DNA of 62,569 nt, the filler included, from Squatina squatina (taxonomy: Eukaryota), in the NCBI GenBank assembly GCA_031763465.1. It is 4 parts of 4 records of this genome, joined end to end, with 100 filler letters (N's around TTAATTAATTAA, not from the genome) between each part and the next. Parts side by side here need not be neighbours in the genome. Positions count along the whole stretch, not along the records: positions 49,552 to 62,569 come from JARFOE010000057.1; 3 more parts are not named here. One strand, written 5' to 3'. The notes beneath the pieces were generated by a model that was given only the letters and a program-made list of their open reading frames with translations, did not search any database and had not been told where the DNA came from. Of the stretch, positions 1 through 62,569 are shown piece by piece. The position numbers and the translations under genes are program-made. How positions within the stretch are numbered: the stretch's first letter is position 1; every line of letters begins with the position of its first letter.

Positions 1-269
1 TATTTTTGTACTTTAGCTCAGTGTAAATAATCTGTTTCGTCAACAAAAACCATATGTGACCATCAGAAATAAAAGTGTTTGTAAATATGTATCTGTGCCT
101 CATGTACACGGGCAGAGACATTCATGTGGGAGAACTATATGTGGATGACAAAGGTCAACAGTGCTGAAAATTGCAGCTTGTTTAAGCTTCACCGCAAAGA
201 ATATTCTTCTATTTTTAGTTAATGTTCTCTATTGGTTCAAATAAAGGTACATACAGTGAATTCTTAACA

Positions 270-808
270 AAATGCTGACAGAGAACAAAAATGGAATTAG
301 AGGTAGCCTTGTGACATGGGTCAGTAATTGGTAAGGATGTACGAGATAAAAGTAGTGATAAAAGGGTTTGTTCTCTGATTGGTGGGATGTGACAAGTGCC
401 GTTCTCCAGAGATCTATACTGGGATCTCAGCTTTACACCATATATATTAATGACTTGGATGAAGGAACAGAGAGTTAGATATCAAAGTTTGCAGGTGACC
501 CAGTAAGTTGTGTGGATAGGAGCAGGAATTTACAAAGGGATATAGTCGGAGTGGGAAAAACTATGGCAGGTGGAGTTCAGTGTGGAGAGCTGTGAGGTCA
601 TCCACTTTGGATTTGAGAAAGACAAAAATCAGAATACATATATTTTTTTTAAATCGCAAGTGACTCAGAGCTATGGAGGAGCAAAGGGATTTAGATGTAC
701 ACAAATTACTAAAAGCTACTGCACAGGTACAAAAAGTAAAAGGTTAAAGCAATATAGGCCTTTATCTCAAGGGAGTTGGAATTCAAAAGTGAGGAAGTGA
801 TGCTTCAG
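270..808 (+). mobile_element. Degenerate CR1-type LINE reverse transcriptase fragment
   Basis: Decayed RT motifs: gttctccagagatctatactgggatctcag (VPQGSVLGP-like), tatattaatgacttggatgaagga (YINDLDEG), tcaaagtttgcaggtgac (SKFADD-like), CEVIHFG; several stops and frameshifts. Confidence 0.85.
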
Positions 809-3800
809 NNNNNNNNNNNNNNNNNNNNNNNNNNNNNNNNNNNNNNNNNNNNNNNNNNNNNNNNNNNNNNNNNNNNNNNNNNNNNNNNNNNNNNNNNNNN
901 NNNNNNNNTCAACTCAGAGTCTGTACAGTTATGCACTGTGTCCAAGCTGGTTTCAAACCTAAGTTCCTGCCAATGTTAATGCCTTTGTATGACACAATCC
1001 TAAAAGCAATACTGCAAGAAAGACCTTGGATGGTTCAATGAATGTGTGAAAGTTAATCTGATTCAATAATAGCGACAAAATAATTGGTCATCACAAAAGT
1101 AATTTCTTAAAATGGGACCACCAATTTAAATACTTATACCTGAGGTGGAGCGGAACCTCTACCTGCCCTGGCCCCTGGCTGGAGACTACATCCCAAATCC
1201 TATGGGGGCGGGGGCATTTGCACAGCCACAGTGTGTCACCCTACACCTGTAAAAGTAAATCAGTGCTGCCTTTCAAAGTTTAACATAGAATTTCTTTTTG
1301 AAATGACACCTTAGAACATGCAGCTGATCATCCTGTGATAGATTTCATGGGCTGTATTGCCCATTACAATTTAAAGACCTCCCTTCGCTGCACGTAGCAA
1401 TGGTGGCCACCAGGGATCAATAGGTACAAATGATGGAAAAGGTGTTGGATGATGCAATCCATCATACATATTTATTTATACCAACTTTCCTCCAAAAGAT
1501 TGGTGGTGGAAGGGCAGAAAATCTGGACTATGCTCTTTTTCTAGATTCTTTTGGTAAATGTTGTGCTCATTAAAGTTAAAAACTTTAAGCCATGGGGAAT
1601 TGAATACATTTTCTATCAGAGTCTGCCTCGTAAATTCCCAGATCAGGTATACCATGGACTATGTGTAGAGCAGAGCGCCCTTTATTATATTCTAACAATG
1701 CTGTATAAATTTGTTTGTGAATATTTCCTCTGTTCATTAGTTCTACTGAAAACAAGCACACTGTGTAAAAGAGCACATTTATGAGTCCACGAGAAATAAC
1801 AAGGCAAAATCATCCCAAATGCATTTACAAGTTCCTACACTTAACAACCAAAGGAATTCTTATTCTAATGTGCTTTAACCTCAACCTCCAATTGCACCAT
1901 TCTTAGTGCTAGCCTCGTGAAATAAGGCTGCTAATTGATTTCAAATTCTGGGCAGCTTTGAACTGTAGTCTTACACCCACTGGGAACTGAGTTGAGATTG
2001 CCCACTTATTTCATTAACAACCCTTACAGCTTGGAAAGAGAGAAAGCTTCCGTTTGATCAGTCTGGGCTGCATTCAAATTGAGGTGAAAGGTCACTGCAC
2101 TAAACCTTGGGCCCAGTTATTGATATTTAATTGCAGGTCTGGACTCAAGCTGAAATTTTGGAGCTTAACTAGTGGAATTTTCAACCTTTGACTACATATC
2201 AGGCATTTAAATTTGCTTCTGGCCTGAGGTGTTGTTGATCTACTTCATTAAACTATGCAGTTAAAACAATGAAAGCGAAATCCCTCCGGCTTGAGAGTAT
2301 TGGGAGACATATTAATAGCAAGGCAAAGCAACTCAATGAATGTTGGCAAATATAATTAACTGTGACATTGTGCATTCTGTGGAAAATGATTCATTAACAG
2401 GCTGGTATTTCCATAAAGGTGTGAATCAGCTTGAACCTTCATCTCGTTTCTTTGATCTGTTTCTCCTACAATTATATATATTTTTTCTCAAGGTTTTCTC
2501 TGTGTGAATGAATCCTTTAAATGCAGCTTCCATGAAAAATGAATTAATTAATCTTATCAAGTCTGTTAGCGTAGCTTTTCAAAGGCAGGTAGAAAGTTAA
2601 AGACTGTATAGACTTCAGAAATAATGTCCACACTTTTCCCTGAAGATTTTCGTGTTGGCTTCCTTTGGTTGCTAACTGTGCCTTTGTACCTTTCACTGAG
2701 TTACTGAGGTTCCCAGGGTCTGTCCTTCACAGAAGGCTGCATATACTTTCATTACCGCATAGTAAGGGAACAAATCATTTCAAACTTACATTACATGTGT
2801 GCTGACTAACTGCAAACACTCACATTTATTTGCTCATAATGTAGCTTATCACAAGAAAAAAAGTCAAGAAAATGAAAGANNNNNNNNNNNNNNNNNNNNN
2901 NNNNNNNNNNNNNNNNNNNNNNNNNNNNNNNNNNNNNNNNNNNNNNNNNNNNNNNNNNNNNNNNNNNNNNNNNNNNNNNGACTAGTTTGTTTGTGCAGCT
3001 GATCTATGCAGCAAAGAAAAGTAAAGAAAAGGATGAATTTGGTCTGACAGGCTTTCAAGTTAAAAATATTTGAGGAGAAACACATATACCTCAGGTACAA
3101 CTCTTACTTATGAGGATTGAATGATTCTGCTGTCAGTTGGTAGAGCCCTTTTCTAGCTCTATGTACCAGGAAAGCTTTTAAACTTTCAACAGATTCTACT
3201 TGTTAAGACAGTCTTTCAGATGAAATGCATTACATTAATATTTGTGTTATTTTACTGAACTATAGTGCTTGGCAGCTCATAGCTTCTTGTCAGTGGCAAT
3301 CAGCAGCACAGAGGTTTCTGTAATCATGTAGGAACAATGAATAAATAATAGAATTTCCACACTTGAGAAACATATTATTCATCTGCAGCAAGTATTGTGG
3401 ATCGCCTTCATTCATATTCCAGATCTCTCTGTCTCATTTTTTGACGTGGATGACTAATCAGATATTAATTCCATATTAATTTGCAATTGTAGGCCTTTAT
3501 CATGCATTCTAATGCAATTTTTTAATAGCAAAGCTATGTACTGGATAAATAAGCAACCATGATGGATTGGTGGAGAGGATTTGTTCTGATGCGGTTTTGG
3601 TATCGAAGCAGCAAGAATGTCACAGATGCCAAATGTTAAAAATTGATAGGAATAATTTTATGAGCACTTTAAATGGTACCAACTACACACTCGGAAAAAG
3701 AAACAAGGTAGGACCTCAAGAGCCTTGTCAGTAGTGATTGATAATGAAACCTCTCCCTGGGTCACCTTGATTGCACGCTGCCACCTGTCTAGTGGTATAT

Positions 3801-4164
3801 GTCTTTCTTAAAGGGTCTGGCAGGTGCTAGAACCTGCCTATCTCAGGAAAATGAGTTTCATTGGTTCAATGGAGCGCAGCATAGAAACATAGAAACATAG
3901 AAGATAGGAACAGGAGTAGGCCATTCGGCCCTTCGAACNNNNNNNNNNNNNNNNNNNNNNNNNNNNNNNNNNNNNNNNNNNNNNNNNNNNNNNNNNNNNN
4001 NNNNNNNNNNNNNNNNNNNNNNNNNNNNNNNNNNNNNNTACCACTGCAGGCCACTATCCATGTACATCAGGATTACAGCATTGCCTGGAATGAGGTGGAG
4101 ATAGGCTTGAAGCTGCAGTTGCTGTAAATTCCTTTGATCTGTAAGTACTAGACACAAAAGGAAC

Positions 4165-4430
4165 AAATTGCATTTATATAGATCCTTTCACATCCTCAGG
4201 TTGTCCCAAAATGTCGCACAAGCAGCAAATGAATGAATAATCTGTTTTTGGTGTTGTGGCTTGAGAGAGAAATGTTGTCCAGGACAAGTTACTTTGCTTT
4301 CAGTAAGGCCATGGGATCTTTTTTGTCCAACTGAACAGTCAGATGGGGCCTGTTTAATGTCTCATNNNNNNNNNNCCTCAATACTGCATTACTGCCAGCC
4401 TAGATGCTTATGTTTCAGTGCAGTATTGAG
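4165..4430 (-). mobile_element. Degenerate SINE of the same family as 49730-50100 and 57703-58020
   Basis: Shared blocks: ttgcatttatata, gccatgggatctttt, ggggcctgtttaatgtctcat, cagcctagat. Confidence 0.6.
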
Positions 4431-7400
4431 GAGTGCTGAGAAGACAGTTTTGACAAGCATTCAATAAAATGTGTCAGGCTTAAGGTCTATTTCTCCACTG
4501 CAGAGCAATTAAGGCTTTTTTGCCTTGTAGCTGGAGCAAAGCTGACCAGCAGTGCCATGAACTGACTGCCCTCAGTTCTCGGCTCAGGTGATTTAAATAA
4601 TTATCCTCCATCCTTGGATTTTGAGATTGTAATGAGGCTCGTGCTTAGGAATATTAAGGGGTTTCTGCTTCCCTTATGTCATCCGGTCAAAGCCACGGGC
4701 ATATTTCGTGTCTTGGCTTCTCCCCCCTTTTACTGCCCACTCTCCAGCACCCAGTGCATGTCTGCACTGCTTTTTCATTGAAGTGGAAAATATACCCTTT
4801 AATTCCATTGTGTGTTATTGTTATATTGGTGTTAAAAGCATTGCTCTGCCACTCAGTTTTGCACATTTGAAACAGGTCACTTGGGAAAGCATGAGAAATA
4901 TGAGAGATATGAATTGTATCTGTTTCCTGTTGATCTACTTTTGGAATATTGTACGATTAGTTTCACATGAAAAACAGTCATGCAGCAATGTAATTGTGAG
5001 GATGCAGATGTTGCAACTCATTTATCTTCATTATATCATAATAAAGATAATGATTACATTTTACAACAGATTCTTTTCTGCTCCATAAAGAAAGACACCT
5101 ACTACATTATTGTCACTGTTATTTCATCTCAAAAAACCAGGCACCATGGCTCTGACCAGAGCTTCTTCTCCCTGTGTGCAAATCAAGAGCATTTGTTCAA
5201 ACAACCTCAGCTTTTTTTCATTTACTCCAAATCAGAGAATTGTACAATTTTACAGCACAGAAGGAGGTGGTTTAATCCCACTTTCCAGCTCTTGGTCTGT
5301 AGCCTTGTAGGTTACAGCAATTCAAGTGNNNNNNNNNNNNNNNNNNNNNNNNNNNNNNNNNNNNNNNNNNNNNNNNNNNNNNNNNNNNNNNNNNNNNNNN
5401 NNNNNNNNNNNNNNNNNNNNNNNNNNNNGTGTAGGTCCCAGCCTAAACATAGTATTAGCCCAGTGCTGGAGAGTTTGTTACTCAATACAGTGAGTTGTTT
5501 TAAGTGCTGCTTCGCCTCAGTCATTCCAGCTCCACCCTGCATGTGATACATGAAAACCGTCCACCTGCCCTCTTACACAGGAGACTATCTTTGGGGCAGA
5601 CCAAAGTTCTTTCCCAAACAAGGCCCCACAGAAAGTGGAAGCACAGGTCCGGACCTGGCAAATTTGGGCCCAACCACATTTGCGGGCATTCCGCTGCACT
5701 CCTATGGACATACAGTGGATTTTCGGAGTTAGCATCTATGGGAGAGTAAAAGAGAAAAACAATTGTGGAAAAAAGAAAAGACAAAATAAACACTTACTTC
5801 AAAAATGCACTTTACAACAACACATAAACAAACAACAACTTGTCTTTAACATAAAAAAAATCCCAAAGCATTTTCCTGAGGCGCAATCAAAAAAGGAGCT
5901 ATTAGGACAGATGACCAAAAGCTAGGTCAAAGGATGAATTTTAAAGAGTCTTAAAGAAGGAAAGGGAGGTGGAGAGACCTGGGAGGACAGGGTGATGGGT
6001 AAACAGGACGCTGTAGAATAAGGTATGAGCAGCAGAGTTTTGTATGAGATGAAGTTTACAACATTTACTGTAAAATTAGATATATAAGTTGCTTATTATT
6101 TTAAAAAGGAGCCCCTCCAAACACCCTGTGATGAGTGGTGGTTGTGAGTGAAAAATGCAGGAGGGGTGAGGGTGAAATTCTGAGATAAGGTAAAATAAAA
6201 TTGCAATAAATTCAGACTTGAAAAACATGTTATTTATTTTGAGTGGATGTGAATCTTGCTTAAATTACCTCTGCGGGCCCTCACTGAAGTAGATACACGC
6301 TAGAGATTTCTAAAATTACAGATCGGTACAGCTCTGACACTGTATAAACACTGGTAACATTTGGTATGCTGGTCTGTTAATACACACACACTGAGAGTGA
6401 CACTGTCTCATTTGGTCTCTACAAATTCATGCTTGTTATCTGTCTTGTGCTCCATAGAATTAGATTTTCAATATACAAATAGATAGAACTGGCAGCTCTT
6501 TCATACACTTTTCCCTCGTGGATCACACCTCCAGAATGACAGGAAAGGCAGTGAATCTTGGTTTTCTGAACTGATTTTCATCTGCACTGGGATTGAAGGT
6601 GAAAATAAATTAAACTTTCAACAAAAATAATAAAGTTCCTATTATGATCTGACTAAGATAAATGTTCAGCATTTTCTAATGGCCAGCTTTAAACCGTTAC
6701 AATTCAGAAACGGGTACTGGTGGGGAGTCAGTAGGGATCTGCCACCTCTGATCCCAACGTCAATTTTGTGCCTCTCTCTCTGAGAAATCCCTTTGGGGCG
6801 ACGTTTCCTGTTAGGCTGAGGATGTGAAGGTTTATGAAGATTGCACTCCCGAGTTGTCTTACGCCTCACTACAAAGAATAGTATTTGAAAGACACAGATA
6901 TCTCCCAGATATGCAGCAGTGTGTAGGATGATTTTGTTTCTTTTTGCAACATTAAAACAAACAGCATCCTTTGATTTATTTTGTTGTTGAAACTTTTAAA
7001 TTGTAGGAGGAAGGGAAGATTGTGGTGGGGGTGGTGGAGTTCTGAGGTCCTGGGAAAGAATCAGCAGAGGCTGTGCATTGAGCCTCAATTCCAACACAAT
7101 GACAGAGGAGGAAGGGCGACGAGAAAGGCTTAAAAGAGCAATTTGCACAGTAGTAGGGAAAAAGTGGAGACAAAAAGNNNNNNNNNNNNNNNNNNNNNNN
7201 NNNNNNNNNNNNNNNNNNNNNNNNNNNNNNNNNNNNNNNNNNNNNNNNNNNNNNNNNNNNNNNNNNNNNNNNNNNNNTTACTTTTGGGAGGAGAGTATGG
7301 AGAAATTTTATGCCTTTCCTTAGGAGATAGAAGAGTTGTATGGATAGTTGAATGGACTATTTTTGATCTGTGGAAGGAATGGGCTTGACAGGCCAAATGG

Positions 7401-8327
7401 CATTCTCTTGTTCTGTGATTTCTTATATGCTAAATAATTTGAAAATCTGTATTCAGCTTGCTCCTTGGATACACAAGTCTCCTTTGCTTAATAATTCATT
7501 CCACTTCCCGGACAGATTCTCAGGCTTACACAATATACAAAGCTTTTTTTATAGCGGCTTTTCAATCAAAGTCTCATATCTGGCACCAGTTGGAAGTGCT
7601 AACAGATGCAGCAAACAATTTCCTTTTTCCTCAAGGCAGCCAATGATAACAGTTTTATTACTGCATATGATTGCCTGATAAAAAGAATCTTCCCCATCTT
7701 CTAATTGAATATAAAACTGTATTACTTGCTGCAAAGGAAATTTATTTTAGCATAAAGCAAAAAGAAAAGCACTATGTTGTTCCATATAGTTGATGTTCTT
7801 ATAATTTTCCTGTAAGGTGCAAACACGTTCTTAACACCGACAGCAGTGTGCTGATAAAACTGATTATCAATGGGATCATTAAATCACTTGAAAATGTATT
7901 TAATTAAGATTTCATGAAAATGCAAAGTTTGAAGAAAGATTTAGCAAATGGAATTTTACTGCAGTAAAGCCTGCTTTGATAAGTCAAGTTTTGATGCAAT
8001 GATTCGGAGATGCAATTTGATCTTTTTCTATTATGGTTATCCACAGCGATATTGTATAATGAAAGTGGTTTGCCTCTTTCACTGGTCATTCCGTACCTGC
8101 CTGTTAGTCTATTCTCTTTGATATTTGAAAGTAACATGATTGATAATGGTGCAAAGAATGCAAGACTTTCATGATTGATTCATTTTGAATCTTGATGCAT
8201 TACTGACCAAAAGTAATCTTAGGACAGNNNNNNNNNNNNNNNNNNNNNNNNNNNNNNNNNNNNNNNNNNNNNNNNNNNNNNNNNNNNNNNNNNNNNNNNN
8301 NNNNNNNNNNNNNNNNNNNNNNNNNNN

Positions 8328-8560
8328 CTGCAGTCCATCTGGCTAGTCCCAAAAATGAATACGTCCTAATCACACACTCCCTCCAATATCTACCCAATTC
8401 ACCCATATTTTTTTCCATACTATCTGCTTCCAAAGGCAGTCCATTCCACATATTCACCATTTTGTTTGTAAAGGAGTTAAATCTGAAATGTCTATGCACC
8501 TTCCCTCTTCTAAGCTCGAAGCCTTGTCCCCTGGTCTTGGAGAATTTTGATCATTTTGTT
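8328..8560 (-). mobile_element. CR1 LINE 3' end fragment
   Basis: Minus-strand reading RHFRFNSFTNKMVNMWNGLP resembles the CR1 ORF2 C-terminus (FFxxRVVxxWNxLP). Confidence 0.65.
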
Positions 8561-11299
8561 GGCGTTCAATGTATCAATTCCCTTAAAAATCATAAATATC
8601 AGAGGGACATACAAATTTCAACTTTATACCTGCTTGTCTTGTCCATTGTGTTAAAAATGCAGCTTCAAATAGATGTCACTTTGGTTATTCCACCAACAAT
8701 CCAATGCAACAAGTTAATTTGTTCCCAGATAAAGCCTCAAGCCATTCAATTCAAAGACAAGTATTCTGTAGATCTTTTTATTGTATATGTTTTATTGGCG
8801 GCCCCTTTTGAGATTGACAGATATATTTCTAATTTCTTTGTTTCAGCTTATCTTCAACTGGTTTTGTAGGTGTATCTCAGGTTGAAGTCAGCAATTATTC
8901 CCAAGTCACCAGTCACAGAAACAGGCCAGAGAATCCCTCGTAGATCAGGGGCTGTGTTCCAAGGTTCCGTTTCATATTGAGTGTTAATGGTGGGAAGCAC
9001 TTCTGTTATTTTCTATAACCTGAGGAGCTTTGGCTAAATATGCAATTACTGCAAATCTATTCTTTGTTCTTGCCACTTTCATTTATGTTTACTGTTCAGT
9101 AAATCTGTCAAGTAGTTTATAGCCTAAACCACAAACTGATAGAATGTTTATTCTTCTGCTTTTCTGAAGATGAAGAAGCCACATGTTGACATTTGATATA
9201 TACAGTAAACTGAAATATAGTGACAGTGGACAGTTGGACTTCTGGGCTTGCCACATTTACCTAGATACTGCGCAAGTAAGTGCACTCTCTGAATCATAGT
9301 GGGTGAGGGTACATTAATGGAAGTGACGGAATCAGAGGAGACCATCTCATGTTAAAACCAAATATAGTGAGATATTAAGGATTAAGTTCATAGTGCCTTC
9401 TTCTGCCAAAATGCTATTCGTGCCAGCCATGAATACACCAAAAAAAACTCTTTTCAAATTAATTATCAGACAAAATGAGATCAACATTTTTTTACTGCTT
9501 AGACTGTGAATATCGTACATTTACTACAGAGTTCCTGAGCACAGCAGAAGAGCAGGCCTACAAGGAGAGCCATGCTGCCACCAGGAACNNNNNNNNNNNN
9601 NNNNNNNNNNNNNNNNNNNNNNNNNNNNNNNNNNNNNNNNNNNNNNNNNNNNNNNNNNNNNNNNNNNNNNNNNNNNNNNNNNNNNNNNAACTTCTCACCA
9701 TTCAATGCATTTGAACGCTGTTTTTGCAAAGCTAACAGTGGAGTGGCACATCTTGGACAGCAACTTCTGGATTTTTGCGTTTAACCTTGCATCTGCCCTC
9801 GCCTGAAATTGCACAAAAAAAACGGTGAGTGCTGTTTGTCTCATGGTTACTTTGACAGTAAATTCTGACCCATTATATTGATAAAATTCAAATCAATAAA
9901 AACAATCAATGCCAGTTCATTTTGCTTAAACACTTGACAAGGAAATGAAATAATGGCATTAATGAGAATGTACGAAGGAGATCTGTGATAAAAAGTAATG
10001 CTGTTGTAAACAATAAAAGCTGAAGCTGTTACATGCAACACGACACTCAAAAATGGCAATTAACTATAAAGATAAATGGAACATAAATATTAGAATAAAT
10101 TACAACACAATAAATAACATTTCAAGAAAAAGCGAAGGTATGTGCTCATGGCAACCTTGTAGCCTAATAAGTTATCAAGGGAAAGCTAGTTTCAAGAATG
10201 AAAATATCTCTGTTAATGGATATTTAATTGATTTTTACTTCACCTATACAGTTATAAAAGATGGTCGCACAGAATTAGATAATGGAAATCCGGGCAGATT
10301 GAAAAATGAACTGGTGTTCCTGTTCCAGGAAGTGGGAAGAAATCATTTTTCATATAATGGCAACTGCTGTGTGATTGCTTATATAAGAATCTGAAAGATA
10401 ATCCACCTGCAATCCTTCTTTTACTGCTCGAAATTCATGAGCTCATGCATCGCTGCCTTCGGCTCTGCATTTGAAATCAATTCACTGTATAAACCTGCCT
10501 CCCTCTCAGCTTCAGTTTTTCACTTTCATGTTAAGCACTTTGAATGAGAGAGGTTTTTATTACATGACTCTGAAGCTGCTACACACAGCATGAATCTCAA
10601 AAATTGCAATTAAATACAAAGGCAATACAAATCCTGAAGCTATTGCACACTAACAAAAGGTAATTCTCAATTAATTGTCACTTCCACTGCTATTCCCATT
10701 AATGATATTGGCCCTAATTTTAATGGGGAGGGGAGTGGGTACAGCGCTCTCGAGCCCTGAAGCGGGCGACGCAATCGGGGAAGTCTAGGAACGAGGAGGC
10801 CCGGCTGAACTCAGGGTGACTGCATATCTGCTCCCTCGTCACCCACTCCACCAGTGCCCTTATTAATGCCACACAGCCTGCTAGACCAGACTGACATGTC
10901 TCATGCCGGAATACTGCAGTTGCAGCCAGGCCTGCTCCAGGTTGCTGACCACGGTCATCTGAAGTGTTCTCAATGGAAGCTCAGCAGCCTTCCACTTCCC
11001 AAGCTGTAGTCACTGGGAAAATACTTCATATGAGGAAACAAGCAATGAAGACGGGCATTAAGGACTTGCACAAGAGTGATTCATAATTATGTCTATTAAC
11101 TATTAGATACAGATGGAATTCAGTTGTTTGATAAATTTGTCTTTAATTCTGGATTTGGTGCTGGTATTTATATTTATAGTGAGTGAAGTGAGGGCAAGAC
11201 CCATAAGACTGGAGTGAAGGAAGGCAAACAGATAAGGATTGTGGTGTATTAGGGATGAGAGGGATAATTCACGTGAAGCACTGTTAGATGAGCTGCTCT

Positions 11300-12460
11300 C
11301 TCTCTGGTAGTTGGGTCAGTGGTGGTCGATGCTGCTCCTCCAATTCCGTCTCCTCCTTCACTTCTTCCTCCTACTCCTGCTGAGGTTCATGCTGTCCATT
11401 TGTTGGTAAAGGCTGGTCCCTCATGATTCAAAGTTATGGAGCATGCAGCAAACAACCTCAAATATGGATACCTGCTCTACCTGAATGGTCCAGGCAGCAG
11501 AAATGTTGCTTGAGCACGCTACCTGTCTGCTCAATGATGTTTCTGGTGGCAGGATAGTTCTTGTTGTAGGACAATTCTGCATCTGTGCCCAGATTCCTGA
11601 CAGGAGTGATTTGTCAAGTCTGAAGGGGAGAGCCCTTGTCACCCAGGCCAGCCTGTAACCTGAAGGGCTGGTTAGAACAAAAGCAGCACAGAGGTCTGGC
11701 ACAGAATAAATGAACCATGAAATTGTGCACAGAGATGCCTGATGTGCTGTCTACTGTTGCAAACCAGCTGGATGCTGGGGAATGGAATCCCTTTCCATTG
11801 AGATGGATGCCAGCCTGGTGATAGGAAGCATGCAAGGCAATGTGAGTGTTATCTATGGCATCTTACACCCTGGCATGTGCCAAGAGTGTAATACTCTCTC
11901 ATCCTACTTCACTCTGTCCATCGGGAAAGAGATGTAGGTATTCTTCCTGGTGTAGAGAGTCTTGGGTACCTCCCTGATACAAAGGTGAACAGCAAAATGG
12001 GAGATGTTGCTGATGTCACCTGCTGCAGCCTTGGAAGGAGCCTGTTGCACAAAGGTTAAGGGCCACGTCACTGCTGTCCATGCGCTGGTACAAGACTCGA
12101 GTTGTGGCTGCACCAAGTAACATAGCTCAGTTACAGCCTCCTCTGTGAAGCAAATGAACCTGAGACAGTGCTCCTCCGTGAACTTCACGAAGGAGAAATG
12201 CTCCCTGAAGATCTACTTTGGTATGGCCTCCTGCCCGGTGTCTTCCTCCTCACTCTTCTGAGAGCTGCACTGGATCTCTCCTGTCTTCCTTGCTGCTTCC
12301 CCGCCTCCTCCAGCCCCAAAGGCAGCCCTACCAGATCACTTATGACTGGAGTTAAACTGTGGGCTGCGCACCTCTGGCACATAATGAGCGTGCGCACCCC
12401 ACCACCACATGCCTGCTTTGTGCCTGAAAAATGGGCATGGAACTATCAAATTTCTAGGCC
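11300..12460 (-). mobile_element. PIF/Harbinger DNA transposon, degenerate transposase (HARBI1/DDE_Tnp_4-like)
   Basis: Minus-strand pieces EEHCLRFICFTEEAVTELC, AAAGDISNISHFAVHLCIREV, NGKGFHS, LGDKGSPLQT, VVCCMLHNF followed by an acidic tail match the Harbinger transposase motif order; frameshifted. Confidence 0.85.
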
Positions 12461-13424
12461 ATGATGGACCTGGTTAGAGAACTGTATCCTGCATTTAATC
12501 TATGGTATACCTAACTACAGTGAAGTACCATGTGTTCAATCTATGATCAGAGAGCTGTATCCTATATAAACCCCATGGAATAACTGACCAGGAAGCTGTT
12601 GCATGCATCTGTTGTATATAATTCCTGACCAAGGAGCTATAACCTATACCCAAACCATTTCTTGTTGATACCAGCACAGCAAGGTGACCTGTTGCATCGA
12701 TGGATGTGCACACTGTCAAGGCCTGCAACAGCAGAAGCAACTCTGTAACTTTAGTAAATCACACCAATACAAGAGTATTGTATTCGAGAAGGCAGAAAGA
12801 GACCAGAGCTCATATAACTATAGTAACCTTTATCTGTTGTGATATAAACAGAATAACATTACTGTCATCTCCTTTATTGCTGGTTTCTGCCTGTCACTTT
12901 GGTGCACAAAGTATTCCTGTGAGTATAGACTCTATAATCAGTCCCTCTGTTGTCAGAGCAGTCAGCTGTTCATGTTTGTTTGTTGCTTCCACTTCACAGT
13001 CAATTTCAAGACTGCAGCAGCAGGCAATTAAGTGTGACTGACTTGACTTATTTGAGGTGAATTTAGTGCAAAACAATTAATCCTCAACTCATTGTGGTGG
13101 AAAAGTACACCATAGGACCCAGGCCTCTCATTTCACGTTTAGTTTTTCTTTCTCAGTCGCATTTACAGCATCCACTGTGCTTTTACTGGTTTACTTTTTG
13201 CAATAATGGTTTGTTGGGTTATACTCACTCTATCATTCCCATAAAATGTGACAAGAATCAAAGTATGTGAACTATTCTTCAGGTAACATTGTCGGTAGAT
13301 GTTCGACAGACTTGGAAGACACTTNNNNNNNNNNNNNNNNNNNNNNNNNNNNNNNNNNNNNNNNNNNNNNNNNNNNNNNNNNNNNNNNNNNNNNNNNNNN
13401 NNNNNNNNNNNNNNNNNNNNNNNN

Positions 13425-13740
13425 TCATCAGATGCTGCATAATGGTTGGGTCCGCAAGTGTGTTGATGGACCTGGCTACTACTTCCAAACTGGAAAGGAT
13501 GGGCTCCAAGCTCTGCGCAAAGCCCTGTGCCAAGTTGGTGCCAGACTCTTCCGTGCTCCTTGATATTGAATGCAGGCTTTCTGGCAGGTTTCCCAATGCA
13601 CCAAGCATGTGCATACCAATCAGCATCCTTCTGTAGGCCTGTATGCTTGCTTTTACCATGCATAAGAAATTAAAGAGCTTTCTGTGGGCAAGAGTTGGGC
13701 AAATAGCCCAAATCTCCACCCAGGAAATCTCTCTTCCAGT
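13425..13740 (-). mobile_element. Probable fragment of a Harbinger second ORF (Myb/SANT-type accessory protein, C-terminal part)
   Basis: Reading YRRMLIGMHMLGALGNLPESLHSISRSTEESGTNLAQGFAQSLEPILSSLEVVARSI resembles shark Harbinger accessory ORFs; no splice sites seen. Confidence 0.45.
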
Positions 13741-14380
13741 CCAAGCGTATGATCTGTCAAGACAAATCCTGACAGATCACAAGTTCCAGAGTTAGGGGCA
13801 TGCGCAATGCAGACCTAGATCTGGAACTTGCGGGGCCCGTANNNNNNNNNNTTCTGAATCAACACTCTCCTCCATTTAACTGTGTGGAAAAGTCAGTCAT
13901 TCCTGATATGAAGCATAATATTTTTTTAAATATAAATGTTAATTTCAGAAATGTATAAATGTCAATTTCAGAAATGTATAAATGTCAGGAGTCTCACATT
14001 GACTCTCATCCACAAAAATATGTTGCTTCAATTGCTTAATGTTTCTCCTCCCAATCCCAAAACCCAGTCAGCCTTTTAGCTTTCAGCATCTTCTTCAAGT
14101 TCTTTGTGTTTTCTAATCTCTTCACACTTCCATCTCATCCAGCATTTCATCTCTGTTACCTTGCATCTTCTCAAAGTTCTATTTGCGTCATCTCATCCTC
14201 TTGACATTTCTTCTCTAAGTGAAGAGTGAGTGCAGCCAGTGATGGTGTGACAAATATTTATCTGCCGTCAGTCACTCTCATAGCAATCCTTTCAAGAATC
14301 TTTTCAAATCGAGGTCTGTACAGAGGTGAGTGCTCCAATAAGTTGTAATGTACAGTCAGCCTGTGCAATTTAAGCTGAGT

Positions 14381-14480
14381 NNNNNNNNNNNNNNNNNNNN
14401 NNNNNNNNNNNNNNNNNNNNNNNNTTAATTAATTAANNNNNNNNNNNNNNNNNNNNNNNNNNNNNNNNNNNNNNNNNNNN
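14381..14480. other. Artificial scaffold spacer N44-TTAATTAATTAA-N44
   Basis: TTAATTAATTAA at 14425-14436 gives stops in all six frames; identical construct occurs three times. Confidence 0.97.
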
Positions 14481-14830
14481 CATCGCCTCGACTGGCACAC
14501 CGACTGGTGGCCCGGTCGCTGGTGGACCTGGGGGCTCAGGGTAGCGCATTCAGGATGGCTGGCAGCCCTCCGCTTTAAAGGAGGCCCGGCTCTCCTGCTG
14601 ACGTCAGCGTGCTGTGCGCTAACTCAGCGTTTCAGACGCCGGTGACGTGGCACTGAAGCCGTGCCACTGGTGTCCGACCCCAGCTGCCCCAGGAGCGTCC
14701 GGAAGTGCGCTGCGTGCTGAAGCACCGAATACCGGGAAGGCTGGGGCGGGTTGGATGCCGGCGAGCAAAATGCTGGCTCCCGCCACGTATGCGTTTTAAA
14801 TGTGGTGCCAGGGAAGTTCAGCCCCCAAGT
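14481..14830. mobile_element. GC-rich non-autonomous DNA transposon (MITE) fragment
   Basis: CpG-rich island in AT-rich DNA ending in gaagttcagcccc; ctttaaaggaggcccggc...ctgacgtcagcgtgctgtg matches the reverse complement of about 48700-48765. Confidence 0.6.
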
Positions 14831-15056
14831 GTTTTTATATAGCCTGCAGCGTACTGACATCATAAACCTTTCCCAATTGCACCTATGGATTATTCTATGT
14901 GATCCAATAAGAATTTTCTTGGGTTTTGAAATAATTTCTGGAAGGTTGTCTCAACCAAATTCACTAGTGTTGATTCCATATGATCTTTCCTCTCTTTTAC
15001 ACAGTGGTGCAGGTTTCTATAGTAAGAGTACACATTCATAAATTACTTATTCTTAC

Positions 15057-15204
15057 CATTGTCATTACCCTGTTTGATCTCCTCTGCTGTTCGGTCTATC
15101 AGGACATACAAAGACCACACAACACATGTGATCGCAACAACGTGGAAGGTGACAGAGCAGGCAATCTTCCTCCTCTCACTTGTTGACATCTCCAACTTTT
15201 CCCA
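15057..15204 (-). CDS. MARCHF1: E3 ubiquitin ligase MARCHF1, exon with first transmembrane helix
   Basis: ttccag|[50 protein letters not shown]|gtaaga; 148 bp, phase 0 to 1; QGNDNG is MARCHF1-type rather than MARCHF8-type. Confidence 0.95.
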
Positions 15205-15220
15205 CTGGAAGAAGCACAAG

Positions 15221-16182
15221 ACAGAGAGAGAATGCAACACGAGAGAGAATGCAGCACGACAGCAGGAGAACACAGCACGAGAGAGAGCGAGAACGCAGCA
15301 AAAGAGAGAGAGAACACAGCACGAGAGAAAGAGAGAGAACAGAGCACGAGAGAGAATCCAGCACATGGGAGAGAGAATGCAGCATGAGAGAGAGAGAATG
15401 CAGCATGAGAGAGAGAGAGAGAACAGAGCACGAGAGAGAGAGAAGGCTGCATGCGATAGAGAGAGAATGCAGCAATTGAGAGAGAGAGAGAGAGAGAGAG
15501 AGAAGGCAGCACGAGAGAGAGAACACAGCACAAGAGAGAGAGAATGCAGCACAAGAGGGAGAGAGAAAGCAGCACGAGAGAGAGAGAGAATGCAGCACGA
15601 GAGAGAGAGAGACAATGCAGCGTGAGAGACAGGGAACACAGCATGAGAGAGAGAGAGAACAAAAATGCAGCACGAGAGAGAGAGAGAACGCAGCACGAGA
15701 GAGAGAGAGAGAGGGAGAGAGAACACAGCACGATAGGGAGGGAACACAGCATGAGAGAGAGAGAGAAAGCAGCACGAGAGTGAGAGAACACAGCATGAGA
15801 GAGAACAAAGCAGAGAAAGAGAGTACGCAGCACAAGAGAGAGTACACAACACGAGGGAGAGAGAGAGAAAACACAGCACGAGAGAGAGAACACAGGACAA
15901 GAGAGAGAACGCAGCTCAAGAGAGAGAGAACACAGCACGAGAGAGCGAGAGAGGACACAGCATGAGAGAGATTGATTGCAGCACGATAGAGGCCGCAGCA
16001 TGAGAGAGAGAATGCAGCATGAGAGAGAGAGAAAACACAGCACGAGTGAAAACGCAGCATGAGAGGAAGAGAACACATCAAGTGAGAGTGAGAACACAGC
16101 ACAAGAGAGAGACAGAACACAGCATGAGAGAGAGAGAAAGCAGCACGAGAGAAAATGGAGCATGAGAGAGAGAGAACACAGC

Positions 16183-16221
<39 letters not shown>

Positions 16222-17275
16222 AACGCAGCACGAGAGAGAGAGAGAAGGAGAACGCAGCACGAGAGAGAACACTGCACGAGAGTGAGAACACTGCATGAGA
16301 GTGAGAGAGAGAACGCAGCATGAGAGAGAATGCAGCACGAGAGAGAGAGAAAATGCAGCATGAGAGAGAGAGAACATGACATGCGAGAGTGAGAAAGAGA
16401 AAGCAGTAAGAGAGGGAGAGAACACAGAATGAGAGAGAGAGAGGGAAAATTGCACAAGAGAGAGAGAGAAAGCACACGAGAGAAAACAGAACGAGAGAAA
16501 GAGAACACAGCATGAGAGAGAGAGGGAGAACGCAGAATGAGAGAAAACGCTGCACGAGAGAAAACGCAGCACAAAGGGAGAGAGCACAGCAAGCGAGAGT
16601 GAGAACACAGCACGAGAGAGAGACAGAACACAGCATGAGAGAGAGAGAGAGAACACAGCATGAGTGAGAAAGAATGCAGCACAAGAGAGAGAGAGAATGC
16701 AGCACAGGAGAGAGAATGAGAAAGCAGTACGAGAGAGAAAACGCTGCACGAGAGTGAGAGAACGCCGCACGAGAGAGAGAGAGAAATCACAGCACGAGAT
16801 AGGGAGAGAGAGAACACAGCATGAGAGTGAGAGAGAGAACACAGCATAAGAGAGAGGGAATGCAGCACGAGAGAGAGCGATCGCAGCATGAGAGAGAGGG
16901 AACACAGCACGAGAGAGAGAGAACGCAGCACGAGAGAGATAGAACACAACGCAATTGAGAACACAGCACGAGAGCAAGAGAACACAGCACGAGAGAGAGA
17001 GAGAGAACGCAGCACGAGAGAGAGAGAATCCAGCGTGAGAGACAGGGAACACAGCATGAGAGAGAGAGAGAGAGAGAGAGAATGCAGCACAAGAGTAAAC
17101 ACGGCATGAGAGAGAACGCAGCAGAACAGCAGGAGAACACAGCACAAGAGAGAGAGAACAAAGCATAAGAGAGAGAACAGAGCAGGAGAGAGCGAACACA
17201 GCATGAGAGAGAATGCAGCACGAGAGAGAGAGAAAATGCAGCATGAGAGAGAGAGAACATGACATGCGAGAGTGA
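15221..17275. repeat. Compound minisatellite, (GA)n plus AACACAGCAC/AATGCAGCAT, unit about 20 bp
   Basis: Visible tandem array of about 2 kb, truncated by a gap; produces the long low-complexity ORFs in the track. Confidence 0.97.
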
Positions 17276-17386
17276 NNNNNNNNNNNNNNNNNNNNNNNNN
17301 NNNNNNNNNNNNNNNNNNNNNNNNNNNNNNNNNNNNNNNNNNNNNNNNNNNNNNNNNNNNNNNNNNNNNNNNNNNCCCCCCCCCCG

Positions 17387-17810
17387 CTAGTGCCTCCCGA
17401 GAAATTGCCTGGGAGGTCGCGGCGTGCAACGGGCGATGATGTCATCTCCTTGTGCACTGACTCGTCACCGCCCCATGTCGACTCCTTTGCGCGCCGCGGG
17501 AGGTGGGGCCGCCCCTTAAAGAGGAAGTCTTTTGTGCACCGGGCCGCCATCATTTTTTGTTGGATGACTCGTCGAGCAAGCCACCATCCCAGTGTGCCGG
17601 GCTGCTGGCCCGGGCGATGGTGTCCCTTGTGACTCGGTAGCGGCCAGAGTGCTCAATGGCCCTCCCCTTTAAATGAAGCATGGCGTTGCAGCGCCCCGAC
17701 AGTAAGGGCAATTTCATGTTGAGGGCGGGACTTCCGGGTCCTGCACTAAAAGTGCCAGCCCCATAGAGTTACCTCCCCCAAAACGGAGCAAGGGTCAATT
17801 TTGGCCCCCG
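17387..17810. mobile_element. GC-rich MITE fragment
   Basis: CpG-rich non-coding block ending in caattttggcccc, a terminus like those of other shark MITE ends in the window. Confidence 0.55.
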
Positions 17811-18329
17811 TATGGAGACATGTTCCGTTTGTGTTGCCATAATGACCCCAGATATGAGTCTTGGCAGTCAAAAACAGATGATGTTAGGCTGTCATGTGAT
17901 GAGGTCGTAACGGGTAATATAAACCTTGGTTGCACCTTGTTTAACTGCTGCTCAGATGCTGTAATGTATCAAGTCTCACTGTCACTGAATAAAATATAAT
18001 TACTGTCACCAATACGGGTCAAGTCAAATCTTTTGGAATTTAGGAGTGATAAGGTTAATTGGTACAGACCCAGAAACTCAACAATGAGCAGAACTAAACT
18101 CAACCAGCTCCATGTAAGTACTATTGTCTAACTTATCTAAGTAANNNNNNNNNNAATACAGCTTATAAGGACTCAGATCCTATTTTACGTTAGGTTGCCT
18201 TGATTGGCTTTGTGGTTTGTGTATGATCTTCAACAAAATCAGAACAGATTTCCATTATAGATGCAAATCTTGTGGCAAACTCTACAGTCCTACAAAGAAA
18301 ATCTGGTTGATGATTTCTGGAGGGTGTAC

Positions 18330-18510
18330 CTTACGCAGTGGTTTGAGTTTTGTCTCCATTATGAAGTCGTATTTACAGAGTTCACAGCAACGCGTGTCAG
18401 AGCTCTTGATCCACTGATGTAGACATGCTTGATGTACGAAACGTAGCGTCCCTGTACAACGGCAAGGTGTGATGAGAGGACTGTCATCATCTCCTTCACA
18501 GTGGCAGATC
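18330..18510 (-). CDS. MARCHF1: MARCHF1 RING-CH domain exon
   Basis: ctcag|(R)[60 protein letters not shown]|gtacac; 181 bp; C4HC3 ligands intact; not in the ORF track. Confidence 0.97.
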
Positions 18511-19133
18511 CTGAGAGGAGAAAGATTCAGTGCAGTAAAAAACAGTAACCGTGTGAGAACCTTATGGCCAAATACTGGTTACAATACTATAAAGTAGTCT
18601 GTTATTTTGCTGAAATATATTTCATCCAGAACAATGAGTGGTTTACATTCAATATGAACATTATAGTTTAATAGCATTCGGCTCAATGGTTACTTTCTAC
18701 TCAGATGGTCCCAGGTTTGAGTCCTTAAGGTACTCCTCCAATCTGCCTATTATCCATTTCCTCAGTTCAGGTTAACTCACTGTCACTATCTCATGGCAGT
18801 GAACCTTACAGAGGACAGTATTAATGAATGTGGTTCATTCATTGTCAGAGGTTATTTAAAGTGTGAGCACAATTGCCCCCCAACTACCATATGAAAGAGA
18901 CTAGTCCTGTGGGCAAATTGTCTGGGATACAAAGAGCAATTAAAATGATTATCTGTCATTGTACAATGTTTGCCACAGCACAGATAAGTGCTCTTGGTAT
19001 AGTAGGAACAATAATTATTTCTTGACTCTAAAGNNNNNNNNNNNNNNNNNNNNNNNNNNNNNNNNNNNNNNNNNNNNNNNNNNNNNNNNNNNNNNNNNNN
19101 NNNNNNNNNNNNNNNNNNNNNNNNNNNNNNNNN

Positions 19134-19670
19134 TGCACACATTTCCTTGAGGAACTCTTTGTGCCAAAAGAAGATATTGAAGACGATGAAAACCACGTTT
19201 CCTTGTTATGGGACATCCTTTCTCTTTCCCAGATTATTGCCTGATTGCTACAGGTGGGAATTGGGTCAATCCTTGTCTTACCCCATTCATTTTCAGAGTC
19301 TACTGACAACAGGGCTGGAAGAGGAGGACTTGATGTTTTTTCCAATTCTTTGTGAGATTTGTTCTTCCTCCTGCCCTTTCTGGAAGCCCTCATCCTTTCT
19401 GAACTTCTTCTTCTGATTTGAGCCCAGTGATTTTCATCTGATGATGAATCAGAATCATTCCTGCCGAATCCGCTTATTTTTGCACAAAAAGACCTGGTCT
19501 GTTTTTCGGGATGCTTGGGATGGTCATGCAAATGCTCGCATCTTTCACAGAGTCCCCTTTGCTTTCTAATTCTTCTCTTTACATGTTTCTTACCAGAATC
19601 CCTGCTGGGATTGTTGAGCGCCATGACAGGAGTTGAATATGTGTCACCATCTTCACAACGGGCAGTAGAT
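19134..19670 (-). CDS. MARCHF1: MARCHF1 large alternative exon (disordered, Ser/Arg/Lys-rich), 3' end lost in gap
   Basis: cttag| acceptor in phase 2 continues ...DIC-R-STARCEDGDTYSTPVMAL...; open for 537 bp to the gap; lies where long MARCHF1/8 isoforms have an extra exon. Confidence 0.8.
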
Positions 19671-19949
19671 CTAAGCACAGCATGCAGAGATGAAAAGTGG
19701 AAAGTAGGGAAGAGAAGATGAAAGGACAGCATGACAGACATGGCAAAAGAAATGAAAACAAAATGAATTAGTAATTATATAAGCAGTTATCGTATACCGA
19801 TGAAGTAGAAAAACAAACAAATGAAACATAATGAAGACAAGCTGAGACTGAGACTAGAGATAAACAGACACAAGGAGGTAGATATCATTCAAAACAATAC
19901 CGAACCCACAATATACATAAACACTGCTGCATTGCCTAGACTTGCATAC

Positions 19950-20140
19950 CTGCAAATGTCCTGAGTTGAAGGGCTGACAGATGTACGTGACTGGCTCCTG
20001 GGAGCTGTTCCTGTTGTAGGACTGCTTGCCTGTTGAAATAAGTTAGACAGTTTGGAATCTTTGTCCATGAAATACATTACAGACATTTTACTGCTTTGCC
20101 ACATGATTAAAAAATTAAAGTAACTGTTGCTGCTGTTCAT
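19950..20140 (-). CDS. MARCHF1: MARCHF1 shared exon (19950-20029) with in-frame alternative N-terminus from ATG 20140
   Basis: [63 protein letters not shown]|gtatgc; internal acceptor caacag| before ASSPTTG. Confidence 0.9.
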
Positions 20141-20299
20141 AATGCATTGTTGAACACATGCAAGCTCACAAAATACAGGAAGCCTGACCAAAAGTGAAAN
20201 NNNNNNNNNNNNNNNNNNNNNNNNNNNNNNNNNNNNNNNNNNNNNNNNNNNNNNNNNNNNNNNNNNNNNNNNNNNNNNNNNNNNNNNNNNNNNNNNNNN

Positions 20300-20586
20300 C
20301 TTCTCTAATTCTGGCCTCTTGAGCATCCTCGATTTTAATCGTTCAGCCATTGTTGGCCCCAAACTCTGGAATTCTCTCCCTATATCTATCCATCTCCCTA
20401 CTTCTATTTCTTCCTTTAAGATGCTCTTTAAAGCCTACGTCTTTAACCAAATTTTGGTCATCTGCCCTAGTTTCTCCTTATCTGGTTAGGTGTCAAATTT
20501 AGTTTTATAACACTCCTGTGAAGTGCCTTGGGACGTTTTGCTACATTAAAGGTGTTATATAAACACAAGTTGTTGTTGTTGTTGTT
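20300..20586 (+). mobile_element. L2-type LINE/SINE 3' end
   Basis: ctctggaattctctccct...gtgaagtgccttgggacgttttgctacattaaaggtgttatataaa followed by a (TTG)n tail. Confidence 0.7.
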
Positions 20587-23320
20587 GGGGATTCAGGAGC
20601 AATGTTCCTGCTGAGAGGTCACACGCAGGCCTTTCATCAGCTTTTACATTGCAGACACCGCACATGCGCAAAAATTTGAATGGGCTGCACATTGGGAGAG
20701 GCAGGCCGTTCAGGAGGCCATGCAGCTTTGGTCAGGAGGTGAATTCATCCCCCACCCATCCATCCATCAACACATCGAGGCCTCCCTCCCTCACACACTT
20801 CTGGCAGTAACAGGGGGCCCACTNNNNNNNNNNNNNNNNNNNNNNNNNNNNNNNNNNNNNNNNNNNNNNNNNNNNNNNNNNNNNNNNNNNNNNNNNNNNN
20901 NNNNNNNNNNNNNNNNNNNNNNNTTTGGTGACTGTATTCTAAACCACCCTGAAAGGGCAGAATTGATATCGTATGTTAAGGTACAGTAAAATATAAGTGA
21001 AGGAATCTACACAAAAGCCACGCTTCCACTCAGAGTCACATCCAACACTAGTAAAAATATATCAAGTCGAGAAGCGCTGAGGAACCGCGGATCTTGCCTA
21101 CTTACAAAGGGGTCAATTAGAAAGAACAAACTCCATTTAAACCAAATAGACTAGCTGGTTTCATGATTCTAATGAAAAAAATGAGCTCTGCTGCCGTACT
21201 TTATCCTCATTTCTATTTCACAAAAGGACACAAGCTTTTTATGGAAAGGTCAGATCCTTTAAGAGCAACCCACTCAAATGTGCTCACTTTGAACTATGAC
21301 TCACGTCTCATTAATATCACAGTGGATGCTGCCTCTTTATTCTCACTTCCAGCTCACTGTCACCTTTTCTTGTCTGTTATTTTAAAATATTTTCAGTTCC
21401 CACCTGTTGCCATGCTTCACATGTACTGCAATATTTATACATCTATCTGAAAAATTTCCTCTATTTCCTATTTTTAGGTAAAAAGTAAACAAGCTTAAAG
21501 AATGCATTTATGATTTTGCTACAAATAGTATTCAGAGCAAATCTTCCCATTATCTAGTTGACATAGCAACAGCTCCATCACCACCTCCCCCCCGCCTCAC
21601 CTAATCTTTTTAACAATATCTTCCTAATGCGTGCCATCTATATAGTGTTGCAGCTTGTGAAACAGCTTCCCTCTCTTAACTTCCCACTGCTCCTACAATT
21701 TACAGGTTAATTTAAAATCCAAACTTATCACTGTCTTTTCTTCTATTCTGGTCAGTTTTAGAGTACTATGAGTGCCGGCCTATCATAAATTTCTAAATAT
21801 AAAAAAGACCATGTAGCTATAAATACACTCCAAATTACATGATTGATTTCTGAGTAATTCTTTACATATTCTGGGTACTGAATTACTCTTAACATTAATT
21901 TATATAAACCAAAGTCATGTGAAACTTGCTGATTCATAGAATAATAGAGTTGTGGAATAAGTTAACATGGAAGGCCATTAAAACAAACAGGACAATGGTA
22001 TTCAATAAAGTTGTTTCTTCTGGAGAGATCAGAGATTGAAAGGTGAGGGAGGGGAAGTTTGGACGATCTATCAAAATAGGGTGGACTTGTTGGGCCTGAT
22101 TGCCCTTTTTACTTCCAAAAACTTCTTATTACTTTAGCTCATTACTCCCCACATAGTGCAAACACACATTCAATTCTGACCCACATTAGAAACTGTTTAG
22201 GATTCAGGCTCATGATATTATCAAGCTTGTGCATTTTTTAAATATATTTTATGTACTTGTCACAGANNNNNNNNNNNNNNNNNNNNNNNNNNNNNNNNNN
22301 NNNNNNNNNNNNNNNNNNNNNNNNNNNNNNNNNNNNNNNNNNNNNNNNNNNNNNNNNNNNNNNNNNAAAACTTTCTGACGAACTTACAGACCTCATTGAC
22401 TGAATAACCAATAAATAGACCAATGCTGGTTAACTTCATAATCCAAGGAACTAGGTATTAAAACAATAGTCAAAAGCACATGTTAGTACTCAATATGTTC
22501 ATGTATATAGAGCCAGTGATTTATTCTTCGACACTGCATTATACAGTGGGACTGACTTGCCTGTATTGGGAAAAACAGCAGCTCATTAAAAGCAGTTTTC
22601 CCCAACATTATAATCCAAAATAGTTGGTATTTAAAAAAATCAAACATATTAAATATGATTTACTACTGTAAAATATCTGATAACTACAGTATAAAATGAA
22701 TAGCATAATCAGTTGAATTGATTCTTAATAAAAGTAGGACGCGGAAACACTACTTATTGCACTTTTAACTTTTCGTTAGTGCAAGACCTTTTTAACAGTT
22801 CCTGTTTACAAAATTCACTTCACAAAATGTCATTAAATTTCTCTGCATGAGGTTTGCCTACTAATGCTTTTAACAGGTGTGATTAAAATGTCGGCATTTA
22901 ATGTATGCTAATTTAGTTCTTGTAAATTTGCAAAACAATGTTTCAAATCCCCAAGCTGATTGACGATAACTTACGTGTGTTCTTTCATAATCTAATGCAC
23001 AATGTCACATGTGAAAGGGGCACCATTCTTCACAAAAACAATAAAGCATAAATCCCATCAAAGCATCATTTGCGTTTGACATCATCGAGATGCCTACTCC
23101 GGCTCTCCTGCAAAGAAAATATTTTCCCATCACCTTTTTTGCCTCTGAGGTAACTGCCAAATAGCTCTTTCAACAATGCAGGATAACTAGATGCAGAACA
23201 TACAGAGGGCTTGACTTAGCACTTAAAGTTTACAGTCTGTAGAATACAAATATTCTTCCCGTTTATCTCCCTGGACAAGCTCAAGGGAGAACCAGAACAT
23301 AAAATAACTAACTAGGTTAC

Positions 23321-23700
23321 CTGCACACATATCTCCAGCGCTGCAATTCCACCTGACAGCACATTGCTGCACTCACTTTCAGCCTTCATCCAGCCGCCCC
23401 GTCTCACAACCGCATTTTTTTTTCACTTTTTAGTTTAATATCCTTCTGCAGCCATAGCTTCGCCCTCACATCTGTTTTCCAGGGAAGTTAATAATAGAGG
23501 TCACTAAGAATAATGTTGTGTGGCGAGGGCAGGGCATGCAAACGAGAGGCTGGATTACTTCGGTCTGATCGGGCAGAGAGGCAGCCAATGTGTATAATTT
23601 ATGAAAGCGGATGGAAGTCCGCTCGCTCTCCCTGTCAGTGGACGAGTCACTTGGAGCATTAAAGCGGGCTGTCAAAGGCTGCTCGAGACCTCCCCCTTTT
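23321..23700 (-). promoter_or_regulatory. Candidate internal MARCHF1 promoter and alternative first exon
   Basis: Locally CpG-enriched non-repeat sequence; ATG 23389 opens MKAESECSNVLSGGIAALEICVQ ending at CAG|gtaacc, phase 0. Confidence 0.35.
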
Positions 23701-26700
23701 ACAAAAGNNNNNNNNNNNNNNNNNNNNNNNNNNNNNNNNNNNNNNNNNNNNNNNNNNNNNNNNNNNNNNNNNNNNNNNNNNNNNNNNNNNNNNNNNNNNN
23801 NNNNNNNTGAGACACCCAGTTAACTAAAGGAAAATGATCTGAGGCTTGGTGTAAAAAACAAATGCACACATGCATCTTTCTCTGATGTAAAAGATTACAA
23901 TTACCAAGAGCCCCGCATGTCTTCAGTGTATAACTGTTGGATTTGAAGCTAATCAATTAGCAGAGGATTCACAGGCCTCAGCCATTAAACTTCAGCAAAG
24001 AAAAAGAGATCTAGATATATGAGCAATTCACATACTTCAGCCATTTCATTTGCAGCTGATGATGTTAGTGGCAATGTGCCGTTGTGTCAGTCCAATGCCG
24101 CTCAGTTTCTCTAAAAACTCCTTCTGTCTCAATCTGTTGGTGTCTGAGCAGGCACCAGAGCAAGAGTGAGAGAGAGCAATTGAACAAAAGAGATTAATAT
24201 CATAGAAAAGAGGGAGAGAGAAATACCACCAGATTTTCCAACCTCCTAAATGGTTTGCTTGTTCTACTTAAATGAAGCACGACCACCGAATTTGATCAGG
24301 CCCCCCGCTGATGTCATTGGTCAGGCGGAGCAAATGCCTCACCCGCCATACACCCAATCTGTGCTCCACGCCATAAGCAATTCCCTCTTGCTTTTTTCTA
24401 AGATAACAGTCCACTGCTGAAAATACAAAACAACATTTAGAAGACATCAGTGTTAAATGTAAATAATTCCATTTGACTGAAAAAACATGTAAAATTAGAC
24501 TCCTGTACAACTTGCTGAGTGACTGTACGGTCTTGCACAATATTTTTCCTTTGGCTCTTAGCAACAGCAACGTTACTGCAATATTAATGCACATTTGCAA
24601 TGCTGCCAGCACTAATGCAGGATAAATGAAGTGGATGAAGGCAGCGAGTGGATGCATTTGCATGATTGGTGTCCAAGTCACCGGGCTATAATTAGATACG
24701 TATTGCCACACATCAAATTTACTGAGAATGAATTGATAATCAAGCATTTAGAAGCCAAGTAGCTGTGATGTGGAACTTTTAAAAATGTTGCACAAAGGTC
24801 AAAATTGTAAGTCTAATTCTGTCTCAGTTAGGAATTTTCCTGGAATATTTGAGCACTATCCCAGTATATAGTGTACAGAGGATTCACAAAATGTAAAAGA
24901 AAACTGCAGATAATGGAATTTGGAAACAAAAACAGAAAACGTTGGAAACATTGAGCAGGTCAGCCAGTATCTATGGAGAGAGAAAGAAAAGTTAATGTTT
25001 CAGGTGTAGACCTTAAAAGCAATAAAATTCCCTCCTTTACAATAAATCTCCATTTATTTGATCTGCTGTCATTACTTGTCAATTGCCACCTACCATCTCA
25101 TTTTTAATATAAAACTAAACATCTCAATTGCATTTTATTATAATTGAAACTTGATAAACATGAACCTGATCCCACTATTGAATTTCAATGGACCCCTGCC
25201 AATCAGTGCTAATGAAACAGGGCTGCTGAGCTTGTCTCTTTATGTGTAATGTGGTACTACTATCAAAATGCAGACACATAAATAAAGATTCCTTTTTTAT
25301 AGAAAAAATGAGAGAACAGACATGGTCATTTAGCTCACTCCCCTACAGACACCTCCCGTCCACAACCATCACAGTCTGACCACCTCTTGAATGGTCCTGG
25401 GGCTGGTAGACAANNNNNNNNNNNNNNNNNNNNNNNNNNNNNNNNNNNNNNNNNNNNNNNNNNNNNNNNNNNNNNNNNNNNNNNNNNNNNNNNNNNNNNN
25501 NNNNNNNNNNNNNCCCTCATAATCCTTCTATTCGTTTCTCCCTCATGTGCTTCTTTAGCTTCCCTTTAAATGCAGCACATAAAAATAATCCATTTTTATA
25601 CAAAATAGATACCTAAAGCAGCTATTCTCTCTTTCAAGCACGCTGAAGGTTTTAGAAAGCTGCATTCTTGCACGATATTTACAGATAACCAGTTAACAGA
25701 TCAAGATGCACTTAACCTCCTTGACCTGCTCTGTACTGAACCACAGATAGTGAGCTGTGGCTTACCTGGATAGAACCACCCTTCAAAAGAGTTTGTAAAA
25801 TCAATCGAGATGAAAGGTTAGGCTCCTCACTTCATTTAAATAACAGAGCACTTTCGTTAGAACATTCAGTTAGAGCAAAGGCAGTTGCTGGAATATTCTT
25901 TTCACAATAACCAAAACATTACTCCTATATTACATATGGTACACTGTTGGCATTCTATTTTTAGGTAAATACAGGATGAGACTTGACATTACTAACTGAT
26001 ATACCAATCTAATCAAGGGGCTCAAATAACATTTTCCAATTCTCACACCAGCCATTCTGTAACCTTCCTGAATGTGCTGCCAATTAATACCATCAAAATG
26101 TTATTTTTGAAATGTTTTATGTTTCAAATTGTCTAATGTCTTCAAAATCTTGTGGCTTCCAGTCCTCTAATTCCAGCAGGAACTCTATTTGCATTGACTT
26201 CTGTCCTTCACAATCCCTCCCCATCTTTGGGACATCATANNNNNNNNNNNNNNNNNNNNNNNNNNNNNNNNNNNNNNNNNNNNNNNNNNNNNNNNNNNNN
26301 NNNNNNNNNNNNNNNNNNNNNNNNNNNNNNNNNNNNNNNTCATATTTATTTCAGGTTTACCTTTTCCCCTTGTTCGCACCCTAATCTTTGTTTTGCTCTC
26401 TATAACATTTTTAAAAAGTCAGAATAAAAGCAACTTCTTCACTTCCTGGTTCTGCATTGTGATTGGCTGCTTAGACAGCTTGTTGACATCACAGCAGTTC
26501 GCACAAGGGGAGTCCCACTACACCACACTGATCTCAATTGCACGTCAGAAAAGGCAAACCTCTTGCCACAGAGATCGCAAGACTTTTATGGGCAGCTTTC
26601 GTCAGGGCCAGCAGCGAACGTCACCGCTGATTACAAATTATGGGCCTTTGTTTAGCATGCAGTGTGAGTTCACTTTAAATTTAAACTTCATGGACAGTAA

Positions 26701-26769
26701 CACAGAACCAGCAATGTTATCCACCATGGGTGAAGCATCCAATGCGATTAGATCAAGCCTTTGTCTTAC

Positions 26770-26868
26770 CTCCATATCCTTGTTCTTCTCTTTGTTCCTG
26801 CTCGTGGAGCTTCTTCCATTACTAGAGGTTTCCCGTGCTGGGACGACTGAGATCTGCTGCAGTGGCAT
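26770..26868 (-). CDS. MARCHF1: MARCHF1 first coding exon, MPLxQIS-type isoform (whole exon 26770-26982)
   Basis: MPLQQISVVPARETSSNGRSSTSRNKEKNKDME|gtaaga; acceptor ttacag| at 26983; matches the recalled MARCHF1 isoform MPLHQISVIPARETASNGRSS. Confidence 0.9.
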
Positions 26869-29800
26869 GTCACGGTTGGGGCTATTGTTAGATATTGGAT
26901 TGGACAGATATCTTATGCTCCCACTTCCCCCAGGTAAACCATCCGCATGATTATTCACATCTTATTTCCGTTAGGTTGCATTCTGTAAATAAAATTAAAT
27001 ACACATGTATATCACACTTCTATCACACAATGAAGGCTGTGCACTAATGTCCCACATTCATTTCTCTTCCAAGTTTTAACATACCAAACATGTGGTTCAG
27101 CAAAACCTGAAACCCTGAATTCTAACCAAATTGAGTTGAACTTCACTCAAGTGAAAACTCGACCATTCTGCCGCCAGAATCGCACAGTGCATTTTGCGAG
27201 CCAATTCAATTTCTGTGGCTTCCACTAACTGTCATGGAAACAGAGGGAAACTAGGTCTCTCAAGCTCCTATTATCANNNNNNNNNNNNNNNNNNNNNNNN
27301 NNNNNNNNNNNNNNNNNNNNNNNNNNNNNNNNNNNNNNNNNNNNNNNNNNNNNNNNNNNNNNNNNNNNNNNNNNNNCAAGCACCTATTATAAAATGCTTC
27401 CATTAATGGCAAAACAACTCCCACGTTCTCAGTTGCTGCTGCTGTTCAACTGATTCCCCCTGAGTTTTCCAAGTGATTCGAGACGCAGCAGTATACTGAC
27501 TGGGTAAATAGGCAGAAGGCAGAAAGGCTTAGTGTCCTATTTTAGAAAAATCCCATCCTTCTTGAGCAGCACATCAGCCTGCTGGGTAGTTCACGCATTT
27601 AATCTGCTTAGGTCATTGTGATGAGAATGGCCCTGACTATACTAAGAAGAAGCACCAAATGACTGTGAAGGGAAAAGGAATCAAAGATAAGCCCTTCAGT
27701 ACTTATTACCTTTATATAGCCTACTGAACAGAAGCTCACTTAATAAAAATTCAAGCTGCAATTTATTACTGCAACACTGTGCCGACTGATAACTGACTGT
27801 CTGATATTTCAATTTATATGTTGTGCCCTCATTAGGTCCCTACTATTCCACAAAACTCTGAATACGTTGTTCTCTTTGCCACTGTATAACTGGTTATGCT
27901 TCTACAGGACTGGCCCTGTCAGTTTTTCCAATCCCTTGAGAAGAATCACCCTAGTATAGACAACTAAACACACAACAAAGTTAAATAAATCAAAATGTCA
28001 GCCAAGACTAAGATCTGACCGCAGGTCCTCTAGTGCGGAAACCAAATCTCTCTTGTATGGGCTATTAGTCTGCACTGATTGACTTCCTCCAGCTTTCGTT
28101 ACTTCCTTTTGGAAAGTGGCTTACCTTCAATCAGCCTATCAGACGTTGAAACTCATTATAAATTAGAATCTTTATCCCAGTTCCCTGTATCGTTAACTGC
28201 TTCCTCCTCAATCTCCGCATTACTCTCAACCCAACTTCTTCAATATCTTTTACTATATCTCGAATGATGATAAAAAGATTAGGAAAATATTCAGTGAAAT
28301 AAGAACAGCAATAAAGGGTCTTATTTCAACAGATACTTTGAAGTTCATAGTAAGAATCTGCATTAACTTGATTATTGAGTATTCAACTGAAAACACCACA
28401 GTGTAATTAAACACTTTAAGAACAATGGGGTTGGAAATCCACGGGATTGGGGAGATAGAAAGAGAGGCTGAGGTGTAAGTGCCGGGATTCGCCCTCCCGG
28501 GGCCGCTACNNNNNNNNNNNNNNNNNNNNNNNNNNNNNNNNNNNNNNNNNNNNNNNNNNNNNNNNNNNNNNNNNNNNNNNNNNNNNNNNNNNNNNNNNNN
28601 NNNNNNNNNAACATAAAGGAATTCCTCTCTTGGTTTTCATTTCGATAGAAACGTGAGACTATGGCATTGCCGCACCTACAGTTTTGTTCCATTATCTTTT
28701 ATTTCATTATCACATCCTATTTTAGCCAAACATGGCTCAGTGTTGAAACAGATAAACTCAGTCTGGCTTATCTATATCTGTTTCTGGAGCATTTATTAGG
28801 AGCAATACAAGATGATCCATTTGCTAATTTAAACACTTTGGAATTAAATTGGGAAAATAATTCAGGATCGCAAGTTGATCTTTACAACAGAATCCTTAGA
28901 TTATCAGCCCCACAGGTTTATAGCTAATTCCACATAGCTTTTTGTGATTCACTATATATTATTAATTCAATAATTGCCGGAGTCACTATCTCAATTTCTC
29001 CCCACTTTATTTGATTGGCTTTCATTTATTGTGTTGAAACTGGAGAATTAATGCTGTTCAAGGCAATTAATGCCTTGCAGGATGTGAAAAATTAATGAGA
29101 GCCCCTCACTGTGCATTGTGGAGTGCCATAAATCTCCAGCATTAGCACAAGTAATTGAAATGGTTCTTATATAGTGACATAGCTAAAGTAATCCATTTTA
29201 AATATTATGTGAAATATTCATCATTTACAGTTACGTTGTCCTTTCAAGAATGCTTCAAAATTAAGCAAAGCTCAAAAGCACAGCTCTATCGAATTTTTAA
29301 TGAAATCTCTGCCACTAAAGGTTAGATATCGCTAGATAACACAGTTGTATTCAATATATATGATTAACAAAGTCCCAGACCGAAATTAATATTGCACTGG
29401 CTGACAGACAAGATACAATATGCCCTGAGAGAGTTGCANNNNNNNNNNNNNNNNNNNNNNNNNNNNNNNNNNNNNNNNNNNNNNNNNNNNNNNNNNNNNN
29501 NNNNNNNNNNNNNNNNNNNNNNNNNNNNNNNNNNNNNNCTTCGAGCCTGCTCCGCCATTCAATATGATCATGGCTGATCCTCTAAATTCAGTACCCTGTT
29601 CCCGCTTTCTCCCCATATTCCTTGATGGGGCATGATAACGCCAGGTTTTCTTGCACCAGATGGCTTAAATCTGCATCTGGGTATCTGCTGACCCAGAGCC
29701 TGTGAGCCAGCCCTGTAATGCCAGTGACTGTTAGATTCGGCCTGTCTGTAAATCTGGGCACAGTCTGCCTCAGGGGCAGCCTGACATGCCTGATATCCTT

Positions 29801-32800
29801 GCATTGCTCCTCATCTTCTTCCCTCAAAAAATATAAGTAAAGAGACATTCTCATTGGGAAACCCATTGGCACAATATTGTGGATGTACCAGTAAAATGCC
29901 AGTGGAAGAATATTTGGCACATAGCCTGCTGACTAAGTAGAATTGGAAAAGAAACAAATAAAAGAATGAGAAAGAGGCCAGAAATGTTCTCAAAATGTGG
30001 CTACAAATGTTAATATAAGCTGCTTTAAATGCACTTCCATAAAACAACATACCCTAGCAGCACACCAGTTTATACTGGTGGGTATAACTGATTGCTATAC
30101 GAGTGAAAAGACCAGGAAATCACAAGGACGTCTGAATAATACTGCTGGAGACAAATTTCAACATAATTAGCTTCAAACTGGCAGACGGTTCTGGTGGCAG
30201 TACAAAACCTGAATGGAAAATTGGATGGGACATTAAATTGGTGGAAATCTGGTGTAACAGACTGCTATCTAGTTTTCCAATCAGTTAGATTAATCAAGTG
30301 TAACCAATTGCAGAATCTACCTCATCTTGTGCAGAATTTGTTGATGTAACATGAAGTTCTGCTCGAGTGGCATCATGAATGGAAAGTGTTTCTCGCAGGA
30401 GCAGAACTTCATGGTGTCACTTCAGGGAACAGCTGCAACCCACAGTAAATATTCCCAGCTTGTATCTAATTGTAAAGCACTATATCCAGAAGCCTCTGAA
30501 AGACATCAACAGGTATACAAACTTCCGCTCTAACAGCAACATTTAGTCTTAGGTGACAGTTCAGCAGAATTCACATTCCCTTTACAGATCTATTGGAATG
30601 AATCTGTGGTCCGGTGTCCCCAGCAGTGAGCAGCATTCACAGTCACAGAACCCATGACTTCCCACCCATTCTTTTTAATGGTGGACTGCATGTCTGTGAT
30701 TTCCCAAAATACGTTCCTTGTAAGTGGCATTCACCACTGATGGTAAAATCAGCCTTTATAAAATTCCAGACCTTATTGTGGGAATTTTAACCCCCAAGAG
30801 CAGGTGGTTTGGGGGCGGGTGGGTAGTTAAAATAGGTGAATTTGTGATTGCATCTGCAACCCAGCCCTAACACCCAGCCCTAAACCAGCAGGGTTTATAG
30901 GAGGCAGGTTTGAATGCCTGAGAGCAATGGTCCCTCCAAAGTACCGGTGTTAANNNNNNNNNNNNNNNNNNNNNNNNNNNNNNNNNNNNNNNNNNNNNNN
31001 NNNNNNNNNNNNNNNNNNNNNNNNNNNNNNNNNNNNNNNNNNNNNNNNNNNNNGGGGAGATATGTAGCTAATTCGATGCTACCTAACTTACACCATCGCC
31101 CAAAGTTAAACTGAAAAGCACCAGCTTTAGTAAGTTTTACAGATTTCAACTCATTAAGTACATCATTACCTCCTAAGCAAACAGCATTATTGTAAGGACA
31201 ACATGATTGGCTATTCAGTTAAGCATCAATTATTAGTACATTCAAACTCCCACAAGGCCAAAAGATTAAAATAGTGCATTGCATCATGTGAATTATAACC
31301 CATTAAAATTAAGTCACCCTTATTTAAGATATTTGTTGTGAAATTAATATTCATCATATAATAATGTTGAATAAAAACATAGAATTCATGCATTATATTC
31401 CCGAATCTACTTCTGAAAAAAGAAATCTTCGTTAACAAGACAGTAATTGCAACCAAAACACTGTAAGCAATTAGCACACCACCTGCAACACAACAGGGAT
31501 TTAATGGCTCCATGTACCCATGGAAATCAAGCTCATATCAGCTTTGGAACAGATTTTCTTAGACACCCAAAGGCATTATATTTTTGAGCATGAGTTTTCC
31601 CTGCTATTTTAATGAAGATCATAGAATGGAAATCACGAGCCCACATGTGCACCCATTTGAGAACAAATACAAATCATTTGGCTTCGGGGGAAACAAGCTT
31701 CACAATTCAGCTGCAGCAAGAAGGCACGAACATATTCAGCATAAAGTCCCAAAAATGGTGATAATACCATTCAAAAAAGATATGTTGCGCTGACGCAGTA
31801 TAGCTTATGGGAGGAATATTTCACTCCACAACTGTGAGACCATCATGCTTTCATCAGTCAAAGACTGGCTCTTCATAATCATAACCAGTGATATCAACAT
31901 GTATCTAGATAGGCACATAGTATGAACTATGAAAACCATCTTGTGGATTACTTTTAGGAATACTTGTCAAATAAAAACTCCAAACGTGATTTGGTAGGCA
32001 GTTGTCTGCACTTCTATTGGACAAACAGTAAAGGCTGCTAGGTATCACGAGGCTAGAATACAAAGATGACAACCTTAGCCAAATAGGTTGAGTGAAGAAT
32101 AATCACAATATCAAAGTTATTTGAAAAGATATCGTGCATGGTTGCTACTATTAGTGTCCTCTCTCTGAGAGTAGTGGCGAGGCTTTCACCTTAAGCATAA
32201 AACTCTACAAATGCTTCATAAGCTGGGTGCACTGTTAATTTTTTGCTGCATACAACTTGATATGATTTTTTTCAACCGCTGTAAGAATCAGCTGAAGGCA
32301 TCTTATTGTGCTGAAATTAAATAATCACTATGCCTTAAAGAATTCACTTAAATAACATAGCATACATAATCCTGTAAACTATTGCTGGACACCAACTCCA
32401 CAATACCATGTCAGTTATGCGGTGAAGAGTGCACTCAAAAGATAAAATGTAAGAGCAAATCCATGGTGGTAGGTCAGGTTATTAAAGGGTAGACATTGTA
32501 CTCGACTCTACAGCCTAAAAATTCGGGCCATTTACACCTCACGTGGGTNNNNNNNNNNNNNNNNNNNNNNNNNNNNNNNNNNNNNNNNNNNNNNNNNNNN
32601 NNNNNNNNNNNNNNNNNNNNNNNNNNNNNNNNNNNNNNNNNNNNNNNNTTACAATACATTTTAATAACCATAGGGCTGTATTAATAACCAAAAGGAAACA
32701 GAAATCATTATAATCCCTTTGGAAGAGCACCAGGCTGCTAACATAGATTGTGCCACAAGTTTCAAGGCATCAATTCAGCGTCAAAGGGATGGCACTCAGC

Positions 32801-33152
32801 ACCATCAACAAGTGGGTATCATTTGCTTTGAACAACAGGAACCAACAGAAATGTGTATAAAAAGTCAGAGGGTACAATCTCACAGTGCCACACGCTATAA
32901 GAAGATGCTCCCTTTCAAACATAAATAACTCATTCAAATGCAATGCTTGTATTTTATTCCTTTCCACTTGCAGTTGCCAGATGCACCTTGACAAGAGTTT
33001 TACAGTTTTCCCTCCTCAAATCCCAACTGTGGGGAAAAAAAATTAAATAGTAATTTCTCGTTGCTGCTCCAAGTGTTTATACGATGAGACAAGGCACTGT
33101 GGGATAAGGCACTGAGATTTTTCTCTTTTTAAGCCAGTCGTTGTATAAGACG

Positions 33153-33611
33153 TTAGACCTCCGAGCTGTCGCTGTTGTAGCTTTGCCCCGTGGTCACTGT
33201 CTCATTGCTGCCAGCACGTTTATCGTTCGACGACTGCTTCCCACTGGTGGAGCGGTTCCTGCGTTTCAACAGCAGGAAGATGATAGTGGCCATGCAGGCC
33301 AAGAGCAGCAGGCCCCCGGCTCCGCCCACCATGGCGAAGATGCTGCCTTCAGACTCCCTGCTGGTGGTGGGCACAAGTGGCTTCTGGTACTGCTCACCCT
33401 TGGGCAGATAGTCCTTCTGGGTGATGATGATTTTATTGGCACGGTCTAGTGCTATGTGCTGGATATTGGTGCCTCTGCTATTCTCTGCTCCAATGTCCTG
33501 GGTAACATCAGGTTCCTGTGGTGCTGATCGGCGGCTGCGACTGAATCCCACACTGTTGGAAATGCTTCCTGTGGACGACACTGAATGGTGCAGAAACTCC
33601 AAACTTCTCTT
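33153..33611 (-). CDS. FRAS1-related extracellular matrix protein (FREM2/FREM3 type), last exon, partial; FREM3 favoured by linkage to MARCHF1
   Basis: IGAENSRGTNIQHIALDR signature, furin-like RSRR, hydrophobic helix IFAMVGGAGGLLLLACMATIIFLLL, basic KRR, C-terminal DSSEV stop. Confidence 0.88.
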   Translation of the reverse strand, partial: KRSLEFLHHSVSSTGSISNSVGFSRSRRSAPQEPDVTQDIGAENSRGTNIQHIALDRANKIIITQKDYLPKGEQYQKPLVPTTSRESEGSIFAMVGGAGGLLLLACMATIIFLLLKRRNRSTSGKQSSNDKRAGSNETVTTGQSYNSDSSEV

Positions 33612-33711
33612 NNNNNNNNNNNNNNNNNNNNNNNNNNNNNNNNNNNNNNNNNNNNNNNNNNNNNNNNNNNNNNNNNNNNNNNNNNNNNNNNNNNNNNNNN
33701 NNNNNNNNNNN

Positions 33712-34080
33712 CACGGGAGTTTCAGGCCTCTGCTTAAGTGACTGGGCTGCAATTGGCAGATGCAGTATAATGCGGGGAAATGTCAGGTTATTCAGTTTCA
33801 TCGGTAGAATAGAAAAACAGAATATTTTTTAAATGGAGAGAAACTGTTAAATGTTGGTGTTCCGAGAGATTTAGGTGTCCTCATACAGGAAACACAGAGA
33901 GTCAGCCTGCAGGTACAGCAAACAACTAGGAAGGCAAATGGCATGTTTGCCTTTATTGCAGGGGGCTGGAGCACAAGAGTGAGGAAGTCTCACTACAATT
34001 ATACAGGGCTTTGCTGAGACCACACCTGGAGTACAGTTTTGGTCTCCTCATATGAGAAAGGATATAGTTGCCTTAGAGGC
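33712..34080 (+). mobile_element. CR1 LINE ORF2 3' fragment
   Basis: tggcagatgcagtataat (WQMQYN), agagatttaggtgtcctc (RDLGVL), ctgagaccacacctggagtac (LRPHLEY); degenerate. Confidence 0.85.
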
Positions 34081-34262
34081 CGCTCTACCTGAGGATAAAC
34101 GCATCATGGCTGCTGCCCGGGTACCATTCATCCACTGTGAGGATTCATCATGTGTGTGGTCACACATTTAGGGAATAGTAACCCTTCCTGTTGCAGAATA
34201 CCTCGGGATTCTGCTCTGGTGCCTTGAGGGCAACGTGCATATAATCGATTGCACCCTGAACC

Positions 34263-34362
34263 NNNNNNNNNNNNNNNNNNNNNNNNNNNNNNNNNNNNNN
34301 NNNNNNTTAATTAATTAANNNNNNNNNNNNNNNNNNNNNNNNNNNNNNNNNNNNNNNNNNNN
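34263..34362. other. Artificial scaffold spacer N44-TTAATTAATTAA-N44
   Basis: TTAATTAATTAA at 34307-34318. Confidence 0.97.
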
Positions 34363-34408
<46 letters not shown>

Positions 34409-34560
34409 ACAGAGAGGCCAGGAACTGAACAGGAGGAATAATCTGTGTACTAAAAGTGGCGAGTTCCCTTTAAAGCTGTTTGCCTAACTAGAGTCAGCTA
34501 ACCAAAAGGTAAAAGAGGATGAAATCGTTTGGAAAAGACCGATCCGCTCTGTCCGACTCA

Positions 34561-34713
<153 letters not shown>

Positions 34714-34917
34714 TTATGACAATCGCTGTCCACTCAGCCAGGGAACTGGCTGCAGCACTCTAGGAGTTCAGAGGTTCCTGTAATAGCCTCCTACACTATA
34801 CATATCTGCATTTCTGTACATAGAAAGTGGTGAGAATGCCGCTGCCACATGGAGAGGTTGGAGCAGATAGCATTGACACATTTAAGGGGAGACTTGATGA
34901 TGTATAGATGATGCATA

Positions 34918-35028
34918 CGACACGAGTCATCGTGAGGTCAGCGGGTCACAGTGATACGGCACGAGCCTTGAGGTCAGCGGGTCAGTGATACGGCACAAGT
35001 CATCGTGAGGTCAGCGGGTCACAGTGAA
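34918..35028. repeat. Short tandem repeat, about 3 copies of a 35-39 bp unit
   Basis: cacgagtcatcgtgaggtcagcgggtcacagtgatacgg repeated with small deletions. Confidence 0.9.
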
Positions 35029-35689
35029 ACATAGCAACGGCCCCATGCAGTTTGGGAGTCAGCTCATTCAGCAATAGGGTCACATGATCATGCAATATCT
35101 GAAAATGGTAAAACACATGAAGTTGTGTCTTCAAATCACAGGATCATTATGGATGAGGAAGGCAATTCAGCCCATCTTCGTTCATCTGTCCAGAAAGATC
35201 CCACAGTCTTCCCCATTGCAGCATCCATTATTTCTTTAATGTTTCCAGAGTTTAAGTACTGTATGCTGGAGTCCTTCCATGTGGTGATCAGTGTGTGTGA
35301 CGAATTTCCTGACATGAGCTGTACATTTACCTTTAAATAGTCTGATCCCATGTCCACTTACCCTACTTTTGTAATTTAATTTAAATTAATACCCCAGATT
35401 TACCTTTTCCAGACCATTTATCATCCAATACACCTCCAAAAGATCACCTCTAAGACACCGACTTTCTAGAGTCCAATTTTCTTCAGTCTTTCCCATAACC
35501 CAGACGTTAGGGATCAGTGTTGAGCCTCTTTCAGTGGTTGAATGTTTCCCATGTCTCAGTGACCGGGACTCAACGTGTGGTCTGACTGAGCACTGTGCAT
35601 TTCAAATCACGACTTCTGCTGACTTGCATGTCAATGTAGTGCAACAACTTTCCGAACAGCCAGGAAAAGTTGTGGGGGGAGGGGGGGGT

Positions 35690-35903
35690 AGTACTGATAT
35701 TGGATAGGGTAAAAATAGATAGAAAGGAGGCGGTAAATAGTGTGACATCAGTCCATGTAGAAAAGTCACCCAGTCCAGATGGGATGCATCCTAGGTTGCT
35801 GAGGGAAGCTAGGGTGGAGATAGCTGAAGCTCTGACCACAATCTTTCAATCCTACTTGGATAAGGGAGTGGTGCCAGGAAACAGGAGGATTGCAGATTTT
35901 ACA
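35690..35903 (+). mobile_element. CR1 LINE RT N-terminal fragment
   Basis: KSPSPDGMHPRLLREARVEIAEALTTIFQSYLDKGVVP. Confidence 0.85.
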
Positions 35904-36598
35904 NNNNNNNNNNNNNNNNNNNNNNNNNNNNNNNNNNNNNNNNNNNNNNNNNNNNNNNNNNNNNNNNNNNNNNNNNNNNNNNNNNNNNNNNNNNNNNNNN
36001 NNNATCAGCTAACATAGAAGGGAAATTGGGTGGTCAGCAGTTTGGTAGGAATAGGGTTGAGGGAGCAGAAGGTGGGTCTCAAGGACAAGGTGAGCTCGGA
36101 GAGGGCTTGAGGGCAGATAGGAGAGAAACTCGAGAAAGATGAGAGTTCAGGAATTCATTAATGTCCTTTAGGAAAGGGAACCTGCCACCCCTACCTGGTC
36201 TGGCTCCAACCCTAGGTGCTTGGCTCTTAATGCCCTCAGGGAAACTAGGGATGGACAATGAAGTATTGACTTGCTGGTATGGCCCACAAACCCAAGAACA
36301 AGTAATAAAACAAAAGCTCCTTCTGATAGAGAGTTAGCTGATCGCAGATGAAGTGGCAGTAGAAGGTGCTACAATTGGCCTCAGCACCCCGTGCAAGGGA
36401 GTGGGAAAGAAAATCAGCCTGGGAATGCTTCTCCTCATTACTGCCAACGTTTTCTATGCGGAAAGTGTGTTTCAGAAGTTGATATGAACAAGATTGTGAT
36501 ACACATTCATTCTTTTATATTTATACCTAGACATACACACGTCGAGCCTCAGCAAAGTTCATAGGCGACACAAAGAACCCAAGTACCCACGGACGTAC

Positions 36599-36707
36599 CT
36601 ATTGGCAGCGAACACTCTCCACGGGCATTCAACTCCTCCAGAATGATGGTCATTAGCGGGACCAGTTTCTGCTTGCTGTCCTCATTGGAGATGAAACCAC
36701 TCTCCAG
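36599..36707 (-). CDS. NPRL2: NPRL2, internal exon
   Basis: ttctag|[36 protein letters not shown](D)|gtacgt; 109 bp. Confidence 0.93.
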
Positions 36708-37782
36708 CTAGAAAAAGAAAGCTATTCTTATTAATCAGACTACGCAGTGCCAGAGCAAGCCACTTCGTCTAGCCCAAAACATGTTACAAAGTCCGCTTTC
36801 AGCAATGCCCAATGGGATGAGGCTGCCCTGTTTGACACTTGACCCCCTTACTGACGGCGGAGAGGAGATTTCCGTCAGACTGGGCTGGGGCTTCAACCAC
36901 CGAAGCCTCGGGCTGAAAACACAACACTAACCCACTGTGCCACCTAGTTCCAGACAGTTTTAAAACACTTTGGCATGTATGTCGGCCCAAATATGGAGTT
37001 CAGCATATAACTTTACCAGCTTCATTCTGTAGTGCCCCAACCACTTTGGCAAAATGGACGCAGGAGAACTGCACACCAATGTTCCCCTTAAGGTGCACTT
37101 TGTTCTGCGTGGCTTGTTCCTCTTAATGTGGTCCCTCGAAATTTCTGCACGTGTGGTACTTACAATGTAAAAGCTGGTGAGCAGCCTGCGCAGGACCTTT
37201 GAGATTACCGCACGGCCGCGTACCTTAGCGAGAGCATTACATAGAAACATAGAAAATAGGTGCAGGAGTAGGCCATTAGGCCCTTCGAGCCTGCACCGCC
37301 ATTCAATATGANNNNNNNNNNNNNNNNNNNNNNNNNNNNNNNNNNNNNNNNNNNNNNNNNNNNNNNNNNNNNNNNNNNNNNNNNNNNNNNNNNNNNNNNN
37401 NNNNNNNNNNNACTTCCTTAGAGCTGGGAAGAGCACAAACAAGGAGAGGGAAAGTTGGACTCAGAGGTGGAGAGACTGATGTAGGACATGGATAAGTTGG
37501 AGGCAGATGTCTTGAAGACAAAAGGATGGACAGCAACAGGAGCAGAAGACTGATTAGAATCCCTAGAGTGAAGGAGCTGACGGACAGAGTGGGGATAAAA
37601 TCTGCCGTTGGCCACAGTGCTAGAATGGAATAGAGCAAATGTAAAGGGAAAGCTGCTGCCAAAAGTGCAGCTTTCTCTTTCAGAGGGTTAGTCCAATTGC
37701 CAGAACAGAAGAGGCAGGAAAGGAGGGTTCACAGAAGTTTTGAGACATGCAGAAATGTAACCGTTCTTCTGTTTTTTCCTAG

Positions 37783-38286
37783 TTTTCCTTCATTATGACT
37801 CAAGCCATTCTGCTGTTCTCTCCAGAGAGTTCCCCTATTCTGTCCTACTCGAGGAAAATCAAAGTCCGATCCCACTGGGTGTTGCAGGGGCTGGCCACGG
37901 TGTGTGCTGTCCTAGGTTTGGCCATTATCAGCTGTAACAAATACCTGAACGACAAACCGCATTTTACAAGCTGGCACGGTGTGGTTGGCCTAGTGACCGT
38001 TCTGTACATTTGCCTGCAGTCTGTCGGTGGGGTGTCACTGCTGTACCCCAAACTCATGAGACAATGGTCTCTGTCCAAACTGAAAGTCTACCACGCCACC
38101 TCCGGACTGGTCGGTTACCTGCTGGGCTGCACCAGTCTGCTGCTGGGCATGTGTTCAGCATGGTTCACCGAGACCGTGACTGGTATTAGCTGGTACCTGG
38201 CAGTTTGCTGCCCAGTCCTGTTGGCATTGGTCCTCATGAACCAAATGAACAGTGCCTACTTGAAGAAAAAGAGGATGCAGCCTTGA
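37783..38286 (+). CDS. CYB561D2: Cytochrome b561 family member D2, last coding exon
   Basis: cctag|[17 protein letters not shown]...HWVLQ...WHG...[13 protein letters not shown]...KKRMQP stop; heme-ligand histidines kept; divergent from NPRL2 as in human. Confidence 0.95.
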
Positions 38287-40493
38287 ATAAACTTCCGTCC
38301 CGTCTNNNNNNNNNNNNNNNNNNNNNNNNNNNNNNNNNNNNNNNNNNNNNNNNNNNNNNNNNNNNNNNNNNNNNNNNNNNNNNNNNNNNNNNNNNNNNNN
38401 NNNNNCTCATCTGGGCAGCTAACAGGGAAGCAGCTGGGGAGAATTAAATAGCTTTCCAAAGTATTTCGTACCTCTCCCTGCCCAAGCTGGAACTACCACT
38501 GGTTGCCCCTTCCTGCAAATGCAGATGGCAGCAGAGCAGGGGGGAAGCGGGGGGGTTCACAGGGCTGGCTTTCGATCCCATTTATCTCCCCCGTTTGCTG
38601 TTGCTCCAAGGAAGCCCGGTGATACACCTGAAGTGGAGACTGCACTGGTCCCAAATGTCAGAATTGAAGGGAGAGGGCCCCACTGGGACTGGAGTGGGAC
38701 TTGAACCCACAAACCTCTGACCCCGAGACGGTACCAATACACACCAGCAATCACTCGCAATTTCTCTTAAAGGAATGAGGTGAAATCCCTGCAACTTTTG
38801 TCACAATCTTCCACTATACCGGCCGCTTACGACAAGCTTGTGCCTCACTGCACGCGTTATAACAACACATCATGGACCTACATTCAGGACCCTTTTATAA
38901 GCTAGTTTCCTGGGTCGGTTTGTGCAGCGCTGCTCAAGGCCGATACAGCTGACCAGAGACCCTCAGCCCTGACATAGCGGTGTGACGACAAGCAAGCTCT
39001 TCAGAGATGGCCCTCTCTTACCTGATGACTTTCATCGGCGAAGACATTGTGTCCGGTCACTTTACTGAAGAGTGTCACAGGAATTCCAACCTGCTGGTCA
39101 GCCACTTGTTCAAAGATATTATTGGTCCTGGTCAAACACAACAACAGACGCATTGACGGTTGACACCGGTCTGGAGGTGTGCACTGTGTGATACTAGCGT
39201 ACCGACATCACTAAAACAGATTATCTGGTCGTTATCACATTACCAAAACATAAGAACATANNNNNNNNNNNNNNNNNNNNNNNNNNNNNNNNNNNNNNNN
39301 NNNNNNNNNNNNNNNNNNNNNNNNNNNNNNNNNNNNNNNNNNNNNNNNNNNNNNNNNNNNAGAAACCAGTGCAAGTCATATTCTTGAAAATCTGATCAAT
39401 CTTACATCCCTGAATTCCTTTTGCCTAACAATAAATTCCATACAGTAGCATTTACCTTGGTTCGCTGTAATTTACTCATGAAAGAATCAAACCGCGTTTT
39501 TATATTGTCTAGTGCCCATCAACTACTGTCATTAAGAAATAACAATGAGCTTCATAGCAATGTGGGGCAATATTGATCGTTCTCTCACTCTGCAGTTTTA
39601 ACTGTCGAAAGTGTGAAAGAAAAGTCAACAGAACAGAATTAAAAATACAACGTTAGACGCAGCTTTACTGACAATTCAGAACTTTCTTCATACAACCAAT
39701 ATTTTTTTTAAAAAAACCAAACAAATGAAAGGTCAAAGTTCAGCACTGGCCTAAAATTCCACTTGGAAGGAATAAAAGGGCTATTATGGTAAATGGTAAA
39801 AACAGACTACAGAATTAGACAACTAAAAGTTCTGGTGCAGACACACATTTGTTTGGTTTAGCAATCATTGTCCCAAAGACACTTGAACTGAATTGGCAGT
39901 CCCAACAAGAGTTACACTTTATTTGAGGTGAAGCAGTCTCTCTCANNNNNNNNNNNNNNNNNNNNNNNNNNNNNNNNNNNNNNNNNNNNNNNNNNNNNNN
40001 NNNNNNNNNNNNNNNNNNNNNNNNNNNNNNNNNNNNNNNNNNNNNNNNNNNNNNNNNNNNNNNNNNNNNNNNNNNNNNNNNNNNNNNNNNNNNNNNNNNN
40101 NNNNNNNNNNNNNNNNNNNNNNNNNNNNNNNNNNNNNNNNNNNNNNNNNNNNNNNNNNNNNNNNNNNNNNNNNNNNNNNNNNNNNNNNNNNNNNNNNNNN
40201 NNNNNNNNNNNNNNNNNNNNNNNNNNNNNNNNNNNNNNNNNNNNNNNNNNNNNNNNNNNNNNNNNNNNNNNNNNNNNNNNNNNNNNNNNNNNNNNNNNNN
40301 NNNNNNNNNNNNNNNNNNNNNNNNNNNNNNNNNNNNNNNNNNNNNNNNNNNNNNNNNNNNNNNNNNNNNNNNNNNNNNNNNNNNNNNNNNNNNNNNNNNN
40401 NNNNNNNNNNNNNNNNNNNNNNNNNNNNNNNNNNNNNNNNNNNNNNNNNNNNNNNNNNNNNNNNNNNNNNNNNNNNNNNNNNNNNNNNNNNNN

Positions 40494-41397
40494 CTGGTTT
40501 TGGAGCCTCAACACTGGCTTTAGTCTCAGGCTCAATCTCACTAGTTCTATGATTGCGCTCACTGTCTTTCTTTTTCAGCTGCAGGGGCTCGTGGGTGTCG
40601 GAGAGCACCTTGTCCTCGACAGGTGGGCGCCGATCTTCTGGGGGAACAGCAACGACCTGCTCCTTGTCAGCTGTGCCGTCCGCCCCACGGGCGTCCCGGT
40701 TCCTCTTGTCCGGGCTCGGCTCCAATGAGCCCCGAGGCTTGGCCCGCACCCGCTCCTCGTAAGGCGAGTGGACGGGCCGAGCGCGGTCGTTGGAGAGGCT
40801 CCGGCGCTTCCGCCGCTCCTCCCACGGTTTGGCGGTGCCACGGTCGTTCTCCCGCTCGCTCGTCCAGCGGTCCCGACTGCGGCTCCGGACTGAAGCGGCG
40901 TAACCATCAGCGTTGTTGCGGCGGTCAAGGGCCTTGGCCGGGCTGCTCCAGTCGCCATCTGAGAAGTTCCTCTCCCGCTCATGGTACAGGGGCAGAGGCG
41001 GTGTCCTGTCACGTGCCGCCCGGGTCTCCCGCTCCAGGCTCCGGTGTCGGCCATAGCCATCCGCCAGCAGCTCGTAGTGCACCGGCAGCGGCACCGGCGG
41101 GTAAGGCTGCTGGTAACGTGCGTCCTCCACCTTGGCGAAGTCAACCCTCAGCCGCCGGTCGGGCCCCCCGAGAGGAAAGCCCCGCATCTGGGCGCAGGCG
41201 GCCTGCGCGGCGTCCAAGCTCTCGTACTGTATGTAAGCAAAGCTGTCGCCTTTAACATAGTCATTGGTGCGAATGCTGCCAAACCGGTCAAACTCCCTGG
41301 CCAGGGCAGCCAGCGAGGTCAGGGGTCCAAGCCCACCCACCCACAAGCGAGTCGTTGGGTTTGCTTTGCCGTATCCAATTTTAACCTGGTTCCTGCC
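40494..41397 (-). CDS. RBM15B: RNA-binding motif protein 15B, RRM3 and following low-complexity region (SPOC domain lost in gap)
   Basis: KIGYGKANPTTRLWVGGLG...FAYIQYESLDAAQAACAQMRGFPLGGPDRRLRVDFAK; open frame; next to MANF. Confidence 0.9.
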
Positions 41398-41673
41398 NNN
41401 NNNNNNNNNNNNNNNNNNNNNNNNNNNNNNNNNNNNNNNNNNNNNNNNNNNNNNNNNNNNNNNNNNNNNNNNNNNNNNNNNNNNNNNNNNNNNNNNNNNN
41501 NNNNNNNNNNNNNNNNNNNNNNNNNNNNNNNNNNNNNNNNNNNNNNNNNNNNNNNNNNNNNNNNNNNNNNNNNNNNNNNNNNNNNNNNNNNNNNNNNNNN
41601 NNNNNNNNNNNNNNNNNNNNNNNNNNNNNNNNNNNNNNNNNNNNNNNNNNNNNNNNNNNNNNNNNNNNNNNNN

Positions 41674-42105
41674 TAGCCCATAATAATCTAGCGACCGCTC
41701 CCGCTCCCTCGGCAGCGGTACTGCCTCGATGGGATAATTGGCGTGTCTCGTCCTCTGCTCTCGGAGGGTGCAGGCCCCCGGCGACAAAGAGCGCTGCCGA
41801 TACTGGTACCCGGCGTGGATGGGCACGTAGTTGACCTCGGGTGGGGTGCAGCTCCTCCGCTTGGGGTACACGGGCTCGATTTTGAGGGGCCGGTCGTAGA
41901 GCACCAGCCGGCCCTTGGCGTGCCGGGCCTCCTTGGCGTCCTCATGGTGCCGGAAGTGCACATAGGCCAGCCGGCCCCCGTCGGGGGTGTGGGTGGCGTT
42001 GACACTGACCTCGCCAAACTTCTTGAACTCGTGGAAGAGGCCGTCCTCCACCGCCTCGTCGGTCAGCTGCGAGCCCAGGTTGCTGACCACCAGGGTCTTG
42101 TACTC
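41674..42105 (-). CDS. RBM15B: RBM15B, RRM1 region; N-terminus absent
   Basis: EYKTLVVSNLGSQL...LFHEFKKFGEVSV...RLAYVHFRH...RLVLYDRPLKIEPVY; similarity ends at about 42105-42108. Confidence 0.88.
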
Positions 42106-42384
42106 CAGGCAGAAAGGAGAAAGCAAACATAATTTCTAATGCCGTTACAATGGATCGTGTGCTTAGTAAACAGAACCTCGGTGGGGGATGGGGAAGAAGT
42201 CAACTGACAGGCTGTGGCCAGTTGAGTAAGTGGTATTATTTTATACGCGCTGGATATCGTACTTAGGTCTTGATAACAAACTCTCTCAATGTGGAAAAAT
42301 CAATGCGAAAGACCAGAAATAGCTCCAAGGCATCAGATGTCAGCAGGGTTCTCCACAGGATCAGTTGCGTCCTACAGCCAAATA

Positions 42385-42578
42385 CCTGCATCCGTCTTTT
42401 GGGTGAGACATTAAACCAAGGTCCCCGTCTGCCCTCTCAGGTAGACGTGCAAGATCCTATCGCCACTATTTTGAAGGAGAGCAGCGGAGTTATCCCCGGT
42501 GTCCTCGGCCACTATTTTTCCCTCCATCACCATCACTCAAATACACATTATCTGGTCATTATCACATTGCTGTTTGTG
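42385..42578 (+). mobile_element. SINE fragment
   Basis: ccgtctttt gggtgagacattaaaccaaggtcccc...gagttatccccggtgtcct...ttatctggtcattatcacattgctgtttgtg; reverse-complement match to 57703-57900. Confidence 0.75.
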
Positions 42579-42885
42579 NNNNNNNNNNNNNNNNNNNNNN
42601 NNNNNNNNNNNNNNNNNNNNNNNNNNNNNNNNNNNNNNNNNNNNNNNNNNNNNNNNNNNNNNNNNNNNNNNNNNNNNNAGCATACCAGTTTTTACAAGCG
42701 CTTCCATGCCCTCCCAACTCTTTCCCCCAAAACACCACAAGCAGCACTTCCCAAGAATCAGTTTATTTTATAGCAAATCTCAAGACATTAAAGTCCCCTT
42801 TTTATTAATAAATACAAAAAAGGCAAGTGAAAAACCAATGGAAATGTACAATAACGAGTTGGTGGCAGGCCACACTCAGGCTTCA

Positions 42886-43070
42886 CTAGAGCTCGGTCCG
42901 CGATTGGGCAGCCAGGGGGGCATACTTCGGCATCAGGTCAGTGATTTTGCGGATGAAGTCAGATTTCTCCGCACAGCCTTTACATGACTCTCCCCACTGG
43001 TCCAGGATCTTCTTTAGCTCTTTGACTCGCAATTTCTTCAGATCAACCGTGCTCAGGTCCACCTGCTTGT
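42886..43070 (-). CDS. MANF: Mesencephalic astrocyte-derived neurotrophic factor, last exon
   Basis: cgcag|(D)[60 protein letters not shown] stop; CKGC motif; KDEL-like RTEL; AATAAA about 80 and 120 nt downstream; not in the ORF track. Confidence 0.96.
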
Positions 43071-43354
43071 CTGCGATTTGGTACAGAGGAAAGAAAGATC
43101 AGACACATGGTGAATGGCAACATTCTCAGTCCCCTTCCCCAATATTTCCCTCTCACCACTACAATTCTCCATCCAAGTAGACAAACAATCTTCTGTGTAC
43201 ACTAGACCTTACTAGGGAGGCGCTCGACCCCACTCTGCTAGAACATATGCACGCNNNNNNNNNNNNNNNNNNNNNNNNNNNNNNNNNNNNNNNNNNNNNN
43301 NNNNNNNNNNNNNNNNNNNNNNNNNNNNNNNNNNNNNNNNNNNNNNNNNNNNNN

Positions 43355-43590
43355 AACCCAAACTGAATACTGGTGAGCAGGTCATTGGTGAGTAAGTGCC
43401 ACTTAATAGCACTGCCAACGACACCTTCTGTCACTTAGCTGATGATTGAGAGCAGGCTGATGGGGTGGTAATTGGCTGGATTGGATTTGTCCTGCTTTTT
43501 GTGGACTTGACATAGCTGGGCAGTTTTCCACATTGTCAGGTAGATGCCAGTGTCGTAACTACTGGAACAGCTTGGCTCGAGACACAGCTA
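43355..43590 (-). mobile_element. CR1/L2-clade LINE RT fragment
   Basis: Minus strand reads ...KQDKSNPANYHPISLLSIIS*VTEGVV...LLTSIQFG, an RT domain start. Confidence 0.75.
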
Positions 43591-44104
43591 GTAGATATTA
43601 GGGATACAGGTTTTCAAACTTGGGACTCTTGAGGTTACCAAAGTCACCACATTTCTGTCTATCTGCCATTAGATTTCAGCACTTGTTGACTTTCTGGCAC
43701 AATATTTATGCTGCTGTATATTCACATGAAATGGCAATACCGTTTATCTTTGGGTCTTTTGGAAATGTGGATAAGATGTCTCCAAATTTACAGTGGTCCC
43801 CTGAAGTTTGGCAATATTTGCAGGGAGTCCTCAGAAGTTTTTTGAAATTTACAAAAGATACCCCCACACAGAAAGGTTTCAACATACCTGCCCTAGAAGT
43901 CTCTTCAGATTAACTCGAACTGTTGCTTCAGCAGATGTGTGGTCAACCTTGGCCTGAAATACTCCTCTGCCTTAATTTCTGGGACTGAGTTGATCATACT
44001 TGTGGTTAATATCTTTTGGCACTTGTGTGTGTACAATAATCGGGAGCTTCTCTATCTCCTTGGTGCTGCTGAGTTTCGATACCAGTGATGCATTCAAGAA
44101 ACTC

Positions 44105-44390
44105 AGTCAGCAAGGGGTGTGAGCTGTCAGTCAGCAAAGGCCACGAGGTGTCAGTAACACAGGCAGCAAGGACTGTGAGCTGTTAGACAGCAAGGGCTGC
44201 GAGCGGTTAGTCATTCAGTGAGCAAGGGTTGTAAGCTGTCAGACAGACGGCACGAGTGCAGTCAGACAGACAGATCTTCAGTGAGCAAGGGTTGTGAGCT
44301 GTCAACCTGAAACAGCAAGGTCTGCGAACTGTCGGGCAGACAGACAGCAAAGGCTGCGAGCGGTCAGCATAATGGTGCGAACTGACATTA
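44105..44390. repeat. Degenerate minisatellite, unit about 22-35 bp
   Basis: Recurring cagcaaggg(t/c)tg(t/c)gagctgtcag. Confidence 0.8.
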
Positions 44391-47300
44391 GGGGAACATT
44401 TACTGGGGTTGAAATCTGGCAAGAATCGGTTTCACAGCCACAAAGCTGAGTGGCACCAGAGCAGCTGTGGACTAGTTCAGTTTACAAAATGATCACCGAC
44501 AGCAGAAAAAGGATATAGTCACATACGATCCACCCAAAACAACAGTAAAATCCTGGAATTCTATGTAATTAAAATTGGCATTTGACTCATTGTTCACTGT
44601 GAAGTTGTGGCCCTGCTCACTGTATTTGTGCTACAGCAGGTTTGAGTATGGGATGTTGGTGTTGGCCGATTTTGTTGTTGATTTTGCTCCTTCAGCTGTA
44701 TGATGGAGAAACTGGTACCCAACTCAAAGACACAGAATTACTTGTTAAATCAAGGCTTTAATTTTAGGCATTAAGGAAGTACACATCACAGCAATTTGGT
44801 GAATAGGAAAACGAACTGCGAGTATTTACATCTAAAATTCACGTCACATATTCTGACATGCTAACACGATATATACAGTAAAATCCCATTATGTACTTTC
44901 ACCAATGCGTTCTTGCCACTCCCCTTACAAAAACGGTAAGGGGCAGTTCTATGAGTACAATTGAACCTAACCATGGGTCTGGCGAAAGGTCATTTACCAT
45001 TATGGTCAAGTGGTCTTTTCTTTAAAGCTCTACCCACCCTCACCCCAGCCTGTAAAGCCAATTTGGCTTTAAGGACCCTCCCTAAGTCACAGGAGGTTTG
45101 CTCAAAGTAGTGTCAATGAGCCAGTCCCCCAGCCACCTGGTGACAAGCTGGTCAATGGAGGCCCAGCTCGGCCCGAGCACAGCTCCCCAGCTCCTCCCAT
45201 GTTTTCCCAAGCAAGGGGTACAAGTGGTAACTGTCCGCAGTTAATGACCTTCCGGCCCAAGCCAGTCACAGCCCCAGGTGTGTAGTGAGGGCCATCAAAA
45301 GCCACAGAATGAAAGTTCAGTGTTAAAGAAAAACCCTTTAACACAACAGGCTGACATCCGATCAGCGGTCTCTCGCTCTCTTTTCCCTTTTTGTAAAATT
45401 CATAAATACACAGCATTCAAAAGGGAAGATTTGTACAAGAAGCGAGATTATTTGGGCACTGACATGGTCCAATAGAGACAGACACAATTTGGAAAGGGGA
45501 GGAGTGGGGAAACAGCTTCACGTCACTGTGCGGATAACGGGCTGACAGGTTTTAAATCAGAGCAACCCATGTTTACAACAGGCGGCTTAAACTCCATCAT
45601 TTCAAACATTGCAGCTGTACAGAAAACGGGACTGTAAATTACAAGGCTCACAAAAATACATCTGGCATGCTTTAGTTACAGGACACACTCCTGGGCTTGT
45701 GTACTGCGAAGAAAGCACTGCGATAGCTTGGTAAATATTAAATAAGAACAGTGCCTTTTAAGAGGCACATTACTGTTATACATCAAAATTTATTTTTTAT
45801 TTTACAGATTCATTTCACATTTCATTTTCTTTTTCACAAAGTCCCCAGTGGACCTCTTGACTTTTCGACGGGCATGAAAGTTATGGTTGAACAAAAAAAA
45901 AATTAAATTTGTATTTTTTTAATAAAGACTGGATTTTCTGTCTTGCAAACATCCCGAATGGAAACATCCAGTAAATGGATGGGAGTGTTCACCGCGCCTA
46001 GTGTATGTGCACTGGCTGGTGAGCACGCATGTTCTCCGCAACATCGGGAATCAAGATGAAAGAGGCCGACAGCTGATTCTAGCCCATTCCTATTTTCCCT
46101 GGGCACAGCTGTCTCCAACTGAAATCCCAATGCTGGGTAGTTACTGTGATATATTTGACGATTTCACTGACCACCACTTTCCCCCCTCTCTCACCCTGGG
46201 GGGAAAAAAACACAATACCAGTACCCAGGAGACTGTCCCATCACCAGGACACAGAATAGTGTTTCTGTACAAAAGTGATTTGTTACAATGCTTTATCCCA
46301 GAGATATACTTCAGGCCATTCATGATTAGAGTCTTGCAGTGTTCAGCCCTCACCCTCTATATCAACAGAGAGTAAGTTGGATCATAGAATACTCAATGAT
46401 ACAGGTAGAATTACAATCGCTTTTAAATTCTCTTCATCTTTTATACCAAATTTTAACTTCTCTTTTTGTTAATACTTATACTACCCTTTCTGAACAATTC
46501 CGACATACCACTGCCTCTTGCTTTATTTAGAGCTTACGCTCAGTAGCACACCTTGCTCTACAATATCCTACACCCGTGCTATAACATGGAATCAACGGCT
46601 CAATTGTTAATAGAGAAACTGTGTAAAATACCTTTATAACTCTGCCCCTAGTATGATCTGTCTGATATCACTCAAATTCTTTCAGTAATAGATAAACTGT
46701 CAAAGACTTGCTTTAGAAGACAGTGGTCAGTTAAAATACAAATTCTGTATAGCTCCCAAACTGTTGTACTGCATCTTTGTACTTGCTACATTGCAAGGGC
46801 AGGGATAATGCTTTAAATTGCACTCCATCTTCAGGTGCGTGATATCAATGAGGACAAAGACATCCTGAATTCCTACATGAACCAAATTATAGAGACCAAT
46901 GTGATATGATCGAAATGGGANNNNNNNNNNNNNNNNNNNNNNNNNNNNNNNNNNNNNNNNNNNNNNNNNNNNNNNNNNNNNNNNNNNNNNNNNNNNNNNN
47001 NNNNNNNNNNNNNNNNNNNNTCCTCGACATATTGGTTTAGAAAACCATCCCGTATACACTCCAGAAAATCCTCCACAGTATGAGGCGAAGTCTAGCTCTA
47101 CAATCCCAGATGTGAAATCCCTCATTATACACCTGCCTCTGCATCATTGACGTTAGATGTCTTTTTAAATCTATAACAAAATAACAAACTGGCATCTACA
47201 TAGTACCTTTAAAGTAGAAAAAATGTCCCAAGGCACTTCACAGAGGCACCAAGCCAAAGGAGGAGATATTAGGATGAGCGAGTAAAAGCTTGGTTGAAGT

Positions 47301-47618
47301 GGTAGGTCTTAAGGAGGAGAGGGAGTTGAAGAGGTGGAGGCAATAAATAAATAGAGATTTTAAATCTGTAACAACAATTAGCTGTAATATCATGTGGCAG
47401 AATGTTTATGCTGAATCATGATGGGAACACAAGATAAGATTTCAATTTAGTGTTCTCGAGTGTATCTGGGTTTTACCAGTAGAGCATTATCAGTGTCACT
47501 GATAAAATGGCAGATGTCGGCTCTAACTATGTATACAGCATGATGGAACAGATACCCAACAGCATCTCCCTGATGTTTAATGTCTATGGAATGTCATGTT
47601 CTGTGTCTAGTAGCTTAC

Positions 47619-47734
47619 CTGTCCATTCTCCATCATGGCTGGATACATGGCACTACTTGGCCTGTCCCTGTGAGGAGGCAGCAACATCACGATTTCCTGT
47701 GAGTGACGGTACTTATCGGACAATGATGGGGAAC
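47619..47734 (-). CDS. DOCK3: Dedicator of cytokinesis 3, C-terminal region exon
   Basis: ctcag|(G)SPSLSDKYRHSQEIVMLLPPHRDRPSSAMYPAMMENGQ|gtaagc; 116 bp. Confidence 0.9.
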
Positions 47735-48479
47735 CTGAGCACAGACAGAAAGAGGAAGAGTAGATTAGGAACCACAATAGACAAAGACAACAAAACAGGA
47801 AAAGAAATGGGCGAGGGAAATAGAAAAAGGAGTGAAGAACATGGAGACAGAGAGGGAGAAAAGGGAGAAAGAAAAGGGGGAGAGTGAGATAGAAAGGGGA
47901 GAGAGAGAAAAGGGAAGAGAGGGAGAGAAAGGGGGAGAGAGAGAGAGAGAGCGACGGAGAGAGAGANNNNNNNNNNNNNNNNNNNNNNNNNNNNNNNNNN
48001 NNNNNNNNNNNNNNNNNNNNNNNNNNNNNNNNNNNNNNNNNNNNNNNNNNNNNNNNNNNNNNNNNNNNNNNNNNNNNNNNNNNNNNNNNNNNNNNNNNNN
48101 NNNNNNNNNNNNNNNTACCACAGTGCTAAATGGGATAGATTCAGAACAGATCTAGCAGCTCCAAACTGGTCATCCATGAGGCGCTGTGGGCCATCAGCAG
48201 CAGCAGAATTGTATACCACCACAATCTGTAACCTCATCGCCTGCACTTCCCTCACCCTATCATTACCATCAAGTCAGGGGACCAACCCAGGTTCAGTGAG
48301 GAGTGCAGTTGAGCATGTCAGGAGTAGCACCAGGCATACCTTAAAAATGAGGTGCCGAAGATGTTTTATAAATACCAAGAGGATAACTAAAGAAAGAGTA
48401 GGGCTTATTCGGGACCGCAAGGGTAACCTGTGTGTGGAGGTGGAAGACGAGAGTATGGTTCTGAATGAATATGTTGGTA

Positions 48480-49130
48480 GCAAACTTCACCTGTGGCGCT
48501 TCGGGGCGATAGCAGGGCAGGAGCAGGCATTTTTCTCACTGGCTCCTGCCCTGCCTGCCGCAGAATTTGCCATTCTGGGGCGGGAGTGAAGCACAGTGAT
48601 GCCGGCCACACTCCCAGGTGGAACTGGGGTGGCTGGCTGGAGACGTTGCTGGTGTGGCCTCAGCGCCATGCTCGCGACGTCAGCTGCGCTGCATCAGTGT
48701 CACTGCATACTGACATCAGACACAGCGCGCTAATGTCAGTAGCGCGGCCAGGCCTCCTTTAAAGGAGAGGACCGCCGGTCATCCTGATGGTGCCCCTGCG
48801 GCCCGTCACTGGGCCACCAGGGATGGCGGCGACCAGGACACTGGCCTGACATGCCAGTCGACGTGCCAGGCAAGGGGATGGAGGCCCGATCAGGCCGTAG
48901 GCCGCCATCAGTTGGCCGACACGAGAGTCGGCCGATAAATAAAGATGGCGGCTACAGGCGCACAGGCCCGCCCCTTTCAGAGGGCCGTTGTGCTTTCGCT
49001 GCAACCGCCTCCCACAGATGAATTACGCCACAGGGCACAAACGGGCCGTAAAGGGGGTCGCGGCTGCGCGGTGAGGGTCGGCGTGCACTTTAATGACATT
49101 GCACCTTCATATCTTGGCGTACTCCTTTAA
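48480..49130. mobile_element. GC-rich MITE, same family as 14481-14830, next to LINE fragments at 48116-48478
   Basis: CpG-rich non-coding block sharing the ggcctcctttaaagg / ctgacatcag motifs. Confidence 0.6.
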
Positions 49131-49306
49131 TTTAAAAATATAGGAGAAAAGACAACACCTGCCAAAGCCAGCCCCAGCCGCCTACTGTGCATCGCTTTGG
49201 AAAAGTGGTAAAAGGCAAGATTTATACCCGGGAGAGATGAGACAGCTCAGTCGCAAGTAGGCCCAAGCCTCGCTGAAAGTTAACACGAAATAAAAGAGGT
49301 TCTTAC

Positions 49307-49388
49307 CTCGAGCGCTGGACGGGGCTGAGTTGATCATCTGCGAAGGAGCAGAATGTGTGGAGCTCAGGCTAGAGGTGGACGGACTTGC
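49307..49388 (-). CDS. DOCK3: DOCK3 exon preceding 47619-47734
   Basis: gccag|ASPSTSSLSSTHSAPSQMINSAPSSAR-G|gtaaga; 82 bp; phase 1 joins the next exon. Confidence 0.9.
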
Positions 49389-49451
49389 CTGGCACGACGA
49401 CAAAACAGAGACGTTGGTCATGGAGCCCTGGAACTTGGCATTAGCATAAGC

Positions 49452-49551
49452 NNNNNNNNNNNNNNNNNNNNNNNNNNNNNNNNNNNNNNNNNNNNTTAAT
49501 TAATTAANNNNNNNNNNNNNNNNNNNNNNNNNNNNNNNNNNNNNNNNNNNN
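49452..49551. other. Artificial scaffold spacer N44-TTAATTAATTAA-N44
   Basis: TTAATTAATTAA at 49496-49507. Confidence 0.97.
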
Positions 49552-49729
49552 ATGATGCTGCTGGACGTTTTACCACATTACGACACGATATAAATACAAG
49601 TTGTTGTTGTTCAAATTATAGTTCAGATTTTCGAATACTCATCCTGAGCATCACTCTAACTCTAGCCTCCCTTGCAGCATATCCACAAGAATATGAACAG
49701 AACAGACTTTGGCCAAGTAAAGTTGAAAG

Positions 49730-50100
49730 AACTTTCATTTATATCGTACCTTTCATGACTGCAGGACGTTCCAAAGGCCATTGAGGTACTTTTGAAGACT
49801 CGTTACTGTTGTATTTGAGGGAAACACAAAGGCTAATTTGCACACAGCATGACCCCACAAACTGCGATGTGACGATGTTGTTTTAGGGATAAAGGTCTTC
49901 TTCAAATTGTGCCATGGTTTTTTTCCCACGCACCTGAGCGGGAAGGTGGGGGCACAGTTTAATGATTGATCTGAAAGATGGCGCCTCCAACGGTGCAGCA
50001 CTGCCTCGGCACTGCACTAAGTGTCAGCCTAGATTATGTGCTCTAGCCTCTGGACTTGAACACACAACTTTATGACTCGGAGGTAAGCATGCTACCACAA
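49730..50100 (-). mobile_element. tRNA-derived SINE, near full length
   Basis: B-box-like remnant (gacttgaacacaca on the plus strand), core gcagcactgcctcggcactgcactaagtgtcagcctagattatgtgctc, LINE-derived tail. Confidence 0.8.
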
Positions 50101-50342
50101 TATCAAGAACAAAATCCCTTAAAATTTCTTGTTTCACAGGTTATAGTAAATTTGGCCACAGTTGCTCATAAAATTCAAGGGATTTGGTTCATTAAAAATG
50201 TAAATATATTGCTTTGAAGTGTGTCCCATGATTTTATATGGCAATTATAAAACAATCCTGAAAATTAGGGAACAGTGTCCTTTACATGTCAAACTTGAAT
50301 GCATGTATTGCTGATTTTCTGATTTTTGTTCCTCTATATTAG

Positions 50343-50889
50343 ATTAAACTTGAGCCCAGATCAGCAGTGAAAAGAAAACCAGAAAGTATTAACTGTTCAC
50401 TGACAGTTAAGAAACAACACCTAAAAAGGATCATTTCAAACTGGGAATCTGAGCATGCTTACAGCTGCCTTCCTGTATACAATTCGGAAGCACCTTTCTA
50501 TGGTGCAGAAGCAACCTCCCACATCAACTCTCATTGTGGACAGGAGACGTTCGCCAGCTCACCTGAGCCCAACTCGGTGCCGGAGGAGAGTTCAATAATG
50601 GAATCCTCCCCCATGATGACTCACAGCACTGAGACAGAGACTTCACACAGCCCCTCAGTTGTCTCAACTGTACCTGTTCNNNNNNNNNNAGCCCCTCACC
50701 TCAACTCCCTCAATGGGACGCTCCCCTACGGCTGAGATCCGTGCAGCACAGAGTTACTCTCCTCTTCCTCAGTTGGGTATAGACGAAATTACGCGTGATG
50801 AGAAGATCAAGCGGCTGAAGGAGATTCTGAAGGAGAAGGAGGCCGCGCTGGAGGCGATACGGAAGAAAATGGTTTTGGCACCTTTATAA
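50343..50889 (+). CDS. LRIF1: LRIF1-like protein, last exon (10-N gap at 50680-50689 shifts the apparent frame)
   Basis: ttag|IKLEPRSAVKRK...; ends GIDEITRDEKIKRLKEILKEKEAALEAIRKKMVLAPL stop, matching the recalled LRIF1 coiled coil RDEKIRRLKQVLREKEAALEEMRKKM; LRIF1 lies near CEPT1 in mammals. Confidence 0.78.
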
Positions 50890-52094
50890 TGTTCTCAATC
50901 AAAATTAAGAGTCTGTGTCCGTGCTGTGCTATTTATCTGATGAACTGGATACTCCCCCTTCTGTGTGATCTCAGTCTCTCTTGGTAAATTTAAGATGACA
51001 AATATTTAAAGTTTGTTTTTTCTGCTGTATGGTACAACAGCATGAAGAGGAGTAAGAATAAGTAGATACCCGTGAAATTGTTTTCAGAGTAGGTAAGTGC
51101 AAAAAATGGGACACCTGGCGCTGGTCCTCCCATTTTAAACTGACTGCCATAAATTGAATTGTGGAATCTGCCAACATCTATGTTGGCAGGACCTCAGAAT
51201 TTTTTTAAAAAGAGTGGAGTCAATTTTGTTCTGATTTACACCTGGGCAACACATACTCCTCAGGTGCTGCACAGCAGAAAAGACCCGATTTCCCTGAACT
51301 CTGCCCCTTTTGCATTGCCCATGGATTTTCAAGGAGGGGATACAGGGTTTGAACCTACAGCAGACACAAGCTCGCTACCCTATTCTATAGTAATGAGTCA
51401 GAAGTAGCATTACCACAGCACCTGCCTCATTTTTCTCAGTCTCCACTTGGCAGAGGCCCAAATTGAACTGCATCCTCAGTTAGTGAACTTTACTCCTGCC
51501 AAGGAGTGGGCCTAGACCAGAGGAAGGTCAAGCCTAGAATAATGACCTGAACCCAGGAACACAGGCAGATTCGGGTCAGCTCTCGTGGAAAGCACTTTGG
51601 ATGCATTCTGTCTGCACTTATGCAGAGGAGGCGAGGAAAGTTGTCTTTCATTTCATTTATGCGGAATAATCTAAATTTATAATGTGTGCCCAGTGGCGAA
51701 CATCAGGGCGGTGAAATTCCCTTACGTCCCTGCGGACGGCTGGCGCCTAAAGATTTGAGTTGAGTAGCGCCTCTGTTTGGAGGCGCTACAACATTCCTAA
51801 ATTCAGCATTTTTTTTTGTAGGCGAGATCGTCGGGGCGAGTACAGCAACTTTAGGCACAGGTAGGTAGGCGCCCGCGCGTGTCCTGGAACCGTGGCGCTA
51901 AGAAGGATCAGCGGATGCAGCAGGTCATCGAAGAGCTAAGTAGAGCAGCAGATTGCTCTTTANNNNNNNNNNNNNNNNNNNNNNNNNNNNNNNNNNNNNN
52001 NNNNNNNNNNNNNNNNNNNNNNNNNNNNNNNNNNNNNNNNNNNNNNNNNNNNNNNNNNNNNNTACTGAAATCCTTGCACCTCATATTTTTACAG

Positions 52095-52781
52095 GCTGTG
52101 AAACAACTGCTGAATACCCTTCCAAGAGGCTGTGCAAGTAGCCCTCCATTTCCTGAGGATAGAGACTTATTGTTAAAAGCAGGAATCTATGCTGATGTCC
52201 GAGTTCACCTTTATAGAATCCCCTTGACTGGCATTGCTGATACTTCAGGATGTTGGTTGGAAAGTCCTATAAAATATATTCCACAACTCTCTAAGGAGCC
52301 TGATCTGGTGGATTTAGAAGAATGTCCAGAACTCTCTCGGAAGCCTGGGCCGGTAGAACTGGAGGAATGCCCAGAGCTCATCAGGGAGCATGACGCAACA
52401 GAATTGGAAAAGTGTCTGGAGCTTTTCACGGATGCCGGGCTAGCAGATTTGGAAGAATGCCCAGGGGTCTCGAGGGTGCCTGGCCCAGTCGCATCCAAAG
52501 AATGTCCAAAACTCTCCAAAGAACCTGGCCCAGTGATAAAGGAAGAACGCACAGCTATCTCTAGAGTGCTTAGCCCAGCAGAATTGGAGGGGGGCCCAGC
52601 TATCTCAAAGGATTCCAGCCCACTCGCATTGGAAGAATGTCACGATTATTCCAAAAAACGTATCCCAGTAGCACTGGAAGAAGGTGTAGATGCCGACAGA
52701 GTACCGAGCCCAACAGAACTGGTGGACTGTCCTTCTGAATCTGAAGCAGGATACCATAGTAAATACAGAAGGAAGAGAAAG
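52095..52781 (+). CDS. LRIF1-like internal exon with putative HP1-binding motif and 10 x 15-aa repeats
   Basis: ttacag|AVKQLL...KAGIYADVRVHLYRIP...RRKRK|gtattt; 687 bp, phase 0/0, no stops; DVRVHLYRIP resembles LRIF1 DLRVCLTRIP. Confidence 0.65.
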
Positions 52782-53284
52782 GTATTTAATTTTACTGAGA
52801 GCATGGTGATGATGTGTTTAACACAGTGCTGCAGGAAAAGCTGAGGTGGAGGAAACTGAAGCTAAAAATTGGGAAGGCAAATCAAACCATGTTTCACTCT
52901 GCATGAATTGCAAAAAAGTTTGAGCTTAATGCCTACTCTTGATCGTGTGGTAGTGAAGTATCATTTCAATACCAATGAATGGGGGAGTCACTCAGAACGG
53001 AAAGGATGGGGAATTGATAGTGTTGGAATTAGTGCTTGTCGGGACTTTGATTCCCATCTAGCTCTGAAAGGGGAAGGGGAGAATGACATTCAGAAGATCA
53101 ATGCTNNNNNNNNNNNNNNNNNNNNNNNNNNNNNNNNNNNNNNNNNNNNNNNNNNNNNNNNNNNNNNNNNNNNNNNNNNNNNNNNNNNNNNNNNNNNNNN
53201 NNNNNAGGTTCGGCACAACATCGTGGGCCGAAGGGCCTGTTATGTGCTGTATTTTCTATGTTCTATGTTCTATGTTCTAATTGA

Positions 53285-54172
53285 GGCCAGCAGGCCCAAC
53301 AGATGCTCACGGACCCTTCGTCTTTCTTTCCCCAGCGTGATGAAGGGTGGTTGGAGGTGGGGAAGCCATGGTCCAGGTCCTGGAGGAATCAGATCTACAG
53401 CATATGCACCTAGAGACCTGACAAGCTGCAGATTCTTTAGCGTGCCCTTCTTTTTGGGCACCTTTCCCAGGGCTGGGTCTTTGACGACTTGACAGAGAAG
53501 GAACTCCAACTCAAGCACCTCCTTCTCCAACTGCTCAATCCAGGTCTTCCATCTCTTGGTCAACCCTCTCGCATACTCCTGACCAAAGAGATGGATGTGA
53601 GTCTTGCCCACATCCCAGCATGGCCTCAAGGAGAGGATGTTCCCACTGCTTCCATCTCCAGTCAGCACAGAACCAATGAAACGAATACTGAACCGCTTAT
53701 GCTCCAACAGCAAGTTGTTAAAATGTGAGATCCGAGTACGGCACCTGCTGCATGAAAGCCGCCAGAACGAGGGAGATGTACACCTGGAAAATGTAAAGAC
53801 AGTCAATTCTGGACCTTCCTCCTCCAGACTTCATGTGAGCGAAGGCGCTGGAGTCGGGATGGAGATTTTGCCAGATGTCCACCAAGTTGAAGGGCCCGAC
53901 TAGGTCCCTCAACTTCCTCATTGTTGCCATACTGCGTGGGAGACTGGAGGGGTGCCTCGCCTCGAGGGTGCAGTTGAAATTGCCCCCCCCAAGGATAATG
54001 CACTTGCTGGCACTGATGGAGCCTAAAAGAGCAGACACTTCTTCAAAGAAGCAAGCTTACTGCCTGGAGAGCATACATGCTCATTAGGTGGAGCGGAATG
54101 ACTCCCAGGCAAACAGCGAGATGGAGCAGCTGGACTTTATTGCGACGACCAAGCCAACCAACCAGAAATTCC
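53285..54172 (-). mobile_element. Tx1/L1-clade LINE, degenerate endonuclease region
   Basis: IILGGGNFNCTLE, LVDIWQNLHPDS, RSRIDCLYI, WWD-like PCWDVGKTHIHLFGQEY; frameshifted. Confidence 0.85.
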
Positions 54173-55579
54173 NNNNNNNNNNNNNNNNNNNNNNNNNNNN
54201 NNNNNNNNNNNNNNNNNNNNNNNNNNNNNNNNNNNNNNNNNNNNNNNNNNNNNNNNNNNNNNNNNNNNNNNNCCCGAGAGTCAATATAGGCCAGCGAGCA
54301 CAGGGGTGTTGGGTGAACGGAATTTGGAGCGAGTTGGGACATGGGCAGCGGAGTCAATTCAAGAAAATGGAGGACAGTTCCAGTGCGGTATGGCCAGAAT
54401 GGTGGGGAGGAGGTCGCTTTAACAACCGCACTGGAGTAGCAACAGAATCCAGGCAAGGAGAAGCCGAAGACATCACATTTTTGTGGCTCACAGCGAAGGC
54501 CAGTGAAAGTGCGGAATAAAGAGAAGGGCACACTGAGCTCAGCCTGACTCTGATTATTGAAAAAAAACAGTGTGGGAAGTTTAAAAACAACTGACGCAAC
54601 CAGGCCCTCAGGGCTGAATCTGATGAATTCTGACTGAGTAAATGGGGTCACCAAGTGGGAAGATCAAGACACAATTGGCAATATCGAGTCATTCAATGCT
54701 GGCAAGCCTCCCTGTGACCAGTTGACAGACATTTCTGAATTCCGCTGTTTAACTTTTCACGTTCTATTGTTTATTCCTTTTAAAATAAAGTCTTTCATTG
54801 TTTAATTGAGGCACTGTGCAGCTTGACTAGACCACATAAGACAGATATCAATGTCACGGTCATGTAATTATTATTAATAATTGTGCCAATTCTTTGTTTT
54901 GAAACGTTGTTATTGCAAATGCCTGCTGTTTTGACAGTGCCCTCCCGTGACGCGGTGAGTTGGGGAAACACATGNNNNNNNNNNNNNNNNNNNNNNNNNN
55001 NNNNNNNNNNNNNNNNNNNNNNNNNNNNNNNNNNNNNNNNNNNNNNNNNNNNNNNNNNNNNNNNNNNNNNNNNNCATACAGAGTCACTGTCTACGTACTG
55101 TCTCACACTGTACAGTCTGCATACAGTAACCACACCCCACCCCCATCCCCGGCCTATTAGCTGCTTGACAATGGGCGACAACCAACTTTTACACCTGAGT
55201 GTCCGCCATTGATTTACCCATGAAGGTCATGCTGGTCTCAGTTATTACCTGGAGTCCCCACTGGGTGATGAACCAGGGACGTGAACTCTGGCTGATTTTT
55301 TGAGTCACCAATGGAAGAGGAATGGGGCCGTGTGCAGGGAGGGCTCTGAGCTTAATTGTAACAACCTGGCTTGTGTTTCGTTGTCTCAGAATGGGCTGAA
55401 GTTGCAGCGCGGGGTCCTCCCTGCTTTGGACACCTGGGCCTGTTTGCCAACCCTCGCCATGGGGGGGGGAGCCATTTTAATGTGGTATGTAATCCTACGC
55501 CAATCGTGGGCCTTAACCCCAAGACACTGAGCGTTCCCTTGGTGAGTCTGACGTTGTGCTTTGCTTTTAATCTCTACAG

Positions 55580-55727
55580 GCCCACACACTGAACCACTTC
55601 TGGATGCTGTACCCTCTGCTCTGCCTTGTTGCCCTGCCCCAGTGGGTAGTGGTTGCTGAGACTCTCTGTGGTTCCGAGCTGGTCGATACGCTACAGTTCG
55701 TATGTGGTGATCGGGGTTTTTATTTCA
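55580..55727 (+). CDS. Insulin-like growth factor family exon: signal peptide plus B domain (probable IGF3-type paralogue)
   Basis: ctacag|[49 protein letters not shown]|gtaagt; 148 bp, phase 0 to 1 as in IGF1/IGF2; both B-domain cysteines and GFYF present. Confidence 0.93.
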
Positions 55728-55932
55728 GTAAGTTCTGGTTAACACCTCTTAATTTAAACATGTGGTTTCCGTTTAAACCCCGCCTTATGTTCATTTAACT
55801 TGATGTGTACAGTTCTACAGGCTACAGGAGAANNNNNNNNNNNNNNNNNNNNNNNNNNNNNNNNNNNNNNNNNNNNNNNNNNNNNNNNNNNNNNNNNNNN
55901 NNNNNNNNNNNNNNNNNNNNNNNNNNNNNNNN

Positions 55933-57602
55933 CTCCTGCTCTGTAAACAACCGCTCCTCCTCCCCCGCTCTGTAAACAGCAGCTACTCCTCACGCTCTGT
56001 AAACAGTCGCTCCTCCACCCCCACTCTGTAAATGCCACTCCTCCTCTCCCCGCTCTGTAAACAGCCCCTCCTGCTCTCCCCGCTCTGTAAACAGCCGCTC
56101 CACCATGCCTGCTCTGTAAACAGCAGCTCCTCCTCACGCTCTGTAGTCAGTCGCTCCTCCTCTCCCCCGCTCTGCAAACAGCCGCTCCTCCTCCCCAGCT
56201 CTGAAAACAGTCGCTCCCCCTCTCCCCTGCTCTGTGAGCAACCGCTCCTCCTCCCATGCTCTGTAAACAGCTGCTCCTCCTCCCCAGCTCTGTAAACAGC
56301 TGCGTTCCGCCCCCTCCGTAAATAGCCGCTCCTCCTCCTCGCTCTGTAAACAGCCGCACTTGCTCCTCCACCCTTTACACAGCCGCTCCTCCTCTCCCAC
56401 TCGGTAAACTGCTGCTCCTCCCCTGCTCTGTAAAGAGCCACTCTCTTCCGGATCTGTAAACAGCCCCTCCTCCTCTCCCACTCTGTAAACAGCCGCTCTT
56501 CCTCTCCCACTCTGCAAACAGCTGCTCCTCCTCCCCCACTCTTTACACAGCCGCTCCTCCTCCCCCACTCTTTACACAGCCGCTCCTCCTCCCCCGCTCT
56601 TTACACAGCCGCTCCTCCTCCCCCACTCTTTACACAGCCGCTCCTCCTCTCCCACTCTTTACACAGTTACGCCTCCTCCCCCACTCTTTACAAAGCCGCT
56701 CCTTCTCTCCTGCTCTTTACACAGCCGCTCCTCCTCTCCCGCTCTTTACACAGTTACTCCTCCTCCCCCACTCTTTACACAGTTACTCCTCCTCTCCCGC
56801 TCTTTACACAGCCGCTCCTTGTCCCTGCCGTTTACAGAGCCGCTCCTCCTACCTCCCCCCTCCGCCATTTACACAGCCGTTCCTCCTCCCCCGCCCTTTA
56901 CACAGCCACTCCTCCTCCCCGCTCGGTAAACAGCCGCTCCTCCTCGACCGCCCTTTATACAGCCGCTCCTCCTCTCCAGCTCTGTAAGGAGTCGCTCCTC
57001 CTCCCCAGCGCTGTAAACAGCCACTTGTCCTCCTCTGTAAACAGTCGCTCCTCCACCTCCGCTCTGAAAACAGCCGCTCCTCCTCACCCGCTTTGTAAAT
57101 GCCGCTCCTCCTCTCCCTCGCTCTGTAAACAGCCGCTCCTCCTCCCCAGCTCTGAAAACAGCAGCTCCTCCTCCCCACTCTTTACACAGCTGCTCCTCCC
57201 CTCCTGCTCTGTAAACAATCGCTCCTCCTCCCCCGCTCTGTAAACAGCTGCTCCTCCCCTCCTGCTCCATAAACAGCCGCTCCTCCTCCCCAGCTCTGTA
57301 AACAGCCGCTCTTCACCCCCTCTGTAAACAGTCGCTGCACCTCCCCTGCTCTGTAAACAGCAACTCATCCTCCCCCGCTCTGTAAACAGCCGCTCCTCCT
57401 CCTCTGAAAACAGCAGCTCCTCCTCCCCACTCGACACAGCCGCTCGTCCTCTCCTGCTCTGTAAACAGCTGCTCCTCCTCTCTCGCTCTGTAAACAACCG
57501 CTCCTCCTCTCCCGCTCTGTAAACAGCCACTCCTCCTCTTCCCCAGCTCTGTAAACAGCCGCTACTCCTCCCCCGCTCTTTACACAGTTACTCCTCCTCA
57601 CC
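55933..57602. repeat. Minisatellite, unit about 27 bp, consensus GCTCTGTAAACAGCCGCTCCTCCTCCCC, roughly 60 copies
   Basis: Visible tandem array filling a whole contig; central sub-array (about 56540-56900) has the TTTACACAG variant. Confidence 0.97.
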
Positions 57603-57702
57603 NNNNNNNNNNNNNNNNNNNNNNNNNNNNNNNNNNNNNNNNNNNNNNNNNNNNNNNNNNNNNNNNNNNNNNNNNNNNNNNNNNNNNNNNNNNNNNNNNN
57701 NN

Positions 57703-58020
57703 CACAAAGCAAGGTCCCACAAATTGCAATTAAACTGTTCTGTGTGATGCTGGTGGAGAATTAATATTGACCAGGACACCTGGGAGATCTCCTCTGCTCT
57801 TCTGTGAATAGTGCCATGGGATTTTTTTACTTTCATCTAAAAAGGGCAGATGGGACTTCGGTTTAACATCGCACCAAAAAGACGACACCTTAGACAGTGC
57901 AGCACTCCTTCAGTATTGCACTGAAGTGTCAACCTAGCTTATGTGCTCAAGTTTCTGGAATGGGGCTTGAACCCACGAACTTCTGACTCAGGAGGCGAGA
58001 GTGCTACCATTGAGCTGGCT
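57703..58020 (-). mobile_element. tRNA-derived SINE
   Basis: gggcttgaacccacgaacttctgactcaggaggcgagagtgctacc tRNA-like head on the minus strand plus conserved core. Confidence 0.85.
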
Positions 58021-59541
58021 AAAAGCATAACTATAGCCAACCAATCTCAACACTTTCCTGAAAGGTAAGTACACATGCCTCACTGCAGTGCCAAAGAAAA
58101 TGGTTGATAGAACCCACAAGCTTGCTACCATGTAGGAGCTGGATTCATTCTCATTCACAAGAAATGTACACTCTGGTGGTAAAACCAGTAAACGAAAAAA
58201 ATGATTGGCCATGGTTTGGCAGCAGGAATATAGGAAGAGGTGGGTGCAGAAAGATACACAGTAGGGAGTATATTCATAATAAAAAAGCCTTCCATCCACC
58301 ATCAAGCATTGAAATTCAGTGAAGTTCAAAATTTAAGCTGTTTCAAGGAATATTCAGGATATGGCTCAATAATAGTCTTAACCATGAATACATAAGAGGA
58401 AATACCCAGGTGAATGAATTTGAACTAAAATGTACAAACGGTGGAAGACCTCATAATTGGTACCCCTATATTTATTCCAGCTGAATGCCCAGGCACAGAG
58501 ACATGAAACTGCTCCAACTGATCCTCAGCTCATTGTCCACCCCACTCCCAACCACCCCTCTGCAAGCAATGAGCAAAAGTATTGCCATTACATGGTGAAA
58601 ATTCTTTTTGCAGTTAGGAATCTTAAATAAAATATATGGGGAAATTTCATATGATTACTTAAAGCTAAGGGAATTATAGGCTTTAAGTCCATCAACTTCT
58701 TTAAAATAATCCAACACAATGCAATAGAAATATCACTTAAGGGTCTGATACAAAGTCACCTANNNNNNNNNNNNNNNNNNNNNNNNNNNNNNNNNNNNNN
58801 NNNNNNNNNNNNNNNNNNNNNNNNNNNNNNNNNNNNNNNNNNNNNNNNNNNNNNNNNNNNNNAGCGCCACATCGGACGGTGAAAAGTACCAGAATTTAGT
58901 CCACCAAGTGTTCCATTATCTATCATTCTGCTGATGTATCAGTTTTGCTTCTGTGTTATTTCTGTGTCTTAATACAAGAATGATTAGTTTTAGCCTGAAC
59001 TATATGGTTTGCCAGTGTTTGACTTTCTATCGATATCGATCAGGAATACACTGTTCACCTGTACTGTTTCCAGTGCGCACCCCAACAGAGGGCAGGCTGA
59101 CTGTCCGAGATACTTTGGTCATAGGAAGCGCTTGCTGCCCTGTGGATCTTGAATTGAGCAGGAGTATAAAATATCGGGAGGTAGTCCAGATCCTAATATC
59201 CATCAGTGCTCACATCATACCATCTGTCCCAAATCTTTTTGAAAGGAACCAGCAGTGCCCGTGAGTTCGTGTTAAGGGGAATCTATTCCACATATCTACT
59301 GTTTGGTCCAGATTAAGATTCATCAATNNNNNNNNNNCAGCCTCTTGACTTTTTATTCTGCCCTTGTTCTGAAGGTGCTGATTCTTGTGTGAGTGCCTGG
59401 CCTAGTGGCTGTTCTGATGTATGAGGTGACAGTGAGTGGTGTTGGTGGCGATGATGCTGTGTCCAGGTTGGGTCACTGAGTAGCTGTCGGGAACATTGAC
59501 CACGCTGTCATTTTTTGCTCTACCTTGCTTTATTTGTACAG

Positions 59542-59641
59542 ACAAAAGCTGACTGATGATTACTGTAAGCAGTTTACTGGAATCTTCCAACAATGGGAGA
59601 AAGACATTCAAAAGGCCAAGGACCAAGAAGAGAAAATAGAA
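59542..59641 (+). CDS. SYCP3-like (Cor1/Xlr) protein, internal exon
   Basis: tacag|(R)QKLTDDYCKQFTGIFQQWEKDIQKAKDQEEKIE|gtaagt; 100 bp; aligns with recalled SYCP3 [34 protein letters not shown]. Confidence 0.9.
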
Positions 59642-60007
59642 GTAAGTGTCCAGACATTATCTTGTATAATGTTATTTTGTCTTCTGTTTAACCTACCAAT
59701 CTGTATGTGCGCAGGATTTCTTCAGGATGTTACTTAGGACTGAACAAAGCATGAGTTTATCGTGACTGGATAAAATAATGANNNNNNNNNNNNNNNNNNN
59801 NNNNNNNNNNNNNNNNNNNNNNNNNNNNNNNNNNNNNNNNNNNNNNNNNNNNNNNNNNNNNNNNNNNNNNNNNNNNNNNNNCTGGGTGTGACACTGTGGG
59901 CAGTCCCAGAGCTGGGTGTGACACGCTGCTTGAAAAGAAAGGGAGGAGGACCATTGAGCGGAGATAAACTGGAAAAAGTGGCCTGTTTCCATTTGTTTCT
60001 TCTGCAG

Positions 60008-60106
60008 AACCTGTTTAGGCAGCAACAGAAGCTTTTCCAGCAGATGAGAGTGGTCCAAGGGCAAAGGCTGAAGAGCATCAAGCAGCTGTTTGACCAGTTC
60101 CTAAAG
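60008..60106 (+). CDS. SYCP3-like protein, next exon
   Basis: ctgcag|[33 protein letters not shown]|gtaaac; 99 bp; in phase with the previous exon. Confidence 0.92.
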
Positions 60107-60569
60107 GTAAACCGTGAAAAGGATTGGTGACTGAGAGATATTACTCAGGGCCAAAAATTCGGGCATTTAGCACCCAATACAGGGGGGAAAATGGTAGCTG
60201 CCACACTTTGATCCGCTGCCAGTGGGTCCCGTGGCGACTACCATTTTTGGCTGGGCGATAGCGCTACCGTTGACCACGCTCGCAAAATTGATGCAGACTG
60301 TGACATCAGTGAGTGTGTATCGCTCACGTGACACCCGATCTGTGATTTTCAAGTTTGCCGCTCCAGTTATCGACATGCCTTAACTGTGACCANNNNNNNN
60401 NNNNNNNNNNNNNNNNNNNNNNNNNNNNNNNNNNNNNNNNNNNNNNNNNNNNNNNNNNNNNNNNNNNNNNNNNNNNNNNNNNNNNNNNNNNNCTTCATCG
60501 GCTGCAAAGCGCTTTGGGACGTTCAGCCATTGTGAAAGGTGCTATTTAAATGCAAGTCTTTCTTTCTAT

Positions 60570-61310
60570 GACTTGAAAGATAAATATTCCAGGCTATAAT
60601 GTCCTTAGAAAGGGAAATTGGAAAAGGAGGAGTACCAATATTGAAAAGGGACACGAATACAGTATTAGAAAGAAGGGAAATCAGTAAGGGTGAGTAGTTA
60701 GTAGAAATACTATGGATAGAATTGAGGAACAGAAAAGGATGCAAGACTTTGCTGGGAATTGTTTATAGACCTCCAGATAGCTGTGATAAAGTAATGGGAT
60801 ACATAAACCCAGAGTTCAGAGAAGCTTGTTGCAAAAACTGAGTCATTATCATGGGAGACTTCAATTTTCACACAGACTGGGGGTAGCAGAACAGCTCGAG
60901 GCCCAAAGGTAGCAAATCTCTTTAGTGTATTTGGGACAGTCTTCTGGAACAATATGTTCTTGAACCAACAAGAGAACAGGCCATCTTATATTTAGTAATG
61001 AGTAATGAGCTTAAATTAGTTAATAATCTAATGGTAAGGGGACACCTAGCTAAAAGTGACCATAATATGATAGAATTCGATGTTAGGTTTGAGAGGGAGA
61101 AGGGTGAGTCACGAACCAAGGTTTTAAATTTGGGTGCAGCTGACTTTGGAGGGATGAGGCAGGAATTGACCACAATAGACTGGGCAGAACTATTAACAGA
61201 TAAAACTACAGATGAATGGTGGGAGGTGTTCAAAAAAAGTATTTGGTAAACTTCAAGACCTGTACATACTCCTAAAGGGAAAGAGCTCTCTGTATGTAAT
61301 TAAACAACCT
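60570..61310 (+). mobile_element. CR1 LINE ORF2 endonuclease/linker fragment
   Basis: EILWIELRNRKG, IVYRPPDS, IIMGDFNF, EQYVLEPTRE, SDHNMIEF; stops present. Confidence 0.9.
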
Positions 61311-61469
61311 NNNNNNNNNNNNNNNNNNNNNNNNNNNNNNNNNNNNNNNNNNNNNNNNNNNNNNNNNNNNNNNNNNNNNNNNNNNNNNNNNNNNNNNNNN
61401 NNNNNNNNNNGAGGGGTCACGGGTTGTGTGGGTGGAGGGTGGCAGCTGCCCACAATACACAGTACGTAC

Positions 61470-61628
61470 CACTAATTTATTGGTTATTTTTGCAGAGACA
61501 AAGCCAAAAGCGAGAATGTAGAGGCAGGGGTTATTCTCAAACAGCCGGCTGGTGGATTTCTTGTAGATCATCAATGCCAGTGTTATAACTGCCCCTATGT
61601 GGAGGAATGGTGACAGCACACTTGTACC
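61470..61628 (-). CDS. CEPT1: Choline/ethanolamine phosphotransferase 1, internal exon
   Basis: cacag|[53 protein letters not shown]|gtacgt; SPFLHIG and [12 protein letters not shown] are CEPT1-type (CHPT1 has SPGLHIG, GCVFAKVSQKLV). Confidence 0.92.
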
Positions 61629-62327
61629 CTGTGAAACATAATGACATGTGTGATTAACTCGCTGTCAGTCACCGTACCCCCATAATACAATCATTGTGTA
61701 AAGAGCTGATACCAGTGCTCACTGCCCAGGATCTGTTCCAGTAAGACGCCCCACTCAGTACATCCAGATACCCTGAGGCCATGGACAGAACCCACCACCG
61801 GGACACTGCCTGCCGTGAGAAACTGTCCACCCGTTGGGGCAGTGGGTCACAACTGGGGAATGGGCCGCAATCGATGTGGAGTCAGGGAGAATTGTGAATA
61901 ATCCACTCTCAACTTTCCATTAACTACGTTTCCTGCATTACTTGAATTTCCCACTCCTTACGGCCATCTCTCACTGCTCCTGCACATCTGGAAATCACAC
62001 ACTCTCACTCTGCAACATGGCCAGGGACAGACAGCAGCACTTTAACCCTCGCCCCGCCAACCACCACCCTTTCAGGAGCTGATGCAAGGATCAACATTGC
62101 AGGCTTGTAACAGTCCTCCTACTGGGAATATGAGACATCAGAACCGGTTTGCAGGTACATCTGATCTTGCTTTCTGGTTGATCCATCTGGTTAATATCTC
62201 TCTCTTCTCTCCTGCTCTTCTCCCTTTTCCTGTCTCCTCCCATCATTGATCCCATCCCCTCCTCTGCTTGATTCCTTGTCTCTCTCTGTCTCTCCCTGGT
62301 CGATATCTCACACTCACGGTTAGAATG

Positions 62328-62354
62328 CTCTCTCTCTCTCTCTCTCTCTCTCTC
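62328..62354. repeat. (TC)n microsatellite
   Basis: Pure TC run. Confidence 0.9.
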
Positions 62355-62569
62355 ACAGATACCTCATCGATCTCAACTAGCTAATTCTCGTCACCACCAG
62401 CCGATAAACACAGTCTTTAATAGACACAATCTTAACTCTCACAGGCCGTCTAAACTGCACTATCTCCCTATGGCTTGGACAAGCCGCTGGAGTAATAATG
62501 GAGCAACACAGGAGGGGGTGAGCCAGATTTATGAGTTTAACATTAAACAGATGAACCTGGAGCTCTAAC

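Follow-up and report, generated by a model that had tools for sequence, protein, structure and literature searches.

Exons of LRIF1, an IGF gene, SYCP3 and a CEPT1-type gene lie together in one block of the window, the whole stretch of 62,569 nucleotides of Squatina squatina DNA that was analyzed (GenBank assembly GCA_031763465.1, filler included). Judging from its sequence, the SYCP3 of this shark is apparently an ancient twin of mammalian SYCP3 and not the same gene. We consider it probable that the block is a real locus, compressed and gap-joined, with the order LRIF1 > IGF3 > SYCP3B >< CEPT1, that it is the genome-duplication sister of the IGF1 ... SYCP3A >< CHPT1 block, and that the SYCP3 twins underwent reciprocal loss. 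The sister blocks would stem from a genome duplication early in vertebrate history, the second round being the most likely one, with SYCP3A retained by lobe-finned fish and tetrapods, SYCP3B by cartilaginous fish, and both by sturgeons.

An earlier note on this DNA had described LRIF1 > IGF > SYCP3 >< CEPT1 exons in one spacer-bounded block, and their places and strands were confirmed, with canonical splice sites where expected (Table 1). Its warning that the order depends on the scaffolder also holds: ten unsized joins of 100 N separate the LRIF1 exon from the CEPT1 exon, every gene-to-gene link spans such a join, and no contig carries two of the genes. For each of the four genes most exons are absent from the window. 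Neither DRAM2 nor any further gene was found among the 239 open fragments of the block (tandem-repeat contig excluded); five weak Pfam matches among these fragments (E 0.014-0.049) were judged to be due to chance.

Table 1. Features of the block, in positions of the window.
Feature	Position	Strand	Details
Scaffold spacer N44-TTAATTAATTAA-N44	49452..49551	.	Start of block; exons of all four genes lie downstream
LRIF1 last coding exon	50343..50889	+	Pfam LRIF1 positions 707-743/745, E 1.1e-13; AG acceptor
687-nt open exon, 229 aa, short Cys/Pro/Glu repeats	52095..52781	+	AG/GT ends, whole codons
IGF3-type exon, signal-peptide end and B domain	55580..55727	+	Pfam Insulin, E 3e-7; AG/GT ends
29-bp tandem repeat, ~58 copies	55938..57599	.	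Fills one contig
SYCP3 clade-B exon, coiled-coil core	59542..59641	+	Pfam Cor1 37-68, E 9.2e-10
Following SYCP3 clade-B exon	60008..60106	+	Pfam Cor1 70-102, E 1e-10; in frame with preceding exon
CEPT1-type exon (CEPT1/CHPT1 family)	61470..61628	-	AG/GT ends; converges on SYCP3

Vertebrate SYCP3 proteins form two clades, A and B, separated with support of 100/100 in unrooted trees of 50 and 25 proteins. These were chosen from 125 proteins, leaving out isoforms and many birds and squamates, and a fast tree covered all 125. Clade A contains tetrapods, coelacanth, lungfish, otophysan teleosts and one sterlet gene, while the window gene, all listed chondrichthyans, bichirs, gar, bowfin and a second sterlet gene constitute clade B. 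The eel and salmonid copies probably belong to clade B as well, although their branches are long and the fast tree left them out of the core B group. A one-gene history, with all ray-finned SYCP3 in a single clade, was rejected (p-AU 3e-9), and the window gene does not group with tetrapod, coelacanth and teleost SYCP3 in species-tree order, as a clade-A orthologue would. Among the matches listed, only sterlet has both genes, B being on a 15.95-Mb record and A on one of 70.03 Mb; the two proteins are 52% identical to each other, sterlet B being 69% identical to the bamboo shark protein and sterlet A 68% identical to that of coelacanth. No paper separating the two clades was found in the literature searched, and the gene names are absent from the supplements of PMC12318234 and PMC8302630 (zip, up to 4.0 million characters).

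Each SYCP3 exon of the window is identical to Heterodontus SYCP3 (P0012) at 33/33 residues, together 66/66, and the exons also match PDB entries of SYCP3. They share 63-66 of 66 residues with 10 chondrichthyan proteins (11 rows listed, all chondrichthyan-named) and at most 47 with clade A proteins. A pseudogene was ruled out by the intact splice sites and the 63/66 identity to chimaera; the window contains no further SYCP3 exons.

The published assembly model of SYCP3 involves basic patches, BP1 and BP2, and self-assembly motifs, Nt6 and Ct6 (PMC4102245), and clades A and B differ in both self-assembly motifs. In clade B the N-terminal motif is DVxxML and the protein terminates in M or L. The DNA-binding patch BP2, as KKKR or KRKR, is present in 14/14 full-length clade-B relatives (the corresponding exons are absent from the window), and the RKR patch in 10/14, the pattern failing on four rows. 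No gaps are needed to align bamboo-shark B with the 165-residue core of human SYCP3. SYCP3B would form an antiparallel coiled-coil tetramer that binds DNA via N-terminal basic patches and polymerizes via its N- and C-terminal motifs to build the meiotic chromosome axis; in sharks it most likely serves as the regular SYCP3.

We assign the IGF exon to the IGF3 type; an identity as IGF1 is not favored. Its full-length relative P0132, 85% identical to it, has the full prepro-IGF layout (B-C-A-D-E domains, six cysteines), the window itself holding only signal and B domain. The IGF tree comprised 31 of 152 matches, after removal of 89 without a full B-C-A region, 28 with mammal-type motifs, 2 tagged constructs and 2 mammal-like or engineered rows. 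It places the window exon within a third IGF clade of 7 rows (support 97/90) that is sister to the IGF1-type rows (94/93), which suggests that the IGF1/IGF3 split is older than sharks. The IGF1-type and IGF3 labels of the reference rows are our own assumption. An IGF2 identity was rejected: P0132 lacks IGF2_C (a weak test, as IGF2_C matched in only 6/28 rows) and its tree position is apart from the IGF2_C rows. A motif scan and tblastn revealed no A-domain, first or E-domain IGF exons in the window; a search for IGF at near lengths yielded six fragments resembling IGF2, which were uninformative, and the ESM Atlas returned only generic insulin/IGF clusters for P0132. The placement of igf3 as a third clade sister to IGF1 is a published pattern, as is gonad-biased expression of the carp gene (both in PMC5176323). 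IGF3 has been called teleost-specific (PMC4992253), which a shark member of the clade contradicts. The shark IGF3 would most likely be secreted and act in the gonad as a paracrine growth factor, a putative role that fits IGF3 of teleosts (PMC5176323).

The transferase exon scores 84 bits against CEPT1 (8gyw) and 74 and 62 bits against two CHPT1 chains; it is identical at 45/53 residues to 8gyw versus 43/53 to CHPT1 8ero and 36/53 to CHPT1 9uet, and has the Phe of CEPT1 where both CHPT1 chains have Gly. This one exon can be assigned to CEPT1 with moderate firmness, the LRIF1 neighbor favoring the same identity. The last LRIF1 exon contains an N10 gap (50680-50689) and ends in a stop codon at 50887-50889. 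The open exon that follows has a single Pfam match, to LRIF1 positions 531-559/745 (E 0.13), and an ESM Atlas search with its 229-aa product found nothing. It is probably a more 5' LRIF1 exon out of order, or a piece of a second LRIF1-like gene. Because this probable upstream exon sits past the last LRIF1 exon, the fine order of the block is not fully reliable.

On cattle chromosome 5 the gene list groups CHPT1, SYCP3, GNPTAB, DRAM1 ... IGF1, and chicken chromosome 1 does likewise; CEPT1, DRAM2 and LRIF1 stand together on cattle chromosome 3, where no IGF or SYCP3 is listed in the CEPT1 region. Paired families are found in matching order in the gap-joined window scaffold and the amniote gene lists. 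Human 12q23 is also oriented IGF > SYCP3 >< transferase. Human LRIF1 lies on the opposite side of CEPT1, which implies inversions. The earlier note had read the block as a duplicated sister of the IGF1-SYCP3-CHPT1 block and had called for IGF and SYCP3 trees; with a third IGF clade and a second SYCP3 clade, the trees support it. A duplicated block is supported by the existence of two SYCP3 clades and the rejection of a one-gene history.

The further claims of the earlier note, that this lineage retains both SYCP3 copies and that the present one is a "second meiotic axis gene", fared worse. Among the best 120 of 685 matches (down to 246 bits, clade A among them spanning 246-269 bits), all 15 chondrichthyan-named SYCP3 rows, from 10 species, are of the window type, clade B, and none has clade-A motifs. 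The clade-A N-terminal motif occurs in 95 rows among the matches listed, none of them chondrichthyan-named, although A proteins that evolve slowly, those of coelacanth, lungfish and sterlet, are listed. Thirteen of the 15 chondrichthyan rows are plainly named SYCP3, whereas in sterlet it is B that carries the "-like" name. Catshark Sycp3 primers for testis RT-PCR have been published (PMC13637641). The Sycp3_R primer matches 20/21 positions at 60017-60037 of the window (0/100 shuffles equal), and the best 11 matches of the forward primer are all chondrichthyan; by these matches the primers target clade B. Sycp3, with no clade given, is also reported in the catshark testis proteome (PMC13052469). 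As both the listed proteins and the primers are of clade B, a "second axis gene" is not supported. Sharks might still possess both genes in a sister-block arrangement, with a clade-A copy beside CHPT1 beyond the matches listed. A diverged shark A could sit among the 565 matches outside the best 120, sterlet proves that retention of both is possible, and the clade-B protein of the skate Rhinoraja is named "SYCP3-like" (2 rows). Against the consistent occurrence and naming of B, and its use as Sycp3 in catshark work, we regard this as unlikely.

The SYCP3 trees have no outgroup, no jawless or invertebrate sequence being present among the best 120 of 685 matches, so the tree alone leaves room for a duplication in stem bony fish only, with the shark gene an undivided A/B ancestor and A evolving fast thereafter. 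Unrooted trees permit a root on the chondrichthyan branch, and no shark A was seen among the matches listed. However, the internal A-B branch, at ~0.8, greatly exceeds the chondrichthyan stem (0.23-0.3) in length, and such a history requires A to have settled next to CHPT1, which is the twin of B's neighbor, and close to IGF1, whose twin is IGF3. The IGF1/IGF3 split, older than sharks on the IGF tree, also argues against such a history, which we judge to be quite improbable.

It is very unlikely that the order of the genes reflects scaffolding error, with authentic exons of unlinked loci brought together by the scaffolder. In favor of such an artefact are the ten unsized joins, the LRIF1-like exon past the LRIF1 stop and the many missing exons; however, LRIF1 and CEPT1 are neighbors in cattle, and the twins of IGF, SYCP3 and CEPT1 are neighbors in cattle and chicken, a grouping that random joining would not yield. 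In addition, the SYCP3 exon pair is correctly ordered although a join separates the two. In other blocks of the window, MARCHF-type exons are ordered across three contigs and MANF lies upstream of RBM15-type exons on the same strand, as expected. Least credible, at a very low probability, is that the block is a diverged shark IGF1-SYCP3-CHPT1 locus itself with LRIF1 nearby, for although the transferase exon comes close to one CHPT1 chain and the AU test did not reject a tree with the window IGF among IGF1-type rows (p-AU 0.11), the best IGF tree gives a separate clade, the SYCP3 is clade B with sterlet A located elsewhere, and the transferase exon is closer to CEPT1 in score and in its Phe.

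Under the sister-block reading with reciprocal loss, the adjacency of IGF3 and SYCP3B would most simply be an inherited relic rather than a sign of co-regulation. A more speculative extension, which we think doubtful, is that jawed vertebrates inherited two axis proteins whose head-to-tail motifs co-diverged, such that each may polymerize only with itself. The axes of sharks, and probably of bichirs and holosteans, would then be built of B and those of tetrapods and most teleosts of A; sturgeons, perhaps with eels and salmonids, would have kept both for >400 million years, dividing the job by sex, stage or, perhaps, SYCP2 versus SYCP2L partner.

SYCP3 is used across vertebrates as a one-to-one marker of meiosis, and if the shark "SYCP3" is a twin and not an orthologue, care is needed with fish comparisons, antibodies and primers. 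The two clades offer a natural experiment, in which axis proteins ~59% identical are each apparently sufficient in some lineage and coexist in sterlet, with their differences falling at the motifs that drive fiber assembly. The locus also brings IGF3 into cartilaginous fish. The surprise is limited, as databases already contain each of these genes and genome duplications are known to be followed by reciprocal loss.

The blocks CHPT1-SYCP3-GNPTAB-DRAM1-...-IGF1 and CEPT1-DRAM2-LRIF1 of amniotes hold the paired families CHPT1/CEPT1, DRAM1/DRAM2 and IGF1/IGF3, and the shark block differs from the latter in having no DRAM2 exon in the window. Igf3 of teleosts and Xenopus likewise belongs to the third IGF clade, sister to IGF1, and has a similar signal peptide; unlike the ray-finned rows P0133, P0208 and P0274, however, the shark-type B domain retains an IGF1/2-like start. 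Mammalian SYCP3 (clade A; 4cpc, 6dd8) shares with clade B the Cor1 domain, basic patches and a conserved C-terminal tail, but forms a separate clade ~59% identical to B, has EVxxML and a last residue F/Y in place of DVxxML and M/L, and neighbors CHPT1 and IGF1 instead of CEPT1 and IGF3. The database entries "synaptonemal complex protein 3" of sharks, rays, chimaera, bichirs, gar and bowfin, and "SYCP3-like" of sterlet and paddlefish, are orthologues of the window exons, so the gene is already annotated; unlike the clade split reported here, these annotations mostly treat it as ordinary SYCP3. Reciprocal loss of ohnologues can create hidden paralogy, in which each lineage retains a different twin and both are named orthologues. 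The present case differs from the general one in that the protein is a core component of the meiotic axis, and in that the sturgeon still has both twins.

The window consists of short contigs, mostly joined by 100-N gaps, arranged in four blocks with TTAATTAATTAA spacers between them. All exons of the order LRIF1 > IGF > SYCP3-like >< CEPT1 proposed in the earlier note are present in the block at 49552-62569 with canonical splice sites, and no IGF or SYCP3 exon beyond those tabulated was found in the window, nor any DRAM2 exon in this block. Ten 100-N joins lie between the LRIF1 and CEPT1 exons; a short gap occurs only inside the LRIF1 last exon, between its two halves. Every gene-to-gene link is therefore the scaffolder's, as that note had cautioned.

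Exons of the block at 49552-62569 and their supporting evidence
Feature	Position	Strand	Evidence
LRIF1 last exon	50343-50889	+	Pfam E 1.1e-13, canonical splice site
IGF exon	55580-55727	+	canonical splice sites
SYCP3 exon, Cor1 positions 37-68	59542-59641	+	Pfam, canonical splice sites
SYCP3 exon, Cor1 positions 70-102, consecutive with the 37-68 exon	60008-60106	+	Pfam, canonical splice sites
Transferase exon (CEPT1-type)	61628-61470	-	bit scores against CEPT1/CHPT1 chains, canonical splice sites

A further exon, absent from the earlier note (52095-52781, +), has LRIF1 positions 531-559 as its sole Pfam match (E 0.13) and is probably an internal LRIF1 exon lengthened by short LEECP-type repeats. 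It is located 3' of the LRIF1 stop, and thus either the local order is imperfect, with a mis-ordered contig, or LRIF1 is duplicated and this is a second copy. A 29-bp tandem repeat of ~58 copies (55938-57599) separates the IGF and SYCP3 exons. Broken frames at 53273-54056 (-) and 60698-61246 (+), for which the Pfam search gave no match, resemble LINE retrotransposon endonuclease regions.

In human, CHPT1 and SYCP3 are tail-to-tail, and IGF1 and SYCP3 share a strand. One interval of cattle chromosome 5 holds CHPT1, SYCP3, GNPTAB, DRAM1, WASHC3, NUP37, PARPBP, PMCH and IGF1 (PMC7764440), chicken chromosome 1 has the same gene set (PMC4463845), and the genes listed for a cattle chromosome 3 region include CEPT1, DRAM2 and LRIF1, with IGF and SYCP3 absent from that list (PMC12075139). 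The shark block combines members of both lists in matching orientation, with the alternative member of each family, which makes random scaffolding an unlikely source. Exon and gene orders in the other blocks also agree with those expected. The block most likely mirrors an actual chromosome of a shark, which may belong to a guide genome.

In the third block (37783-43098), one exon is of cytochrome b561 type (+), while RRM exons of the RBM15 type and a MANF/ARMET last exon lie on the minus strand; CYB561D2, RBM15B and MANF are genes of human 3p21. MARCHF1/8-type E3 ligase exons (18285-26961, -) follow the expected order across three contigs, and their RINGv matches 2d8s (E 2e-33). An open frame at 33156-33611 (-) encodes a Ser-rich segment and a single transmembrane helix and is a putative single-pass membrane protein exon.

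Aligned to CEPT1, the transferase exon reaches 84 bits; aligned to two CHPT1 chains, it reaches 74 and 62. With 45 identities over 53 residues, compared to 43 and 36, the sequence favours CEPT1 without proving it.

The IGF exon was searched against protein representatives, and a tree was built from 31 non-mammal-like matches and the exon. A full-length relative, P0132, is 85% identical across the exon. The exon falls in a 7-row clade (support 97/90). The sister group of this clade (94/93) is formed by IGF1-type rows, and rows bearing the IGF2 E-peptide lie apart from it; the AU test did not reject a tree in which the exon is forced to join the IGF1-type rows (p-AU 0.11). We take the ray-finned members of this clade to be Igf3. 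Two further clade members, P0135 and P0136, have an IGF1/2-like B-domain start intermediate between the shark and ray-finned types, and probably come from lobe-finned fish or tetrapods. The same tree pattern, a third clade sister to IGF1, is reported for teleost and Xenopus igf3 in PMC5176323, and PMC4992253 describes IGF3 as teleost-specific and gonad-specific. IGF3 probably acts as a gonadal paracrine factor; none of the observations points to regulation shared with its SYCP3 neighbour.

Read together, the two SYCP3 exons match Heterodontus francisci SYCP3 at 66/66 residues, bamboo shark, skates and rays at 65/66, and chimaera at 63/66. The window therefore comes from a cartilaginous fish, probably a shark. 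Such identity across cartilaginous fish argues for a functional gene. A search with full-length bamboo-shark SYCP3 returned 685 matches, of which the best 120 were listed. Trees of 50 and 25 proteins out of 125, built with no outgroup, split into two clades (100/100). Clade A holds mammals, sauropsids, amphibians, lungfish, coelacanth, tarpon, otophysans and sterlet 'SYCP3'; clade B, the window type, holds ten chondrichthyan species, gar, bowfin, two bichirs, and sterlet and paddlefish 'SYCP3-like'. Eel and salmonid proteins (P0067, P0068, P0112, P0113) sit in clade B on long branches with B signatures, and outside the core B group in a fast tree of all 125 proteins; some teleosts may retain B alongside A. 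Constraining all ray-finned rows together was rejected (p-AU 3e-9), and the two sterlet proteins, 52% identical, are encoded on separate records (15.95 and 70.03 Mb). These sequence comparisons thus place the duplication before the ray-finned/lobe-finned split. Lacking an outgroup, the tree alone is silent on whether it preceded or followed shark divergence.

Among the best 120 of 685 matches, all 15 chondrichthyan-named rows belong to clade B, and chondrichthyan names are absent from the 95 listed rows that carry the N-terminal motif of clade A. Thirteen of the 15 bear the plain name SYCP3; in sterlet, which has both copies, B is the '-like' gene. Cloudy catshark Sycp3 primers, given in PMC13637641, agree with clade B: the forward primer peptide is matched best by 11 chondrichthyan proteins, above every clade-A row, and the reverse primer matches 20/21 bases at 60017-60037 (0 matches in 100 shuffles), a stretch conserved in both clades. 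Sycp1, Sycp2 and Sycp3 are reported in a catshark testis proteome (PMC13052469). Listed clade-A scores (246-269 bits) reach the lowest among the best 120, and 565 of the 685 matches lie beyond these, so a diverged shark clade-A SYCP3 is possible; we nevertheless consider clade A probably absent from sharks. The proposal of a retained duplicate of the IGF1-SYCP3-CHPT1 block, both copies being kept, is supported as regards the duplicated block but not as regards a second SYCP3. With moderate confidence, we favour reciprocal loss of the SYCP3 twins between lineages, with both retained in sturgeon.

The individual genes of the block are already annotated in databases. In the full-text literature searched, which excludes subscription papers, we found no paper separating the two vertebrate SYCP3 clades and none linking igf3 or sycp3 to cept1; subscription papers may describe IGF3 synteny. 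The apparent novelty is that the SYCP3 of sharks would be a twin of the mammalian gene and not its orthologue.

Human SYCP3 assembles into an antiparallel tetramer, with two basic patches for DNA binding; an N-terminal motif and the final six residues mediate fibre formation (PMC4102245). Bamboo-shark SYCP3 B aligns without gaps to the solved human core, and B proteins, like human SYCP3, retain the basic patches; SYCP3 B would be the meiotic axis protein of sharks. Where both survive, A and B may co-assemble or may stay apart. In place of the EVxxML and final F or Y of SYCP3 A, SYCP3 B has DVxxML and ends in M or L, and thus both interacting tails differ between the two.

What the first reader, a model, noticed from the sequence alone, without database searches (positions are those of the whole stretch)
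59542..60106. Candidate second SYCP3 gene
Two intact, phase-compatible exons encode the SYCP3 coiled-coil core ([15 protein letters not shown]) but sit beside CEPT1, not CHPT1. SYCP3 is normally treated as single copy apart from the mammalian Xlr/Slx/Sly/FAM9 derivatives. An old paralogue could hetero-oligomerise with SYCP3/SYCP2 or be sex-specific; that function is inference.
Basis: partly seen in the sequence, partly recalled or inferred. Interest (0 to 1): 0.7.

Follow-up and report, generated by a model that had tools for sequence, protein, structure and literature searches.

The report
Sharks' other ancient SYCP3 gene copy
Two exons of a shark gene for the meiotic chromosome-axis protein SYCP3 belong to an ancient sister copy of the mammalian gene, lying beside CEPT1; sharks likely kept only this copy and land vertebrates only the other, while sturgeons and a cavefish carry both.

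Summary
Exons 59542-59641 and 60008-60106 are intact, in phase and Cor1-family. They are 66/66 identical to the Heterodontus protein that NCBI names SYCP3. The neighbouring exon is CEPT1, not CHPT1. Rooted trees split jawed-vertebrate SYCP3 into two old clades. Clade A holds tetrapods, coelacanth, lungfish, sturgeon 'SYCP3' and teleost sycp3, and lies beside CHPT1 in turtles. Clade B holds sharks, rays, chimaera, gar, bowfin, bichir, sturgeon, eel, salmonid and Astyanax copies, and lies beside CEPT1. AU tests reject the shark gene as the clade A orthologue (p 0.013-0.016). So it is an old paralogue, likely from whole-genome duplication. But 'second' is probably wrong for sharks: records from 19 cartilaginous fishes gave only clade B, and none of the 120 listed hits (of 685) was a shark clade A copy. 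Both copies co-occur in two sturgeons and Astyanax. Likely function: the ordinary SYCP3 axis role, with derived self-assembly motifs. No paper on this split turned up in 10 searches. Absence of a shark clade A gene is not proven.

The parts
59542..59641 (+). SYCP3 clade B coding exon, equivalent to human residues about 118-151 (aromatic four-helix core, W136)
   Evidence: 33/33 identical to Heterodontus SYCP3 and 31-33/33 in 17 of 17 cartilaginous fishes compared
60008..60106 (+). SYCP3 clade B coding exon, equivalent to human residues 152-184 (central coiled coil); 99 nt, skipped in frame in some database isoforms
61470..61628 (-). CEPT1 coding exon (53 codons), facing the SYCP3 exons tail to tail
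55592..55729 (+). IGF-family exon (signal peptide end and B domain), approximate limits; which IGF paralogue was not determined

Best explanation
These two exons belong to an intact-looking shark SYCP3 gene of a second jawed-vertebrate lineage (clade B, beside CEPT1) that likely arose by whole-genome duplication, is likely the shark's only SYCP3, and would do the ordinary job of building the meiotic chromosome axis. Shown: the exons, their family, their identity to annotated shark SYCP3, the A/B split in rooted trees, and the pairing of B with CEPT1 and of A with CHPT1 in public annotations. Inferred: an ancestral SYCP3-CPT gene pair was duplicated before sharks and bony vertebrates split. Cartilaginous fishes, and apparently gar, bowfin and bichir, kept B. 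Lobe-finned fishes and tetrapods kept A. Sturgeons and some teleosts kept both. Inferred by homology: the protein forms the antiparallel coiled-coil tetramer, alone or 2:2 with SYCP2, binds DNA through two basic patches and polymerises end to end along the axis.
For: Trees rooted on hagfish and invertebrates give B 97/98 and A 100/98 (29 rows). Without the four longest vertebrate branches they give 100/99 and 100/98 (21 rows). AU tests reject 'sharks + A' (p 0.0155, 0.0133) and 'all bony-vertebrate copies one clade' (p 0.0157, 0.0137). Linkage: SYCP3-B and CEPT1 share a contig length in 15 of 15 cartilaginous fishes where both numbers were given for chromosome-scale records, and also in Amia, Polyodon, Acipenser, Huso and Anguilla. 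Accessions or locus tags are neighbouring in Heterodontus, Callorhinchus, Chiloscyllium punctatum, Huso and two Anguilla species. SYCP3-A and CHPT1 are neighbouring in Chelonoidis and share a contig in three more turtle rows. Both clades occur in Acipenser ruthenus, A. oxyrinchus and Astyanax mexicanus. Of 120 listed hits 24 are B and 96 are A, and no A row is named from a cartilaginous fish. Core identity among shark, skate and chimaera B is 94-97%. Of 19 interface residues named in PMC4102245 that fall in these exons, 15 are identical. Catshark testis proteomics lists Sycp3 with Sycp1 and Sycp2 (PMC13052469, passage).
Against: 565 of 685 hits were not listed, and only annotated proteins were searched, so a shark clade A gene could be hidden. 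No genome was held for this window. The catshark Sycp3 was named by BLAST to mouse and its accession was in no text I could see. AU p-values are only about 0.015, and the node joining A and B to the exclusion of hagfish is 90/83 with hagfish on a long branch. Linkage was read from contig lengths and accession order, not coordinates. Non-matches: the Coregonus B contig matched neither of 2 CEPT1 rows; an older Scyliorhinus torazame draft has the two genes on different scaffolds; S. canicula and A. ruthenus accessions are on the same contig but not neighbouring. Whole-genome versus segmental duplication was not distinguished. The rest of the gene is missing from this window.
Confidence: 0.65

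Rival explanations
1. Sharks keep both ancient copies: this CEPT1-linked B gene is truly a second SYCP3 beside an unlisted or unannotated CHPT1-linked A gene, and the two could mix in the axis or divide labour by sex or stage.
For: The A/B split predates sharks, so their ancestor had both. Sturgeons and Astyanax keep both. Most hits were not shown. Heptranchias and Rhinoraja B proteins are named 'SYCP3-like'.
Against: No cartilaginous-fish A row among 96 A-type rows listed, though these reach down to fast-evolving characiform A proteins. The B gene carries the plain name SYCP3 in most sharks, whereas it is '-like' in sturgeons that also have A. The Heptranchias sequence is one protein recorded on two contigs.
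Confidence: 0.2
2. The shark gene is simply the single ancestral SYCP3. The duplication happened later, in early bony fishes, or the gene moved, and the A/B split reflects rate differences.
For: NCBI names it SYCP3. Only one type was seen in sharks. The AU rejections are modest, and outgroups are distant.
Against: Both topologies this view needs were rejected under two models and two taxon sets. Each clade sits beside its own member of the CEPT1/CHPT1 pair, and shark CEPT1 already groups with bony-vertebrate CEPT1 apart from CHPT1.
Confidence: 0.1
3. The exons are a pseudogene remnant or were placed beside CEPT1 only by scaffolding.
For: Only 2 exons are present, on separate pieces joined by 100-N gaps.
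Against: 66/66 residues identical to a full-length Heterodontus protein, intact splice sites, and the same gene pair in other species' assemblies.
Confidence: 0.05

Closest known systems
Chondrichthyan 'synaptonemal complex protein 3' as annotated by NCBI (e.g. Heterodontus XP_067913028, Callorhinchus XP_007908963)
   Same: The same gene: 31-33 of 33 residues identical per exon in 17 species, same CEPT1 neighbour.
   Different: The plain name hides that it is not the orthologue of tetrapod SYCP3.
Mammalian/tetrapod SYCP3 (clade A; PDB 4CPC, 6DD8)
   Same: Cor1 core, BP2 basic patch, tetramer interface residues, about 69-71% core identity to coelacanth and lemur proteins.
   Different: Separate clade and neighbour (CHPT1). 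In B the Nt6 motif EVQNML reads DVA[T/S]ML in sharks, the last residue of Ct6 is M or L rather than F, and the S126-Y179 hydrogen-bond pair is absent in 10 of 10 B rows but present in 4 of 4 A rows (C/F in sharks).
'SYCP3-like' genes of sturgeon, paddlefish, eel, salmonids and the second Astyanax gene
   Same: Same clade B; CEPT1-linked in sturgeon, paddlefish and eel.
   Different: Some coexist with a clade A copy; teleost B copies are fast-evolving (54-65% core identity to shark B).
Mammalian XLR/SLX/SLY/FAM9 derivatives
   Same: Cor1-domain paralogues of SYCP3.
   Different: Recent X/Y-linked mammalian offshoots (recalled; search listing). Unnamed divergent representatives likely to include them fell within clade A in a FastTree, not with the shark gene.

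Membership tests
SYCP3/Cor1 family | Cor1 domain PF04803 above curated cut-off | tested here: met
   39.3 and 42.4 bits against cut-off 32.1
SYCP3/Cor1 family | Tetramer core residues (Y125, F129, F133, W136, F154, Q157, Q158, Q168, R171, F182 and others) | tested here: met
   15 of 19 named residues within the two exons identical; changes S126C, L161F, Y179F, I183L
SYCP3/Cor1 family | Basic DNA-binding patches BP1/BP2 and self-assembly motifs Nt6/Ct6 | tested here: inconclusive
   These exons are missing from the window. In shark orthologues BP2 and a basic BP1 are present, Nt6 and Ct6 are recognisable but altered
SYCP3/Cor1 family | Tetramer and filament formation, SYCP2 binding, localisation to meiotic axes | not testable with these tools
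   Inferred from PMC4102245 and PMC6349405 (passages); no complex prediction was run
Canonical (clade A) SYCP3 orthologues | Groups with tetrapod SYCP3 in a rooted tree | tested here: not met
   AU p 0.0155 and 0.0133; both window exons score higher on the B profile (56.7 vs 39.8; 55.6 vs 49.0 bits; the B profile holds shark rows)
Canonical (clade A) SYCP3 orthologues | Adjacent to CHPT1 | tested here: not met
   Neighbour is CEPT1
Whole-genome-duplication paralogue pair | Duplication before the shark/bony split and each copy beside a paralogous neighbour on different chromosomes | tested here: met
   coelacanth A and cept1b on different contigs
Whole-genome-duplication paralogue pair | Both loci map to chromosomes descended from one ancestral chordate linkage group | not testable with these tools
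   No vertebrate genomes held; the 12q23/1p13 paralogy is recalled
Second SYCP3 locus in sharks | A clade A gene in a cartilaginous fish | tested here: inconclusive
   None among 120 listed of 685 hits; no genome search possible

The most novel reading that the evidence does not exclude
Jawed vertebrates have two ancient SYCP3 genes that were reciprocally lost. Sharks, gar, bowfin and bichir build their meiotic axes from a paralogue mammals lack, with different self-assembly ends. Where both survive (sturgeons, Astyanax) they have diverged in role, forming mixed axis filaments or dividing by sex or stage.
Probability: 0.25. Interest if true: 0.72.

Novelty: new member of a known kind. Interest (0 to 1): 0.47.

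Why it matters
SYCP3 is the standard marker and core scaffold of vertebrate meiotic chromosome axes and is treated as one orthologous gene. If the split holds, 'sycp3' in sharks, gar, bowfin, bichir and some salmonid records is not the orthologue of the mouse or zebrafish-type gene. That affects antibody and primer choice, orthology-based rate studies, and loss claims. It also offers a natural experiment: two long-separated versions of an essential polymer with changed assembly motifs, and species carrying both in which interchangeability or mixing can be tested.

Tried and rejected
No genome was held, so loci could not be counted directly. No RNA holder was listed for 59400-60300; this is no evidence on expression, and no reads were laid. 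Four look-ups of earlier scan findings returned nothing. The ESM Atlas returned only SYCP3 clusters without useful taxa and could not name the IGF paralogue. A motif scan for further SYCP3, CEPT1 or IGF exons found nothing credible. I considered that the neighbour might be CHPT1 or a third CEPT1/CHPT1 paralogue. The tree of 34 rows follows the species tree for CEPT1, and the B-linked genes of bowfin, sturgeon and eel sit inside it (quick method, only turtle CHPT1 as outgroup, no shark CHPT1 in the set). No structure or complex prediction was run: homo- or heterotetramers would be expected to pass by likeness to 4CPC/6DD8 and would not separate the readings. dN/dS was not possible without orthologous DNA. 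Literature: 10 full-text searches listed no paper whose title or abstract start describes a two-clade SYCP3 split. Passages of PMC3769385, PMC2786911 and PMC4132317 use sycp3 as a marker or a single query and do not describe it. Subscription journals are mostly outside the library.

Full report
Observation. The window is a heavily gapped vertebrate assembly: 53 N-runs, 39 of exactly 100 N, median piece 948 bases. At the stated coordinates lie two exons with canonical AG/GT ends: 59542-59641 (one phase-2 base, then 33 codons) and 60008-60106 (33 codons, phase 0-0). Each passes the Pfam Cor1 cut-off, at consecutive profile positions 37-68 and 70-102, and they match consecutive stretches of human and mouse SYCP3 structures. 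tblastn with the 19 first-found relatives (output viewed for 6) found no other SYCP3 exon, so the rest of the gene is in gaps or elsewhere and its integrity here is untested.

What gene it is. The best hits to exon B are cartilaginous-fish proteins named 'synaptonemal complex protein 3' (19 hits among 22 candidates). The exons are 66/66 identical to Heterodontus, 31-33/33 per exon across 17 of 17 sharks, rays and chimaera compared, and at most 19/33 and 27/33 to ten canonical-type proteins. The animal is therefore a cartilaginous fish, most likely a shark (inference).

The neighbour. The minus-strand exon 61470-61628 scores best to human CEPT1 and is 91-100% identical to cartilaginous-fish CEPT1(-like) proteins. 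In a tree of 34 proteins rooted on three turtle CHPT1, these are sister to all bony-vertebrate CEPT1. The three exons sit on separate pieces of this scaffold, so I checked linkage in other species through record metadata. Identifiers are neighbouring in Heterodontus (XP_067913025 and 067913027-36), Callorhinchus (XP_007908962-70 and 007908974), Chiloscyllium punctatum (chiPu_0019851 and 0019852), Huso (KAK6472122 and 6472123) and two Anguilla species. Two Polyodon scaffolds of 151 and 161 kb each carry both genes. Against this: an older Scyliorhinus torazame draft has them on different scaffolds, catshark and sterlet accessions are not neighbouring although on one contig, and the Coregonus gene matched neither of two CEPT1 rows. 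Canonical SYCP3 lies beside CHPT1 in Chelonoidis (XP_032637841-42 and 032637844) and on the same contig in three more turtle rows. That human SYCP3 adjoins CHPT1 at 12q23 and CEPT1 lies at 1p13 is recalled.

Phylogeny. An unrooted tree of 36 vertebrate proteins split them 14 against 22 at 100/100. A profile search of 50%-identity representatives (615 hits, 150 listed) supplied outgroups, named by look-up as hagfish, sea urchin, snail, priapulid, brachiopod, coral and sponge. With them the root falls between two clades. Clade B (97/98) holds cartilaginous fishes, gar, bowfin, bichir, sturgeon, eel, whitefish and a second Astyanax gene. Clade A (100/98) holds coelacanth, lungfish, tetrapods, sturgeon SYCP3, tarpon and the first Astyanax gene (29 chosen rows). 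Goby and seadragon proteins also fell in A in a FastTree. Leaving out hagfish and the three teleost B rows and using LG+G4 gave 100/99 and 100/98. AU tests rejected sharks with A, and all bony-vertebrate copies as one clade, in both sets (p 0.013-0.016). The groups tested were chosen after seeing the first tree, and outgroup branches are long, so this is good but not overwhelming support. A pre-gnathostome split with each copy beside its own member of the CEPT1/CHPT1 pair is what whole-genome duplication predicts (inference). An IGF-family exon 4 kb upstream would parallel IGF1 near human SYCP3 (recalled), but I could not tell which IGF it is.

Is it a second gene? The full-length shark query gave 685 hits, 120 listed. 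By profile score 24 are B and 96 are A. No A row is named from a cartilaginous fish; the two unnamed rows group with lizards. The list reaches A proteins as diverged as those of characiform fishes, so an annotated shark A protein had a fair chance to appear, but 565 hits were unseen. Records from 19 cartilaginous species are all B. Of 145 new representatives, 10 scored best as B, all nearest to shark, bichir, eel or salmonid rows and none to a tetrapod. Both clades occur together in Acipenser ruthenus, A. oxyrinchus and Astyanax mexicanus. Gar, bowfin and bichir showed only B. I therefore favour reciprocal loss, with B as the shark's working SYCP3, at roughly 3 to 1 over retention of both.

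How it likely works. Human SYCP3 is an antiparallel tetramer with two DNA-binding basic patches and two terminal self-assembly motifs (PMC4102245, passages). It prefers a 2:2 complex with SYCP2 (PMC6349405, passages). The two exons cover about residues 118-184. Of 19 interface residues the first paper names there, 15 are identical in the window. S126 and Y179, which hydrogen-bond in human, become C and F together. Shark, skate and chimaera B proteins are 94-97% identical over the core, as expected of a gene under strong constraint. Their Nt6 and Ct6 motifs differ from clade A, and the outgroups resemble A at Nt6, so the B state looks derived. A catshark testis proteome reports Sycp3 falling with Sycp1, Sycp2 and Hormad1 where spermatocytes are lost (PMC13052469, passages and Results part 1 of 2). 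The name came from BLAST to mouse, and the supplement that might give the accession could not be read. Function is thus inferred: ordinary axis assembly, possibly with altered filament contacts. Teleost B copies are fast-evolving (54-65% to shark B) while sturgeon B is not (79%), so retention of both copies does not always relax B.

Novelty. The gene is annotated, and '-like' copies are visible in databases. Ten full-text searches listed no paper that describes two ancient SYCP3 lineages or their reciprocal loss. I judged most listings by title and abstract start only, read passages of six papers, and the library lacks most subscription journals. Verdict: a real and apparently undescribed case of hidden paralogy in a core meiotic protein, probably not an extra gene in this shark. 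Interest 0.47.

Noticed in passing
window 60008-60106: Database isoforms lacking exactly this 33-residue exon occur in Chiloscyllium (2 species), Amblyraja, Rhinoraja, a bichir-like and a skate-like representative (clade B), and in two clade A-type representatives. An in-frame skip of the central coiled coil may be shared by both paralogues, or be a recurring prediction artefact.
   Followed up: partly
window 55592-55729 (+): IGF-family B-domain exon about 4 kb upstream of the SYCP3 exons. It may be igf3, which would extend the paralogous block; identity not determined.
   Followed up: partly
window 40495-42135 (-): RBM15-family RRM gene; best PDB match 1WHY, E 5e-49. That this chain is Rbm15b, a human 3p21 gene rather than 1p13, is recalled and sits oddly beside CEPT1; it may reflect shark chromosome structure or scaffolding.
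   Followed up: partly
window 37783-38283 (+): Cytochrome b561 (CYB561D-type) coding exon, E 3.5e-31; D1 versus D2 not tested.
   Followed up: no
window 18285-18578 (-): RING-variant domain exon of a MARCH-type ubiquitin ligase.
   Followed up: no
window 33156-33611 (-): Open frame with a single transmembrane segment and basic juxtamembrane tail, unassigned.
   Followed up: no
window 55933-57602 and about 15000-17300: Long degenerate C-rich minisatellite on the + strand, and a long AG-rich simple repeat giving spurious long open frames.
   Followed up: no
protein records P0062 cluster: Several salmonid proteins named plain 'synaptonemal complex protein 3' (Salmo salar, S. trutta, Coregonus) are clade B; no salmonid clade A row was among the 120 listed. 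Which copy salmonid studies assay is unclear.
   Followed up: no
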